Position numbers and translations under genes: made by a program. DNA of 63,106 bases, counting the filler, from Chiloscyllium plagiosum (lineage: Eukaryota): the NCBI RefSeq assembly GCF_004010195.1. It is 7 parts of 7 records of this genome, joined end to end, with 100 filler letters (N's around TTAATTAATTAA, not from the genome) between each part and the next. Parts side by side here need not be neighbours in the genome. Positions count along the whole stretch, not along the records: positions 1 to 3,911 come from NW_025203317.1; 6 more parts are not named here. One strand, given 5' to 3'. Within the stretch, counting starts at the first letter, position 1, and every line of letters begins with the position of its first letter. The notes under the pieces were generated by a model. The model had not been told where the DNA came from, did not search any database, and saw only the letters and a list, made by a program, of their open reading frames with translations. Below are positions 1 to 63,106 of the stretch, one piece after another.

Positions 1-1139
1 CTTAATCATTAATACTGAAAGCGCCTCTGTGGCAATAGAGAACATACCAAGGCGTAGTCAATTCGTGCAGATTTGTGAACATGATTTAAAAAAAAGGAAA
101 GAATTTGAGGCTGTACTGAAGGTTGTACGTAAATCCCTAGCTCCTGTAAAGAAATGTTGCGTTTTTTTTAACAACATTCACCGTGTTACAAGAACATCAT
201 GTCGGTCTTTCAATTCCAACTTTTTTTTGCATTCATTAGTAAAGTGGCTTTTACGCGGCTTTTACCGTTGACATAGCTTGGTTAAATCAAACAGGTGTCG
301 AACAGAAGGAGGTGAACAGTATAAGTTATGAGTTTGAATAAATCTGCTGCAGTTAGTTTAAACGTTTTGCTTGTAAGATCTGGCGCAAGTGCCATAATGG
401 TGTATCATGGGGTTAACAATCACGCATGTTGCTTTACTATTGGTCCGACGCGGGTTCATCTACACCACGACAGATGGTGAAACTGAAGTTTAATCTGAAA
501 AACAAATTGGAGAAGGAAGGCTGGTATAGTGATAACCTTTTAATCAATGTTGTCAAAAATATGCAAAATCTTGTATACTTGTGTCCTCTGACAAAGAAAT
601 TCAAATATACTGCAGCGTCCTCAATGTTTCTCCCGTTTGGAATCGTCACTGGATTCTTTCCTGCCTTTACCTCTCCTAGCTCACATGGTCTTTCCAAAAT
701 CATTCCACCAATTTTTTTTTCCTGCTCTTTCAACCCTAATAATGAAAAATAACTCATTATTTAACTTTCATTCCTATAACCATTTTGATTTCCATTATAT
801 CATCCTCATTGACCTCTGCACCCCAAACACTACTCCAACGTTCAAAACTTATCTCAAACCTCACTGACTCAAGTTCATTGACTCCTCCTTACTTGGAAAT
901 ATCTCTGAATGCGATATTTTTGTCACTTTCCAAAACTGTGAGCACGTTTGCAACAATTTTATGCTGAAACTTCATTAATCAGAAATGAGTTTGAATAAAT
1001 CAAGAATAAACCATGAATTTTCAATGAAACAAAATAAAGAAATTCACAAATGTGCTGCTGACAATTGAATTCCTTCCATCTAGGCTCCCATCACCTCTTT
1101 AGGATTTTAACAGAGAAAACGACCACACCTACATCTCCA

Positions 1140-1560
1140 CCTGTCTTCCACTGTGCAGTTGAAATCGATAGGCCCTACTCATTTTCATTCACCTTATCTC
1201 GTCAGTGTATCAGATTCCCCCAGTCTGGGTGGCTTTACTGTACCCACATGGCTCTACTGGGATAAACTCCCGAACAATTCACCATTGACCACTCATTTCT
1301 CCCTGTTTTACCTCAACAAAGTCATTCAAGGACATGGCATCCGCTCCTACTGAAAGATCAGGCATGCATTTCTAAGTAATCTAATCTAATCTAATCTATT
1401 TGATCACCCCCTCTGTCAAATGTCGCCCTGCCGCTGCACCACATCTCCACCGTTCTCCCAACTCCCGTAACTGCCACAGGTCGGACAACACTGAACTCAG
1501 ACAAGGGTTGTCTCAACTAGAAACCTTCCACGTCATGCCAAAATATTTCAAATTCTCTTG
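1140..1560 (+). mobile_element. Degenerate Penelope-like element, GIY-YIG endonuclease remnant
   Basis: Translation QCIRFPQSGWLY resembles the PLE motif YCIxCxxCGLLYIGET; frames broken. Confidence 0.45.
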
Positions 1561-1760
1561 GTCACCAATCAGACCTGAGCCATCCTCATCTTGCAACACC
1601 TACTTCCGTCCATTTGCCTTAAACAGAACCAATTCATTGAGATTGTCTCAGACACAGAGTCGATGCCTGAATGCACCAGGGAGTCCCAGATGGTTATAAT
1701 TTTTCCACCGATTTTCGCTGGCTGTTGCTGTCTTCCTGCTCGAGATCTTCCCTGCCCAAG

Positions 1761-1815
1761 ATGTCTGTGTTCCACGTGCTGTTCTATCTCTCAGCCTTGG
1801 GAATAATTTATACAG
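1761..1815 (+). CDS. Signal-peptide (leader) exon of a non-rearranging VJ-type IgSF gene
   Basis: ATG 1761 encodes hydrophobic MSVFHVLFYLSALGIIYT; phase-1 donor G|GT at 1815/1816 matches the phase of the next exon. Confidence 0.75.
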
Positions 1816-2008
1816 GTCTATAAATATTGACAGTCATCTAGCGGATAGGAATATGAATGGAAATCCCGGGAACTCAAAACTGGAAGCTTCGTTTTCATGA
1901 TTAGTTATTTGATTTTCTTTCGTTAAGTTTCTTACCCATTATTTTACCTCTTTTCCTTTTTCAGGAGATGAAACATGAACAACTAATGTTTGTGTATATT
2001 TCTGGTAG

Positions 2009-2329
2009 ATACTGGCGAAACCCCTTTGCCTGTGATGCAAATCCCTGCGTGCCTGACTGCAGTGGAAGGTGCAAATGTGTCAATGTATTGCTCCATCCCG
2101 CTTTTCGATCGCACAATATCGGTGGATGTCTCTTGGCGGAAAGATGGGCAGACCAAAACTTTGGACCCAACAGCAGACACAAGGAAAACAATATTACCGT
2201 TCAAGCAAGCATCTGCTGAATTCCATCTGTTGAATGTGAGCTTCCGGGACTCCGGAATCTATTACTGTAGCATCAGCGTCTTCGGCAGGAAGGCTTCCAA
2301 TGGGAATGGGACTAAGCTTATCGTACACG
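2009..2329 (+). CDS. Single-exon germline-joined VJ-type Ig V-set domain (NCR3/NKp30-like non-rearranging receptor family; exact family unresolved)
   Basis: AG acceptor 2007-2008; B-strand Cys (MYC), C-strand Trp (VSW), DSGIYYC and J-like GNGTKLIV in one exon; phase-1 donor G|GTGAGT at 2329/2330; no RSS. Confidence 0.85.
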
Positions 2330-3459
2330 GTGAGTGTCACTGAGGAGAAATGGACAACGTTAAATTAGGCAGGTTTCCATCGATAGCAGATAACAAGAGC
2401 AGCACGGTGTCTGCTAATAGTTTGGTGCCGCAATGCAAGCTTGTTTTTTTTTCAGTTCAAGGAGACTTAGACCGAACTTGTGCTGGTGTACATCAGACTT
2501 GCCGTCCGCGGTCAATCAAAGCTAGCCAAGCCGTGTAATGTATTTAATCTTGTTTTATATCGACTATTTAAAATAAGATAAGTTATCCTAAATAATGCTC
2601 CACTTGATTTAGGTAGCCATCGGAAATGAAGTGCATTAGATTTGTCATGGAGTTCAACGTGGAAAGAAGTGTTTTTCTTTTAAAGGGGTAAATGTCAGGT
2701 TTTCAAAATCGATTATCAAATAGGTGCAAGTGATCATAAACGGATACAGCTACAGCACGATGTGAGTAATGCACAACGAGAGCAAATAATTATCCTCCAG
2801 AAGAGGAACAGGTTTTAGGAAAACATTCCTATGCAAACTAATGTAGAACGAATTATTAAATGCTGTCTCAGAAATGACGTGCATCCTCACACTGTCTGGT
2901 TGGAATATTAAATACTTAGAAGTGCTCACTGAAAGTTTTCCTGAGAAGCAGAGAGGATTATTTGGACTGCTTCTATAGTAAACTTGAAACTGGAACTGTA
3001 CTTACGCTGCTTCCAAGTATGATTTTGAGGAGGTGTTTACGTTTACTTCGAGATTAAATTCACAGGGATATATTTATTTTGGTTAATCCCCAATTTTGTT
3101 TGCAACTGTTGATAAATATATGCATTCCTCATTGTTTGAGACTCATCTTTAAGTCCTGATTTTAAGAAGTGGGTAAAGTTTACTGAACACTTTACCTCGT
3201 TATGTTGATACAACCAGTCTACCGACATGAAGTCGCAGTATGGAAATATTTATGAACAGTGATTTTTTCTGAATACTGGATAGGTCCTCGAGGCACTTGT
3301 TCAAGTCTGTGCACCAGCTTCAAATGAAACTGGCGTGTTTTGTAAAGCAACTCAGCCTTTGAAATGGGTAATGGCATCATCAATACCAGATGTTGGCGTG
3401 GGATTGCAACAGGATTTTGTCAATTGAAAATGAGGTTTGGAGGCATGAAGCAAATGATC

Positions 3460-3911
3460 AATGAGAAAATGGCTCAAAGGTAGAAAACAGAGGGTGATCA
3501 TGGAGGGTCGCCTTTCAGACTGGATGCCTGTGACCAGTGGTGTGCCACAAGGACCGGTGCTGGGTCCACTGCTTTTCGTCATTTACATAAATGACTTGGA
3601 TGTTAACATAGGAGGTAAAGTAAGTAAGTTAGCAGATGATATCAAAATTGGAGGTGCCGTGGACAGCAAAGACGGTTACCTCAGAAAACAACAAGAACTT
3701 GATCAGATTGGCCACTGGGCAGAAGAGTGGCAGATGGAGTTTAATTTGACAAATGTGAGGTCCTACATTTTGGAAAAGCAAATCAGGGTAGAACTTATAC
3801 ACAGAATGGGAACGTCCTGGTAAATGTTGCTGAACAGAGACCTTGGAGTGCAGGTTGATTGGTGAGGCCACATTTGGAATACGGTGTGATCTCCTTCCTA
3901 TCGGAAGGATG
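3460..3911 (+). mobile_element. CR1-type LINE reverse transcriptase fragment
   Basis: WLKGRKQRV...GVPQGPVLGPLLFVIYINDL...KLADD...WQMEFN, RT motifs typical of CR1. Confidence 0.9.
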
Positions 3912-4011
3912 NNNNNNNNNNNNNNNNNNNNNNNNNNNNNNNNNNNNNNNNNNNNTTAATTAATTAANNNNNNNNNNNNNNNNNNNNNNNNNNNNNNNNN
4001 NNNNNNNNNNN
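3912..4011. other. Artificial contig-join spacer (44 N + TTAATTAATTAA + 44 N)
   Basis: Same 100-nt structure occurs six times; the 12-mer gives stops in all six frames. Confidence 0.97.
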
Positions 4012-4479
4012 TAAACACACAAGTGCATCAACTAATTTTCAATTTTTCCAGTGGTTGTTTGAATCTCTGGACAGGTGTGGAAATGTCCGACTTTCTATAT
4101 CGCCTTGAGAAACCAGTTGTCAACAGTCTATTTCAATTGCTGAAGTTTGTGTGGCATTAGCACATTCACAGCGCTGTTAGGAAGTGAGTCCCATGGCTGT
4201 GATTGAGGAAGAGGAAACGGGCAAAGAAATAATTGAGAGTCAAGTTGAAGTCTAATTTGGAGGAGAGCTTTCAGGTGAAGCATTTACATGCATGTGCGCC
4301 CTTATCCTCAAGGATCACAGTTTTGGAACATGCTGCCGAAGGGACATGTCAGCATGCAAAATGGAAGCTGAAGAAGGCATCTCGGCCCCTCTAGAAGGCT
4401 ATTCCATTCATGGGATCATCATTAATCTTACTGCTCACCAGTCCTCCCAACACACCTATAACATTGAACCTGATTGTTT

Positions 4480-5310
4480 ACTGTTCAACAGAAGAATGGT
4501 GAACCTTTGGAATTCTCCACCACAGAAATTGATTGAGGACAAAACATTAAATGATTTCAATAAGGAGATAGATTCCTTCAATCCTTACAAAATGCTACGG
4601 ATATGTGGGAGAAAGGCAAACAGGGTACAATATTGGTTGAAAGCCATGAAAACATTGAATGGGACATGGTTTGTAAGTTTGCACGTAACGCAAACATTGG
4701 TGGTATAATTGGCAGTGAAAGTTATCTAAACGTACAATGAGATCTTGATTAGCTGGGCCAATGGGCTGAGGTGTGGCAGATGGAGTTAAAGTTAAATGAA
4801 TACGATGTGTTGCTTTTTGAGAAGACAAATCAGGTCACAACTTACAGAGTTAATGGTAGGGCACTGGATAGTGATGTTAAACACAGGGCCTTGAGGGTCC
4901 AGACTCATAGAGTCTTACAGAGTTAATGGTAGGGCACTGGGTAGTGTTGTTGAACACTGAGGATCCAGAGGGTTCAGACTCTTACATTATTGAAAGCGTT
5001 GTCTCAAGTACCTAGTGTGTTGAAGGTGTTTGGCACATGTACCTTCATTGGCCAGAGCACTGAGTACAGGAGTTAGGGCTTCATGTTGTAACTGTCCAAA
5101 ACATTAGAATGAACTGCCAGAGGAAGTGGTAAATGCAGAGATAGATCAAACATTTAGAAGACATTTGAATAGCTACAGGAACGGGACACGTCTGAATGGA
5201 TATGGGCCAAAGACAGGCAAGTGAAATTACTTTAACTTGGGAACTCTGGTCAGCATGGATGAGCTGGACCAAAGGAACTGTTTCTGACCTGTATGATTTT
5301 ATGACTCACT
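4480..5310 (+). mobile_element. Degenerate CR1 LINE fragments
   Basis: RMVNLWNSPP and WQMELK-like RT/3' segments; ~70-bp local duplication at 4843-4985. Confidence 0.65.
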
Positions 5311-5550
5311 AACTTTATGGTGGAGTAGGCTCAAAGTTGGAAGGTGGTGAGCAAGTGAGGGTCTAGATAGGGAATGTGGGAGAGTTTGGGCTGGTAGGCT
5401 GTGAGTGTTGGCTGGCTGCTGGGTAAGCTTGCATGCACTCTGTCTGGCAAGGTGGTATCAAGGTAAATGGTAATGGTCACAGGATATTTTGGTCGAATTG
5501 CGCTTGGTAGGTGAGGGGTAGTTTGAGCTGAAATGCAGGAGGTCTGTCTT

Positions 5551-5622
5551 TGCCAGGCTGGTTTATGGAGAGGTGAGCAGGATGCCAGGCTGGTTAGTGT
5601 AGAGGTGGGCAGAGTGCCAGGA
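5551..5622 (+). repeat. Short (~2-unit) copy of the 32-bp G-rich repeat upstream of Cmu1
   Basis: tgccaggctggtttatggagaggtgagcagga / tgccaggctggttagtgtagaggtgggcagag; flanks homologous to the reverse complement of the flanks of 22549-23141. Confidence 0.75.
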
Positions 5623-6799
5623 TGTTTCGGGGGTGGAAGGTCACTGTAATGAAGTGACAGGGGGACGTGTTGTCTAAATGCAAAGCTTGGAGTCTGGCAA
5701 AATGGTAGGTTGTAAAGCAGAGATGCGAAAGGAGCTAGGATGCAATGTGCACAGGTTGGCTTGGGTAAGATGAGAGGTCAGTGATCAAGGACTGAGGTCA
5801 TGTGGGCTTTTGTCAGAGGTTGTGAAAATGATGGTGCCAGGTCCAGTCAGGGCCAGATTCACCATGGGCCAGGTGCAGGGCGGCAGGAGTGTAAATGAGT
5901 GAAAGGAATTGAGATCATATGTCCATCTGGAATATAGAATATAGAACATNNNNNNNNNNNNNNNNNNNNNNNNNNNNNNNNNNNNNNNNNNNNNNNNNNN
6001 NNNNNNNNNNNNNNNNNNNNNNNNNNNNNNNNNNNNNNNNNNNNNNNNNNNNNNNNNNNNNNNNNNNNNNNNNNNNNNNNNNNNNNNNNNNNNNNNNNNN
6101 NNNNNNNNNNNNNNNNNNNNNNNNNNNNNNNNNNNNNNNNNNNNNNNNNNNNNNNNNNNNNNNNNNNNNNNNNNNNNNNNNNNNNNNNNNNNNNNNNNNN
6201 NNNNNNNNNNNNNNNNNNNNNNNNNNNNNNNNNNNNNNNNNNNNNNNNNNNNNNNNNNNNNNNNNNNNNNNNNNNNNNNNNNNNNNNNNNNNNNNNNNNN
6301 NNNNNNNNNNNNNNNNNNNNNNNNNNNNNNNNNNNNNNNNNNNNNNNNNNNNNNNNNNNNNNNNNNNNNNNNNNNNNNNNNNNNNNNNNNNNNNNNNNNN
6401 NNGGGTAGGGTTTGTCAATGTGAGTGGAAATTTAGGTCAAGGCAGAGTAAGTGCAGTGGTTAGTCTGTAAGATGAGGTTTGGTGGTGAACTGCGTGTCAG
6501 TTTGATAGTTATTAAAGTTAAAGATTACTTGTTCATTTCTCAAATCATATTTACATAAATACTCAGCTGTAACACTCCAAAGTCTCTGAACCTTAATGGT
6601 CCTCCATTTTTCAGAGGCATCCAGAATTCAGATAATTGTAAATTAGATGTTTCAACTTCCAGCCAATTGGCATGAGTTCAGCCGTGACAGCCATCCTCCT
6701 AGTCCCAGTGCTCAGCTCCTGCCTGTGCTGCTGCTGCAGAGACCTCCCTCCCAGTGAGAACATTCTGCCTTACATTGATAAGTGAGGAAGGCTCACTGG

Positions 6800-7100
6800 A
6801 CCTGATTTCCAAGTATAGGGATGGCAAACACGAGGGGACACCACTTTAAAGTGAGGGGAGATAGGTATAAGACAGATTTCAGAGGTAGTTTCTTTACTCA
6901 TTGAGTAATAAGGGTATGGAATGCTTTGCCTGCAACAGTAGTAGATTCGCAAAGTTTAAGTACATTTAAGTTGTCATTGGACAAACATATGGACGGACAT
7001 GGGATAGTGTAGGTGGGATAGGCTTCAGGTTAGTATGACAAGGCAGCGCAACATCGAGGGCCGAAGGGCCTGTATTGCACTGTAATGTTCTATGTTCTAT
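6800..7100 (+). mobile_element. CR1 LINE 3' end
   Basis: RGHHFK.../VWNALP-type C-terminus and 3' tail tgttctatgttctat. Confidence 0.75.
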
Positions 7101-7170
7101 GGTTCACTCTGATTTCTCTCCGGGGGTACTTGCTGTTGGGTATTTCCAGCAGCAAGGCACCGAGTGGGGT

Positions 7171-7475
7171 GGCACGCTGGTTCCGTGGTTAGTGTTGCTG
7201 CCTCACAGTGCTAGGGACTCGGGTTCCATTCCAGCCTCGGGTGACTGTGTGGAGTTGGCACTTTCTCCCCATGTCTTTGTGCGTTTCCTCCCACAGTCCA
7301 AAGATGTGCAAGCTGGGGGAATTGCAAATGTTGTGTTCAGTGATTGGGATTTTAGGTGCATTAGTCAGGGTTAACTGTATCATAATAGGGTAGGGGAATG
7401 GGTCTGGATGCGTTACTTTTCAGAGGGTAGGTGTGAACTTGTTGGGTCAAATGGCCTGTTTGTACACACTGTAGA
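7171..7475 (+). mobile_element. tRNA-derived shark SINE
   Basis: ggcacgctggttccgtggttagtgttgctgcctcacagtgctagggactcgggttccattcc has A/B-box-like motifs; same family recurs at 7835, 51565 and 57722. Confidence 0.8.
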
Positions 7476-8475
7476 ATTTCGATGAATCTGCATTTCCTTG
7501 GTTTGTATTTTGTGAAACGTCTCTGTTCTTCACAGCAATCCAGTGAAAGTGTCAGTTGGTGAGATCTTCAAACAGTTACTGGAGTGGGATCAGGATGTTC
7601 TTCTTCCTAAATTATATGGTAATGGTCAACGTCGAGGGCATGTTTCTAAAGAGGGAACCAATGATCATGATCAGCAACTGGAAGGAAACAAAAATAAACT
7701 CCAGTTATGCTGTAGGCTTCAGCGGGAGCATACTGGCAAACGTTTACAGCTGAGGATACATTTGAGTAACTGATAAGGTCAAATTAACAGAAACTAACAT
7801 GCTCAATTGGTCATTCTATTGTAGAGACACCATCCTGCCTCACAGTGCTAGGGACTCGGGTTCCATTCCAGCCTCTGGTGACTGTCTGTGTGGAGTTGGC
7901 ACTTTCTCCCCATGTCTGTGTGCGTTTCCTCCCACACTCCAAAGATGTGCAAGCTGGGGGAATTGCAAATGTTGTGTTCAGTGATTGGGATTTTAGGCGC
8001 ATTAGCCAGGGTTAACTGTATCATAATAGGGTAGGGGAATGGGTCTGGATGCGTTACTTTTCAGAGGGTAGGTGTGGACTTGTTGGGTCAAATGGCCTGT
8101 TTATACACACTGTAGAATTTCGATGAATCTGCATTTCCTTGGTTTGTATTTTGTGAAATGTCTCTGTTCTTCACAGCAATCCAGTGAAAGTGTCAGTTGG
8201 TGAGATCTTCAAACAGTTACTGGAGTGGGATCAGGATGTTCTTCTTCCTAAATTATATGGTAATGGTCAACGTCGACGGCATGTTTCTAAAGAGGGAACC
8301 AATGATCATGATCATCAACTGGAAGGAAACAAAAATAAACTCCAGTTATGCTGTAGGCTTCAGCGGGAGCATACTGGCAAACGTTTAGAGCTGAGGATAC
8401 AATTGAATAACTGATCAGGTCAAATTAACAGAAACTAACATGCTCACTTGGTCATTCTATTGCAGAGACACCATC
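7198..8475 (+). repeat. ~640-bp tandem duplication (SINE + pre-Cmu1 intron + first 10 nt of Cmu1)
   Basis: ORFs at 7543 and 8184 are near identical (offset 641); copy 1 ends TAG|AGACACCATC at 7834. Confidence 0.9.
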
Positions 8476-8771
8476 TCCCCCCACGCTTTATGGCCTGGTC
8501 TCCTCCTGTCAGGAGCACAACACCGGTTCTGTGATCTTTGGTTGTTTGGCGAAGGATTATTCCCCTGACGTCACCAAGGTAACTTGGAAGAAAGGTGGGG
8601 AGCTAATCAAGACTGGATTGAAGACTTATCCATCAGTGAGAAACAAGAAGGAAACCTACACCCTGAAAAGCCAGTTAACCCTGCCCGAGTCAGTGGTAGA
8701 TTGCCCCAGCAAAACCTACTATGAGGTTCAACACAGCGGGTCACACAAGAGCAAAGTTATGCCATGTCCAG
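8466..8771 (+). CDS. IGHM: IgM CH1 exon (second Cys lost)
   Basis: TPSPPTLYGLVSSC...FGCLAKDYSP...TWKK...GLKTYPSV...SQLTL; AG 8464-8465, donor G|GTAAC 8771; TAT at 8720-8722 where the paralog has Cys. Confidence 0.9.
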
Positions 8772-8829
8772 GTAACAGAGATAAACAGATCATCTGTGAT
8801 TAACATGAATAAGGCATTATTTAGAACAG

Positions 8830-9400
8830 TTTTCACAGAATCACCTTATACAGCACAGGGAAAAGGCCAATTGATCCACCCAATTCATGCCTATCAATAA
8901 CAGCCACCTAACGATTCCAGTCTCATGTGCCAGCACATGATCCATTGCCTTGTTGTCTTGCCCTTGCAAGGATACTTCATACTTATTATGAGGGGCTCAG
9001 TCTCTACATGACTTGTAGGTGCTGAGCTCCAGGCTAACACCACCTTCAGTTTGATTTAGTTTTCCCCTGAGATCCACTTGGAACCTCCTGGCCTGACCTT
9101 CACAATGTGCGCCTGAGGCATTGATCTCTCCATCAAGGGGAAAGTTTTCATCCAGTTTACCCTGTCTATGGCTAAAATGATTCTAGACATCATGATAATC
9201 TTCTCTCCAATTCTCCTCTGCTTCAAGGAAAAGCCCTGTTTATCTAATCTAGTTTCATAACTAAAACCCTCCAACCCAGGCAAGATCCTGGCAAATCTCA
9301 TCAATACTGCCTTCAGTGTAATCACATTCCTTCGATGACATGCACACAACGCTTCAGTATGGCCTAACCAGTGTTTTATTAAGTTCCCGTATCATCTCAC
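8830..9400 (-). mobile_element. CR1 LINE 3' fragment in the CH1-CH2 intron
   Basis: Minus ORF FARILPGLEGFSYETRLDK; a similar element follows the other CH1 (19933-20420) in the same relative orientation. Confidence 0.7.
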
Positions 9401-10530
9401 CACTATTCATTGTCAATGTCTAGGCTAATAAAAGCAAATATCCTCCCACTTTCTTAGCCTCTTTATCCAGACGACACAGTACTATAGGGGATCGCTGGAT
9501 ACATGCACCAAAGATCCTCAGGCCTTTCCAGGGTTCCACCATTCCAAACTTCATACCTCACAGATTCTTCTGCCGAATTCCATCACCTTACATTTATCCA
9601 GAATAATTTCCATTTGCAACTTTTCTCTTCACATACAACCAACCCTTTTATATCCTCCTGCAATCTAAAGCCATTATGCTAATGACTTACCAACATGACA
9701 GCTTTCATTTCATCTATGAATTCACTAGTTAATCCTCCTAAATTTGAGTCTCAATCATTGGTATGTAAGAGAAATAGCAAGGAAATCAACACCAATCCCT
9801 ACAGAACACCAGGAGATATAGATTTCCAGTCATGCAGACACCCGACGACTGTTATCCCCTGCTCCCACCACTCAGCCAGTTCTAGATCTAATCTATCAAA
9901 TTAACTCGGGTCCCATTGGCTCTGATTATTGCTATCATCTGGACATCGAGTTATCTCTCTGAAAACTATGATCAAATTGTTACACATGACTTCCTCTCAA
10001 TAAAACCGTGCTGAAAATTGTTGAATTAACTTCCAAATGAAGACTAATTGCACTTCTCAATAGTTTCCTTACCACTGAGACTAGCTTGACAGATCTATGG
10101 TTTCATTATTTATCCCTTCCTTCGTCCTGCATAACAGTGCAACGTTGGCTGATCTCCACTCACTTGGCACAACTGCTGCGGCCAGACAGGAATTCTAAAT
10201 TATTGTCAGCGACCCAACTATTTCATCCTTTGCATCGTTCAACAGCTTGGTATACTTTTCATCTGCCCTGGAAATATAACCACTTTTCATTCAGCAAGAC
10301 AACACAGAACATCACGTCATGTGTCCTAATTTCTGAAAGCACATCACAACACCCCTCAATGATTTCTGTCCCCACATTGTCCCTCTTACAGTGAACACTG
10401 ACACAACACATTCGTTTTGACCACAACCTAATCCTCCGGCTCCACTCCAATAATAACACTTAATGGGCATTACTGTTTCCCGAATAATTCTTTTATTATA
10501 AATGAGCCTGTAACTTTTAAAAATATATTC

Positions 10531-11938
10531 CTTTATTTTGACTGCTATTATTTTCTCATGGTCCCTTTTGCTCTTCTCATTCCTTTGTCTTTCAAACTCC
10601 TCCTTGCACATTCTATACTCCCTATTAGTTTCTATTGTTTTGAGATTTCAGTATAGACCGGAAGCCTCCCTTGTTTCTCTTTATCTCCCCCTCCATGCCC
10701 TTTGGTGACCAGAGCCCGCTGCATTCTTAGTCCCACGCAGTGGCTTCCTGGGAAATGTCCTCCCTTTGAATTTCCTATCTCTTTCTTAAATGTGTCACAC
10801 TGCTCTGACTCAGATTTACCAATAAGTGTCAGCTTCCAGTACACTCTGGTCGAGTCATTACCTGATCTTATTAAAACTGTCTTTCCCCTTTTCAGAACGT
10901 TGGGCCAATTTCTATTCCTTTGCAGTACAATGTGAAATCTAACTGATTTACGATCACTGTCTGCAAAGTGCTCCACCATTGATATTTTACCCACTGCGTC
11001 GACTTCATTCCCTAAAGTTAAGTTCAGGTTCACCCCTCACTTGCAAGGTCTGGATTAAAATTCTCTGTATTAAACACATACTTTGTGCAAATATTCTTCT
11101 GGGGGCATTTTCAGAATTGTGCTTCCTCTACATTTTTGACAAAATGAATATCCAAGCCTATGCTGAGGAAGTTAAAAACCTCTTTTCTCATTCCCCTATT
11201 TAATTTACACGTCTCTAAAATTTGCCCATNNNNNNNNNNNNNNNNNNNNNNNNATGTTGACTGCTATTATTTTCTCCTGGGCCCTTTTGCTCTTCTAACT
11301 CCTTTGTCTTTCGAACTCCCCCTTGCACGTTCTGTACTCCATATTGTTTTGAGATTTCAGTACAGACCAGAAGCCTCCCTTGTTTCTCTTTATCTCCCCC
11401 TCCATGCCCTTTGGTGTCCAGAGCCCGCTGCATTCTTGGTACCACGCAGTGGCTTCCTGGGAAATGTCCTCCCTGTGATTTTCCTATCTCTTTCTTAAAT
11501 GTGTCACACTGCTCTGACTCAGATTTACCAATAAGTGTCAGCTTCCAGTACACTCTGGTCGAGTCATTACCTGATCTTACTAAAACTGTCTTTCCCCTTT
11601 TCAGAACGTTGGGCCAATTTCTATTCCTTTGCAGTACAATGTGAAATCTAACTGATTTACGATCACTGTCTGCAAAGTGCTCCACAATTGATATTTTACC
11701 CACTGGGTCGACTTCATTCCCTAAAGTTAAGTTCAGGTTCACCCCTCACTTGCAAGGTCTGGATTAAAATTCTCTGTATTAAACACATACTTTGTGCAAA
11801 TATTCTTCTGGGGGCATTTTCAGAATTGTGCTCCCTCTACATTTTTGACAAAATGAATATCCAAGCCTATGCTGAGGAAGTTAAAAACCTCTTTTCTCAT
11901 TCCCCTATTTAATTTACACGTCTCTAAAATTTGCCCAT
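10531..11938. repeat. ~700-bp direct duplication flanking a small N gap (LINE-derived)
   Basis: ORFs 10702/11411 and 10979/11688 nearly identical, offset 709; gap 11230-11253. Confidence 0.85.
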
Positions 11939-12569
11939 GTATTTGCACTTGGTCTTTTGGACCTATAGTAAGGTCTGTCGTGCTCTCCCAGTATTATGTT
12001 TGCTGTATTTTGGTTTTGAAGTACTGTCCATTTGCCTTTGTTTGAGGAGGTATCCATGATTTCATTTCTCTTTACAGCCTAAAATACTCTTGTCAGAATT
12101 GCGACAGAAGCAACAATCTGTACCGCACATCCCCGTCCCCATCCTTTTCCATCTTTCCCTGTCTCGCCTGAAGGCACTAAATCCTGGAATGTTGAATAGC
12201 CACTCTTGCCAGGTTCTTAATATGTCTCCGTGATAGCAACCGCATCATTTCCTCATTTATGCCGGTAATTCGTCTGCCTTATAATCAGACTCTGTCATGA
12301 AAACGAATACCATCCAACGTTGCTATCTCCCTTCTGATGTTACCGGCCTATAGTTTCCATGCGTCCTTGACTCCCTTGCTGTGTCCTCTAAGTTTAGCCT
12401 TTCACATTGTCCTGCTGATCTTTCTGTGTGGATCCCAGCTTCTCCAGCACTCTGCACAATTATGATTCTTGTATCCATTAACCACAAGAAACCTTGATAT
12501 ATGAGAACTGATTGTATTTGTTATGAAATTCGTCGCATAATATATGCGATGTGTTTCCTAACGGTCCAG

Positions 12570-12875
12570 ACATTCTCCCACCAACTCTTCTCCTAACTGT
12601 GAGCTCCAGTGACGAAATCGCAAGCAGCAAGTTTGCAACCGTCGTCTGTTCAATCATCGAGTTCCATCCGAAGTCAATTTCCGTGAGTTTGTTGAAAAAT
12701 GGCCTACCCTTGGATTCTGGCTTCTTCACGTCTCCCGTGTGTGAGGCAAACGGGAACTTCTCGGTGACGAGTCGGCTGATGGTCCCTTATGGTGAATGGT
12801 TCAACAGTGCGGTCTACACCTGCCAGGTCACCCTTGGAGAGAACATTCAAAGTAAAAACATCACCGCACTCCAGG
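12570..12875 (+). CDS. IGHM: IgM CH2 exon (core Trp>Leu)
   Basis: [14 protein letters not shown]...FATVVCSI...[15 protein letters not shown]...EWF...VYTCQV; AG/GT phase 1; TTG at 12689-12691 in SVS[L]LKNG. Confidence 0.9.
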
Positions 12876-14570
12876 GTAAGAGACACAGACTGAGAGAGCT
12901 ACAAATCACTCTGAACTGTGATGTGAATCAAACACACTAATTCATCAGGCGTAGTAAACAGCACGGTACAGTTTCTCGTTTCTCAACGTGCCGCGTATCT
13001 CATTTCATTTTGAGTGTTCCATTAGCATTGCTCATAATTCAACATTTTGGCAAGTCAGAAAAACATGTTTCCTCTCTGTTGAAGATGGATATATAGACAG
13101 TGAGCTTTGTTAAATAGTTTGTTGCCTCACCATGCTGGGAGCGGCATTCACAGTGCTGAATCCTTGCCTGGTAGCCGCTTCAAGGATAAGTGTGGGGGTG
13201 GAGGGGGGCTTTGGGAGAGATAACTGATTGAAACATAGAAAACACTGAGAGACTGAGGTCGAGTGAACGTGCAATAGGTGTTTTGACTGGTAGGTAAGAC
13301 TAGAACCTAAGCGCACAGTCTCAGGGTCAAAAGGGCACCGTTTAGAACTGAGATGGGGAGGGATTTCTTCAGCCAGAGGGTGATGAGTCTGTGAAACATG
13401 TTGCTGCAGAGGGCTGTGGAGGCAAGGCCATTGTGTGTATTCAAGCCAGAGATAGACCTGCTCTTGTTTAGTACGGGAAGAAGACAGTAGAATGGCTTTA
13501 GCCCGACAGGTCGATTTTCCGGCTCGTCGGATGCTGCCTGACCTGCTGTGCTTTTCCAGCATCATTCTGATCTAAACTCTGGATTGGCCGAACAGCCTTA
13601 TTCTGATCCTCTATCTTATGATGTTGTGGTCTCAAAATGACGTGGTTAAAATATGCAGGGACCCTTACTTGAAAATAAATCAAAATGCGTTCAATGCTTC
13701 ATTCCCTGCTCAGGAATGACCTGTTGGCCTTGGACACTGTACGACATCGATTTCTATCTGGTACTGAGCTCTTTAACTTCATTTATGGGATCAAACCACA
13801 GATCAAGTGGGTATCACATTTGATGAACTGGGGTAATCGTGATCTCACTGAGCTTCTTTAAGATGCTCTCTGTAATTAGTGGATGTGGCAGGAGAATAAA
13901 GTCTGGTAAGAATGCTACAATAGGAATGAATGAACTAGGAACTCGAGACAGGCTGATTTAGCCTGGTTTGGGGTGGTGATGTTTACACATTGAGTAGTGG
14001 ATATCTATAAAATTAGTGCACATTTCAATCGCATTTGTAGATTAATTTAAGACGCTTTTGTTTGTTTTTACCGCTCCTGTAACACTTTAGAACTCTGTAA
14101 AGAGAATAATTATTATTTATTATAATCTGTCCAAAATTTGGGATGTGATTTGGCAGTCAGTGTGACCAGCAGCACTTGCACCTAAAGGTTATGAACATGG
14201 AAATGAACTCATTATATTCAGATTACTCTTGTCACAAGTATCAATAGATGGTCTTAAGTGAGAGTCAAACTTCGAAAGAAAGATAATTCCATGGGTTACA
14301 TGATGGTATCTTCGATGATTTTACTTTTTTCACAGGTTTTGCTTGTTACAAAGCCAGTGTTCTTTCGGAATAATTACACAGGGGATGTCATAGGTAATCA
14401 CAAATGCTTTCACAGATCAAAATACATCAACAATGGTAAGCATCGTTTCAGCAATAGTTGGAATTGCCATTTTGAAGGTGGTGTCTTCACACTGTGTCGA
14501 AGTAATCTGAAGATTGGCTGTTTGTATCAGAAAGGGGCATTTTTCATTGACTTTGAATTTTGTTTCATAG

Positions 14571-14879
14571 AAGATACCGAGTGCCACGCCAACACCGTTA
14601 ATATCCTCCCACCGCCAGTAGAACAAGTCTTACTGGAGGCGACGGTGACGTTAACCTGCGTTGTGCCCAATCTTCCTTCTGGAGTCAGCGTGACCTGGAC
14701 ACAAGAAAAGAAACCTGTGAAATCAGAGATTGCTGAGCAGCCTGGACAGAATTCCGAAAGCGTGATCAGCAAATTAGACATTTCGACAGAAGCCTGGCTG
14801 AGTGGCGTTACTTTTGAATGTTTGGTGAACCATCAGAATCTATCGACTCCGCTGAGAGACTCCATCCACAAGGAGAAAG
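14571..14879 (+). CDS. IGHM: IgM CH3 exon (intact frame)
   Basis: [21 protein letters not shown]...VTWTQ...[21 protein letters not shown]; AG 14569-14570, donor G|GTGAG 14879. Confidence 0.92.
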
Positions 14880-15330
14880 GTGAGCGGTGATATTAAAACA
14901 CAAAGCATTCCATGTGTAATCCAGATCCAGTTACATCAATGACAGGCTTTGAATGGTAATGAACAAATACCGTTAGGAGCATTAATGATGCATCTGAAGG
15001 CAGGATAGCTAGGTAGCTGCTTAAGAAAAAGATGGACCAAAGGATATTGTATTCTGATTAAGTCAGATAAGGTGGGAAGAAGCCTGGGTTGTGACGTCAC
15101 CATCAGCAATGACAGTTGGACAGAATGCTGTTGTTGTGGGCTGGAAACATGGAGGCGACTTTCACATTAAACTTTTTTTTTACTGAACAGAATGTGTACC
15201 ATACTGCTCCTTTAGAAAACGAAAGTGAATAAATCCCAAATTAAACATGACGTATTTTAATATTTAGTGAAATTGTGATATTGGTTCAGGATTTTTTGGT
15301 TGATTTATATTTGTCTCAAATATTCTGCAG

Positions 15331-15719
15331 TGATTAATCCGCTGGAGCCATCAGAGTCGGTCCTCCTGCCCCCAACAGAAGAAATCTTCGCTCAGAGGTT
15401 TCTCTCACTCACCTGTTTAGTGAGAGGTATCTCCCCCCGAGAGATCTTCGTCAAGTGGACAAACAATGACAAGCCAGTGAATCCCAGTATCTACAAGAGC
15501 ACCGAGGTGATGGCGGAGAGTGACAACACCTCCTTCTTCATGTAGCCTGTTATCCATTACAGCGGAAGAGTGGGCCAGCGCTGCTTCTTACTCCTGTGTG
15601 GTGGGACATGAAGCGATTCCATTGAAGATCATCAACAGAACAGTCGACAAATCCAGCGGTAAACCAATTTTCATAAAATTTCACTTGCACTGATGGACAC
15701 TGTTAATTCATGTCAATAA
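15331..15719 (+). pseudogene. IGHM: IgM CH4 exon + secretory tailpiece, two frameshifts
   Basis: [19 protein letters not shown]...SFFM then TAG 15543-15545; shifted frame continues [38 protein letters not shown]; tail [14 protein letters not shown] in another frame; internal donor for membrane exon G|GTAAA at 15658. Confidence 0.9.
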
Positions 15720-15720
15720 A
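15715..15720 (+). terminator. Poly(A) signal AATAAA overlapping the secretory-tail stop codon
   Basis: CAA TAA A. Confidence 0.55.
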
Positions 15721-16899
15721 AATCTCAAAGTTGCATTTAATAATTCAACAAAAGTAAGAAAGTTTTTTTTCCTCCAGTTGTGAGTGAAATACTGAATTAG
15801 TTGTTTCTCACTCTGACTTACATTGCATCTGTATAGTTAAAGTGGATTCTTCACAGTTCTAGGACGAGTGTCTTGTGCAGTTAATGTTCTCTGCTCAGAT
15901 ACACCCTGGGTCAGAGACAGAGTAAAGCTCACTCATTGCAGGATTCCGCCAAGTACCTTATCCATCCTAAATGCCTCTGTGACAAAATCGGACAATGTCC
16001 TTTTTATGTCAAGGGTCGAGCACAAGTTTTGAACTTGGTGTTCTTGATTCCCCCGATTGGACATTCTTACAAAATTCATGTCAGTTTTAAACTGCCACAT
16101 TGCACCAATTGGAAATGTAAATTTAAGACACTTTAAAATTAAATTTGATTGGAACATACCAATCGTAAAGAGTGCAGAACAGTTTGAATGTAACGTTTAT
16201 TTCTGGGGAAATTCCAGGGATCTTGCACCAGCGCATGAGTTGACAGAATGTATCTTCACTTGTACACCAAAGAGAATTGACAGATAAGTTGTCGTGGAGC
16301 AGAGGGGAGGGGAATAATGAATGGTCTGTCCTCTTGCTCCCTGCGCAGAGTTTTCATGGCAGATGTCCTCTGTAATGTAACCCAGTTACTAACAGGAACA
16401 GTCAGCTTCTTGCTTACTGTCCAAAGATTAAACACTTCCATGCAAAATAATACGTTTGAAACATGTTGGACACGCTTGGCTCTGTAAACAAATGATTAAC
16501 ATTGATTCCCATAATCCAAAACTGGTGTTTGCATCGTCTCGGTTTGAATTCCATAGTTTTGTCTCAGTTTTCTGGAGCACATGGGATCAATTCTGCTATT
16601 CGAATACCTGATATCATTTTGTTTCACATACAGAACACAAGTAGACATTTTCTAATAAACATATTCAGAAATGTTATCTCTGGGGCAGTGGGGATTTGAA
16701 CGCACGCCTTTTCTCTCAGAGACAGAAATTCTATCACTGCAAAAGAAGAGTTACTCATAAAATGCTTATCTCTCCACGACGATGGGAAATGTTTCCTACA
16801 ACACCAATGTCAAATCTAAGTATGGGCAATCCAGTAAAATTAGAACAATAAATCAGAATAATAAAAATTGCAGTCTGGTATAAGAACAGATACAGAGAG

Positions 16900-17300
16900 A
16901 TGATCGCAAATACACACGCAATGACACATATACGGGCTCTCACCTAAAGACACATATTTATGTGCACACTCAAATGTGCAAATAGATAAGATGTCACACA
17001 TGCATGCTCGCACAGAGCCACACATACAAGTGGTACTTGAACACTCACCTATGCTCATACAAAAACTCACATACACCGAATGAAAATCATTTGCACAAAT
17101 GAACAGGGGTACTCACACATAACTATGAGAAACATAGACACACGGTAAGACACAAATGGGCATGAATACATATACATTCATACAGCACAATGCATACAGA
17201 CATACATGCATGAACACAGAGATACAAATTTTGAAAAATGTCCTCCCACATTTCAACTCACGCAGGCATGTAAGTGCACGGAGATAAATATTAATATCAT
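16900..17300. repeat. Degenerate CA/AC-rich simple repeat
   Basis: acacac/atacac runs. Confidence 0.6.
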
Positions 17301-17599
17301 TATTTTCCCATTTTCAGAATCACAAACATACGATGACAAGAGGCAGCTTAATTAGTTATTTTTAAAACACATTGATCAGCATGTATACCATATCACACGC
17401 ACACACAAATTCAGAGTCTCACATGCAGACACACAAGTGCATAGATGAACAAATAGAGGGGCGTTTATTAAATAAAGATAATGGGCACAAGCGTCAGCAA
17501 GCATCCATAAACAATAACACAAACAAGCTTATCAGGAGATGGTTTGAGAAAGATTGCCACACAAGCATAAAACATCATATAAATATAAACATCCATCAA

Positions 17600-17817
17600 A
17601 ACATAACATTGCATGCTAACATTTATTAAGCATAAACATGAAAATATTCTAGTTTAGGTAGGACCTGAAACAGACACATAAGCACACATTTTAGATAGCA
17701 CTAATGAAAATAACATTGCATGCTAACATTTATTAAGCATAAACATGAAAATAACCTAGTTTAGGTAGGACCTGAAACAGACACATAAGCACACATTTTA
17801 GATAGCACTAATGAAAA
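17600..17817. repeat. ~107-bp tandem duplication
   Basis: ataacattgcatgctaacatttattaagcataaacatgaaaat...tagatagcactaatgaaaa occurs twice. Confidence 0.8.
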
Positions 17818-18107
17818 GTGAACACTCACAAAGACTTTACAAGATAAGCATAGGCAGCAACGAAGTGGCATATTAGCATGATGATGCTTACACACTGGGA
17901 AAAGACCAAAATTAAGGGGCACAAACAAATGAGCACACCAGCAGTAAAGGAACAGGAATATGTTTATTCAGGCACAGACTCCAACATGGGCAATAGTGAA
18001 GTAAGAGACTCTCATAACCACATACACAAACATTAAAGGAAAACCAAACACACCAAGCAGTAAATCAAATAAAATAAGGGACACGTGTACAAAAACTCAT
18101 TCCTAAA

Positions 18108-18207
18108 NNNNNNNNNNNNNNNNNNNNNNNNNNNNNNNNNNNNNNNNNNNNTTAATTAATTAANNNNNNNNNNNNNNNNNNNNNNNNNNNNNNNNNNNNN
18201 NNNNNNN
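18108..18207. other. Artificial contig-join spacer
   Basis: N44-TTAATTAATTAA-N44. Confidence 0.97.
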
Positions 18208-18480
18208 CCCCCGGGTACAACAGAGTGTTACAAGGGGACAAAAAAATAAAGGTGATGGGTGGAAGGTATCGGGGGAATGTCAGGGGTAGGTTCTTTATGC
18301 AGAGAGTGGAGGGGGCATGGAATGCGCTGCCTGTCGGAGTGGCAGAGTCAGAATCATTGGTGACCTTTAAGCGGCAATTGGATAGGTACATGGATAGGTG
18401 CTTAAGTTAGGACAAATGTTCGGCACAACATCATGGGCCGAAAGGCCTGCTCTGTGCTGTATTGTTCTATGTTCTATGTA
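18208..18480 (+). mobile_element. CR1 LINE 3' end
   Basis: RFFMQRVEGAWNALP...TFKRQLDRYM and tail tgttctatgttctatg. Confidence 0.85.
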
Positions 18481-20524
18481 GCGATTTCTTCACTGCGACG
18501 CACGATCAGAAGAAGAGTTGTTGGAGAAGTGGACCTTTATGAAAAACATCATATAAATTATCTGACAAATTTGATTAAAAAAATACATTCAGTTCTTATG
18601 TAACAAAGTGAGTTGTGGTTAATAGATACGAACCTTGATATTACAACCATCATATTTGTCCAGAGTGCTATAGAAGCTGAGATCAACACAGTACAATTAG
18701 ACGGGCGATGTGATAATGACAATGTAATGCTAAAATTAGAGGTCAGAGCAAGGAGGTCAAGAAGGTACAAAAATGATGGGCCAGTTTAATCAGAGGGAGA
18801 GATAGCAAGTTTGGATGGTATTCATTTTAACGAAAGGAGTATGATAAACAATGCTGATGAGTTAACGGCATAAATGAGGAAGTGTGCAATTGATATCATG
18901 GAGACATGCTGCGAGAGGGGCAAGAGTGGCAGTTCAATAGTCCAAATATAATGCCTTCAAGTGAGACAGGGAAAAATAAAGATGGAGTGGAAACGGTGAA
19001 GATTGTTAATGTTCACCAGTGTGAGGGAATAAGTGGACATAGAAAACATTGTGAAGTGTTGTGATTTTTTTCAGAAATTAGGATAGGTGATGTGATGTGC
19101 TGTGTTGCTGGATGAAAAAATAGTAATATTTCCAGGGCAGATAACATGTATGCCAAGCAAAGGATGAAATAGTGGGTGGCTGGCAATAAGTTATAATTCC
19201 TGGCCACCTAGGGATATGGTAAAACTGCCAATGTGGTATTGTTATGCAGGACAGACGAAGAGAAAAATCATGAAACCACAGGCTCGGCTCAAGCTCGGCT
19301 CTGTACTAGGGAAGACATTGTAACTATGGAGAGGGGAATTAACCTTCATCTGGAAGGTTAATCAACAATTCTCAGCACGATTTCATTGAGCAATTTGATG
19401 TTAGTTTTCGAAGAAGTAAGTCGATTTCCAGATGATAGTAAAGATCAGAGCCAGATGAGATCAAGTTAATTTGACGAATTGAACCCTGAGTTAGCTGAAT
19501 GGCGGAGTGCAGAGGGTAATGGTCATAGAATGTTTGTGTGGATGGAAGTAAATGTCTAGTGGTGTTCTGCAGGGATCAGTGTTGATTTATTGATATTTCT
19601 ATTATGTAAAATCGATTTAGAATACAATGCAGGAGATATGGCCATTAAGTTCACAGATGAAACGAAAATTGCCGTGTTGGTAAGTAGTNNNNNNNNNNNN
19701 NNNNNNNNNNNNNNNNNNNNNNNNNNNNNNNNNNNNNNNNNNNNNNNNNNNNNNNNNNNNNNNNNNNNNNNNNNNNNNNNNNNNNNNNNNNNNNNNNNNN
19801 NNNNNNNNNNNNNNNNNNNNNNNNNNNNNNNNNNNNNNNNNNNNNNNNNNNNNNNNNNNNNNNNNNNNNNNNNNNNNNNNNNNNNNNNNNNNNNNNNNNN
19901 NNNNNNNNNNNNNNNNNNNNNNNNNNNNNNNNTATAGGACTGCATGTTATGGAAGGAATGTGATTAGACAGAAGGCAGCATTATTGAGATTTTCCAGGAC
20001 TTTTCCTGGGCTGGAAGTTTTTAAGTTATGGAATGTCATTAACCAAACTGGGGTTTTACTTGGAGCAGAGAAGAATGAGAGAGATGATGATTGTGATGTC
20101 TAGAATTACGGTAGACATATACATAGTAAACAGGACAAATCCCTTTCCCCTTAATGGATGGAGCAATGTCTCAAGGGCATAGGTTTACGGTAAGGACAGG
20201 AGGATATTGGGGAAACCAAAATCACACAGAGTGTGTGAATCTGCAGCTCAGTGTGAGTCAGTCTTGAAGAGGCTAGGCACCGCATAACATGTGAGAAATA
20301 TGCAGATGCACATAAGAAATGTCAAGTCACACAAAGCAATGCATCAATTGCGGATATACTGGACTGGAATAGTTAGGGGGTTGTTATTGGTAGGCGTGGA
20401 CTGAATTGACCTCAGGAACTTTTCCTGTACTCTATATCTCGATGACGATGTCAAATATATTATAACTAATGACCTATTCATGTTAACCACAGGTGTGCTG
20501 TTCACCTCAGTTCCTACAAGATTT

Positions 20525-20826
20525 ACATAGCATTCCAGTGCTCTGCTTTGACCCGCTGTGTTGAACCTCACAGGAGAGTTTGCTGCAATCTGCGTCTGAC
20601 TCAGGCAGGGTCAACTGGCTGCTCAGGGTGTAAGTTCCATTGTTGTTCCTCACGGATGGATAAGTCTTCACTGCAGTCGTGATTGGCACACCACCTTTCT
20701 TCCAAATCACCTTGGTAACGTCAGTGTTATAGTCCATGGCCAAACAACCAAAGATCACAGAACCGTCAGTGTTGTGTTGCTGACAGGAGAAGACAAGTCC
20801 ATAAAGTTTGGGGAAAGATGCAGTCT
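20525..20826 (-). pseudogene. IGHM: Second IgM CH1 exon (open frame, acceptor degenerate)
   Basis: [32 protein letters not shown]...IWKK...LSCEVQH; both Cys and Trp intact; position equivalent to the acceptor reads TTG|AG, not CAG|AG; donor unclear. Confidence 0.8.
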
Positions 20827-21084
20827 CAAGGATAGCATGACCAGTTGAGCAAGTTAGTTTCTGTTAATTCGACCTTATTGGTTACCCAAATATTTCTTCA
20901 GCTGTAAATGTATACCAGTGTGTTCCTGCTAAAATCTTTAGTATACCTTGAATTTATTTTAGTTTCCAATCAGTCGTTGATCATGATCTATTGGTTCCCT
21001 CTTCAGAAACATGCCCTCTACCTTGACCATTACTATATAATTTAGAAATAGGAACACCCTGATCTGACGAAGAGTAACTGCTGA

Positions 21085-22145
21085 AAATCTCACCAACTGA
21101 CACTTTAATTGGATTGCAAGTGATGAGCATAGAGTTTTCACAAAATACAAACCAAGAAAACGTGCAAGTTGGAATTTTAAATGAAATCCGAAGTTGCTGG
21201 AGAAACCCAACAACTGGCAGCATCTGTGGAGAGAAACCAGAGTGAACGTTTCGAGTCCATTGTATCTTCCCAGCTTATCAATGTCAGCCAAAACCTGATC
21301 CCTGGAAAGAAGGCAATTGCAGAGCACTGGGCCTGAGAGTATATCTGTCACACATGATATCATGTTAATTGCCTGGAAGCTCATTGATCGACTTGACAAT
21401 TATCTGAATTCTGGAGGCCGCTGAAACAAAGAGGACCATTAAAGGTTCAGAGACTTTGGAGTGTGACAGCTAACTGAACTGAGCATTTGTGTAAATATGA
21501 TTCGAGAAATGAACAAATACACTTTAACTTCAATAACTATCAAACTGACACGCAGTTTATCGCAAAACTCTAATCTGCCAGATTAATCACTGCTCTGACT
21601 TTCTGTCTCGACGTGAAAATCTCAACAACTGACACTTTCATTGGATTGCAAGTGACGAGCATAGAGTTTTCACAAAATACAAACCAAGAAAACGTGCAAG
21701 TTGGAATTGGAAATGAAAACCGAAGTTGCTGGAGAAACCCAACAACTGGCAGCATCTGTGGAGAGAAACCAGAGTGAACATTTCGAGTCCATTGTATCTT
21801 CCCAGCTTATCAATGTCAGCCAAAACCTGCTCCCTGGAAAGAAGGCAATTGCAGAGCACTGGGCCTGAGAGTATATCTGTCACACATGATATCATGTTAA
21901 TTGCCTGGAAGCTCATTGATCGACTTGACAATTATCTAAATTCTGGAGGCCTCTGAAACAAAGAGGACCATTAAAGGTTCAGAGACTTTGGAGTGTGACA
22001 GCTAACTGAACTGAGCATTTGTGTAAATATGATTCGAGAAATGAACAAATACACTTTAACTTCAATAACTATCAAACTGACACGCAGTTTATCGCAAAAC
22101 TCTAATCTGCCAGATTAATCACTGCTCTGACTTTCTGTCTCGACG
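21085..22145. repeat. 532-bp tandem duplication upstream of Cmu1
   Basis: Minus-strand ORFs starting at 21399 and 21931 are near identical. Confidence 0.9.
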
Positions 22146-22548
22146 TCAATTTCCATTCACTTTGACAATCCCTACACTGTGACACACTCATTCACCCTTG
22201 GAAGACAGGATTCCCATCACAAGACATAACACACATTCAAGACAATCCATATTATGGACGAGAATTTAATCTCGATTCCTTTCACTCAATTCCATCCCTG
22301 CCACGCTGCACCTGGTCCATGGTGAACCTGGTCCTGGCACCAGAATTTTGACAATCCCTGACAGGACGCCACTCCCTCAGACATGACCTGAGACATTCAC
22401 CACTGAACTCTCAACTTACCCAAGTCAACCTGTGCATATTGCACTATAGCTCTGTTCCCAACTTCCCTTTACCGCCTGTGACTTCGTCAGACTCCGGGCT
22501 TTACGTTTTGTCATTATATCCACAGCTCAATTCACTTCTGAGCCACTC

Positions 22549-23141
22549 AACGCACCAACCCGACTGGCCACCCACCTCTCAACTAACCGGTGTGACACAC
22601 TGTCCACCTCTCAACTAACCAACCCAACAACCTGCCCACCTCTCAAATAACCAGGCTGGCACCCTGCTCACCTCTCAACTAATCAGTCCGACACCCTGCA
22701 AACCGCTCATCTAACCAGCCCAGCACCCTGCTTCCCACTCAACGCCCCAGCCAAACACCCAACCACCTCTCAAATAACCAGTCTGACATCCTGCCAACAT
22801 CTCAACTAAAGAGCTCGGCACACTGCCCACTTCTCAACTAAACATCCAGGTACTCTGCCAAATTCTCAACTAACCGCTCCGACACTCTGAGCAGCACTGA
22901 ACTAACCAGACTGATACCCTATTGAACTCTCAACTAACCAGCCTGACACCCTGACGTTCTCTCAACTGACCAGCCTGGTACTCTGTTTACAACTCAACAA
23001 ACCAGCCTAGCAGCCAGTCCACCTCAACCCAACCAGCTCCGCACTGCCCTCACCTTTCAACTTACCAGCCTGGCACACTACTCACCTCTCAACATTCCAG
23101 CCCTGCAGCCTGCTGACCACTCAACTAACCATCTTGGCACC
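22549..23141 (-). repeat. Degenerate 32-bp tandem array (~18 units), G-rich on the IgM sense strand
   Basis: Units start 22549, 22581, 22613, 22645, 22677...; plus-strand consensus ~AACTAACCAGCCTGGCACCCTGCCCACCTCTC. Confidence 0.9.
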
Positions 23142-23964
23142 AGATAGACTTCCTGCATTTCTGCTCATAATCCCTCTCTCCTACCAAGCACAACGCGATC
23201 AAATTATTTCCTTGTGACCATTATAATTTCCCTGATGCCACACTGCCAGACTCGGTGTATGCATGCTTACCCAGCAGCCACCCAACATCTCACCGCCTAC
23301 CAGCTCAAACTCTATCACATTAACAATCTATCCGCCACTAGCTCACCAACTTCCTACTTTGAGCCTACTGCACCACAAAGTCAGAGCGTCAGATAGTCGT
23401 ACAACACAAACAGATCCTTCAGCACCGCTTATCCATTCCAACCAGGGTTCCCAAATTAAACGAAATCCATTAGCCTGCGATTGGCCCATATCTATCGAGA
23501 TCTATTCAGTTCCTGTACCTGTCCAAATGTCTTAGAAATATTGTAACTGTATCTGCATTTACCACTTCCTCTGGCAGTTCATTCCAATGTCAGCTACTGC
23601 TGCAACACAAAGTCTCAGCCCTAATACTCAATGCTCTGTGCAATTAAGACAAGTTTTACAAACACCTTCTTCTTTCAAGAATCTATGTATCTCACCCATC
23701 AGGTCCCCATGTTCGACAAAGCCACCCATTGCCCTATCATTGCCACTCTAAGAATCGTTTTATCTGAATCACCAGGCGACTATGTCGATAACATGAATCA
23801 TTGCACTATCATTCACTTCCAGTTGTGACCAGATTTGTCTTCCTATAATGCAATGAGTCATTTTTCCTGAAGAAGGGCTCATGTTCGAAACGTTCATTCA
23901 CCTGCTCCTTGGATGCTGCCTGACCTGCTGCGCTTTTCCAGCAACACATTTTCAGCTCTGATCT

Positions 23965-24064
23965 NNNNNNNNNNNNNNNNNNNNNNNNNNNNNNNNNNNN
24001 NNNNNNNNTTAATTAATTAANNNNNNNNNNNNNNNNNNNNNNNNNNNNNNNNNNNNNNNNNNNN
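23965..24064. other. Artificial contig-join spacer
   Basis: N44-TTAATTAATTAA-N44. Confidence 0.97.
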
Positions 24065-27000
24065 GACTGGAAAATGATGCAACTGCGGTAGAGTTGTTGG
24101 CGTAGAGTGTGAAAAACCGACCGAGATACAGCCTCTGAGGCCAGCTGCATTCCTTTGGCATAGGAACTCAGCAACTGTTGGGTGTTTAGCCATGACAAAG
24201 CAAGCTGAACACGTGTCGTATTTTTCATGTATACTGAAAGGAAATGTTTCACCGTCCTCGTTGTAGCAGTACTTGTTTGATCAGTCTGTTTCTCAGTCTT
24301 CCTCTGTACTGGCCTCTCCAATGGTTTCGAAAACAGAAGCCCTGGAGTGGTATGTAACTGAAGGACACTTATGACTAAATCATGTTCTTGTCTTGCTCAT
24401 GTTTTAGCAGAGTCGCAGCTAGGAAAACGTGAGGACTGCAGATCATGGTCTAAGTGCGTGTCGCTGGAAAATTACAGTCGCTCAGACAGCATCCGAACAG
24501 TTGCGGCTCGCTGTAAGCTCCTTTACTACCTCTGCCATCTGCCTTTTAGGATGGTTTCAATGACTGGTTTAAGCTTTGAATTGGAATTAGGGCCTGAAGA
24601 AATGGCTGAACTTTGGAAGGTCTGAGGCAGCGGTTGCTTCCTTTCATTACTAAACTGTTGCTGATCCCAAAGACCAAAAGTGGCTTGGTGCACTTGCAGC
24701 TTTCAAAACGAACAACTTGTTTATCGATGTGGCTCGTCTCAGTTCGTGATGACCAAGATTCAGTTCCCCAAGCAGCAATAAAGCGACTCAATGGCCCAGT
24801 CATATTATTTCTAGATTATTAATCTAGAAATAAGCTGTTGTTCTGGGGACCTGGGTTCGATTCAGTTCTCCCTTCATTATTTCATCTGGCCTTCACGTGA
24901 TACCAGAGCTACAGAAATGTTGTTGCTCTCAATTGAAGCCTGTAATTACTGAGTGAGCCATTGTGTTCGAGCAATCGCTACGAAGTCTCAAAGAAATGGA
25001 AACAGATGGATCACCTGCTCTGACCTAAAAACAAACCCTGCAGAAACATCCCTGTTGAACCTGCAAATTTCTGCATTCTGATATCTGGGTGATAGCATTA
25101 AAATTGGGAGAGCTGTCTCACAGACTAGTCAATAACTTTGCAGAGACATAATCATTGCCACAACCACCACATCGCCATTCCTGAATTTGTCCTTTTCACT
25201 GGTAGAACAGATCCTACTACCTTAACATAACAGTGGTATTCAGTGGTATTCAGTGGTATGAGGAAGATGCACTAGAATTTCTTGACTTCAGCTCTCGACC
25301 CCATGAAATCTCATGACTTTGGGTTAACTATGGACAAAGAAACGTCTTGCAGGTACAACATACCATTCTCCCTCGGCTGATATATCAGTGCTTATCAATG
25401 TCCGAGAACACATGAACAATACGCTGAGGATAGCAAAGGCGTAAGATGTACTCTGGATGCGGGTTTGCAATTAGCATCAACAAGAGTTGTTCGGCAGCAG
25501 TTCTAACATATAAAAGAAAATATAGAATAAAATATATAGCTGCTAGGTTGGGTCCGAAACAAGTTGTGAAGTAACCAACAAGAGGAAAAAAAATAAACTT
25601 GAAATCATTGTTATCAATCTACCGATTACAAATGCTTGCGTCCATAAAAGTATTAGTTAGAGTGACCACTAACAGTCTTAGTAGATACAAAGTCCTGCCT
25701 TCACATTGCAAATAACCTCCAATTGGTTGTGTGATGCTATCAATATGTTACATTTTAAAAATATTGAACAGGTCTCGCAACCATGACGCACTGTATGCTA
25801 TCAACAGCTTCAGTGTTGTCTTCAAACACAATCTGCAACCTCACGATCCAGCATGTCCACCATTCAACCATTACCACTGAGACAAGGGATAAACACGAGT
25901 TCAATGGAGAGTGCAGGAAATTGTGCCAGAAGCAGCACGAGACATACCTGAGAATTAGGTGTCAATATTGTGACTCTACACACGGGTCTTCATGAATGCC
26001 AAGCCACTTAATCTGCAAGCGACAGAGAGGGCTAAGCAATTCCACAATCAGCAGAGCAGATTTAAGATCTGCAGTTCGAACATATCGAGCCGTTAATTAT
26101 AATGGACAATTAAACAATGCACGAGAAGAGGAGGCTCCACAAATATCTCCATCGCTAATGAAGGAAAAGCACAGCACATTAGTGCCATAGGTAAGGCTGA
26201 AGAACTCAGCCATATTCAGTCAGAAATACTGACTGGATGATCCATCTTGGACTAGTTGAGTGGTGCCTAGCAGTACACATGCCAATCTTCAACTGATTGT
26301 ACTTCTCCACGTCATATCAAGAAAAGGTTGGGACCTAGGATCAATTGCCTGCCGATCAAATATTTTCTGAAATGTTTTCTCTGGATTACCAGTCGGCTTT
26401 CTGAAACCCTAAGAAACTGCACGGTAGCGCTCAGTAACTGAGAAAATCAACAGAAAAAAACAAAATGTCATCAATGCTCTTTGATAAACATTTGAATCAG
26501 AGTTAGCTGCCTTCAACAGTGACACTTTTTTCTCCATAATCATACCCGGACTCCTGTGAGGCACTGGTAGTGGCACTATCTCTAAGCAATAAAGCCCGAT
26601 ATGAATACATACTTGCTCCAGACCTCTATAATTTCATCTCTGAATGGGTATGTTGGGTAGTATCTAATATCTCAGTTTGTACCCCATCAAATTACTGCAT
26701 CTAGTTGATCTCTGTCTTCGCAGGCATCCGGAGAGCCTGTGGCATTGCAACAACAATTTTCCCAAAGAGGAATAGGTTGTATGTTTCAAAAATAAATTTC
26801 ATTCATAAAAGAAAGTGCATCCTAAAGGTCCTCAAACAGTTCTAGTCAGCACCTGCGAGAGAGAATAAAATGTCAAACAAAACATTAGAATTTGATATTT
26901 TTGAGATTACCCTTGCAGTGTGAAAGCAGAGACATTTTCTGCCCATGCAGGGAACTATTTAATTTCATATTGAGCCAACAGAGTGATTAGAGAACTGAAC

Positions 27001-27329
27001 GGACGCTGGTAGGTACAACCCTTTTATCATTTCAAAATACATTTCATTCATTTAAAAAAGTCTTTCTACCTATATAGTTATAAACACCAATCCGCTTTGT
27101 ACAACAGCAAATTAACAAAACAAAGAAACATTGGAGTTTGACTCGAATCCAGCAAACAAAGCAAAGGCATGACTTAATTTAACCAGACTATATTTACATG
27201 AGATTCCTGATGAAGGGCTTATGTCCAAAACGTCAATTCTCCTGAACATCTGATGCTGCCTGACCTGCTGTGCTTTTCAGACACTACACTCTATACTTGC
27301 ATGCAGTTGAGGCACCAGGTACGTCTAAA

Positions 27330-27740
27330 ATCCGAATGGACCACTATTTAACTTCAGCAGTAAGTTCTCAAACAGTTGTCTTTTCGCACTGCACCTTGGT
27401 GGCAGTGGCCCCTGACATGCATGCGTCCCTGTGGGCGTCGTCGTATACGTTGGAATGTGCTGATCTGCAATATCCTTTCCAGGACAATTCCTTGTTCTAG
27501 AAGGCCAATAGGTTCAATGCTTACCGAAGAGCGGCTTTCAAAAAAGGACTGGTCCTCCAGGCGTAATATCCTGACCAGTTTTGTGTGCCTGCAAAAGTCA
27601 TCAAGTAGTTCTATAGAGTTTCTGCAGAGAGAAAAGAAAATCTGCCAAAGGGTAGATTGTAATTTGACATATTTAATATCATGCCTGCAGTTTCGCCCGT
27701 GCAGGAAACTGCTTAAATTCATTTCGAGGTAACAGGTTAG
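27330..27740 (-). mobile_element. Tx1/L1-clade non-LTR retrotransposon ORF2 3' remnant
   Basis: Minus-strand RDACMSGATATKVQCEKTTV* resembles the Tx1-type C-terminus RDALKLGAAAAKAQWGKTTV. Confidence 0.55.
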
Positions 27741-28043
27741 ATTTGAGAACTGAAGAGATCCTATTCTCAACAGATTGCCCAGTTTTACTTGCTTCTCCGT
27801 GCCGTTTCTGAGCTGCAAAACGGAGCAAAGGTGCAACTTCTAAACAATTACAATACTCTGACATGAGGTGACTTGCTTTCCGCCAAATAGAATCAGACAC
27901 ATGTGAATCTTTTCCGTCTGTATGAAACTATGTGGTTCTGCAATATTGTTAAATTTGCCTGATGGTAGTGTGGGTCAGTTTATCAGCGTATTCACAAACT
28001 ACTTTTCGTGAGGTGGGAACGGGGGTTTATTCAAAATCTGTGA

Positions 28044-28051
28044 TGATGTCA
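28044..28051 (+). promoter_or_regulatory. CRE-like TGATGTCA motif of TRBV promoter (copy 1)
   Basis: ~85 nt upstream of the leader ATG; conserved at 31179-31186 and as TTATGTCA at 34623-34630; followed by a TATA-like ATTAA. Confidence 0.6.
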
Positions 28052-28132
28052 TATCTATAGCTAAGCATTAACTCCAGTGATTGGGGAACACAGTTTGCAG
28101 TGTGTGAATGCTGCACCAAGTTGGAAGGGACA

Positions 28133-29239
28133 ATGTTTGCAGCTTGTTCGCTGCATCTCCTGTTATTGCTGCTCCCAGGTAACCTTCCTGACTCGGTGAT
28201 CTATTTAAGTTTGTCTTAAGCCGCTTTTGGGGCAAGAGATGAATTTCTGACAGTCAGGTCTTTGAAAGTTTCCTTCTTGTGTATTCTTTTTATAAAAGAA
28301 CACAGGTTGGTCTGATATTAGAATGAAAGTAGCAATGTAAATTTTCTAATAAGCAGGCACTATGCCGACACCAGTGAGTGGCTGAGGTCATTCACTCTCT
28401 CTCCGTAACAGGAAAATGTCCTGTCTCAGTAAAGCGGGCGGAATTCAATGTGTGTAAAATTTGGGAAATCGAAAGCTACACCTGCGTCCCCGCAAGCAAT
28501 CAGCATTGCAGCCAAACTTGGCAATGAAGAATCTGCGCCAGTGTTGCTCTGCTGTAATTGGGTGTGCAGAAAACTGCAGCTCTGTATGAGTGTTGAATAA
28601 TGTGTTGCTGGGAAAGCGCAGCAGGTCAGCCAGCATCCAAGGAGCAGGAGGATCGACGTTTCTGGCATAAGCCCTTCTTCAGGAAGAAGGGTTTATGCCT
28701 GGAATGTCAATTCTCCTGCTCCTTGGATCTGCCTGACCTGCTGCGCTTTTCCAGCAACACATGTTTCAGCTCTGATCTCCAGCATCTGCAGTCCTCACTT
28801 TTTCCCTTTGTATGAGGGTGTCAAAAAGTTGACCGTTTGTGTGGGGAAGTTCCTAGTTCTTTTGGTAGAAATTGCCCCTCAGTATTGATAGTAAACAATT
28901 GAAATTTAATCCTGTCTGCTGTCCCGTCTCTCCTCAGCTGGATGCAGAAGTACTATCGTCTCCCAATTGGAAAAACACTTGTCTGTTGGAAAAGGGAAGA
29001 TGGTGGAAATGCATTGTTTCCAAGAAGGTACGAGCAATAGCTACATGTACTGGTACCGCCGTTACAAAGGAGCAGGCCTGCAGCTCATAATTACCTCCGC
29101 TTTCGGCACTGAACCCACGCCTGAAGAGGGCTTCAAGAAGAGGTTTGAAGTCACCAGAACCAGTCAAAAGTCGTGCAGCCTGAAAATTCAGAGCTTGGTG
29201 CCAAATGATACTGCAATCTATTACTGCGCTGCTAGTGAT
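28133..29239 (+). CDS. TRBV: TCR beta-type V gene segment 1 (leader 28133-28178, V exon 28938-29239), intact
   Basis: Leader MFAACSLHLLLLLP G|GTAAC; V: EMHCFQ...YMYWYR...[11 protein letters not shown]; phase-compatible splice sites; 23-RSS follows. Confidence 0.85.
28601..28806. mobile_element. Inverted (palindromic) Penelope-like terminal repeat inserted in the TRBV1 leader intron
   Basis: 28601-28680 is approximately the reverse complement of 28684-28761; absent from the homologous TRBV2 intron. Confidence 0.75.
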
Positions 29240-29278
29240 CACAGTGATTCGAACAGGCATACAGCTGGATCAAAAAGC
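29240..29278 (+). other. 23-RSS of TRBV1
   Basis: CACAGTG-23nt-TCAAAAAGC. Confidence 0.92.
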
Positions 29279-31264
29279 TCCTCGCCTCGAGTGATTGGGT
29301 GAGAGCCGCTGGCTGGTTTTAATGAGCTTGTCATTGATACAGACGTCCAACATGACGTCATAAGGGGACAAAATAAATTCTCAGGAGGAATTGATCGTGT
29401 CATGGAGATCGACAGCATGGAAGACTCTTCAACACATTGTGCACACGCCAGTCAAAAAACAAACACCTAAGTATTCTGAGGAAGACGAACTCAGTCTATT
29501 CGGTCTTACTTCATTTTCCAGCACTTTTCCATTAGCTTCGCATTTCTTGATATCTCAAGTGCGCACCAAATAATTGTTTAATGTAATGGGGAAACCTTAC
29601 AGCCAATGATCTCCTTACTCCCCTCACCAATTGTATGAAAGAAACGTTTCTTCACATCTCCACTAAATCTCCTGCACTTCCCTTTAAATTTTGGCCGCTT
29701 TTATGAACCCTCCATTTCGGGAAAGCGCCTCCCTGTCTGTGCTGTCTGTGCCACTCATTAACGTATACATCTCAGTCCTGTCCGTTCACAGTCTACCCAT
29801 TGTTTTTTCAAAACATCCTTCCTTTTATTCCTCCGGTAGTAAATGTTATTCTCGATTCAGCTCTCTTATCTCCTCCTTGTTACAGCACTTGGGCAATTGA
29901 GGTGCCAGTCTTACAATTAAGCATTAATGTGCTGGCTCCTGCTCTTGATAACTTCGGAATTATGTTGAGGTTGCTCATGTGTAATGGCCAGTGTAGTTCG
30001 TGCGCTTATGCAGAATGACACATTAGCTGAGAAGAACATGTGTGTTTGTCATAAAGTAGTTTCGAAGTGACAGCACATGCAGAAAAATATGTTTATTATT
30101 GAAAACTCGATTCTGATTACTTTCTCCATTTTATCCCACGTCCTCGCACGCCCCAACGGTGGTAAATGCTTGCTGATCATACACTTTTGACCCGTCTTCT
30201 CAAGACAATCAATTTTCTCAATTCATCACTGAGAAGTTGCAGTCTTGCTCTTAGTGTCTGGGTGAATCAATGAAAAAAAAAACTTTGTCAATATTCATTG
30301 TTAATTGTCTTGATTCAGAGTGAGCAGAGAACAATAAAAATATATGTTGCTTCTTCAGCACACTTATGACTCTTTTAGAGAAACAACTGTATCCCAACCT
30401 CTGAGCCAGCTTTCAAGGTTTACATTACTCAGAAGTGTGTCATGACATCTTTCAGCAGGTTGATTAGACGGAATGAATGAGGAGTACCCCTGTGAAGCTG
30501 TGTTCATGTCCCTACCTCTCACTGAGAAACACTGAGGTCATCACACACCTGCTCCAGAGCTCTGCAATGCCATCTGTCAGCGTAACATAACTTTAAACCA
30601 ATCAAAAAACGATATGCATCTGAAAATCTGTAGATTCAGCCACAAGGACGACCATGTGCTATTGCCAAAAACAAGGTTTCCTCTCAATGGATAAGTTATG
30701 TTACCAAAATATATATTATTCATAAAGGCCATATGCGTATAAATAGTTCTCAAATAATTCTATACGTTTTTGTACAGAGGGAAACTATTAGGAACTCATT
30801 ACAATTTGACGTCTCTCAGACTGCCCCTGCAGTTTTGCAAACAGACGCATTTTCGCACGTGCAGGTGGGAAAAGAATGGGGTTGATAACTGAGTAGACCC
30901 TCTTCAGAACAGTTCGCCGAAACTAACTTTCTGAAATGCAAAACGGAGTGATGCGGCTTCTTAAAAACAATTACTCAGTTCTTTTTAGGTGAGATGATTC
31001 ACTTTTCCCCAAATAAAACTGGGCACATGTGAATCATTCCAATTGAAAAAAAAAACCTGCAGGTTCAGCAATAGCGTTCAACTTCCATGACGAACTTGTG
31101 GGTCACTTACCGATGTATTCAATGACATGTGCTTTCCTCCAGATGGAAATGAAGGAGGTCTATTGGACTATCTTACGATGATGTCATATCCAGAGCTGAG
31201 TATTAAATCCGGCGACAGGGCGAGATAATTTGCAGTATGTGAGAGCTGTATGAAGTTGTAAGAA

Positions 31265-32150
31265 ATGATGTTCGGTGCTTATTCTCTGCATATCCTGTTA
31301 CTGCTGCTCCCAGGTAACCTTGAAACCTTGGCGAACACTTTGAGTCAGTCGTTTATTCGCTGTTGATGCCGAATTTCTGTCAGACAGATGATTTGCAAAC
31401 TTTCGTTTCTTACTGTTCACTCTCTCGATGGCAAAGAAATAGAACGGTCTGATAACAGAATGGAAGTGACAGTGCCCAGCTTCCAAATAATGACGCACAA
31501 TGCCCACACTAGTGAGCGGCTGAGATCACAAACTCTCTCACAGTAATGGGGATATGCCATATCTTATTAAAGTGGGAGGATGTTGAAGTTTGTGCAATGT
31601 GGAGACATGAAGGCACACCTGCGTCCCCGCAAGCAATCGGCATTGCAGCTAAACTTGAAAATGAAGAGCTTGCAGCACTTTTTCTCCTCTGTTACTGTGT
31701 GTCCAGGAAAGTGCGGCTCTGTCTGAGGATGTCTGTGTCAAACAACTCTGAGGGAAAAGTTCCTGTATCGGTTTATTCTAAATTGCCTCTCAGTACTGTC
31801 TGCAAATATTTGAAACTTGATCCTATCTGTTCTCCCGTTTCTCCTCAGCTAGCTGCATGAGCGCCCTCGTCTCCCAACTGGAGAACCACTTGTCTGTTGG
31901 AGAAGGGAAAATGGCGGAGATGCACTGTTACCAAAATGACACTAACGAAAGCTATATGTACTGGTACCGAAATCAGAGAGGAGCAGGTCTGGAGCTCATA
32001 GTAACCTCCATTTTCGGTTCTGATCCCACGCTTGAAGAGAGTTTCAAGAAGAGGTTTGAAGTCACTAGAGCTAGTCAGAAGTCGTGCAGCCTGAAAATAC
32101 AGAGCTTAGTGCCGACTGATACTGCAGTCTATTTCTGCGCTGCTAGTGAT
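31265..32150 (+). CDS. TRBV: TCR beta-type V gene segment 2 (leader 31265-31313, V exon 31849-32150), intact
   Basis: Leader MMFGAYSLHILLLLLP; V: EMHCYQNDTNESYMYWYR...DTAVYFCAASD. Confidence 0.87.
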
Positions 32151-32189
32151 CACAGTGTTACCACCAGGCTCGGAGCTGGGTCGAAAACC
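32151..32189 (+). other. 23-RSS of TRBV2
   Basis: CACAGTG-23nt-TCGAAAACC. Confidence 0.92.
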
Positions 32190-34711
32190 TATTGGCTTAT
32201 TATACCATAAGCCGAGTGATAGGGAAAGAGCTGCTGTCAGTTTTCAATAAGATTGTTGTTGGTTTTGCTTCCATGCCAACCAACATGACTTTCTGAGTGG
32301 AGAAAATAATTTCCCAGTCTGTAAGGAGCGAAAAATAGAGTCATGGTGATTGACAACACAGAAGAAGAAACTTCAGTACATTGTACTCACGGTGGTCAAT
32401 AACAGTAACCTAATTATTCTGAGCCCATTCTCCAGCACTTTACCCATACTGTTGTATGCCCTGGCAGCTCAAGCATACATCTAAATGCTTATTCAATGTG
32501 ACGGATCTTTCTATCCTACTGCAATTACAGACAGTCACTTCCTTAGTCCCTTCAATCTCTTTGTGAAAAAAAAAAGGTTTTCTTAACAACTCCACCAAAG
32601 CTCGTGGCCCTTCTCTTAAAGTTTGATCCTTGTCATTGATTCCTCCATCCAGGGGAACCATTCACTCTTATCTATTTTTGTCATTACTTCATTAGTTTAT
32701 ACGTCTCAATCTTGTTCATTGTGATCCTCTTCGGCTCTGAGGAAGATGACCCTGAGTCTACCTATTATTTCTTCATGACATCCTTCTTTTTATTCATCCA
32801 GTCATAAATGCTCGCCTCCCATTCACTTTCTTATCTTCTTTCTGAAGCAGCAATTGGACAACTGAGGTGCCAATCTTCAAATCGAGCATTCATTTGCCGG
32901 CTGCTGTTCCTGATAACTTTGCAATTGTTTGTGATAATCTCTTCGGCATGGTCAAAGTTACTTCTGCACTTATACAGAATGGCATGCTCGACATGTTAGC
33001 CCGGAAGAGCATGTTTGTTTGTCAAAATAGTTTTACAGTAAAATGAATCCCATTAAATTGTATGAGCTAAATGTCACGTCTGTTTATCCTATCTCTCTCA
33101 TGTCTTCACCTCTCTCTCTCCAAACGCAACAATTGTTTGCGGAGTAAAGAAAAATCTGACCTGTCTTCTCAAGATTAACAATATTATTGCTTCTGCCAGA
33201 GAAGCTTCACGGCAGCTCCCAGTAACTGATGGAATACACAGAGAAAACAAAACTTAATTAATGTTTTTTTTTGAAAATCACCTTGAATCAGAGTCATTTG
33301 CGGACAATGAAAATGCTTTTCTGTTATCATAATGTTCACTTTTGTGGAGAGTTGACTAATGTCTCTACGTATAAACCAGCAGGCCTGAGTTCAACTCCCA
33401 CATATTCTGCAAATATTGACAATATCTGTCCACAGACTGGTTGGACGTCATCTATATACCAGGGATGTTGTTGCGAATCAATACTGGTGGCATTACCTCG
33501 AGCTAGGAGAAGAGCATTGAACATCCACCGTGTCCAGGATTCTGTCACGACATATCCCATCGGGTTGATTAGATTTCACCTGTAATAAATGAAGATGCCT
33601 CTTATGGTAGTGTTCATACCTCAGAACCATGAGGTCTGAGTTCAATACACCTGTACCAGAGTTGTGTTTTGACGTCTTTGAACAGGTTCATTCGTTCGCC
33701 TCAATAAAATACTGTATTTATTTGGCATCGCAACAGCAACTATTGTTTTAGAGGAACGTTGGCAAACAATATATTATCCATGAAAAATAGGCGTACAAAA
33801 GGTTGTATATTGTTTCAGATTTTTTTGCCGTGAGAAGATAAAAAGACATTGGATTTTGTCATTTCTGGTAGCACCCTTGCATTTTTTAATGGAGGCATTT
33901 TCCACGCTTGCAGGAAGATTTCCATTCATTTTGATGCAACGGGGGGCGGAGTTGCGGGGTTGAGAAAAGAATGTACCACTCTTAGGAATTGGCTTTTATT
34001 TGTTTCAAAACTAAACTTTATTCATTCAAAATCTTTGCATAGATCCATATTGACTAGAGCCATTCAATACTGTACAATATTTGCGTATGGAGAAACAAAG
34101 AAACGTTAGAATTTGATTTTCTCCGCAGTTGCAAAATATCCAAAGGCATTTCTTCTTTATACAAGGTATTATTAATATTTTTTGAGGCACTGAAAGGGTT
34201 CGATAACAGAATGTATCCTCATTGCACTCTGGTTGAAATGAAATTAGACTTCACCAGTGCGCCTTGTCGGCAGTTGCCCACAATTCTAATGCTGCATTCA
34301 GCACGAATTCCATTGAACGCTGGTCGAGACAGCCTAACTAGTTTGACGTTCTTGTCTGTGTCCATTCTGATATGCAAAGTTGAACGATGTAGCGGCTTCT
34401 AAACAATTCTGCAATCGTTTGATATGAAGTGACTTGCTTTCCCTCCCGAAAAGAAACAAACAAAGATGAATCATTCCAATCTGTGGGAAGAACCTCCAGG
34501 GTGTCAATAAGATCGTCCGACTTGCATGACGACTTTGTGAGTCAGTTTTCAGCGTTTTCATCGGCAGGATATCTACTTTTCCTTAGATGGGAATGGGGTA
34601 GGTCCATCAAAAGTTCTCACAATTATGTCACATCCTTAGCTAAGCATTAAATACGGCAACAGGGCGAGACGGTTTGCACTGCATCGGGCTGTACCAAAGT
34701 TGGGACGGATA

Positions 34712-35481
34712 ATGTTCAGTGCTCTTTCTCTGCATCTCCTGCTTTTGCTGCTCCCAGGTTGCCTCCCAGCGAACGAATTGAGCCAATCTTAATCTGTATT
34801 TGGTGTCGCCGACAAACTTTATCCAGTCGGATCATTTGAAAGTTTCGTTCTTGCTTACTTTCTTAAAACAAACGCAGAACTGTCTTGTTGCGAAATGAAA
34901 GTGTCCACGCTTAACTTTCAAATAACAGGGCGCAATGCCTACTCCATTCTTTCTGTCCACAATGAGAAATTCCATGTGTTGCTGAGGCTGGCAGATTTTG
35001 ATCAGGTTAGAATGTGGGAAACCGGAGAACACATCTAGGATTCCACAACAAATACCATTTCAGCCAAACGTAGCGAAGTGGAGTGTGCCCCAGTGTTTCA
35101 CGGCCATGACTGTGTGATCAGAGAAACGCAGCCCTGTCTAAGGATATCTGTAGTTATTCATACAGTTGAAGTTTGACCATGCCGATTCTTCCATTCTCCT
35201 CAGCTGGCTGCAAGATCGCTCTGATCCTACAGTGGGGGAACCGCTTCTCTGTTGGAAAAGGGAAGACAGTGGAGATGCACTGCTACCAAAACGACACAAG
35301 CCAGTACAGAGCAGCAAGTCTGCAGCTCATAGCAACCTCCGCTGCTACCTCAGAGCATACATTCGAAGAGGATTTCAAGGCAAGGTTGAAAATTATGATG
35401 CGCAATACGAAGTCATGCAGCGTGAAAATTCTGCAGCTGCAAGTGTCCGATACTGCGCTTTATTTCTGTGCTGCCGGTGAT
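34712..35481 (+). pseudogene. TRBV: TCR beta-type V segment 3 (leader 34712-34757, V exon 35204-35481); open frame but 8-codon deletion removes YMYWY incl. core Trp
   Basis: CYQNDTSQYRAASLQLI vs TRBV2 CYQNDTNESYMYWYRNQRGAGLELI; ends DTALYFCAAGD. Confidence 0.82.
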
Positions 35482-35520
35482 CACAGAGACACAAACAAGT
35501 GCAGGGCATTTGCAAAACCC
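35482..35520 (+). other. 23-RSS of TRBV3
   Basis: CACAGAG-23nt-GCAAAACCC. Confidence 0.85.
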
Positions 35521-35919
35521 TCACAAGTGGCTCAACTGTAAGCAGCCAGATTGGGAAGCACGAGTGGGCAACGCTCACAAATGCATCCGCACCTTATTGA
35601 AGATTTCACCCTTTCCACCATCAAATCACCGTGACAATTTTCACCCATTAATCCCGAGAATTAAATTTCTTGTGTTTCCAATTGTTGAATTAATGCACAT
35701 TAAGGGCAGACTCATAACACCAAAGATAAATCGGTCCGGTGATGTTGCTGTTATGACCCTCCCTCTGATTCAGGATGCCCCAATTCATGTCATACCTACT
35801 CAAGTCGTATGTTGCAGCATCTTTCAATAGTTAGATCGAGGACAAAGATCAGGTAAGGCATTCTCCTCACGGTATGGTGCTCATCAGATCTTCGAAAGCG
35901 TCAAGAGTGTTGGTGGAAT

Positions 35920-36450
35920 GAGATGAACCAAAGAACTGCTGGTGCTAGAAATCTGAAACAAAAATAAACATTTCTGAAGTACAACAGTAGGGCTGCCATA
36001 ATCTGTAGATCGAAAACAGAGTGACTCTTCATCAGAACTAGCAAGAATAATGTTGTTACATATGTTGATTGGAGAAGGAAAAGATTAAGTTCTAACGTGA
36101 GGAAAGAGTCCAGACTGAGAAAGCCAGTTGGGCAAAGATTAACATTAAGTCAGAGAGAAAGAAAAGTGGCAATGTTTGAGTGAAAATGGATTGGCTCTGC
36201 GGGAAACAACCTATATGCCGACAGGCCAGAATTTTTGGGAGCATGGTAAATGTCGTGGAAGAAGGTATGTTGATTGTAAAATTATTGAACTTGATATTGA
36301 GTCCCAAGGACCATGGGGTTACCAAGTGGAAATTGAGGTGCTGTTCCTCCAGCGTGTGGTGATCTTCACTGGAGAACTGCGACAAAGATGTTGGGCAGGG
36401 GACACAGCAGTGTGTCGAAGTGGAGAGGGTTAGTGGTCCTGACGAGCTCC
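35920..36450 (-). mobile_element. Penelope-like element remnant (GIY-YIG C-terminus)
   Basis: LEEQHLNFHLVTPWSLGLNIKF resembles the PLE motif LEEQHLIFRLGTLQPxGLNIEF. Confidence 0.65.
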
Positions 36451-36853
36451 CTCTCTAAAGATACCAGACACGATGGTAGCCACAGAAGGTGTGCAGGCAG
36501 TTGGCAGCTATGACCATATACAGTGGCTGTTGCCTGGACCTTTGAGTTCATGTTGTACAGATGATTTAGACTGATAAACTTATGGAGCACTCAAACAAAC
36601 CATTTGGTCCAGCTCGTCCATATTGACCAGATATCCTAAACTGACCTATTCTCCTTTATCAGTGTTTTGCCCATTTTCTTGTCAGCCTTTCCTATTCATA
36701 TAAACATCCAGATGCCTTTTAAATGTTGTAATTGCACCCACCTCCACTACTTTCGCTGGCAACTCATTCCACACAGACACCACCTTCTGCGTGAAAACGA
36801 TGCCCCTTAGGTCTATTTTAAATCTTAACTCTCTCACCTTAAACATATTTAAG

Positions 36854-36890
36854 GTTCCTGAAGAAGGGCTTATGCCCGAAACGTCGATTC
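36854..36890 (+). ncRNA. Minimal type I hammerhead ribozyme motif in a Penelope-like terminal repeat
   Basis: CTGAAGA-A-GGGC-TTAT-GCCC-GAAA-C-GTC. Confidence 0.55.
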
Positions 36891-38474
36891 TCCTGTTCCT
36901 TGGATGCTGCCTGACCTGCTGCGCTTTTCCAGCAACACATTTTCAGCTCTGATCTCCAGCATCTGCAGCCCTCACTTTCTCCACCTTAAACATATCCCTT
37001 GTACATTTGGGATCGTTACTCTAGGAAAGGAAACACCTTGTCTTTTTATTCTTTCCTTGTACCTCATGTTATTAGAAATCTCTATACAGTCAGCCTTCGC
37101 CCTCCGATTCACCAGAGAAAATAACCCAAGCCTATTCAACCTCTCTTGATAGTTCAACTCTCCAAATCGGGCAACATTCTTGTTTGATGTTTTTTTTTCG
37201 ATTCTTTTCAAAGTTAAACGCATATTTCCAATAACATGGACATTAGAATTTACAGATTATTCTAAATTTGGCCTAGCAGATTAACCTGAAAATGGCCTAA
37301 CAGCCGTAACATAGCCTCACAACTCCTCCATTCAATGTACTGACAATTAAAAGCAAGATTACCAAACGCCGTCTTCATGTATCAATGACCGATTTGGTCA
37401 GGTCTTGTGCACCAAACCCTTACATCTAAACACCAACAGCTTCGTCAGTTTTTCTCGTTTTATGTCTATTTGGTAGCCTTGCAGTCATGCCATTTCTGCA
37501 CTTAAGAGGAAAAGCCAGACACATGAGCAACATGATTCTAATTCCATGAGAGCCAGAGAGAGCTGAATGTTTGAGTGGACAGGTTACATTATGCTCCGTA
37601 TTGTTTGCTTTCATCTTCTGCTCCTGTTGTTCCCACGTAATGATTGATCTTTTCCAAGCAATTTGGCAAATGCTTAATCAGTTTGAGTACCTTTTTTATG
37701 TACTACAGAAATACTTCAAGCAATTGCACCACTTTATAAAATTGCACTACTTATAAAACTCATTCTTATTGAAGAAGAGTGATTATCTGAAATGCTACAA
37801 AATGAGCTATAATCCTTGATGTAAGTAGAGGATTGATTGCACAGCTCCAACCGATCCCACTCAGACAGGCTCAATTCGTTGACACGTCTTCTGAGCTACA
37901 TCAATCTCCACTTCTTTTACTTTTCTCAAAAAATACACGTTTGTAAATGCCTTCCTTTTGCCATTTTGCTTTTGAAGATATATTGAACGAAACATGTCTT
38001 GAATAAAATCTCAAACTGGTAAAGAAACTTAACAGGTGTGGCAGTATCAGTGGTGAGCAAAAAAAAACAAAACGTTTCGTATCCAGTGATGCTTAATCAG
38101 TCCGTGGTTCCAAAAGATTAACCCTGTTTCGGTATCTCCACGGATGCTGCTAGACCTGTTGAGTTTCTCTGCCAATGTCTATTTTTGTTTCAGATTACCA
38201 CCATCCACAGCTCTTTGTTTTGCTCTTGCTCGTTTCTCTTTTGCTGCTGTCTCTGTGTCCAGTGAGCACATCCGTGCAGACTGCCTATGATCAGCCTCAG
38301 AGCCAATGTTACAAAGTCAGAAGTGGCAGCCGCGATGGTAAGACACTGATGGGTATTTGCGAAGCAGAACTACCAGGCGAAGCGGCACAGTTGTTTAGCA
38401 ATTGTGGTGTTTTATCTTGATTGTACCAAGATGTGAGAGAAGCGACATTTTTTTTCTCACCCTTCCACGTGCAG

Positions 38475-38811
38475 GGCTGCAGAAGTTCCCTCGTGTTCCA
38501 GTGGATAAAGTGAATGTCCTTTGTGCAGGGAGGTACAGTGGAATTGCATTGTGACTGAATTGACACCAAACAGAACTATTTGCGCTGGTACTGCCATCAT
38601 GGAGGGCATGGTTCCTGTACCTCATGATCTCTATTTTTATCTCTGATCCTATGTCTGAAGAGGGTTTCAAGGAGAGGTGTTTATTCTCCTAGTCCAGTTA
38701 GATGTGGTGCAGCCTGAAAATATTGAGCATGGAACCGACTGACATAGCACTTTATTATTGTACTGCTGATTATTACAGTGATTCAACAGTTTCAGAGCTG
38801 AGTCAAAGGCT
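38475..38811 (+). pseudogene. TRBV: Decayed TCR beta-type V segment 4 with degenerate RSS
   Basis: GCRSSLVFQWIK*...VELHCD*...YLRWYC...EEGFKER...CSLKILSMEPTDIALYYCTAD; multiple stops and a frameshift; TACAGTG-22nt-TCAAAGGCT; no leader found. Confidence 0.82.
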
Positions 38812-39263
38812 AATCAGTTTTTGCGCTATGAGCCAAGCAATTGGGACAGCATCTATGCATCAAAATGCTTGCTGTGACGTTTGTCAAGATTTTGCAAATA
38901 ATTCCTGAAAACAGAAGGGAGCTGCTTGACAAAGCAAAAATTAAGGCATTGATTTATAAATTTTCACTGTAGAGGAGTGCAACTGGTCAGAACATAGAAC
39001 ATAGAACATAGAAGGATACAGCGCAGTACAGGCCCTTCGGCCTTCGATGTTGCGCCGATCCAAGCCCACCTAACCTACACTAGCCCACTATCCTCCATAT
39101 GCCTATCCAATGCCCGCTTAAATGCCCATAATGAGGGAGAGTCCACCACTGCTACTGGCAGGGCATTCCATGAACTCACGACTCGCTGAGTAAAGAACCT
39201 ACCCCTAACATCTGTCCTATACCTACCCCCCTTAATTTAAAGTTATGCCCCCTTGTAATAGCT

Positions 39264-39363
39264 NNNNNNNNNNNNNNNNNNNNNNNNNNNNNNNNNNNNN
39301 NNNNNNNTTAATTAATTAANNNNNNNNNNNNNNNNNNNNNNNNNNNNNNNNNNNNNNNNNNNN
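39264..39363. other. Artificial contig-join spacer
   Basis: N44-TTAATTAATTAA-N44. Confidence 0.97.
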
Positions 39364-41725
39364 CTGTCATCCTTCACTGCATTCCCTCAATGTCAGGTTT
39401 GCCCTTTATAAGGTAAGGACATTAAAACTGCACACAATACTTCACAATGTTCGAGATGGGGTCCCACCAAGGCCCTGTTCAGTTGCAGTAAATGACCCTT
39501 ACTCCTGTATTCTAAATCCCCCTGAAATGAAGGTGAATAAACCATTTATCTGCCTACCTGCTTTCTGCTCCTGCAATATTGCTTTCAGTGACTAGTGTAC
39601 AGGGAGCTACAGATTCTTTTCAATGTTACAGCTCCCTACTTGCTGGGTCTATGTACACTGTATACAGCATGCCAATGCCATTCTCAGTATTGACATCCGT
39701 GTTCAGAACTCACTGCCCTACATGGAATCGGAAGGCTGCGCAGAAATAAACAAAAATGCAGCTTAACTTCATTTAAAGATCAACAATTTTCAACCAATAC
39801 CTTTTCAAGTGATAGGCTGCCATTCAATTGATCCCATTAATGTACACAACCTCTCATCTCTGCCATTGCTCTCCATCTGCCAGGTATTTGCCCAGTCGCT
39901 CCACTTGTCTCAATCAACTTGGATCCTTTTTTCCCATCCTCCTCATCCACTCAAAAGCTGACATCGTTTAGAGCTGTCAGCAGTCTTGGGAATATTGCAA
40001 TTGAGCTCCTCAACCAAAGATATAATGTGTTTGGGATTAATTGGATCCCAAAACCCGACCCTTGTTATATCATCCAAGCCTTCCATTCAAAAAACATGGT
40101 TTTGTTCATACTCACTGTTTCCTGCCAGCTCTCCCATTCTAAAACCATGACCATATATTAGCCCCAGTCCCATAGGATTCGAATTTGCACAATAGGCTTG
40201 GGGCTTTATCAAAAATCTTTCTGAGATTCCAATCGTATTGCGTTGATACCTTCTCCATAATTTTGCTAAAAGCCATTTTCTCAAACATGATTCTTATTTC
40301 ATAAACCTCTGTTGACTTTGTCTATGCCCATTAATTTCAGTCCAATATTTTCTCTAAAACTGTTTAGTTGCTAATTTAATTCTATTCCCTTTTTCTCACC
40401 AAACTAAAGTTCCCTAGTATTACGAGGAAATTTTATTTTTGTTTTTTTTTCTTCTTCTGTGAAGGCATAACCGAAATATTTGATCCAATGATCTGCTATT
40501 TCCCGGTTCTCAATTACCTGGTATCAGACTGTAAGTAAGCTGCACCATTTTCTCTTAATTTTGCCATTGGCGTATTTTCAAAAGATATTACAAGTTCACT
40601 CCTATACACTGTGATAAGATCTTCTTCAGAAACCCATCAATTCCTATCTTGAGCTACTGAATGAATGACCTTCCACAGCCATACAATCACAGAAGCACAG
40701 ACTCAGAAATACAGCACGGTCTACATTAGCCCCACTTTCCAACACAAAACCTGTCGCTGTGAATCTTATGGCATTTCAAGTGCACAACCATGTATTTTCT
40801 AATGGTCTTGAGGTTAACATGACAATTCCTCTCTCACGAAGTGCATCCCAGACCCAAACACACTTTGCTTGAAAAACAGTCCTCAAATCCTCACTAAGCC
40901 TCAAACCCTTCACTTTAAAAGTATGTCCCTTTGATCAAAAGGACCAGCTGCTCTCTATCCACCCCATCCATATCCCTCGTAATCTTATCTTCCTGATTCA
41001 CGTCCCACTTAGCCTTCTCTGCTCCAAAGTAAACAATCCGAGCTTATCCAGGCTCTCTCCGTAGCTGATATACTCCATCCCAGGGAACATCCTGGTGAAT
41101 CTCCTCTGCACCCCCTCCAGTACAATCACATCTTTCCTGTAATGGAGCTCCCAGAAATACACACAGTATTCCATCTTGGCTAATCATGTTCCACATAGCT
41201 CTTATAATCTATGCTTCGATATGTGAAGGCTATGTTTACACTCCCGTATGCTTTCTCACTAATGCAAGTTCCACATAGCTCTTATAATCTATGCTTCGAT
41301 ATGTGAAGGCTATGTTTACACTCCCGTTCGCTTTCTCAAATTGTGGTTTACCCTGTCCAGCCACATTCAGGGATGTATGGAGAAGCACCCTCTCAGCTTC
41401 CATGTATGCTACCATTCATTGAGTCCTTGCCTGTCTGGTTCCTTCTTCCAAAGTGCATCACCTCATATTTATCAGGGTTACATTCCATCTGCCATTGATC
41501 CACACATCTGACCATTTTCTCTGTCTTGATGTGACCATTTGACCATTCCATCTGTATCTTCCTGCAGCATAAGGCCTTCCTCCTCACTGTCATCTACCCA
41601 GCCAATCACAAACTTAGGTATGACACTCCCCACCCACCCCTCGTCCATATTCACAGCTGCATCCTTTATGATAAGGTTTAAAATCACAAAACATCAGCTT
41701 GTAGTCCAACAGGTTTATTCAGAGG

Positions 41726-41760
41726 CACGAGCTTTCAAAACGCTGCTTCTTCATCAGGTG
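41726..41760 (-). ncRNA. Minimal type I hammerhead ribozyme motif (second Penelope-like family)
   Basis: Minus strand CAC-CTGATGA-A-GAAGC-AGC-GTTTT-GAAA-GCTC-GTG: stem I CAC/GTG, stem II with G.U pairs, palindromic AGCT stem III. Confidence 0.55.
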
Positions 41761-43959
41761 GTTGTGTACTTTGATGAAGTACTTCGAAAGCTAGTGCCGC
41801 CGAATAAACCTTTTGGACTATAAACTTATGCTATGCAATTTATAGCTTTGTCCACCCCAGTCCAACACCAATACCTCCGAATCACAAATATTAAGAGACA
41901 CAGCACTGATCCCCACGGTACACCATTGGACACTAGCCTCCAATCGCACAAACAGCCTTCTACCACCACCCTCTGTCTCCTACCACTAAAGTTGATTTGG
42001 TTGCAACTTGGCAAGTCATTAATGAGTCCTAGCAGTTCCCTGGTTATTCTGTTCCGCTGGAGACACTTGTAGAATATCTGGAGATTATCCTGAATCTTGC
42101 CTACTAGTAGGTTTCCATGCCCCTGTGTTAGTCAGTCCCCTCCAAGTGATGAATTTCCTCCTTATTGCAGTCTTAACTGGCCTGTCCCAGATCCTGCCAT
42201 TATTTGCCTTGAATGTGGAAGAGACAGCGAGGGAAGCATTCTGTTAATTTCCAACTTGTCAGATGTTTTGTGAATTTTCTAAATTTCACTGTGACCCACC
42301 TCTCATTCTTTGAAACTCTAGAGAACANNNNNNNNNNNNNNNNNNNNNNNNNNNNNNNNNNNNNNNNNNNNNNNNNNNNNNNNNNNNNNNNNNNNNNNNN
42401 NNNNNNNNNNNNNNNNNNNNNNNNNNNTTCCCTGGTTATTCTGTTCCGCTGGAGACACTTGTAGAATATCTGGAGATTCTCCTGAATCTTGCCTACCAGT
42501 AAGTTTCCATGCCCCTGTGTTAGTCAGTCCCCTCCAAGTGATGAATTTCCTCCTTATTGCAGTCTTAACTGGCCTGTCCCAGATCCTGCCATTATTTGCC
42601 TTGAATGTGGAAGAGACAGCGAGGGAAGCATTCTGTTAATTTCCAACTTGTCAGATGTTTTGTGAATTATCTAAATTTCACTGTGACCCACCTCTCATTC
42701 TTTGAAACTCTAGAGAACACATACTGAGTTTCCTTATCAGGCAATCTCACCATCTGAGGGATTAATCTGGAGAATGTCCATTGTACTTCCTCTCAGGTCA
42801 GTATATTCTTTCTGAGATTCGGTCACCAAAACTGTACACAATACCCCAGGTACAGTCCCACCAACACGCAGTGAAACTGTTTCAACATGTCTTTACATCA
42901 ATGTTCTGACTCCCTTAAATGAAGGGAAACCAAACTTTAACTTTCCACTTACATATATTCCTCCAAATACCCTTCACAGTCATTGCATTTACGAACTCAC
43001 TGAGATCTTAGAGAAAGCCTCCCGAAAATCCAGTATCTGCAACTTCTACTGGTTCCCCATTATCTATGCTGTAAGAAACAACTTCAAACAATTCCGAAGT
43101 TTATTAAGTATGATGTTTCAGTCAGAAATGCATGCTGATTCTCTCCATTATTGCTGTTAATTTCTAAATATCAAAAAGGTCATCCTGTGTAATAGATTCC
43201 AACAGTTTCCCTCCAAATGTCAAGTTAACTGGTCTACAGTTCTCCACACGATGTCTTTTTTCCCTTTGTAGCTGTTTGGATCCCTTCCATTCATCTATAG
43301 TATATCCACAATAGTTTCCGGTCTCTGCAGAATGTACAGGAAAATAAAACACAGTCATCGACTGTGCAATTAATACTACTATTGGTGGTTAATTTCCGAC
43401 ATTTTGATATGAAGTACATCTGTTTCGTCAGACTTAGCAATGCTCAATCCAGCTACATGTTCAAGTACCACCTTGTTACTGATATGAATTGACTTTGTAT
43501 TTAGCTCCAGGAGTCCGATATGATCACTTGGTCATACTGGGTGATTTTCTGAATCTTCCTCCATGAAGACAGATGCAATGTAAATGGTTATTTTGTTGGC
43601 CATTTCCCTGTTCTCTACAAGGACCTCTCCTCTCCAGTTTACAAACTTCCACATTTGACCTTACTTTTTGTTTCCTTTGAAATATAGATCGCAGATTGAT
43701 GCAGTCTTTGTGTTCCTGTTTGTTAGCATGCATATTCGCTTTTTGATTCCCTTATCAGTTTCATGGTCTTCCTTTCCTGGATCGTTAATTTTTGAGAATT
43801 CTCAGGTTTCCACAATAGCTGGAATTCTTCTGAAGTCACTTCCTACGATTAACATATTTTCTAATTTGTTATGTTAATCATCACTGAGTCACTTTCTCAG
43901 TCTTTGTTGTTTGTACCTGAAATAAATAGATGCATGTTTGAGACTTTGCAGTATTTCTA

Positions 43960-45620
43960 AAAACTCCTGGTCCTGACCAGTTATATTCAGGAACACAGCA
44001 GGAGGATAGGAAGATAGAGAAAAAATTGTGGGAGCACTGCTTGGCTCTTTTCTGTCATCGCTGGCCAACGAGTGCCGTCCTGGACGACTGGAGTGTAGCG
44101 AATACTGAGCCCCTATTCAAGAAATGCTACAAAGATTAACCTGGGAACTAAAGACTAGTAATCCTAAAATCTAGCGTGTAGGTTACTTTAGAAGATTCGG
44201 AGAGATTGGATATACATGCATTTGGAAAGACAGGGTGTGGTTCGGAGTAAGATTAGAATGGTGCTGGAAAAGCAGAGCAGGTCAGGCAACATCCGAGTAG
44301 CAGAAAAATCGATGTTTCGGGCAAAAACCCTTCATCAAAGACAGCACAGGAGTTTGTGCAAGAGAGATCATGACTCACAATTTTGTTGGAGTTCTTTGAT
44401 AAAGTGACCAGCAACATTGAGGAGGTCCGGGTGGTATACGTAGTCTCGGTTGATTCCAGTAAGGCCTTCAGTAAGTTTCCACATGGTACGTTGCTATGGA
44501 AGGTTAAATGGCATGGAAGTGAGGGGGAGCTGGCAAATTAGGTATAAAATTGCCTTGATGGTAGGAAGGAGAGATTAATACTGGAAACATGTTGGTCAGA
44601 CTGGAGGCCTGTGAATAGTGGAATGACTCAGGGGTTGGTACTGGGACCACTACATATTAAATATCTATGATTTAGATGAGAATGTACAGGCATGATTTGT
44701 AAGTTTGAAGACGGAACTAAAACAAGCAGCATCATGGAGAGTGAGGAAGGTTATCATAAATTTCAGAAATTACAGTAGTACCTTGATCAGCTGGAGAAGT
44801 GAGCTGAGAAATGGCAAATGTATTTTAATATTGATCAGTGTAAGTTCTTGTATTTTAGAAAGTCAAATCAAGTTTTGAGTTTCATGGTGAATGTTTGGGT
44901 CCTAAGGAGTGTAGTGGAACAGAGGGACCTTGGAATTCAGGTGCATGGTTCTCTGGAAGTTGATTCAGAGGTAGACAGGGCAGAAAGCTTTTGGCACACT
45001 GGCCTTAATCGGTTTATATCACTGAGTATCGAAATTAGAGAGTTATGATGCAGTTATACAGGATGCCAGTGAGGCCATATTGGTAGCGTTATGTTCAGTT
45101 TTGTTCACTTTGCTATAGGAAGGATGTTATTAAACTGGAAAGAGTGCAGAAAACATTTACAAGGATGTTGCCAAGTTCTCAATGGTCTGAATTACAGAAA
45201 GAGGTTGGACAAGCTAGGACTTTTTACTTTTGTGTGCATGAGGCTGTGGGAGGATCATATTGAAGTTTATAAGATCATGACAGGCATGAATAGAGTGAAT
45301 GCACCCAGTCTTTTTTCCCAGGGTTGGGCAATCACAGATTAGAGGGCATCAGTTTAAGGTCAGAGGGGACAGAATTAAAGGGAACTTGAGGAACAACTTT
45401 TTAACACAGGAGCTGTTACGCATATGGAATGAGAAGTGGTTGAGGCGGATACATTAACAATATTTAAAAGGCATTTGAACAAATACATGGATAGTAAAGG
45501 ATTAGAAAGATACGGGACAATGGCAGGGAAATGGGTTTAGCGTGGATGGGCATTTTGGTCGGAATGGACCAGTTTGGGCCGAATGGCCTGTCTCCGTGCT
45601 GTCTGCCTCTATGACTGTAA
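43960..45620 (+). mobile_element. Degenerate CR1 LINE (RT region to 3' end), interrupted by a Penelope-like terminal fragment at ~44250-44337
   Basis: PDDWSVAN..PLFKK, KAFSKFPH, QGLVLGP, WQMYFN, NYRKRLDKLGLF, in broken frames. Confidence 0.8.
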
Positions 45621-46789
45621 CAACCATTGCTTGTCTCCCAGTGAATATTATATTGTACTTTCAAATTCACTGAAGATATCTTGACACTCTCGCCTCCAGT
45701 CTTCCATGATGTTTGACTGGAATATTCAAGCATTCTAAGTTGTATGCAGACACCTTGTAAACTGCTCCTTATAAATGCCATTATTCCTTAAAAGCTGCTT
45801 CAGACCAAGGTTAATAATTCGTCTTTCTGGACACACAACATCAAATCCGAAATAACCTGCTCTCTAGTTTGCTTCACAATGTACTCTTCAACCCACCTCA
45901 TATACACTTATGGAACATATTTTTCACAGCGTCAGCAGTCACTTAGTTAACGCTGTTAAACCATTCAATAAGACTGCGGTATCCACAATACTTGCCTATC
46001 TAATTTCCAGAGCATACAATGCTCTGATTTTCTGCGACCGTTTTGGTTTCGATATATAACACACCAATATTTGCTTCTTCTTGCTGTCTGTAAACTCTAC
46101 CTAAACTGATTCTGTGGAAGCTGAGGGCAAGGTCTGTGTCGTTATTAGTGATAGACCTGGACAAGACATTCAGGGAGGCTCACCTCGACGCTGAGATGAT
46201 CTGACGAAATGTCCCACAATACTGGACAAGCAACAATATCCTCCTCGCTCTGTTAGGATAAGAGTTATCATATACTCTCTGCTCCCTCACACTCACTGTA
46301 TATCTGTTATGGCACCTAACCCCGAAAAAGGTTCACGCTCTGTCTCCAAAAAAGGCTCAGGCACTACCACTCTCACTATTGAATTCAGCAACTAATAATA
46401 CTATATGGATTCAAAACTGTCGACTGACTCATTCCAGACATCTCACAACTTCCCCCACCTACACCAGCACAAACAGCATTCACCCATTCACACCCTCCCT
46501 CCATCCCTTTCTCCCATTCCAGGAGAAACTGCCTGGAATAGGATAGAAAGGGCCAAGCCGGGTAGTGGAGTGCCCGATATCCGTTCCCTCACCCCCCTCC
46601 CCCCGTCATATGGGGAGGACTCTTAAAGAACTGGAGAGGACCAGGATGCCTCGTGTGGAGAACCTAAAACATCCACGTCCTACTGACCAGTTAAGGAGCA
46701 ATGTTCACTGAAAGACAATTCTCAGTTTAAACCCACTGGCAGCTCCCACAACAGTCACAACAGTCCTTTCACTTCCAAACAAAAACCAC

Positions 46790-47160
46790 AGATACCTCAC
46801 TGCACATAGACGCAGACACAAGAAATACACAGACGAACACACACAATACTTACAAGGAGATAGGCATACACACACATATAAACACACTGAGACATATACA
46901 GTCACATACAAATAGACATAAATGCAGATAGCAACACAGGCTGAAACACAGACAGACAGATGTAGACACACAAACACGCAGATAACAAGCACACGGACAC
47001 ACATACGCAGGCACACGCACATACAGACAAACACAAACAGAGGCACAAACACAGTAGACACACAAACACACAAATAACAAGCACACAGACACACACACAC
47101 ACACACTCATACAGATACACGCACAAACACTTACTCACATACAGACACACAGAGGCACAG
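46790..47160. repeat. Degenerate CA/ACAG simple repeat
   Basis: Produces spurious CV-rich ORFs. Confidence 0.75.
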
Positions 47161-50100
47161 AGAATAGTGTCATTAAGACACAAGTCGATATGTTTTTGAT
47201 TTGTAAGGGGATCAATGATTCCAGGGAGAAGGCAGAAGAATGAGGTCGATGTACTAATAAGAAATTATTGAATGGAATTTCGGACTCGATAGGCTGAATG
47301 ACCTCAATCTGCTCATTTCCCTCATGCTCCTGCGGTATTATGCGATTAGGCATTCTCTTCCTGAGACAGCAGCAGAGGTTGGGTGTGATAGATATTTGAT
47401 TGGAAATGGTCGGTGGGAATGGAGGACAGGTTTGGATTCCGGAATGGTTTATCTTTATTCCTAATTATTCTGTCCTTATGTCTGAAAAGAGTTGGTGATT
47501 TGATGTTCAGTTAACACAGTTTAAAATAACAGTTGTCCCACAATGAAATAAGGACGTCCCTTTCACTTTAGTCTTGTGCTACCTGTGATGTCCTCATCCT
47601 CAGGGGGCAGTGAAGAGTCGGTTATTGAAGATATTCCAGGCTGAGCTCGACTGATCTTTACTGGACAGTAGGGTCAGTGTTTATTGTGAAGAGACAGGAA
47701 ATGGATGGTCAGGCACACTCGGATCAGCCATGAGCATTCTGAATGGTGCAACCGAATGGGTAAATTCTGCCCCTACCCCATGTGTTCCCTCAATCCACCT
47801 CTCGAGGCTGTTACAGAGATATACTGTTGTGCCTGCCCCATGTGTTATTCCCACAATCCACCCCTCGATGCTGTTACAGGGTTGGGGACCACTCCATTAA
47901 GTTAGATAGGATCGTTACAATGATCCAGGAGGAGACCATTCTGCCCCTCTAAGGAATTACACAGGAATATGGAATGAAGTAATTCAGCTCGTTCAGTACA
48001 CTACACAGTCGTGGAGGAGGCCTTTCAACCCACCTGAGCTGCTACACAGGAAAAGGGAAGCTGTCGCTAACAGGAAAGAGAGAGTAGAGACAAATGTTTA
48101 TTTTCAGTCTGCAAAGCTGTAACTGATGGAGTGCCTCAGAGATCACTGTGGGGTTATTAATGATCAATAATCTTTATCAAAGATCTGGAGAAGGGGAGGC
48201 AATAGCTTGGAGCTCAATTAGCTCGTACACCAAGATGGCCATTCAATGTGTTGTCAAATGGAGGCCTGCAATGTGATACAGGCAGGGAAGGTTAGTGAGC
48301 AAACCTTCAGCAGAAATAACATAAGGTAAGTTATCTATTTTGGCATGAAAGATGAAACAATGGTAAACAATTTAAATGGAGAGAGATTGCAGAACACTGT
48401 GATACAGCAGGTTTCCATGTTCTTTCGACATGAATCATATGAAGTCAGATTCAGCAACTGATTTGGAAGGTAAGTGGAATGATGCTGTTTTTGGCAAAAA
48501 AAGCATCAGGTTTAATTGCAGTAATGTTTTACTGCATCTGTATAAGGCATTGCTGAGACTGCACCTAATACACTGTGTGCAGATTTGATCCCCGAAAATA
48601 AACTAAAACGATATAATTCTTTTCGAGATTTTCAAAGAGGTTTCCCTTTACTCATTCCTGGAATTCCGGCCTTTTATTATGGGGGATTATCCGTTTTGAT
48701 CTTAGCTGAGAAATAGTATTGAACTAACCATGAATTTCTGAAAAGTGTATCAGCTGGATGCATATTATCTCCTGTCAGGGCGACTAAAGCTAGAGAATAA
48801 ACTTTAAGGAAAAGATACATTGATATTAACACACATACTATGAAGACACCTACCATTATTTACACATTACACAGACACATATAAACATGTCATCAAATTA
48901 TGAAGTGGGGACATGTTTGCGATTGGAAGGAATTGTGTACAACAAGAGCAATGACGCACCTGCATATAATCCATAAGCAGGTTTTCCAGAGAATGTTCCA
49001 GGAGATCGCACATTGTCCAGTTTGGTGTTTAGTTGACATAATTGTTTGTTCCAACACAGAAAGGGATAAAAATGTTCCCTGCCTGAGAAGCAGCAGCAGA
49101 TTGATCCCTCTCTCTTACTTTGTTCCGCCCGAGAGCAAAGTGTGAGGCCAGAAAATCCCTGAGTTATCTTTACCACTTGTGAAGGATTCCTGGTGAGGAT
49201 TCATTGGAATCTCATCACTTCCTGAAACGAAGGGAAATCAGCCAAATCCAACTGTTCCATAAAGAAATCCCAATACCAGTAGCTTGTGTGAGCAGAGTAA
49301 CTTCAAGGCCAGAATAACATTTGGGGCACTCTGTCATTTTACCATTTGTTGTGAGTTCAACTTTCTGTGTCTCACATTTTTCTCGAAAATGACCTAGTCT
49401 GAGATCTATATCAATGGCCACATTCCTAAACTGGTTGCATTTAAGATTGGTGTAACCAGTGGAGGAGTGGGACTGGAAAAGGACATAGTGACCTTCCAAC
49501 ATTTGTTGGAACACAAATGAGAATTTCTCAAAGTGCTGTTCAAGTGGAAATTCCCTTCCCCAGAGAATTGTGGCTTCTGGATGTTTGCATTTATTCAAAG
49601 TTGTTTTTGGTATGTATAAAATGGCATACAGGCAGAAACGTGCTGCTGAGACCAAAAGAACATGGAGCAGTAATGAAGTATCTAATGGACCACTCCTGCT
49701 GCTCAGTCCTATGTTGCTGTGTTCTATTCAACCCCTCACAGCCTCTGCAAAGAGCAGATGGAGGCCACATGTCACAGATACCTGGTCAGCAGTAATACAG
49801 GATCTCATTCACTCCCGAAAGATTGTCACACATGGTTTGGTGTCGGNNNNNNNNNNNNNNNNNNNNNNNNNNNNNNNNNNNNNNNNNNNNNNNNNNNNNN
49901 NNNNNNNNNNNNNNNNNNNNNNNNNNNNNNNNNNNNNNNNNNNNNNNNNNNNNNNNNNNNNNNNNNNNNNNNNNNNNNNNNNNNNNNNNNNNNNNNNNNN
50001 NNNNNNNNNNNNNNNNNNNNNNNNNNNNNNNNNNNNNNNNNNNNNNNNNNNNNNNNNNNNNNNNNNNNNNNNNNNNNNNNNNNNNNNNNNNNNNNNNNNN

Positions 50101-51564
50101 NNNNNNNNNNNNNNNNNNNNNNNNNNNNNNNNNNNNNNNNNNNNNNNNNNNNNNNNNNNNNNNNNNNNNNNNNNNNNNNNNNNNNNNNNNNNNNNNNNNN
50201 NNNNNNNNNNNNNNNNNNNNNNNNNNNNNNNNNNNNNNNNNNNNNNNNNNNNNNNNNNNNNNNNNNNNNNNNNNNNNNNNNNNNNNNNNNNNNNNNNNNN
50301 NNNNNNNNNNNNNNNNNNNNNNNNNNNNNNNNNNNNNNNNNNNNNNCTTAAAGCACTGTGCAGATTAAATAATTCAGTTAATGTTTTATTTTTATCCTGC
50401 AAATCCAGTTTAATCAGGGACATAACAATTCATTAACTCAAGTTACGTGTGAAACTGATCAAAACAGTGAAACTGATCTGTCTTTCATTGAATTGAGCAG
50501 AATTTCCAAATGGTCTTTGCCAATGATATTTTCAAGCCAGAAAAATATGTATGTAGTGTACGGCGAATGTAAAAGTTTTTCTTGATTCAATTATAACACA
50601 GTCATGGCATTTTTGCTCAAGAGCAAGAACTATTAGCCTTCCAACATCAGGGATTGTTCCAGAATGTTTGTACAATGAAAGTAACATTTCAACATTTTTC
50701 CAAGAATACTTTGACAGCAGCTCCAAATTGTTCAAACTCTATGGGAACTGCGGAGGAATAAAACTAGGAATTACATTGCCATCAATTCACTGTCACGGGA
50801 TTTCAACCTAGATCTCCCTTCCTCTTTCCCCTGTGCATGTCGCTGCACCAGACGGTCGACTTAGTTTGAAAAAGATTAAAATGTTTTGAAGTGTAATATG
50901 ACCTTTGCCAGTGAGATTAAAAGCTGATAATAGGTTTTCAAATAATAAGATGCAAAAAAAAATCTGATTCTACATTGTGCCACGAAACATGTCCTGCATA
51001 ACTGAGGCACAAAGAAAATATACAACATATTTCCCTCTGCCTTGCTCAATCAAATATCTCTTGTTGCCAACAACCAATTTCAAAACACTTGCTAACTGCC
51101 TTTTCTTCCTGAAACGTTCGTTCTGATTGGACCGACTTAGTCAGGGTTCTCAATTCTGAGACACCTCATCGAATATTGTATTTCTAACAGATAAAAGTGG
51201 TTTTGAAGCGCGAGATGAATAGGGTAGGGGAATGGGTCTGGCTGGGTTACTCTTCAGAGGGTTTTTGTGGACTTGTTGTGCCAAATGGCCCGATACCTAC
51301 TGCAGGAAATCGAATCGAAATGATTGTCACACTTGAGCACACTAATATGAGCAGATTCCTTCTGATCGCTACATTGCAATAAATCGGTCAAGTATATTAA
51401 TTAAAATAAATATTACTCTATTTTCAGAGTCTGAATAAACATTGTACTCTGTTATCCTCTAGTTCATGTCTTCTGCAAATTGGTGAACTCTGCATACGTC
51501 TGAACACATCGATGTAAAATGATTTCTCTGTGTTTGCAGCAAGTCCTCCCATGATTTTAAGAGT

Positions 51565-51905
51565 AGAGTTCTTACAGTATGGAAACAGGCCATTTGGCCC
51601 AACAATTCCACATTGACCCTCTGAACAGGAAGTCGCCCACCCAGACCCATTCCCCCTAATTTATATTTACCCCAACTCATGCACCCTAACCTACACATCC
51701 CTGAATACTATGTGTAATTTAGCACAGCCAATCACCTGACTTGCCCAACTTTTGGACTGTGGTAGGAAACCAGAGCGCCCGAAGGAAACCCACGCAGACA
51801 CAGGGAGAATGTGCAAACTCTTCACAGGCAGTCACCCGAGGGTGGAATCGAATTTGGGACCCTGGCGCTGTGAGCAGCAGCGCCAACCACTGAGCCACCA
51901 TGCTG
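51565..51905 (-). mobile_element. tRNA-derived shark SINE
   Basis: Reverse complement of ggcagcatggtggctcagtggttggcgctgctgctcacagcgccagggtccc..., same family as 7171. Confidence 0.8.
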
Positions 51906-53516
51906 CCCTGCGAGTTCATGGGTGCATTATTTTAATTAATTCCAAATTTGGCCTTGGTCACATAATTCACTGTTTCCGAAAGAATGACTCTTCAGTTGAT
52001 ATTTTGTTGTAAAATGTAGCTATTTATTGAAAATGCACAGATTGGGAACACTTAAAGCACTGTGCAGATTAAATAATTCAGTTAATGTTTTATTTTTATC
52101 CTGCAAATCCAGTTTAATCAGGGACATAACAATTCATTAACTCAAGTTACGTGTGAAACTGATCAAAACAGTGAAACTGATCTGTTCTTCATTGAATTGA
52201 GCAGAATTTCCAAATGGTCTTTGCCAATGATCTTTTCCAGCCAGAAAAATATGTATGTAGTGTACGGCGGAATTGAATGGTGTTTCTTGATCAATTATAA
52301 CACAGTCATGGCATTTGTGCTCAAGAGCAAGAACTATTAGCACATTAGACTTTTGAAATTCTATTTATATTTCTCTATGACTTGTAAACTGTTAAAAGAC
52401 AGACCTTGTGATTGAACTAGATAGTGGAGTTCTGAATTCGGATTGTAAAGCATGGATTAGATTAGTCCTTAATTATTTATTTTAAGTAAAAATGGCGCCC
52501 GAAGGTATCTGTTTTCCCTTCATTTCTAAAACCTTTGCGATTTGCCTTTCACCTAATAATAGGCTTTATGAAATTTCAACTCGCATGCTGATTGCATTGA
52601 ATGAGGAACCTGGAGCGGTTCACTATCACCAACCGTGTTAACATTGCAAAAACAATGTAGAAACCAGAAACGGTTTCCCAAATATAACACATTTAATGTT
52701 ACCCAAGCACAGTCCCCCCTCAACAGATCAACGATCACCAGATCACAACACGGTGTGTTTGCAGCAGAACTAGCTCTGGAAACATTTTCAACAGAACCAA
52801 GAACATGATGCAACCTCACAAAAAAAAACAAATTGAAGTCCATCAAAACTGCTCAGAATCCAGCAAACTAATGATTAACTTGAATAGAAATAACAACTCA
52901 TAACAGCAACCTTGTTTGTGAGGGGACTTAACACTTAAACCTGTAACGTTTCTGGCAACAGTTCAATTTATTTACAACCTGTACACCCTTCTTGATCGTG
53001 ACAACCTTGTGCAGCTCACAGTAGAGCAGTTGAAGGCGTATCTTGATTGATCAATTCATGGTCAAAACAATATTACTGAATGGACAAACATTACCACATT
53101 ATAATTTTAAGTTAGTTTCAATTACATAATCTGTTCAATTCTGCAGTTTCAGATTTTAATCCAAATTTTATTTTGAATGAGGCTACTCAAAACAAAATTC
53201 AGTTAGTTTACAATTAGCACGGAGTTTTTTTTTAAAAAGTCAATGCATTAAAAACTCGTTTTTTTCATTTTTCACACTTCCGGGTTTCTGCCTTGAGTTG
53301 TTTTTCAGACCGTTACAAATGGATGTAATGTTTTCAATCAAGCAGAGAAAAATGTGTCATATAAGTTTAACAAATGCAGAAATGATGCATGAAAAGCAAA
53401 AGAATTTCACAAATATTGGTAATGAAAAGTAATCCAGAGAGTCAATCTCCTCACCAGAAAGAAAACACCAATTACAGAAAGCATGAAAACGCTGATCAAT
53501 TTCGCAAACTGAATAA

Positions 53517-53803
53517 GAATCCAATCAACTCAATTCAACAGAATCAAGGAAAATAAAATCAGAATCCAAATAACTCAAAACAACAGATTTGATTGAAACA
53601 TAATCAGAATCCAACCAATTCAATTCAACAGAATCAAATAAAACAATTTCAAAAGCCAATCAACACAATTCAACAAAACCAAGTAAAACAATGTCTCAAT
53701 CCAATCAACACAGTTCAACCGATTCAACTAAAACAAAGCCAAACTCCAATCAACTCAATTCAACAGAATCAAGTAAAACAAACTCAGAATCTAATCAACA
53801 GAA
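53517..53803. repeat. 45-bp tandem array (~6.3 units) ~0.5 kb downstream of JH
   Basis: Units at 53517, 53562, 53607, 53652, 53697, 53742, 53787; consensus ~GAATCCAATCAACTCAATTCAACAGAATCAAGTAAAACAAAATCA. Confidence 0.85.
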
Positions 53804-54316
53804 TGCAATATAGCACCGCAAGAAAATTTTATGACAATTTCTAACCTGCTTGTCATCACCAAAATTAACAAAATAAATGAGAAAGTATTATCATGATAAA
53901 AACATATATTCAATAAATGAATAATGATATTTTAGCATATTTTAATCATGTTTGGTAATATCCCGAACATCTTTGAATTCTTAGCGTTTGTTATTGATAA
54001 TAAAAGTTACAGTCAGGGTGTCACTGACATTAAACATTATTCATAGCTGACTGATTAAGAGACATTAGGTGTTTCAAGTAACCCAGCCATACAGAATGCC
54101 CATCTGATCAGAAAAGGAGATGCACCGAGCAACTGACTCCATCATCACCCTTTTAACTATTTGCTGAGCCTTAACTGAAGTCTATAATCAGTCTGAACAA
54201 AAATCAATCCGAACCAAACCAAACTCAGCACAGAATCTGAGTTTCATTTAATTCAGAAATTAGTCACATGAATAGAAAGTTTTTAAAAAGTCACTAAGAA
54301 AGTTCAAGGGTCTTAC

Positions 54317-54364
54317 CTGAAGTCACTGTCACCATGGTCCCTTGGCCCCAGTAATCAAGATAGT
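54317..54364 (-). CDS. IGHJ: IgH JH segment
   Basis: YLDYWGQGTMVTVTS, donor G|GTAAG; 23-RSS at 54365-54403 (plus: CACAATG-23nt-ACAATATCT). Confidence 0.95.
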
Positions 54365-54758
54365 CACAATGTTACATTCTCTGGACTGGGTCACACAATA
54401 TCTAGCTCTGCATAAAACAAATCAAAAATCTACCATCATTTAAAATTTTCAGAACCACATGCTAAATAAAGTCACGATAAATCTTCATCACATAACTGTG
54501 CTAGTGAATTCTGATAATTCTTGATAAATTTTAACACTGTTTTCTACTTCACAGAGTAACACATGAGCTGATTCTCAAAATCCCCAACTGGTGTATCGAT
54601 AATTACCCAACACTTTTACAAATTAAATAGTGATACTGGCATCAAACCGCACAGAACTAATACTGCACTGCAAGTTAAGACGGTTTGTAGAAGTAATCAC
54701 TGACTAGTTTCAAACAATGGAGGCTGAATAGGTTTTTATATTAATCATAATTGCAGTG

Positions 54759-54773
54759 TCATTCCAGCTCTTT
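54759..54773 (-). other. IgH D2 segment (AAAGAGCTGGAATGA) with 12/12 RSS
   Basis: Plus: GGTTTTTAT-12nt-TGCAGTG [D] CACTGTG-12nt-TCAAATACT (54731-54801). Confidence 0.8.
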
Positions 54774-55111
54774 CACTGTGACACACGTTGTGTCAAATAC
54801 TATGACAGACTGTAAACTTTAAATGCAGATAATTTCTTCACTTCCTAGAAATCAGTGATTCAGACTCCTTTTACTATTCCTCGTATTTTGATAGCTTGGA
54901 ATACTTTTTCAGGTTTGGTCTGCATTTAACTTGACCATCAACATGAAGAAGGTAGAAACAAATTATACATTTGTACAAACTAGCACTACTGGATTGCGTT
55001 TAAATTGCATCTCACATTATTTCTCGCTCCTGCCATGGTTGAAATCACCAATTTGAGATAAACACTTGTCAGTGGTTATTGTATGAGGATGTCGCTATGC
55101 ACAACACTGTG

Positions 55112-55125
55112 ACCCACTGTAGTAT
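55112..55125 (-). other. IgH D1 segment (ATACTACAGTGGGT) with 12/22 RSS
   Basis: Plus: GGTTATTGT-22nt-CACTGTG [D] CACAATG-12nt-ACACTCATT (55074-55153); matches the conserved shark IgM D1 core TACTACAGTGGGT. Confidence 0.9.
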
Positions 55126-55513
55126 CACAATGATGTAGACCAGTACACTCATTCTCTGTTCTTTACTCTAGGTCGCAATTTTCATTTGAAAGAGCCATTT
55201 AGCACTGATCATGCTTAGAATTAATGCCATAGTTGACATAACAATTAGCAGTGATTTCCTGAGCTGTCAGGTATATTAAAACTAACATTTTGTCCGAGCA
55301 TTTAATTGATGGAAGTGTTAGCAGTACATATGACATGCCCAAAACATTGTCCCATTGTGTCACCAGTTTGCTAGTTTAAATGGTACATTTCCTCTTTGAT
55401 AGTTTTGTAAGAGGTAGCCTGAGGTCTGCTTCAAATTGCAGTTGGTATAATTGCATTTAAAACTCGTACTGACCGTCAGTTTATGATAGAATTGACAAAA
55501 TGTTCCCTAGAGC

Positions 55514-55552
55514 TGTTTTTGAATGGGTCCAGCCCTGGTTCCTCTCGCTGTG
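55514..55552 (-). other. 23-RSS of VH
   Basis: Minus: CACAGCG-23nt-TCAAAAACA. Confidence 0.9.
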
Positions 55553-56033
55553 GTATCTTGCACAGTAATAGATGGCGGTGTCTTCGATCTTCAGGTTCTC
55601 CATGTCCAACGCGAAAATGTTGTTTGAAGTGTCTTTGGACGCAGTAAATCGACCCTTAGTCGCTGGTGCATAGTTACTGCTGGATGAACCATAGTACCAA
55701 AGCAGCCACTCCAGACCCTGTCCGGGAACCTGTCGGACCCAGTACATGCAGCAGCTGCTAAGATCGAACCCGCTGGTTTTACAATTCAGTTTCAGGCTGC
55801 CTTCGAGACGGCCAGTCTCTGCCTCTGACTGGGTCAAAACAACCTCCGACTGGACACGTTTAAAAAGAAAACAAATAAACCTTGAGCATTAATGCTGATG
55901 AAATGATGGCTGAGTGTTTTACATTCCTGCGGTAGACTAACATTGAGACAGTCACAAATAGAGACTTGAACAAAAAACACCCACATGATAAGAAAGTCAG
56001 TAACAGACTGAGAAAAATTGTCGACACAATCAT
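55553..56033 (-). pseudogene. IGHV: Shark IgM-type VH segment (leader 55985-56033, V exon 55553-55857); open frame but splice acceptor AG>AC
   Basis: Leader MIVSTIFLSLLLTFLS T|GTGGGT; V: VQSEVVLTQ...[28 protein letters not shown]...RFTASKD...DTAIYYCAR; intron ends TTTAAAC|GTGTCCAG. Confidence 0.85.
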
Positions 56034-56905
56034 TCTGATAACTTGTGGGAAGCAGTTCTGTCAAGACCTTTCTAAACAAAGCCGACCCAGGAGTGTTGAA
56101 TTACGGTCTAGTGCCCAGGATCTATATGGCCATCAGAAGGGGTAGGCTTACAGCTTCTGCCTGTTGGTTTCCTGCTGGGGGCTGAGACTGGATCCTGGTA
56201 TCAACTTGCACAGCCCGAACACGTGGGCTCATGTATTTACATGAGGTTATGTTTAAACATGGACATATACACATCTTGGGATATTTGTTTTGCTGAATAG
56301 CTTCTTTGGAAGTAAATTGGAGTAGCTTCAGGTCTGTTTCACATGATAGTTGCATGTATTTTGTTTTAAAAAAACAAATTCAACTGGGAGTTAGCTCCCT
56401 TTATTTCTACATTCATTCACAAGCAGATAAAACTAAAGTTAAAGTTCAAACATATTACCAGCCAATAAAACAGTTGAGTTTTTCTTCCCTATATACTGCA
56501 AGTCTCTGTCGCACTACAAAATAACATGTAATTCATATGAAACATTTCAGAATTCAATTTGGGCAACTGAATACAGAACGTGTCCAAATTGATTATATTT
56601 AGAATATTCAATTAAGAAGTTAACTCCCTTTAATCCTACATTCCACCACAAGCAGATAAAGCTAAAAAGAACTTCAATAATATTATTAGCCAACAAAATG
56701 AATGACTTTATTTGCTGTCACTCATAGTCTTTCTCACATTACTAAATAACATACCATTTTTAATCTGCGTTTCTAAATTCAGTTTCGGCAACCTAATATG
56801 GAGCATGTCTAAAGTGATTATGTTCAGAATGTGAGTGTATGTCACTAAACAGTTTGGACCCGGAGATTAGAATTGCAGAATGTCTCTCCTTGCATCTTTT
56901 TTTTT

Positions 56906-57005
56906 NNNNNNNNNNNNNNNNNNNNNNNNNNNNNNNNNNNNNNNNNNNNTTAATTAATTAANNNNNNNNNNNNNNNNNNNNNNNNNNNNNNNNNNNNNNN
57001 NNNNN
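56906..57005. other. Artificial contig-join spacer
   Basis: N44-TTAATTAATTAA-N44. Confidence 0.97.
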
Positions 57006-57721
57006 AGAGACACCAACAGGTTGCACTAAGTAACACACGCACTCTGAGAGACAGGCAGCGCTGAGTAACATGGTCACACTCCATGCTGCCTGCAGGTGTC
57101 TCTCTGAGTAACACTGAGAGAGACACCTACAGGCAGCATAAAGTAAAACACTCGCACTCACACTGTGAGAGACACAGCCAGCAATGTCTGTGAATGGCTG
57201 AAGATTGTTTCAGGGGCTACCCAACATGCCGCAGAGATTGCACAGTGCAATCCCATCAGCTGGGCCTGGAGGGAATGCGTCAGATTGTACTTTTGAGTCC
57301 TAACAACTTTCAGTTTCTGTTCTTTTTGGAAACTTCTAACCTGCATAAATTCCTGTCCAAAGGGATCATTTGAAAATGATTAATGAATGATGATTGTAAT
57401 TGATTGACAGGCCAAGCAACCAATTGTGACAATGACCTGCTGAAATCAACTGGGGGGGAGGGGGAGTGGAGGTCATCTATTTCCAAAGTACACAGAGACT
57501 GAATCTTCATCTTTTTTCCCTTTTTCAGATTGACATTGACAGAAAAAAAAACTGCAATTAACAGTCCAGACAAAGGAAGCTGCTCAAAATCACAGCCACA
57601 ATGGAGCTTAAGGAAAACACTTGTGGAGATTTGCTCAATAACATGAGAATTCTGTCCCTTTAAACAGTGACAAACCCTTAAATTGGAACTGACAGCTAAG
57701 CAGGAAGAAGATTAGATTACT

Positions 57722-58005
57722 TACAGTGTGGAAACAGGCCCTTCAGCCCAACAAGTCCACACCGACCCGCCCCCACCCAGACCCAGACCCATTCCCCTAA
57801 CACTACAGGCAATTTAGCGTGGCCAATTCACCTAAGCTGCACATTTTTGGACTGTAGGAGGAAACCAGAGCACCTGGAGGAAACCCACGCAGACACGGGG
57901 AGAATGTGCAAACTCCACACAGTCAGTTGCCTGAGGCAGGAATTGAACCTGCCTCTCTGGCGCTGGGAGGCAGCAGTGCTAACCACTATGTCACCATGCC
58001 GCCCA
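57722..58005 (-). mobile_element. tRNA-derived shark SINE
   Basis: Same family as 7171 and 51565. Confidence 0.8.
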
Positions 58006-58338
58006 AAAGGTCTGGTTTACTGAAGCAGAGACTTCTGAGGGTCACATTGTTTTGTAAAGCTGACAGTCTTCAGCAACTTCAAGAGATTTTACTCGGCATA
58101 CAGTCAACACTTCCCCATCAAACACTCCCCGGACAAGGACAGCATGAGGTTTGACATAGCGTAAAGTCTCTCGACATTGTCGCAGTGACCTACTTCAACA
58201 TCCAAACCTCAGACGTAGCTCTGAGCAGTCCTGAGAAGGAAGAGAGTTGAAATTCAGTACTAACAATGACCTTTGTCCTGCCAGCTCAGCCCTGTTCTAA
58301 GTAAAGTTGTGTCTCCTCTGTGGACTGTCTCAAACACT

Positions 58339-58666
58339 CTACACACATTCTGATCTCCTGATGCTCTTTCTGAGGGAGACGGGAGGGTCACGTGGGTGAG
58401 GGCACAGGAGAAGCGAGCGTTGGACTCCCAGTCAGACCCAGAGAGGGTCAGCAGGCTGCTGACACTGTAGGTGCTGTCCGAAGCTCGCAGATAGTTGCTG
58501 GTCTGAACCCCGTCCGAAATGACTGCACCATCCTTCTTCCACTGCACCTCCAGCTCATCGGGATAGAAGTGATTGGCAAGGCACACCAGGGTGGCAGTGC
58601 CCTTGGCATTGACCTGCTCCGGGGAGGGGGGCAGCAGGGTCAGCTTGAGCTGGGAGTTCTCACGGC
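58339..58666 (-). pseudogene. IGKC: Kappa-type (NS4-like) Ig light-chain constant exon with 1-bp deletion near the 3' end
   Basis: RENSQLKLTLLPPSPEQVNAKGTATLVCLANHFYP...WKKDG...QTSNYLRASDSTYSVSSLLTLSGSDWESNARFSCALTH; TCT CCC TCA vs paralog TCT CCC CTC; original end SECV-TAG is out of frame. Confidence 0.85.
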
Positions 58667-60226
58667 CTGAAAGACAAGAGAAACAATTTTAATCCCTGCC
58701 AAACAAATGGATTTTGACTCTCAGTATATTCACTGGCAATACAATCTTATTGAACATTTGTAGTAAATACAGAATGAACCCCGACAAAAGAACAGGTATT
58801 GTTTAAATTGCTTCTTGGGATATGAGAGTCACTGCCAGGTCCAGCATTCATTGCCCATTCCTAATTGCCCCTGAGAGGGTGATGGTGAAAGAGAAGGTAT
58901 AGTTTTGGACCATCGTTTATGGAATGAATATGGGCAGCTGGAAGGGCTATCAATGGGGGAGCATTTCAGTGACAGTGATCGGAACTCAGTGAGATTGAGA
59001 GTACGGATGGAAATGGAGAACAATGGAGCAAATGTAAAAAAATTCATTTGGGAATGAAATATTTTACTGAACTGTGCAGTGATTTAGCAAAAGTGGACTG
59101 AAACCAAATACATGATGGAAAATCAGGGTCAGGGCAGTGGTAGGCCTCGAAGGATGAGACAGAGATTGTTCAGAATCTGTTCCCACAATGAGTAAGTTTG
59201 GGACTCCCAGATATAGACTCTCAGCCTGGGATGTCAAAAGGCAGCAGAGTAGGGAAGACCAAATAAGGAAGGTGATGTTGGTTATCTGGAGATCAATTCC
59301 TGCAGAAAGCTGAGAGGAGGATAGAAAATGCAGGGGTGACATTGAACAGGAGCTGAGGAAAGCAAAGAGCTGACAGGATGAAATATGTTCAACTGAATCA
59401 GGGAAATCCCAACGAACAAGAGGATTGGGGGTCATGTACTAACATGGATTGGGAACTGGTTGGCAGGGATCAAAGAACGTGGGGAGAAAGCAGGAATAGG
59501 GGATTGTGTTGGATGATCAGCCATGATCATATTGAATGGTGGAGCATTCGAGGTGTGTAAAATGATGAAGGCCCTGGACAGAGTGGGTAGGAAGAACTGA
59601 TTTCCATCAGCAGTAAAAGCAATAGCCATGGGGAGAGATTGAAATGAATTGGGGCAGGGTTTGAGGGGAGTTGAGGAGTAACTGTTTCCACCCAGAGGCT
59701 GGTGAGATCTGGGACTCACTGTCTGAAAGGGTGGGAGAGGCCAAAACCATCATCACATTGAAAAAACACTTGGATATTCACTTCAAACAGCAAAACCTCC
59801 AGAGCTATGGAGCAAAAGCTGGAAAGTGGGATGGAGCGCAATACATTTTTAACAAACCTGCTGTCATCCACAGATCAGGAGAACTTTATCTGAGAACATT
59901 GGAGCAGACTTGGATCCACACACTTCATTGGGTGTCCATGTGGAAGGTTCCAGATTGCATTTCAAACCTTGCTGCACACCAATGGGCTGAGGTCAAGGGT
60001 GAGGCTACAAAGAGTCTCACTGCCCCAGGGTCAGCCAAGGTCACTTCTCCTAATGACTCAATGACCCCTGGAAGGTGAGAGTGCACGGACAATGGGTGAG
60101 GGTCAGGACCAGGAAGCTCCAACCTTAAAGAAAGACTTGAATTTGTGTAGCACCTGTCCTCAACTCAGGATGCCCCAATGGCTCTTTCCAGCTGGCTGTG
60201 CACAGTAAGATCCCAAACACATTATG

Positions 60227-60326
60227 NNNNNNNNNNNNNNNNNNNNNNNNNNNNNNNNNNNNNNNNNNNNTTAATTAATTAANNNNNNNNNNNNNNNNNN
60301 NNNNNNNNNNNNNNNNNNNNNNNNNN
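60227..60326. other. Artificial contig-join spacer
   Basis: N44-TTAATTAATTAA-N44. Confidence 0.97.
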
Positions 60327-60557
60327 TCTGTGTCCAATGATTCAGCCCCACTAGCTACCCGATGAAGGAGCAGCGCTCTGAAAGCTTGTACTTCCAAAAA
60401 AGCCTGTTTGACTCTAACTTGGTGTTGTGTAAATTTTAATAAAGACTGAATTGTTTTTCATCCGAGATTTGGGAAGATTAAACCCTCATCTTCAATCCCC
60501 ATCACAAAGCCCATTCTCTGTCCATCACTCAGAGACAAATGCCTTAGCAACACCTTC

Positions 60558-60840
60558 AGGCAGCACAGAGTGACACACACACTCAGTGCGATACCTACAG
60601 GGCAGCACAGAGTGACACACACACTCAGTGCGATACCTACAGGCAGTACAGAATAGCACGCACACACTCAGAGCCACTTACAGGCAACACTGACTAACAT
60701 ACACACTCCGAAAGTCAGACAGCACTGAGTAACATGCTCACACTCCATGCTGCCTGGAGGTGTCTCTCTGAATAACACATCCACACTCGGAGTGACATCT
60801 ACAGGCAGCATTATGTAATACACTCGCACTCAGAGAGACA
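60558..60840. repeat. ~41-bp degenerate tandem repeat downstream of C-kappa
   Basis: ggcagcacagagtgacacacacactcagtgcgatacctaca repeated; homologous block at 57006-57180. Confidence 0.7.
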
Positions 60841-60940
60841 CAAGGTAAAAACAATGACTGCAGATGCTGGAAACCAGATTCTGGATCAGTGGTGCTGGAA
60901 GAGCACAGCAGTTCAGGCAGCTTCCGAGGAGCTTCAGCAA

Positions 60941-60976
60941 AATCGACGTTTCGGGCAAAAGCCCTTCATCAGGAAT
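60941..60976 (-). ncRNA. Minimal type I hammerhead ribozyme motif in a Penelope-like terminal repeat
   Basis: Minus: ATTC-CTGATGA-A-GGGC-TTTT-GCCC-GAAA-C-GTC-GATT. Confidence 0.6.
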
Positions 60977-61854
60977 CTCAGAGAGACACAGCCTGCAGTA
61001 TCAGTGATTGGCCTGAGATCATTTCAGGTACTATCCAGCATGCAGCAGAGAGTGGAAAGTGCAATCCCAGCAACTGGGCCTGGACCAACAGAGTGAAGGG
61101 GAATGCCTTAGATTGTAATCATTGAGTCCCAACAGATTTCAGTTTCTGTTCTGTTTGGAATCTTGTAACCTCCACAGATTCCAGATCGAAGAGATCATTT
61201 GAAAATGATTGATGATTGGCTGGCAGTCTATACAATAACAGATGTCTTATTGATTGACAGGCCAAGCAGCCAATTGTGACAACGTCATGCTGAAATGCAG
61301 CCAATCAGCNNNNNNNNNNNNNNNNNNNNNNNNNNNNNNNNNNNNNNNNNNNNNNNNNNNNNNNNNNNNNNNNNNNNNNNNNNNNNNNNNNNNNNNNNNN
61401 NNNNNNNNNNNNNNNNNNNNNNNNNNNNNNNNNNNNNNNNNNNNNNNNNNNNNNNNNNNNNNNNNNNNNNNNNNNNNNNNNNNNNNNNNNNNNNNNNNNN
61501 NNNNNNNNNNNNNNNNNNNNNNNNNNNNNNNNNNNNNNNNNNNNNNNNNNNNNNNNNNNNNNNNNNNNNNNNNNNNNNNNNNNNNNNNNNNNNNNNNNNN
61601 NNNNNNNNNNNNNNNNNNNNNNNNNNNNNNNNNNNNNNNNNNNNNNNNNNNNNNNNNNNNNNNNNNNNNNNNNNNNNNNNNNNNNNNNNNNNNNNNNNNN
61701 NNNNNNNNNNNNNNNNNNNNNNNNNNNNNNNNNNNNNNNNNNNNNNNNNNNNNNNNNNNNNNNNNNNNNNNNNNNNNNNNNNNNNNNNNNNNNNNNNNNN
61801 NNNNNNNNNNNNNNNNNNNNNNNNNNNNNNNNNNNNNNNNNNNNNNNNAACACT

Positions 61855-62183
61855 CTGCACACATTCTGATCTCCTGATGCTATTGCTGAGGGGAGAGGGC
61901 AGGTTCACGTGGGTGAGGGCACAGGAGAAGCGAGTGTTGGACTCCCAGTCAGACCCGGAGAGGGTCAGCAGGCTGCTGACACTGTAGGTGCTGTCTGAAG
62001 CTCGCAGGTAGTTGCTGGTCTGAACCCCGTCCGAAATGACTGCACCATCCTTCTTCCACTGCACCTCCAGCTCATCGGGATAGAAGTGATTGGCAAGGCA
62101 CACCAGGGTGGCAGTGCCCTTGGCATTGACCTGCTCCGGGGAGGGGTGCAGCAGGGTCAGCTTGGGCTGAGAGTTCTCACGGC
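61855..62183 (-). CDS. IGKC: Kappa-type (NS4-like) Ig light-chain constant exon; stop codon TAG>CAG, reads into gap
   Basis: Acceptor TTTCAG|GC; RENSQPKLTLLHPSPEQ...SPLSNSIRRSECV then CAG where the paralog has TAG. Confidence 0.88.
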
Positions 62184-63106
62184 CTGAAAGACAAGAAAAA
62201 CAATTTTAATTCCTGCCAGTTTCAACTTTCAGAATATTCACTGGGAAAACATTTGAACATTTGTAGCCAATACCGAAAAAACCCGACGAAAGAACAGACA
62301 TTGTTTAAAGTGCTTCTTGGGATTTGAGTGTCACTGGCAGGGCCAGCATTTATTGCCCATCCCTAATTGCCCCTGAGAAGGTGATGGTGAAAGAGAAGGG
62401 ACAGTTTGGACCATAATTTAGGAAATGAATGTGAGCAGCTGGAAGGGCGATCAATGGGGGAGCATTTCAGTGACAGGGATCAGAACTCAGTGAGATTGAG
62501 AGGAGGGATGGAAATGGAGAACAATGGAGCAAGTGTAAAAGTTTTCATTTGGGAGTGAAATATTTTACTAAACTGTGCGGTGCTTTGGTAAAAGTGGACT
62601 GGAACCAGCGACATGATGGGAAATCAGTATCAGGGCAGTAGGATCCCTCAAAGGAGGAGACAGCGATCGTTCAGAATCTGTTCCCACATGAGTAAGGGTG
62701 GGGACTCCCAAATCTAGACTCTCAGCCTGGGATGTCAAAAGGCAGCAAGAGTAGGGCAGACCAAACAGGGAAGGTGATGGTTATCTGGAGTTCAATCTTG
62801 CAGAAAGCTGAGAGGAGGATAGAAAATGCAGGAGTGACATTCTACAGGATCTGAGTAAAGCAAAGAGCTGACAGGATGAAATCGAATAATAGAATTTACA
62901 GTACAGAAGGAGGCTATTCAACCCATCATGTCTGTGCTGGCTCTAGAAAGAGCTATCCAGCTAGTCCCACTCTCCAGTCCGATCTCTGTTGCTCTCTAAC
63001 TTCATTCATTTGCAATATGCACGTTGAAACCTCCAACAGAATCCACCTCCACCATCCTGTCAGGCAGCATGTTCCAAATCCTAACAACTCCCTCATCTCA
63101 CTCCAA

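What the first reader, a model, noticed from the sequence alone, without database searches (positions are those of the whole stretch)
1761..2329. Non-rearranging, germline-fused VJ-type Ig domain with an unusually short C'-C'' region
Seen: a leader exon splices in phase to one exon holding the whole V domain plus a J-like G strand (ASNGNGTKLIV). There is no RSS or intron between YYC and the GxG motif. Only 43 residues lie between the core Trp and the second Cys, versus 51 in the TRBV segments of this window. There is an extra Cys in the A' region (QIPAC) and three N-glycosylation sequons (NVS, NVS, NGT). Known: single-exon VJ domains ending in GNGT are typical of NCR3/NKp30 and related non-rearranging receptor-like genes (e.g. 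shark NCR3 family, UrIg, PRARP), discussed as relics of the pre-RAG ancestor of antigen receptors; a shortened C'/C'' region is the hallmark of VNAR. Inference: this could be an undescribed shark VJ-IgSF family with VNAR-like compaction, not a plain NCR3 ortholog.
Basis: partly seen in the sequence, partly recalled or inferred. Interest (0 to 1): 0.72.

Follow-up and report, generated by a model that had tools for sequence, protein, structure and literature searches.

The report
Compact-domain shark paired immune receptor
This exon encodes the outer, antibody-like but non-rearranging domain of a shark cell-surface receptor from a family of about 40 clustered gene copies that likely act as immune brakes and accelerators; the domain is predicted to be as compact as shark nanobodies, and its nearest relatives found are likely unstudied receptors of turtles and snakes rather than antibody ancestors.

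Summary
Beyond the window the VJ exon continues into a C1 exon and a transmembrane exon; the four exons translate to RefSeq model P0002. Of 47 genome matches to the domain, 44 are family V exons, 38 in clusters on C17. Relatives in sharks, rays and chimaeras have four-tyrosine inhibitory tails or Arg-bearing membrane segments with short tails: a paired-receptor family. The short Trp-to-Cys span (38-44) is family-wide. An AlphaFold model lacks C'/C'' strands and best matches VNARs at 18-24% identity, so likely convergence. V and C1 trees keep the family apart from NCR3-like, SIRP, UrIg2 and Ig/TCR domains. C17 carries FTO; no Ig exon lies in 290 kb around NSFL1C, the SIRP neighbour. The nearest V domains and activating membrane segment found are in turtle and viper multi-V receptors, perhaps on the homologous chromosome; the sister group is statistically unresolved. 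This gene's tail and expression were not seen. The scan found this family before in other genomes and filed it near SIRP; the reptile link is the addition. Three key papers were unavailable.

The parts
1761..1815 (+). Leader (signal peptide) exon, coding part, phase-1 donor
   Evidence: matches residues 1-18 of RefSeq model P0002
1816..2008 (+). 193-nt intron; holds a second, stronger-looking acceptor at 1964 whose use would give a stop four codons in
   Evidence: the same upstream acceptor is seen in the two near copies L009 and L010, not in L011/L012
2009..2329 (+). Single-exon VJ-type Ig domain, no RSS inside
2050..2052 (+). Extra, apparently unpaired Cys at the start of the A' strand; shared by 5 of 8 near paralogues examined (this gene included), Arg in 2 of the other 3 and in the closest other-shark homologues P0004/P0008; likely an Arg-to-Cys CpG transition
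   Evidence: the mutational route is inference
2134..2268 (+). Core Trp to second Cys, 43 residues between; residues 45-58 of the domain carry no beta-strand in the model (C'/C'' absent)
2299..2325 (+). J-like G strand with GxG and a sequon; lacks the Phe/Trp that precedes GxG in true J segments (J consensus as quoted in PMC11599192)
2330..3911 (+). Start of the V-C1 intron (with a LINE reverse-transcriptase fragment near 3458-3823, name recalled). The gene goes on outside the window on G000:C89912: C1 exon 6199-6480, TM exon 8241-8354; the scaffold ends at 8400

Best explanation
The exon is the outer VJ domain of a V-C1-transmembrane receptor gene in a large cartilaginous-fish gene cluster, and this copy is likely an inhibitory member of a paired-receptor family that would bind a cell-surface ligand through its compact domain and would signal through tail tyrosines. 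Shown: exon structure leader-VJ-C1-TM, an uncharged membrane segment of the class found in ITIM-bearing relatives, about 40 clustered V exons, a near-identical (92%) V in a neighbouring opposite-strand gene with an Arg-bearing membrane segment and short tail. Inferred from established paired-receptor biology (SIRP, NITR, KIR/LILR): tyrosine phosphorylation recruits SHP-1/SHP-2 and damps leukocyte activation on meeting a self ligand; the Arg-type twin signals through an ITAM adaptor (FcR-gamma/CD3-zeta type more likely than DAP12 because the Arg sits at the outer end of the segment; recalled rule) and counters pathogen mimicry; duplication and gene conversion keep the twins' V domains alike. 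The VNAR-like loss of C'/C'' is predicted and is probably convergent. The ligand is unknown.
For: Four exons translate without a stop to P0002. 44 family V exons among 47 matches: 19 at C17:68.9-70.7 Mb, 18 at 61.5-62.3 Mb, 1 at 57.5 Mb, 6 on small contigs, 7 of 44 with an internal stop. In the fetched C17 stretches V exons are followed by same-strand C1 exons, with both membrane classes present. Among 104 fetched family proteins (isoforms included) 84 have a membrane segment: 48 were classed ITIM-tailed, 9 Arg/short-tail, 27 neither, many truncated. Tails carry four tyrosines spaced 23/13-14/23, in register with bird SIRP-alpha. Members in sharks, rays and chimaera. Our V is 96% identical at DNA level to the Arg-type gene at C17:68.92 Mb, with 8 amino-acid-changing and 2 silent codon differences. 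Our C1 and TM are 97% and 99% identical to a plus-strand gene there whose V falls in an assembly gap and which has downstream tyrosine-motif exons. Family V clade 98/91 (bootstrap/SH-aLRT), C1 clade SH-aLRT 97. Model pLDDT 88.7, no strand between C and D (same in a sevengill-shark homologue); VNARs fill ranks 1-11 in the structure comparison, Z 14.5-14.9, rmsd about 1.9 A over 95-98 residues.
Against: This gene's own tail is not assembled (scaffold ends 46 nt after the TM exon). In the nearest C17 plus-strand copy the last ITIM/ITSM exon is out of frame from the adjacent AG acceptor, the TM and spacer exons are duplicated, and RefSeq model P0089 skips that exon, so this sub-lineage may be decaying. 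A strong upstream acceptor at 1964 would give a premature stop, and the RefSeq model of the near copy P0003 starts at an internal Met. VNAR structural scores are tied within 1 Z with NCAM Ig1, TCR-alpha and antibody domains. No functional, ligand or adaptor data exist here.
Confidence: 0.72

Rival explanations
1. The family is the cartilaginous-fish branch of the SIRP family (one C1 instead of two), moved away from the 20p13-type locus, with a diverged V domain; it would sense CD47.
For: Four-tyrosine tail aligns in register with bird SIRP-alpha (spacing 24/17/26 against 23/13/23). The best non-chondrichthyan C1 scores are lungfish SIRP-like proteins, 47-56 bits. Lungfish SIRP P0135 finds C17 family C1 exons among its top hits and no better SIRP-type V in this genome (a restricted search). 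SIRP-alpha ectodomain 2wng matches over profile positions 25-207. RefSeq labels. AU test does not reject family+SIRP (p 0.23).
Against: Two SIRP V motifs (Gly-Pro before the core Trp; YYC-hydrophobic-basic), chosen by eye from the SIRP rows, are in 9 of 9 SIRP and 0 of 33 family domains. SIRP V scores lowest-but-one in profile comparison. Family C1 lies outside the SIRP clade. SIRP-beta membrane segments do not match the family's activating profile (0.7-2.6 bits). No Ig exon in 200 kb 5' and 90 kb 3' of NSFL1C on C20. The shark tail is built from a repeated two-tyrosine exon, so the pattern can arise by exon duplication.
Confidence: 0.25
2. This particular copy is a decaying duplicate or alternative haplotype fragment of the C17:68.93 Mb gene, mis-spliced or lacking a working tail, although the family is real.
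For: Cryptic acceptor at 1964, out-of-frame last exon in the nearest C17 copy, duplicated TM exons, 7 of 44 V matches with stops, small unplaced scaffold.
Against: Leader, V, C1 and TM are all open with GT-AG sites; the in-frame acceptor has a branch-point-like motif about 23 nt upstream (sequence); RefSeq models the in-frame junction; the last-exon defect is in another copy and may be an assembly error.
Confidence: 0.25
3. It is an NCR3/NKp30-family paralogue (such as the recalled NCR3H or Xenopus XMIV genes) that gained a C1 exon and inhibitory tails.
For: NKp30 is the best-scoring single-V match in the PDB for the domain (E 1e-5); NCR3-like V's are second in profile comparisons (107.5 against 114.9 for reptile multi-V); same G-strand ending; Arg-type membrane segment; AU p 0.25.
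Against: The NCR3-like exons of this genome form their own clade on C37, with a 48-54 span and no C1 exon in the 70 kb fetched around three of them. The papers defining shark NCR3 and NCR3H could not be read.
Confidence: 0.15
4. [quoted passage not shown]
For: VJ-C1-TM is the architecture proposed for the precursor (PMC12227049 Fig. 2 legend); UrIg2 is second in the PDB profile search; VNAR-like fold; AU p 0.15 does not reject family+Ig/TCR.
Against: Ig/TCR V's score lowest (16-34 bits); family C1 is outside the Ig/UrIg2 C clade (SH-aLRT 95); identity to VNAR 18-24%; no Phe/Trp before GxG; ITIM tails; the cluster is on the FTO chromosome, not a recognised MHC paralogon (paralogon list in PMC10751288).
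Confidence: 0.05

Closest known systems
RefSeq-modelled cartilaginous-fish V-C1 proteins (P0002-P0032; auto-labelled SIRP-alpha-like, tapasin-related, NCR3LG1-like, CD276 homolog, uncharacterized)
   Same: Same family; P0002 is this gene, letter for letter.
   Different: Labels are automatic and inconsistent; no paper describing the family was found in the 8 immunology searches run.
Reptile tandem-V receptors (turtle P0074, P0097, P0101, P0147; viper P0156; auto-labelled pIgR-, FCRL5-, NCAM2-, titin-, otk-like)
   Same: Highest V scores (43-62 bits), short span 36-47, same G-strand ending, ITIM-tailed and Arg/short-tail forms; turtle Arg-type segment matches the shark activating profile (18.3 bits, 0 of 200 shuffles); viper protein retrieves family exons in 12 of 17 hits, including the best.
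   Different: Three to six V domains and no C1; two to three tail tyrosines; sister grouping only 58/91 with a long-branch row inside; local gene order not checked.
SIRP family (SIRP-alpha / SIRP-beta1)
   Same: VJ + C1 ectodomain, paired forms, four-tyrosine tail.
   Different: One C1 rather than two; SIRP V motifs absent; different membrane residue; not beside NSFL1C.
NCR3/NKp30 and shark NCR3 family
   Same: Single-exon VJ with similar G strand, about 30% identity.
   Different: C1 exon present, inhibitory tails, shorter C-D region, different chromosome from the NCR3-like exons (C37).
IgNAR V (VNAR)
   Same: Predicted absence of C'/C''; top structural matches.
   Different: 18-24% identity, no RSS or rearrangement, short fixed F-G loop, one C1 and a signalling tail.
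NITR of ray-finned fish
   Same: Clustered germline VJ paired receptors, Arg in activating forms.
   Different: Second domain is a two-cysteine C1, not the six-cysteine I domain; gar/bowfin NITRs lie by runx1/donson.
UrIg/UrIg2 and PRARP
   Same: Non-rearranging VJ-C1.
   Different: UrIg2 has many Ig-type C1 domains and groups with Ig C domains here.

Membership tests
Paired immune receptor family (functional class) | Clustered genes with similar ectodomains and either ITIM tails or a charged membrane residue with short tail | tested here: met
Paired immune receptor family (functional class) | SHP-1/2 recruitment and ITAM-adaptor coupling | not testable with these tools
   needs cell assays
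Paired immune receptor family (functional class) | This copy has an intact ITIM tail | tested here: inconclusive
   scaffold ends after TM; nearest C17 copy has an out-of-frame last exon
SIRP | V + two C1 domains (PMC12975943) | tested here: not met
   one C1 in P0002 and nearly all family proteins; P0037 has a duplicated C1
SIRP | SIRP-type V sequence motifs and clade | tested here: not met
   0 of 33 against 9 of 9; separate clades; a sister relation is not rejected
SIRP | Four-tyrosine inhibitory tail | tested here: met
   family homologues
SIRP | Location next to NSFL1C (recalled) | tested here: not met
   NSFL1C-like and FAM110 on C20, no Ig exon in 290 kb; cluster on C17
SIRP | CD47 binding | not testable with these tools
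   no assay
NCR3/NKp30 | Single-exon VJ domain | tested here: met
NCR3/NKp30 | V joined directly to the membrane segment, no C1 (recalled) | tested here: not met
   C1 exon present
NCR3/NKp30 | Clade with shark NCR3, MHC linkage | tested here: inconclusive
   separate from the C37 exons, but their NCR3 label and C37 as the MHC are inferred, and published sets were unavailable
IgNAR / rearranging Ig or TCR V | RSS-flanked V segment or clear descent from one | tested here: not met
IgNAR / rearranging Ig or TCR V | Loss of C'/C'' strands (VNAR) | tested here: met
   prediction only:
NITR | I domain with six cysteines | tested here: not met
   second domain is C1-set with two cysteines
UrIg/UrIg2 | VJ plus three or more Ig-type C1, grouping with Ig C domains | tested here: not met
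PRARP / tetrapod VJC1 | Sequence clade and synteny | not tested
   no sequences retrieved; the comparative paper was not held
Reptile tandem-V receptors | Sister clade of V domains | tested here: inconclusive
   best of four options (log-likelihood 0.08 below the free tree, against 6.3, 7.0, 19.3) but none rejected
Reptile tandem-V receptors | Same linkage group | tested here: inconclusive
   chromosome-level and indirect

The most novel reading that the evidence does not exclude
The cluster is the shark form of an unnamed, roughly 450-million-year-old paired-receptor locus on the human-16q/chicken-11 linkage group, outside the MHC paralogons, kept as VJ-C1 receptors in cartilaginous fish and as tandem-VJ receptors in turtles and snakes and lost in mammals; its V domain lost C'/C'' independently of VNAR, giving a second natural compact binding scaffold and a candidate missing-self system of shark leukocytes.
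Probability: 0.35. Interest if true: 0.75.

Novelty: new variant of a known kind. Interest (0 to 1): 0.52.

Why it matters
Cartilaginous fish have few described diversified innate receptors, and NITR homologues were reported lacking in them (bioRxiv 2021.06.11.448072). A family of about 40 VJ-C1 paired receptors is a concrete candidate for their self/non-self sensors. Recent papers on antigen-receptor origins treat non-rearranging VJ-C1 genes as rare, MHC-linked relics; a large VJ-C1 family on another linkage group, with possible reptile counterparts, widens that picture. A C'/C''-less V in a germline receptor shows that the VNAR design may have arisen more than once. The single gene is an ordinary, perhaps decaying, member.

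Tried and rejected
Expression: no RNA holder listed. Two single-cell RNA runs of one sample, 2% and 6% read, gave no read on any exon (491 repeat-borne reads and 0): no evidence either way. One contig in run X1 joined C1 to TM at GT-AG, but X1 covers introns like DNA and the short side was 24 letters, so it was not counted. The tail region was not examined with reads. Homodimer prediction of the V-C1 ectodomain: no answer, score 0.05. Third homologue search covered only 789-2250-residue proteins and returned generic Ig proteins. Foldseek on the two-domain model gave generic V-C matches. V-profile PDB search was dominated by multi-domain I-set proteins. ESM Atlas gave only generic V-set clusters, the best named 'putative antigen receptor'. 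C16 and C12 hits of SIRP queries were multi-C1 and CD28H-like genes, not SIRP. The right flank of the 68.9-70.7 Mb cluster (100 kb) was mostly repeats and gave no marker. The 86-row V tree finished only in quick mode. Sea-turtle supplements held none of six search terms; the slider-turtle supplement gave no chromosome sizes. Literature: 8 searches on the family found no description; 2 more were on turtle chromosomes. Janes 2023, Kinlein 2021 and Ohta 2019 (titles recalled; Ohta also seen in a reference list) were not held and may cover these genes; bioRxiv supplements were closed.

Full report
Observation. The first stretch of the pack (1-3911) is G000:C89912:1-3911, an 8.4-kb scaffold; the Ig and TCR stretches beside it in the window are not its neighbours. 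A 55-nt leader exon splices in phase 1 to a 321-nt exon that holds a whole V-set domain with a GxG G strand. No RSS lies inside the F-G interval, while 3 of 3 control V genes of the window show one. The 43-residue span, three sequons and extra Cys are real. The TRBV comparison should read 57, not 51.

The gene. On the same scaffold, beyond the window, lie a C1 exon (6199-6480) and a membrane exon (8241-8354); the four exons translate without a stop to P0002, a RefSeq partial model that its source names an uncharacterized Chiloscyllium plagiosum protein. The scaffold ends before the tail. The membrane segment is uncharged and of the class seen in ITIM-bearing relatives.

The family. The domain finds 47 places in the genome: 38 on C17 (19 at 68.9-70.7 Mb, 18 at 61.5-62.3 Mb, 1 at 57.5 Mb), 6 on small contigs, some perhaps haplotype copies, and 3 weak ones on C37 (lower bounds). 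At C17:68.92 Mb a minus-strand gene with a V 92% identical to ours, an Arg-bearing membrane segment and a short tail stands head to head with a plus-strand gene whose V falls in a gap and whose C1 and TM are 97% and 99% identical to ours. Homologues occur in sharks, rays and chimaera under SIRP-, tapasin- and B7-like automatic names. Of 104 fetched family proteins, 84 have a membrane segment; 48 were classed ITIM-tailed (one of them is really Arg-type), 9 Arg/short-tail, 27 neither (isoforms are not independent). Full tails carry four tyrosines. This is the layout of paired receptors.

The short C'-C'' region. The span is 38-44 in 33 of 33 family domains, against 45-54 in 6 NCR3-like, 45-53 in 9 SIRP, 52-61 in 13 Ig/TCR/UrIg2 and 36-47 in 14 reptile tandem-V domains. 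AlphaFold2 with 72 sequences (pLDDT 88.7) has no strand between C and D. VNARs take ranks 1-11 of 999 chains, Z 14.5-14.9, at 18-24% identity; NCAM Ig1, TCR-alpha and antibody domains are within 1 Z. No VNAR sequence was in my trees, so convergence is inferred from low identity and gene structure.

Relationships. V trees (86 rows quick; 42-row subset careful; near-duplicate domains and loach I-set domains left out) give one family clade (98/91) apart from SIRP (100/98), the C37 NCR3-like set and Ig/TCR. The C1 tree (76 rows, quick) gives a family clade (97) outside the SIRP and Ig/UrIg2 clades. Deep branches are unresolved and AU tests reject no sister option (p 0.15-0.40). By profile score the nearest V domains are tandem-V receptors of turtles and a viper (43-62 bits; NCR3-like 35-44; SIRP 21-43; Ig/TCR 16-34; one unclassified C6 exon 45). 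Those proteins came from a search with the family profile, as did the SIRPs, and shared short length may raise their score. In reverse, the viper protein finds family exons in 12 of 17 hits, including the best by a small margin. The turtle Arg-type membrane segments match the shark activating profile (18.3 and 9.4 bits, 0 of 200 shuffles each); SIRP-beta segments do not; the inhibitory profile does not discriminate (bird SIRP-alpha 12.0, UrIg2 14.4, turtles 10.7-13.2). For SIRP: the tail aligns in register, lungfish SIRP-like C1 domains are the best outside C1 matches, and a lungfish SIRP finds no better counterpart in this genome (restricted search).

Synteny. C17 carries FTO. The clusters are flanked by an amino-acid-transporter and an oxidoreductase gene (Pfam; I read them as SLC38A8 and OSGIN1) and by exons I read as AMFR and a rho-class GST; these names and their place on human 16q / chicken 11 are recalled. 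The SEP-domain gene I read as NSFL1C lies with FAM110 on C20, with no Ig exon in 200 kb on one side and 90 kb on the other. The slider-turtle tandem-V genes lie on a 43,716,676-bp scaffold, the 13th largest (PMC7186784, Table 1 passage). PMC7464131 (passages) equates assembly chromosome 13 with painted-turtle 15, which has a large block to chicken 11, but elsewhere pairs painted-turtle 15 with chromosome 12. That rank 13 is chromosome 13 is my inference, so shared linkage is plausible, not shown.

Mechanism. Shown: architecture, clustering, two membrane classes, tyrosine motifs in relatives. Inferred from SIRP/NITR/LILR biology (PMC12975943 and bioRxiv 2021.06.11.448072 passages; otherwise recalled): ligand binding by the V domain, SHP-1/2 recruitment by the ITIM form, ITAM-adaptor signalling by the Arg form, homogenisation and diversification of V domains (8 changing against 2 silent codon differences between the twins; too few for a selection test). 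Against this copy being functional: a stronger-looking acceptor at 1964 that would stop translation, and an out-of-frame last tail exon in the nearest C17 copy.

Literature seen: PMC12227049 parts 1-2 of 8 and passages; passages of PMC10751288, PMC11599192, PMC6795676, PMC9962930 (supplements searched), and those cited above. None of the passages describes this family. Three likely relevant papers were not held, so absence from print is not established. Earlier notes of this scan describe the same family in other genomes and name SIRP as closest; a word search for the turtle and synteny link found none.

Verdict. Real exon, real and apparently unnamed paired VJ-C1 receptor family, predicted VNAR-like compaction; not NCR3, UrIg or a joined antigen receptor; SIRP remains a rival; a reptile counterpart is the most testable new lead.

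Noticed in passing
window 1935-1964: Pure pyrimidine tract and AG 44 nt upstream of the in-frame acceptor; use would give a stop four codons in. Shared by two near copies.
   Followed up: partly
G000:C17:68,931,984-68,940,183 (L040, L044): Plus-strand sister gene with duplicated TM and spacer exons, a degenerate second copy of the first tyrosine exon, and a last ITIM/ITSM exon out of frame from its acceptor.
   Followed up: partly
G000:C12:51.94 and 52.10 Mb (L227-L237): Two V exons with the EIPPP motif described for chondrichthyan CD28H (PMC11599192), each followed by a C1 exon: CD28H-like genes with a V-C1 ectodomain.
   Followed up: no
G000:C16:32.65-32.79 Mb (L096-L104): At least three genes made of many tandem C1-like exons.
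   Followed up: no
G000:C9:2.0-4.3 Mb (L169, L170): Large cluster of V exons; the two read are germline-joined VJ with a very short F-G loop and group near Ig light-chain-like V domains.
   Followed up: no
G000:C6:14.64 and 111.96 Mb, C1:23.35 Mb, C39:16.58 Mb, C45:12.48 Mb (L180, L188, L185, L186, L177): Further single-exon VJ domains of unassigned families.
   Followed up: no
G000:C37:26.63-26.81 Mb (L089-L095, L184): Four NCR3-like VJ exons, no C1 exon near the three checked.
   Followed up: partly
window 8429-14890, 20507-20863, 28910-35541, 55481-55888, 58260-58688, 61285-62205: Other stretches of the pack hold IgH constant exons, TRBV segments with RSS, an IgHV and IgL constant exons; unrelated to this gene's locus.
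   Followed up: no
proteins P0135, P0141, P0151, P0153, P0164: Lungfish SIRP-like proteins with multi-V or multi-C1 ectodomains; one has an Arg-bearing membrane segment.
   Followed up: partly

What the first reader, a model, noticed from the sequence alone, without database searches (positions are those of the whole stretch)
22549..23141. Switch-region-like 32-bp G-rich, AID-hotspot-dense array upstream of shark Cmu1
Seen: ~18 degenerate 32-bp units lie 1.7-2.3 kb upstream of the minus-strand Cmu1 exon, in the presumed J-C intron. On the IgM sense strand the unit is ~GAGAGGTGGGCAGGGTGCCAGGCTGGTTAGTT, which is G-skewed and carries four RGYW motifs (GGCA, GGCT, GGTT, AGTT). Known: tetrapod S regions are tandem, AID-hotspot-rich arrays in this position (G-rich on the non-template strand in mammals). 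Sharks are reported to switch between IgH clusters in the J-C intron without recognisable S regions. Inference: candidate proto-switch or R-loop-forming element. Caveat: it is poor in the palindromic AGCT motif of true S regions.
Basis: partly seen in the sequence, partly recalled or inferred. Interest (0 to 1): 0.7.

Follow-up and report, generated by a model that had tools for sequence, protein, structure and literature searches.

The report
IgM-intron minisatellite in shark pseudogene
A real G-rich 32-base tandem repeat sits in front of the first constant exon of most shark IgM antibody genes examined, where land vertebrates keep their class-switch region, but it lacks the two-strand target motif of switch regions, varies from 1 to 34 assembled copies, and this copy lies in a broken gene, so it is likely an ordinary variable repeat.

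Summary
The array is real: 17.6 copies of a 32-bp unit, 42% G on the IgM sense strand, upstream of Cmu1. It is not a genome-wide satellite: 75 of 81 exact two-unit matches lie in IgM J-C intron copies. It is absent from the one IgW and four IgNAR V-to-C spans read. Three results argue against a switch region. (1) The hotspots are one-sided: RGYW 91/kb puts target Cs on the template strand, while sense WRCY (22/kb), WGCW (18.5/kb) and AGCT (3.4/kb) sit at or below background. (2) 36 of 48 fully assembled copies hold 1-4 units, and there is no conservation peak. (3) This copy belongs to a family with no V or J found upstream, a mutated Cmu1 splice acceptor (7 of 7) and broken Cmu2/Cmu3. Best reading: an IgM-intron VNTR beside a decayed LINE tail, inherited with cluster duplication. 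Caveats: contig depth hints that the assembly under-counts units, G density suits R-loops, and one intact cluster has 9 units. The primary shark-switching papers were not available. The scan noted similar arrays in other shark genomes (unchecked).

The parts
22549..23141 (-). 32-bp G-rich minisatellite, 17-18 decayed units (mean unit-to-unit identity 0.65)
23142..23384 (-). G-skewed spacer between the LINE tail and the array; shared by IgM intron copies, no match in non-IgM DNA
   Evidence: 0 matches in 482 kb of non-IgM DNA
23385..23590 (-). 3' end of a decayed LINE (CR1-like; family name recalled), same orientation as the gene; probably reaches to about 23850 (read by eye)
   Evidence: 29 matches at about 67-71% identity in non-IgM DNA, with a shared RT C-terminal peptide; high contig depth
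23853..23964 (-). SINE-like repeat at the point where homology to the J-C intron ends in this gene family
22190..22548 (-). downstream flank; listed matches are IgM intron copies wherever checked
   Evidence: 41 matches from 71 candidates, 40 scored; not every small contig was fetched
21082..22149 (.). 536-bp tandem duplication (98% identical); absent from ungapped sister copies, possibly an assembly artefact
   Evidence: not bridged by any contig
20522..20824 (-). IgM Cmu1 exon, open frame, but its in-phase splice acceptor reads TTG instead of YAG
18481..18530 (-). start of Cmu2, cut after about 15 codons by repeat-like DNA (coordinates approximate)

Best explanation
This is a variable-number 32-bp minisatellite at a fixed place in the 3' part of the shark IgM J-C intron, likely without a selected function, and the copy in this window lies in a broken Cmu gene with no V or J found upstream. 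Shown: the unit sits about 240 bp below a decayed LINE tail and is found with IgM intron flanks. Its assembled length runs from 1 to 34 units between closely related clusters, with the same first and last unit. Long arrays in the main group are homogeneous (unit identity 0.83-0.91); those of this family are old and frozen (0.63-0.67). Inferred: the unit arose once in an ancestral IgM intron and was copied along with whole clusters. It grows and shrinks by slippage or unequal exchange. Its RGYW density is the product of one G-rich 32-mer repeated. Predicted: when transcribed in a live cluster a long array could form an R-loop, but the exposed G-rich strand has few AID target Cs and almost no AGCT, so it would rarely give breaks on both strands.
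For: Specificity. Length spread: 36 of 48 closed arrays have 1-4 units, 11 have 9 or more; long arrays are scattered among short ones on the flank tree. Motifs: WRCY 13 vs 11.4 in shuffles, WGCW 11 vs 16.1, AGCT 2 vs 3.5, GGGG 1 vs 8.0. For the single unit, RGYW is 4 vs 1.45 (P=0.03) and WGCW is 0. The young homogeneous arrays have 0-0.03 AGCT per unit. Identity around the array is 0.70-0.80 against 0.76-0.84 along the rest of the intron. No tandem unit in 1 of 1 IgW and 4 of 4 IgNAR V-to-C1 spans. Pseudogene status: intron homology stops about 770 bp above the array; no VH/JH in 140 kb of C8 holding three copies, gaps included; acceptor lost in 7 of 7 copies; Cmu2/Cmu3 broken where assembled.
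Against: RGYW is enriched, 54 vs 38+-4 in dinucleotide shuffles; both strands together give about 113 hotspots/kb against about 60/kb background. The array lies in the most G-rich part of each IgM intron profiled (33-40% G, against at most 31% in IgW/IgNAR). One cluster with intact V, J and Cmu1-4 carries 9 units. In two DNA runs, contig depth over a 2-unit array is about four times that of its flanks, so live clusters may hold more units than assembled. Germline breakpoints fall near the array 3 times against 1.2 expected (not significant, post hoc). Unchecked scan notes report a G-rich array at this place in other shark genomes, which could mean the position is conserved.
Confidence: 0.7

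Rival explanations
1. The array is not a selected switch region but acts as a passive hot spot: in transcribed IgM clusters it forms R-loops and takes template-strand AID hits, and the units shared by IgM clusters give homology that biases IgM-to-IgM exchange to this place.
For: G 41-46% on the non-template strand, inside the 35-50% elongation range (PMC4245955). GG motifs may suffice to start R-loops (PMC5485518). The unit is shared by most IgM clusters read. Contig depth hints at longer real arrays. Germline truncations at C4, C18 and C8:34.80 Mb end at or next to the array.
Against: Few target Cs on the strand that would be exposed. The array is 6 kb from JH and no nearby promoter is known. 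Breakpoint excess is 3 vs 1.2 among 37, in loci partly picked by searching for the array. IgW takes part in switching (PMC4279169) yet the one IgW read lacks the unit.
Confidence: 0.15
2. It is a true proto-switch region kept by selection, the forerunner of tetrapod S-mu, and the V-less Cmu copies behind it are switch acceptors.
For: Position, strand and G skew match mammalian S regions. Three V-less Cmu copies, each behind a 16-18 unit array, stand in a row on C8 as assembled.
Against: AGCT and GGGG, the two motifs shared by mammalian S regions (PMC4245955), are at or below chance. The V-less copies cannot splice Cmu1 in phase and have broken Cmu2/3. Their tandem order crosses assembly gaps. 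No conservation peak.
Confidence: 0.04
3. The unit is a regulatory element (a protein-binding site of an intronic enhancer or pause site) for which one or two copies are enough.
For: At least one unit is kept at this spot in all 48 closed rows, with a steady core.
Against: The neighbouring LINE fragment is kept just as widely. Rows were picked by flank homology, and four IgM loci lack the region or have a gap there. One contig of run X3 skips the whole array.
Confidence: 0.08
4. Side explanation, compatible with the others: the many 2-unit arrays are assembly collapses of longer homogeneous arrays, so the length contrast is partly an artefact.
For: 25 of 48 closed arrays have exactly 2 units, in the main group the first and the last. 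Long homogeneous arrays sit on small contigs or at contig ends. The array bin is 13,637 and 11,625 deep against 1,326-4,136 and 1,702-3,455 in five neighbouring bins.
Against: The tool states that summed contig depth is no copy number, and branching in repeats inflates it. The known long arrays would already raise the bin. Arrays of 1, 3, 4, 5, 9 and 34 units did assemble with both flanks.
Confidence: 0.35

Closest known systems
Mammalian IgH switch regions (S-mu, S-gamma, S-alpha); PMC4245955 (passages seen), PMC5485518 (passages seen)
   Same: [quoted passage not shown]
   Different: AGCT 3.4/kb, against 4 per 80 bp in the working synthetic S regions of PMC4245955. GGGG is below chance. 0.06-1.1 kb and mostly under 0.2 kb as assembled, against kilobases (S-region length recalled). 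No counterpart before the other isotypes read, no known promoter, and this copy is in a pseudogene.
Xenopus S-mu (AT-rich; PMC4279169 and PMC5485518 passages; its AGCT richness is recalled)
   Same: Tandem repeat in the J-Cmu intron of a cold-blooded vertebrate.
   Different: This array is G-rich and poor in the palindromic motif.
Intronic minisatellites / VNTRs (general knowledge)
   Same: 10-60 bp unit, strand-skewed purine content, variable unit number, homogenised young arrays and decayed old ones, next to a retroelement tail.
   Different: Spread over dozens of paralogous gene clusters by cluster duplication, not at a single locus.
Shark inter-cluster IgH switching without S regions (Zhu 2012, Zhang 2013; seen only through reviews PMC4279169, PMC4588147, PMC8201067)
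   Different: The reviews state that no switch regions were found. Whether the primary papers describe this repeat is unknown.

Membership tests
IgH switch (S) region | Tandem repeat between JH and the first C exon | tested here: met
   Met in clusters with V and J (C8:69.4-69.5 Mb). This copy has no J found upstream.
IgH switch (S) region | G-rich non-template strand (mammalian type) | tested here: met
   G 41.7%, C 11.8%
IgH switch (S) region | Dense palindromic AGCT/WGCW motifs | tested here: not met
   AGCT 2 (3.4/kb, background 4.4); WGCW 11 (18.5/kb, background 22; shuffles 16.1)
IgH switch (S) region | G clusters (GGGG) enriched | tested here: not met
   GGGG 1 vs 8.0, GGG 18 vs 25.6 in dinucleotide shuffles. 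GGG is still 30/kb against about 10/kb background, and GG may suffice.
IgH switch (S) region | Long array present in functional loci | tested here: inconclusive
   36 of 48 closed arrays have 1-4 units; one intact cluster has 9; the assembly may under-count
IgH switch (S) region | A repetitive partner region before each isotype that switches | tested here: not met
   No unit and no tandem repeat (period >=8, >=3 copies) between V/J and C1 in 1 IgW and 4 IgNAR loci; only one IgW was found
IgH switch (S) region | Germline transcript from an upstream promoter | tested here: inconclusive
   One read touches the array edge and none lies on Cmu1 of this family; only about 2% and 6% of the two RNA runs were read
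IgH switch (S) region | AID-dependent junctions and R-loops map to it | not testable with these tools
   Needs B-cell DNA; primary papers not held
Minisatellite / VNTR | Head-to-tail unit of 10-60 bp | tested here: met
   Period 32
Minisatellite / VNTR | Variable unit number between copies with shared flanks | tested here: met
   1-34 units among paralogues, as assembled
Minisatellite / VNTR | Length polymorphism between individuals | tested here: inconclusive
   One contig in run X3 skips the array; paralogue and allele cannot be told apart

The most novel reading that the evidence does not exclude
Live shark IgM clusters carry much longer arrays than the assembly shows, and this shared G-rich array is the R-loop-forming site where AID-driven exchange between IgM clusters concentrates: an AGCT-free, template-strand-biased forerunner of S-mu.
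Probability: 0.12. Interest if true: 0.75.

Novelty: new member of a known kind. Interest (0 to 1): 0.22.

Why it matters
How sharks exchange V regions between IgH clusters without switch regions is still open (PMC4279169, PMC4588147). This array lies in the most G-rich block of the IgM introns profiled, so it is a defined place to test first with junction mapping. If junctions ignore it, it is an ordinary VNTR, useful only as a marker of cluster lineages and as a warning that short-read assemblies may misreport it.

Tried and rejected
Genome-wide satellite or transposon part: rejected. Structured RNA: no Rfam match at E<=0.1 in 20900-23964. Canonical G-quadruplex: one G3 pattern with loops up to 12 in this array, none in two long young arrays. 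Translocon-like row of V-less switch acceptors: rejected because the copies are broken. RNA evidence: no RNA holder listed. Run X13 gave up to 7 reads deep on main-group Cmu1 and none on this family's Cmu1; X14 gave nothing; too thin to count. The 39%-identity CH1 hits were mostly light-chain C exons (five translated), not IgW. A Cmu4 search found only IgM. The full HMMER protein search never ran. Primary papers were not held: Zhu 2012, Zhang 2013, Hsu 2016, Zhang 2014, Zhang 2015. The breakpoint tally was inconclusive. In the flank tree two C8:69 rows have long branches, and 4 of 60 rows were left out for gaps or short flanks.

Full report
Observation. The window is a pack of seven stretches; the finding lies in stretch 3 (18208-23964 = G000:C89921:1-5757). 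TRF reports period 32, 17.6 copies at 22571-23131. The sense (minus) strand is 41.7% G and 11.8% C. The exon at about 20522-20824 is IgM Cmu1: Pfam C1-set, 72% identical to nurse shark IgM. A 536-bp tandem duplication lies between array and exon; ungapped sister copies have 1.2 kb there.

Where the unit occurs. A DNA search of the 3.56-Gb genome gave 46 matches from 40 scored candidates, and an exact 18-mer gave 6. A two-unit pattern with up to one mismatch gave 160 matches against 54 for the control; 100 were listed. Of the 81 exact ones, 75 lie in loci I fetched and found to have IgM intron flanks. The other 6 (C3, C28, C29, three on C30) have unrelated spacers and were not fetched. In 482 kb of light-chain, IgW, IgNAR and other DNA the profile found 4 single weak hits and 0 tandem pairs. 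One IgW locus and four IgNAR loci read without gaps from V to C1 have no unit and no tandem repeat in that span. These isotype labels rest on similarity to an IgW-like protein (P0027) and on my knowledge of the domain layouts; only one IgW was found. In clusters that keep V and J (C8:69.4-69.5 Mb), the array is about 6.2-6.3 kb below JH and 1.2 kb above Cmu1.

Anatomy. On the sense strand the order is a decayed LINE 3' end (23590-23385; 29 matches in non-IgM DNA and a shared reverse-transcriptase tail peptide; 'CR1' is my recalled label), a 240-bp G-skewed spacer, the array, and a flank whose checked matches are IgM introns. Of 61 rows anchored on the upstream flank, I dropped 11 open rows and 2 mis-paired rows. 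The 48 closed arrays hold 1 unit (6), 2 (25), 3-4 (5), 5 (1) and 9-34 (11); some rows may be alleles of one locus. Main-group arrays share their first and last unit. On a flank tree of 56 rows the 9-34 unit main-group arrays are scattered among 1-3 unit ones, while this family and the C8:69 group lie outside the main group with 9-18 units (midpoint root, bootstrap not settled). Units are 0.83-0.91 alike in long main-group arrays and 0.63-0.67 in the older ones; this copy matches its sister unit for unit at 0.95. That pattern fits a VNTR that turns over in some lineages and froze in this one.

This locus is dead. Intron homology stops about 770 bp above the array at a SINE-like repeat, and the DNA beyond is unrelated to the intron and shared by the family. 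No VH or JH was found in 140 kb of C8 around three copies; that region has gaps, but 25 kb above the first copy is gap-free. The in-phase Cmu1 acceptor is TTG in 7 of 7 copies, against YAG in main-group clusters and in the intact C8:69.43 cluster. Cmu2 and Cmu3 are frameshifted or stopped where assembled, and here Cmu2 is cut by repeat-like DNA. RNA gave nothing usable.

Motifs. RGYW is enriched (54 vs 38+-4), but the units are not independent; for the single unit it is 4 vs 1.45, P=0.03. RGYW on the sense strand puts the target C on the template strand (established AID chemistry, recalled). The strand an R-loop would expose has 22 WRCY/kb against 30/kb background. AGCT (2), WGCW (11) and GGGG (1) are at or below shuffles. 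PMC4245955 (passages seen) names AGCT and GGGG as the two motifs shared by mammalian S regions and 35-50% G as the elongation range; the array meets the last only. PMC5485518 (passages) says GG motifs may start R-loops, so an R-loop is plausible. Identity between distant clusters shows no peak at the array.

Results against my reading. Every IgM intron profiled has its most G-rich 600 bp at this place (33-40% G; IgW and IgNAR at most 31%). The intact cluster at C8:69.43 Mb has 9 units. Contig depth over a 2-unit array is about four times its flanks in two DNA runs. The tool warns that this is no copy number, but collapse of homogeneous arrays is not excluded. Three of 37 germline breakpoints fall within 100 bp of the array against 1.2 expected. 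The tally merged C4 with C18 and set C101108 aside, so 5 is the upper count; the loci were partly chosen through the array. Scan notes (AI-written, unchecked) report G-rich arrays at this place in other shark genomes and judged them ordinary. A look-up by sequence found no look-alike.

Literature. The reviews PMC4279169, PMC4588147 and PMC8201067 (passages seen) say that sharks switch between clusters without S regions, and PMC4279169 adds that this includes IgM and IgW; PMC5192425 (passages) notes switching between clusters. PMC2435157, PMC8692893 and PMC12227049 were searched by term and showed no mention of this repeat in the passages seen. Searches listed no paper on it. The primary switching papers and their supplements were not held, so it may already be described there.

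Verdict. It fails the S-region membership tests that could be run, and this copy cannot serve in switching. Most likely it is an intronic VNTR (0.7). A passive hot-spot role in live clusters stays open (0.15). Interest 0.22.

Noticed in passing
G000:C8:32.757-32.808 Mb, C101108, C94907, C79325, C89921: A family of at least 7 Cmu pseudogenes. The six with enough upstream sequence share one 5' breakpoint at a SINE, and five or six share kilobases of unrelated upstream DNA; all seven lack the Cmu1 acceptor. Three stand in a row, separated by assembly gaps.
   Followed up: yes
G000:C4:182.0-182.5 kb (L019): The array's 3' end is joined within about 20 bp to the last third of Cmu3: a germline deletion of Cmu1-Cmu2. 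At C18:58.354 Mb (L097) intron homology also stops at the array's end.
   Followed up: partly
G000:C37:33.195-33.202 Mb (L108): A V domain with a J-like end in one frame, followed by two C-like exons (one confirmed as C1-set); resembles the non-rearranging UrIg type described in PMC12227049 (not compared by sequence).
   Followed up: no
G000:C100836:12544-23088 (L120-L121): An IgW-like locus with two CH1-like exons in a row and a 29-bp x 69 array, C-rich on the sense strand, between later C exons.
   Followed up: no
window 7198-8475, 10535-11938, 21082-22149: Three near-perfect tandem duplications of 536-695 bp in the two IgM stretches; possibly assembly artefacts.
   Followed up: no
window 53512-53799: A 45-bp x 6.4 A-rich array about 0.5 kb below a JH segment (54350, minus strand) whose VH is at about 55580.
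   Followed up: no
window 5547-5635: The 2-unit form of the same repeat, in the second IgM stretch of this window.
   Followed up: yes
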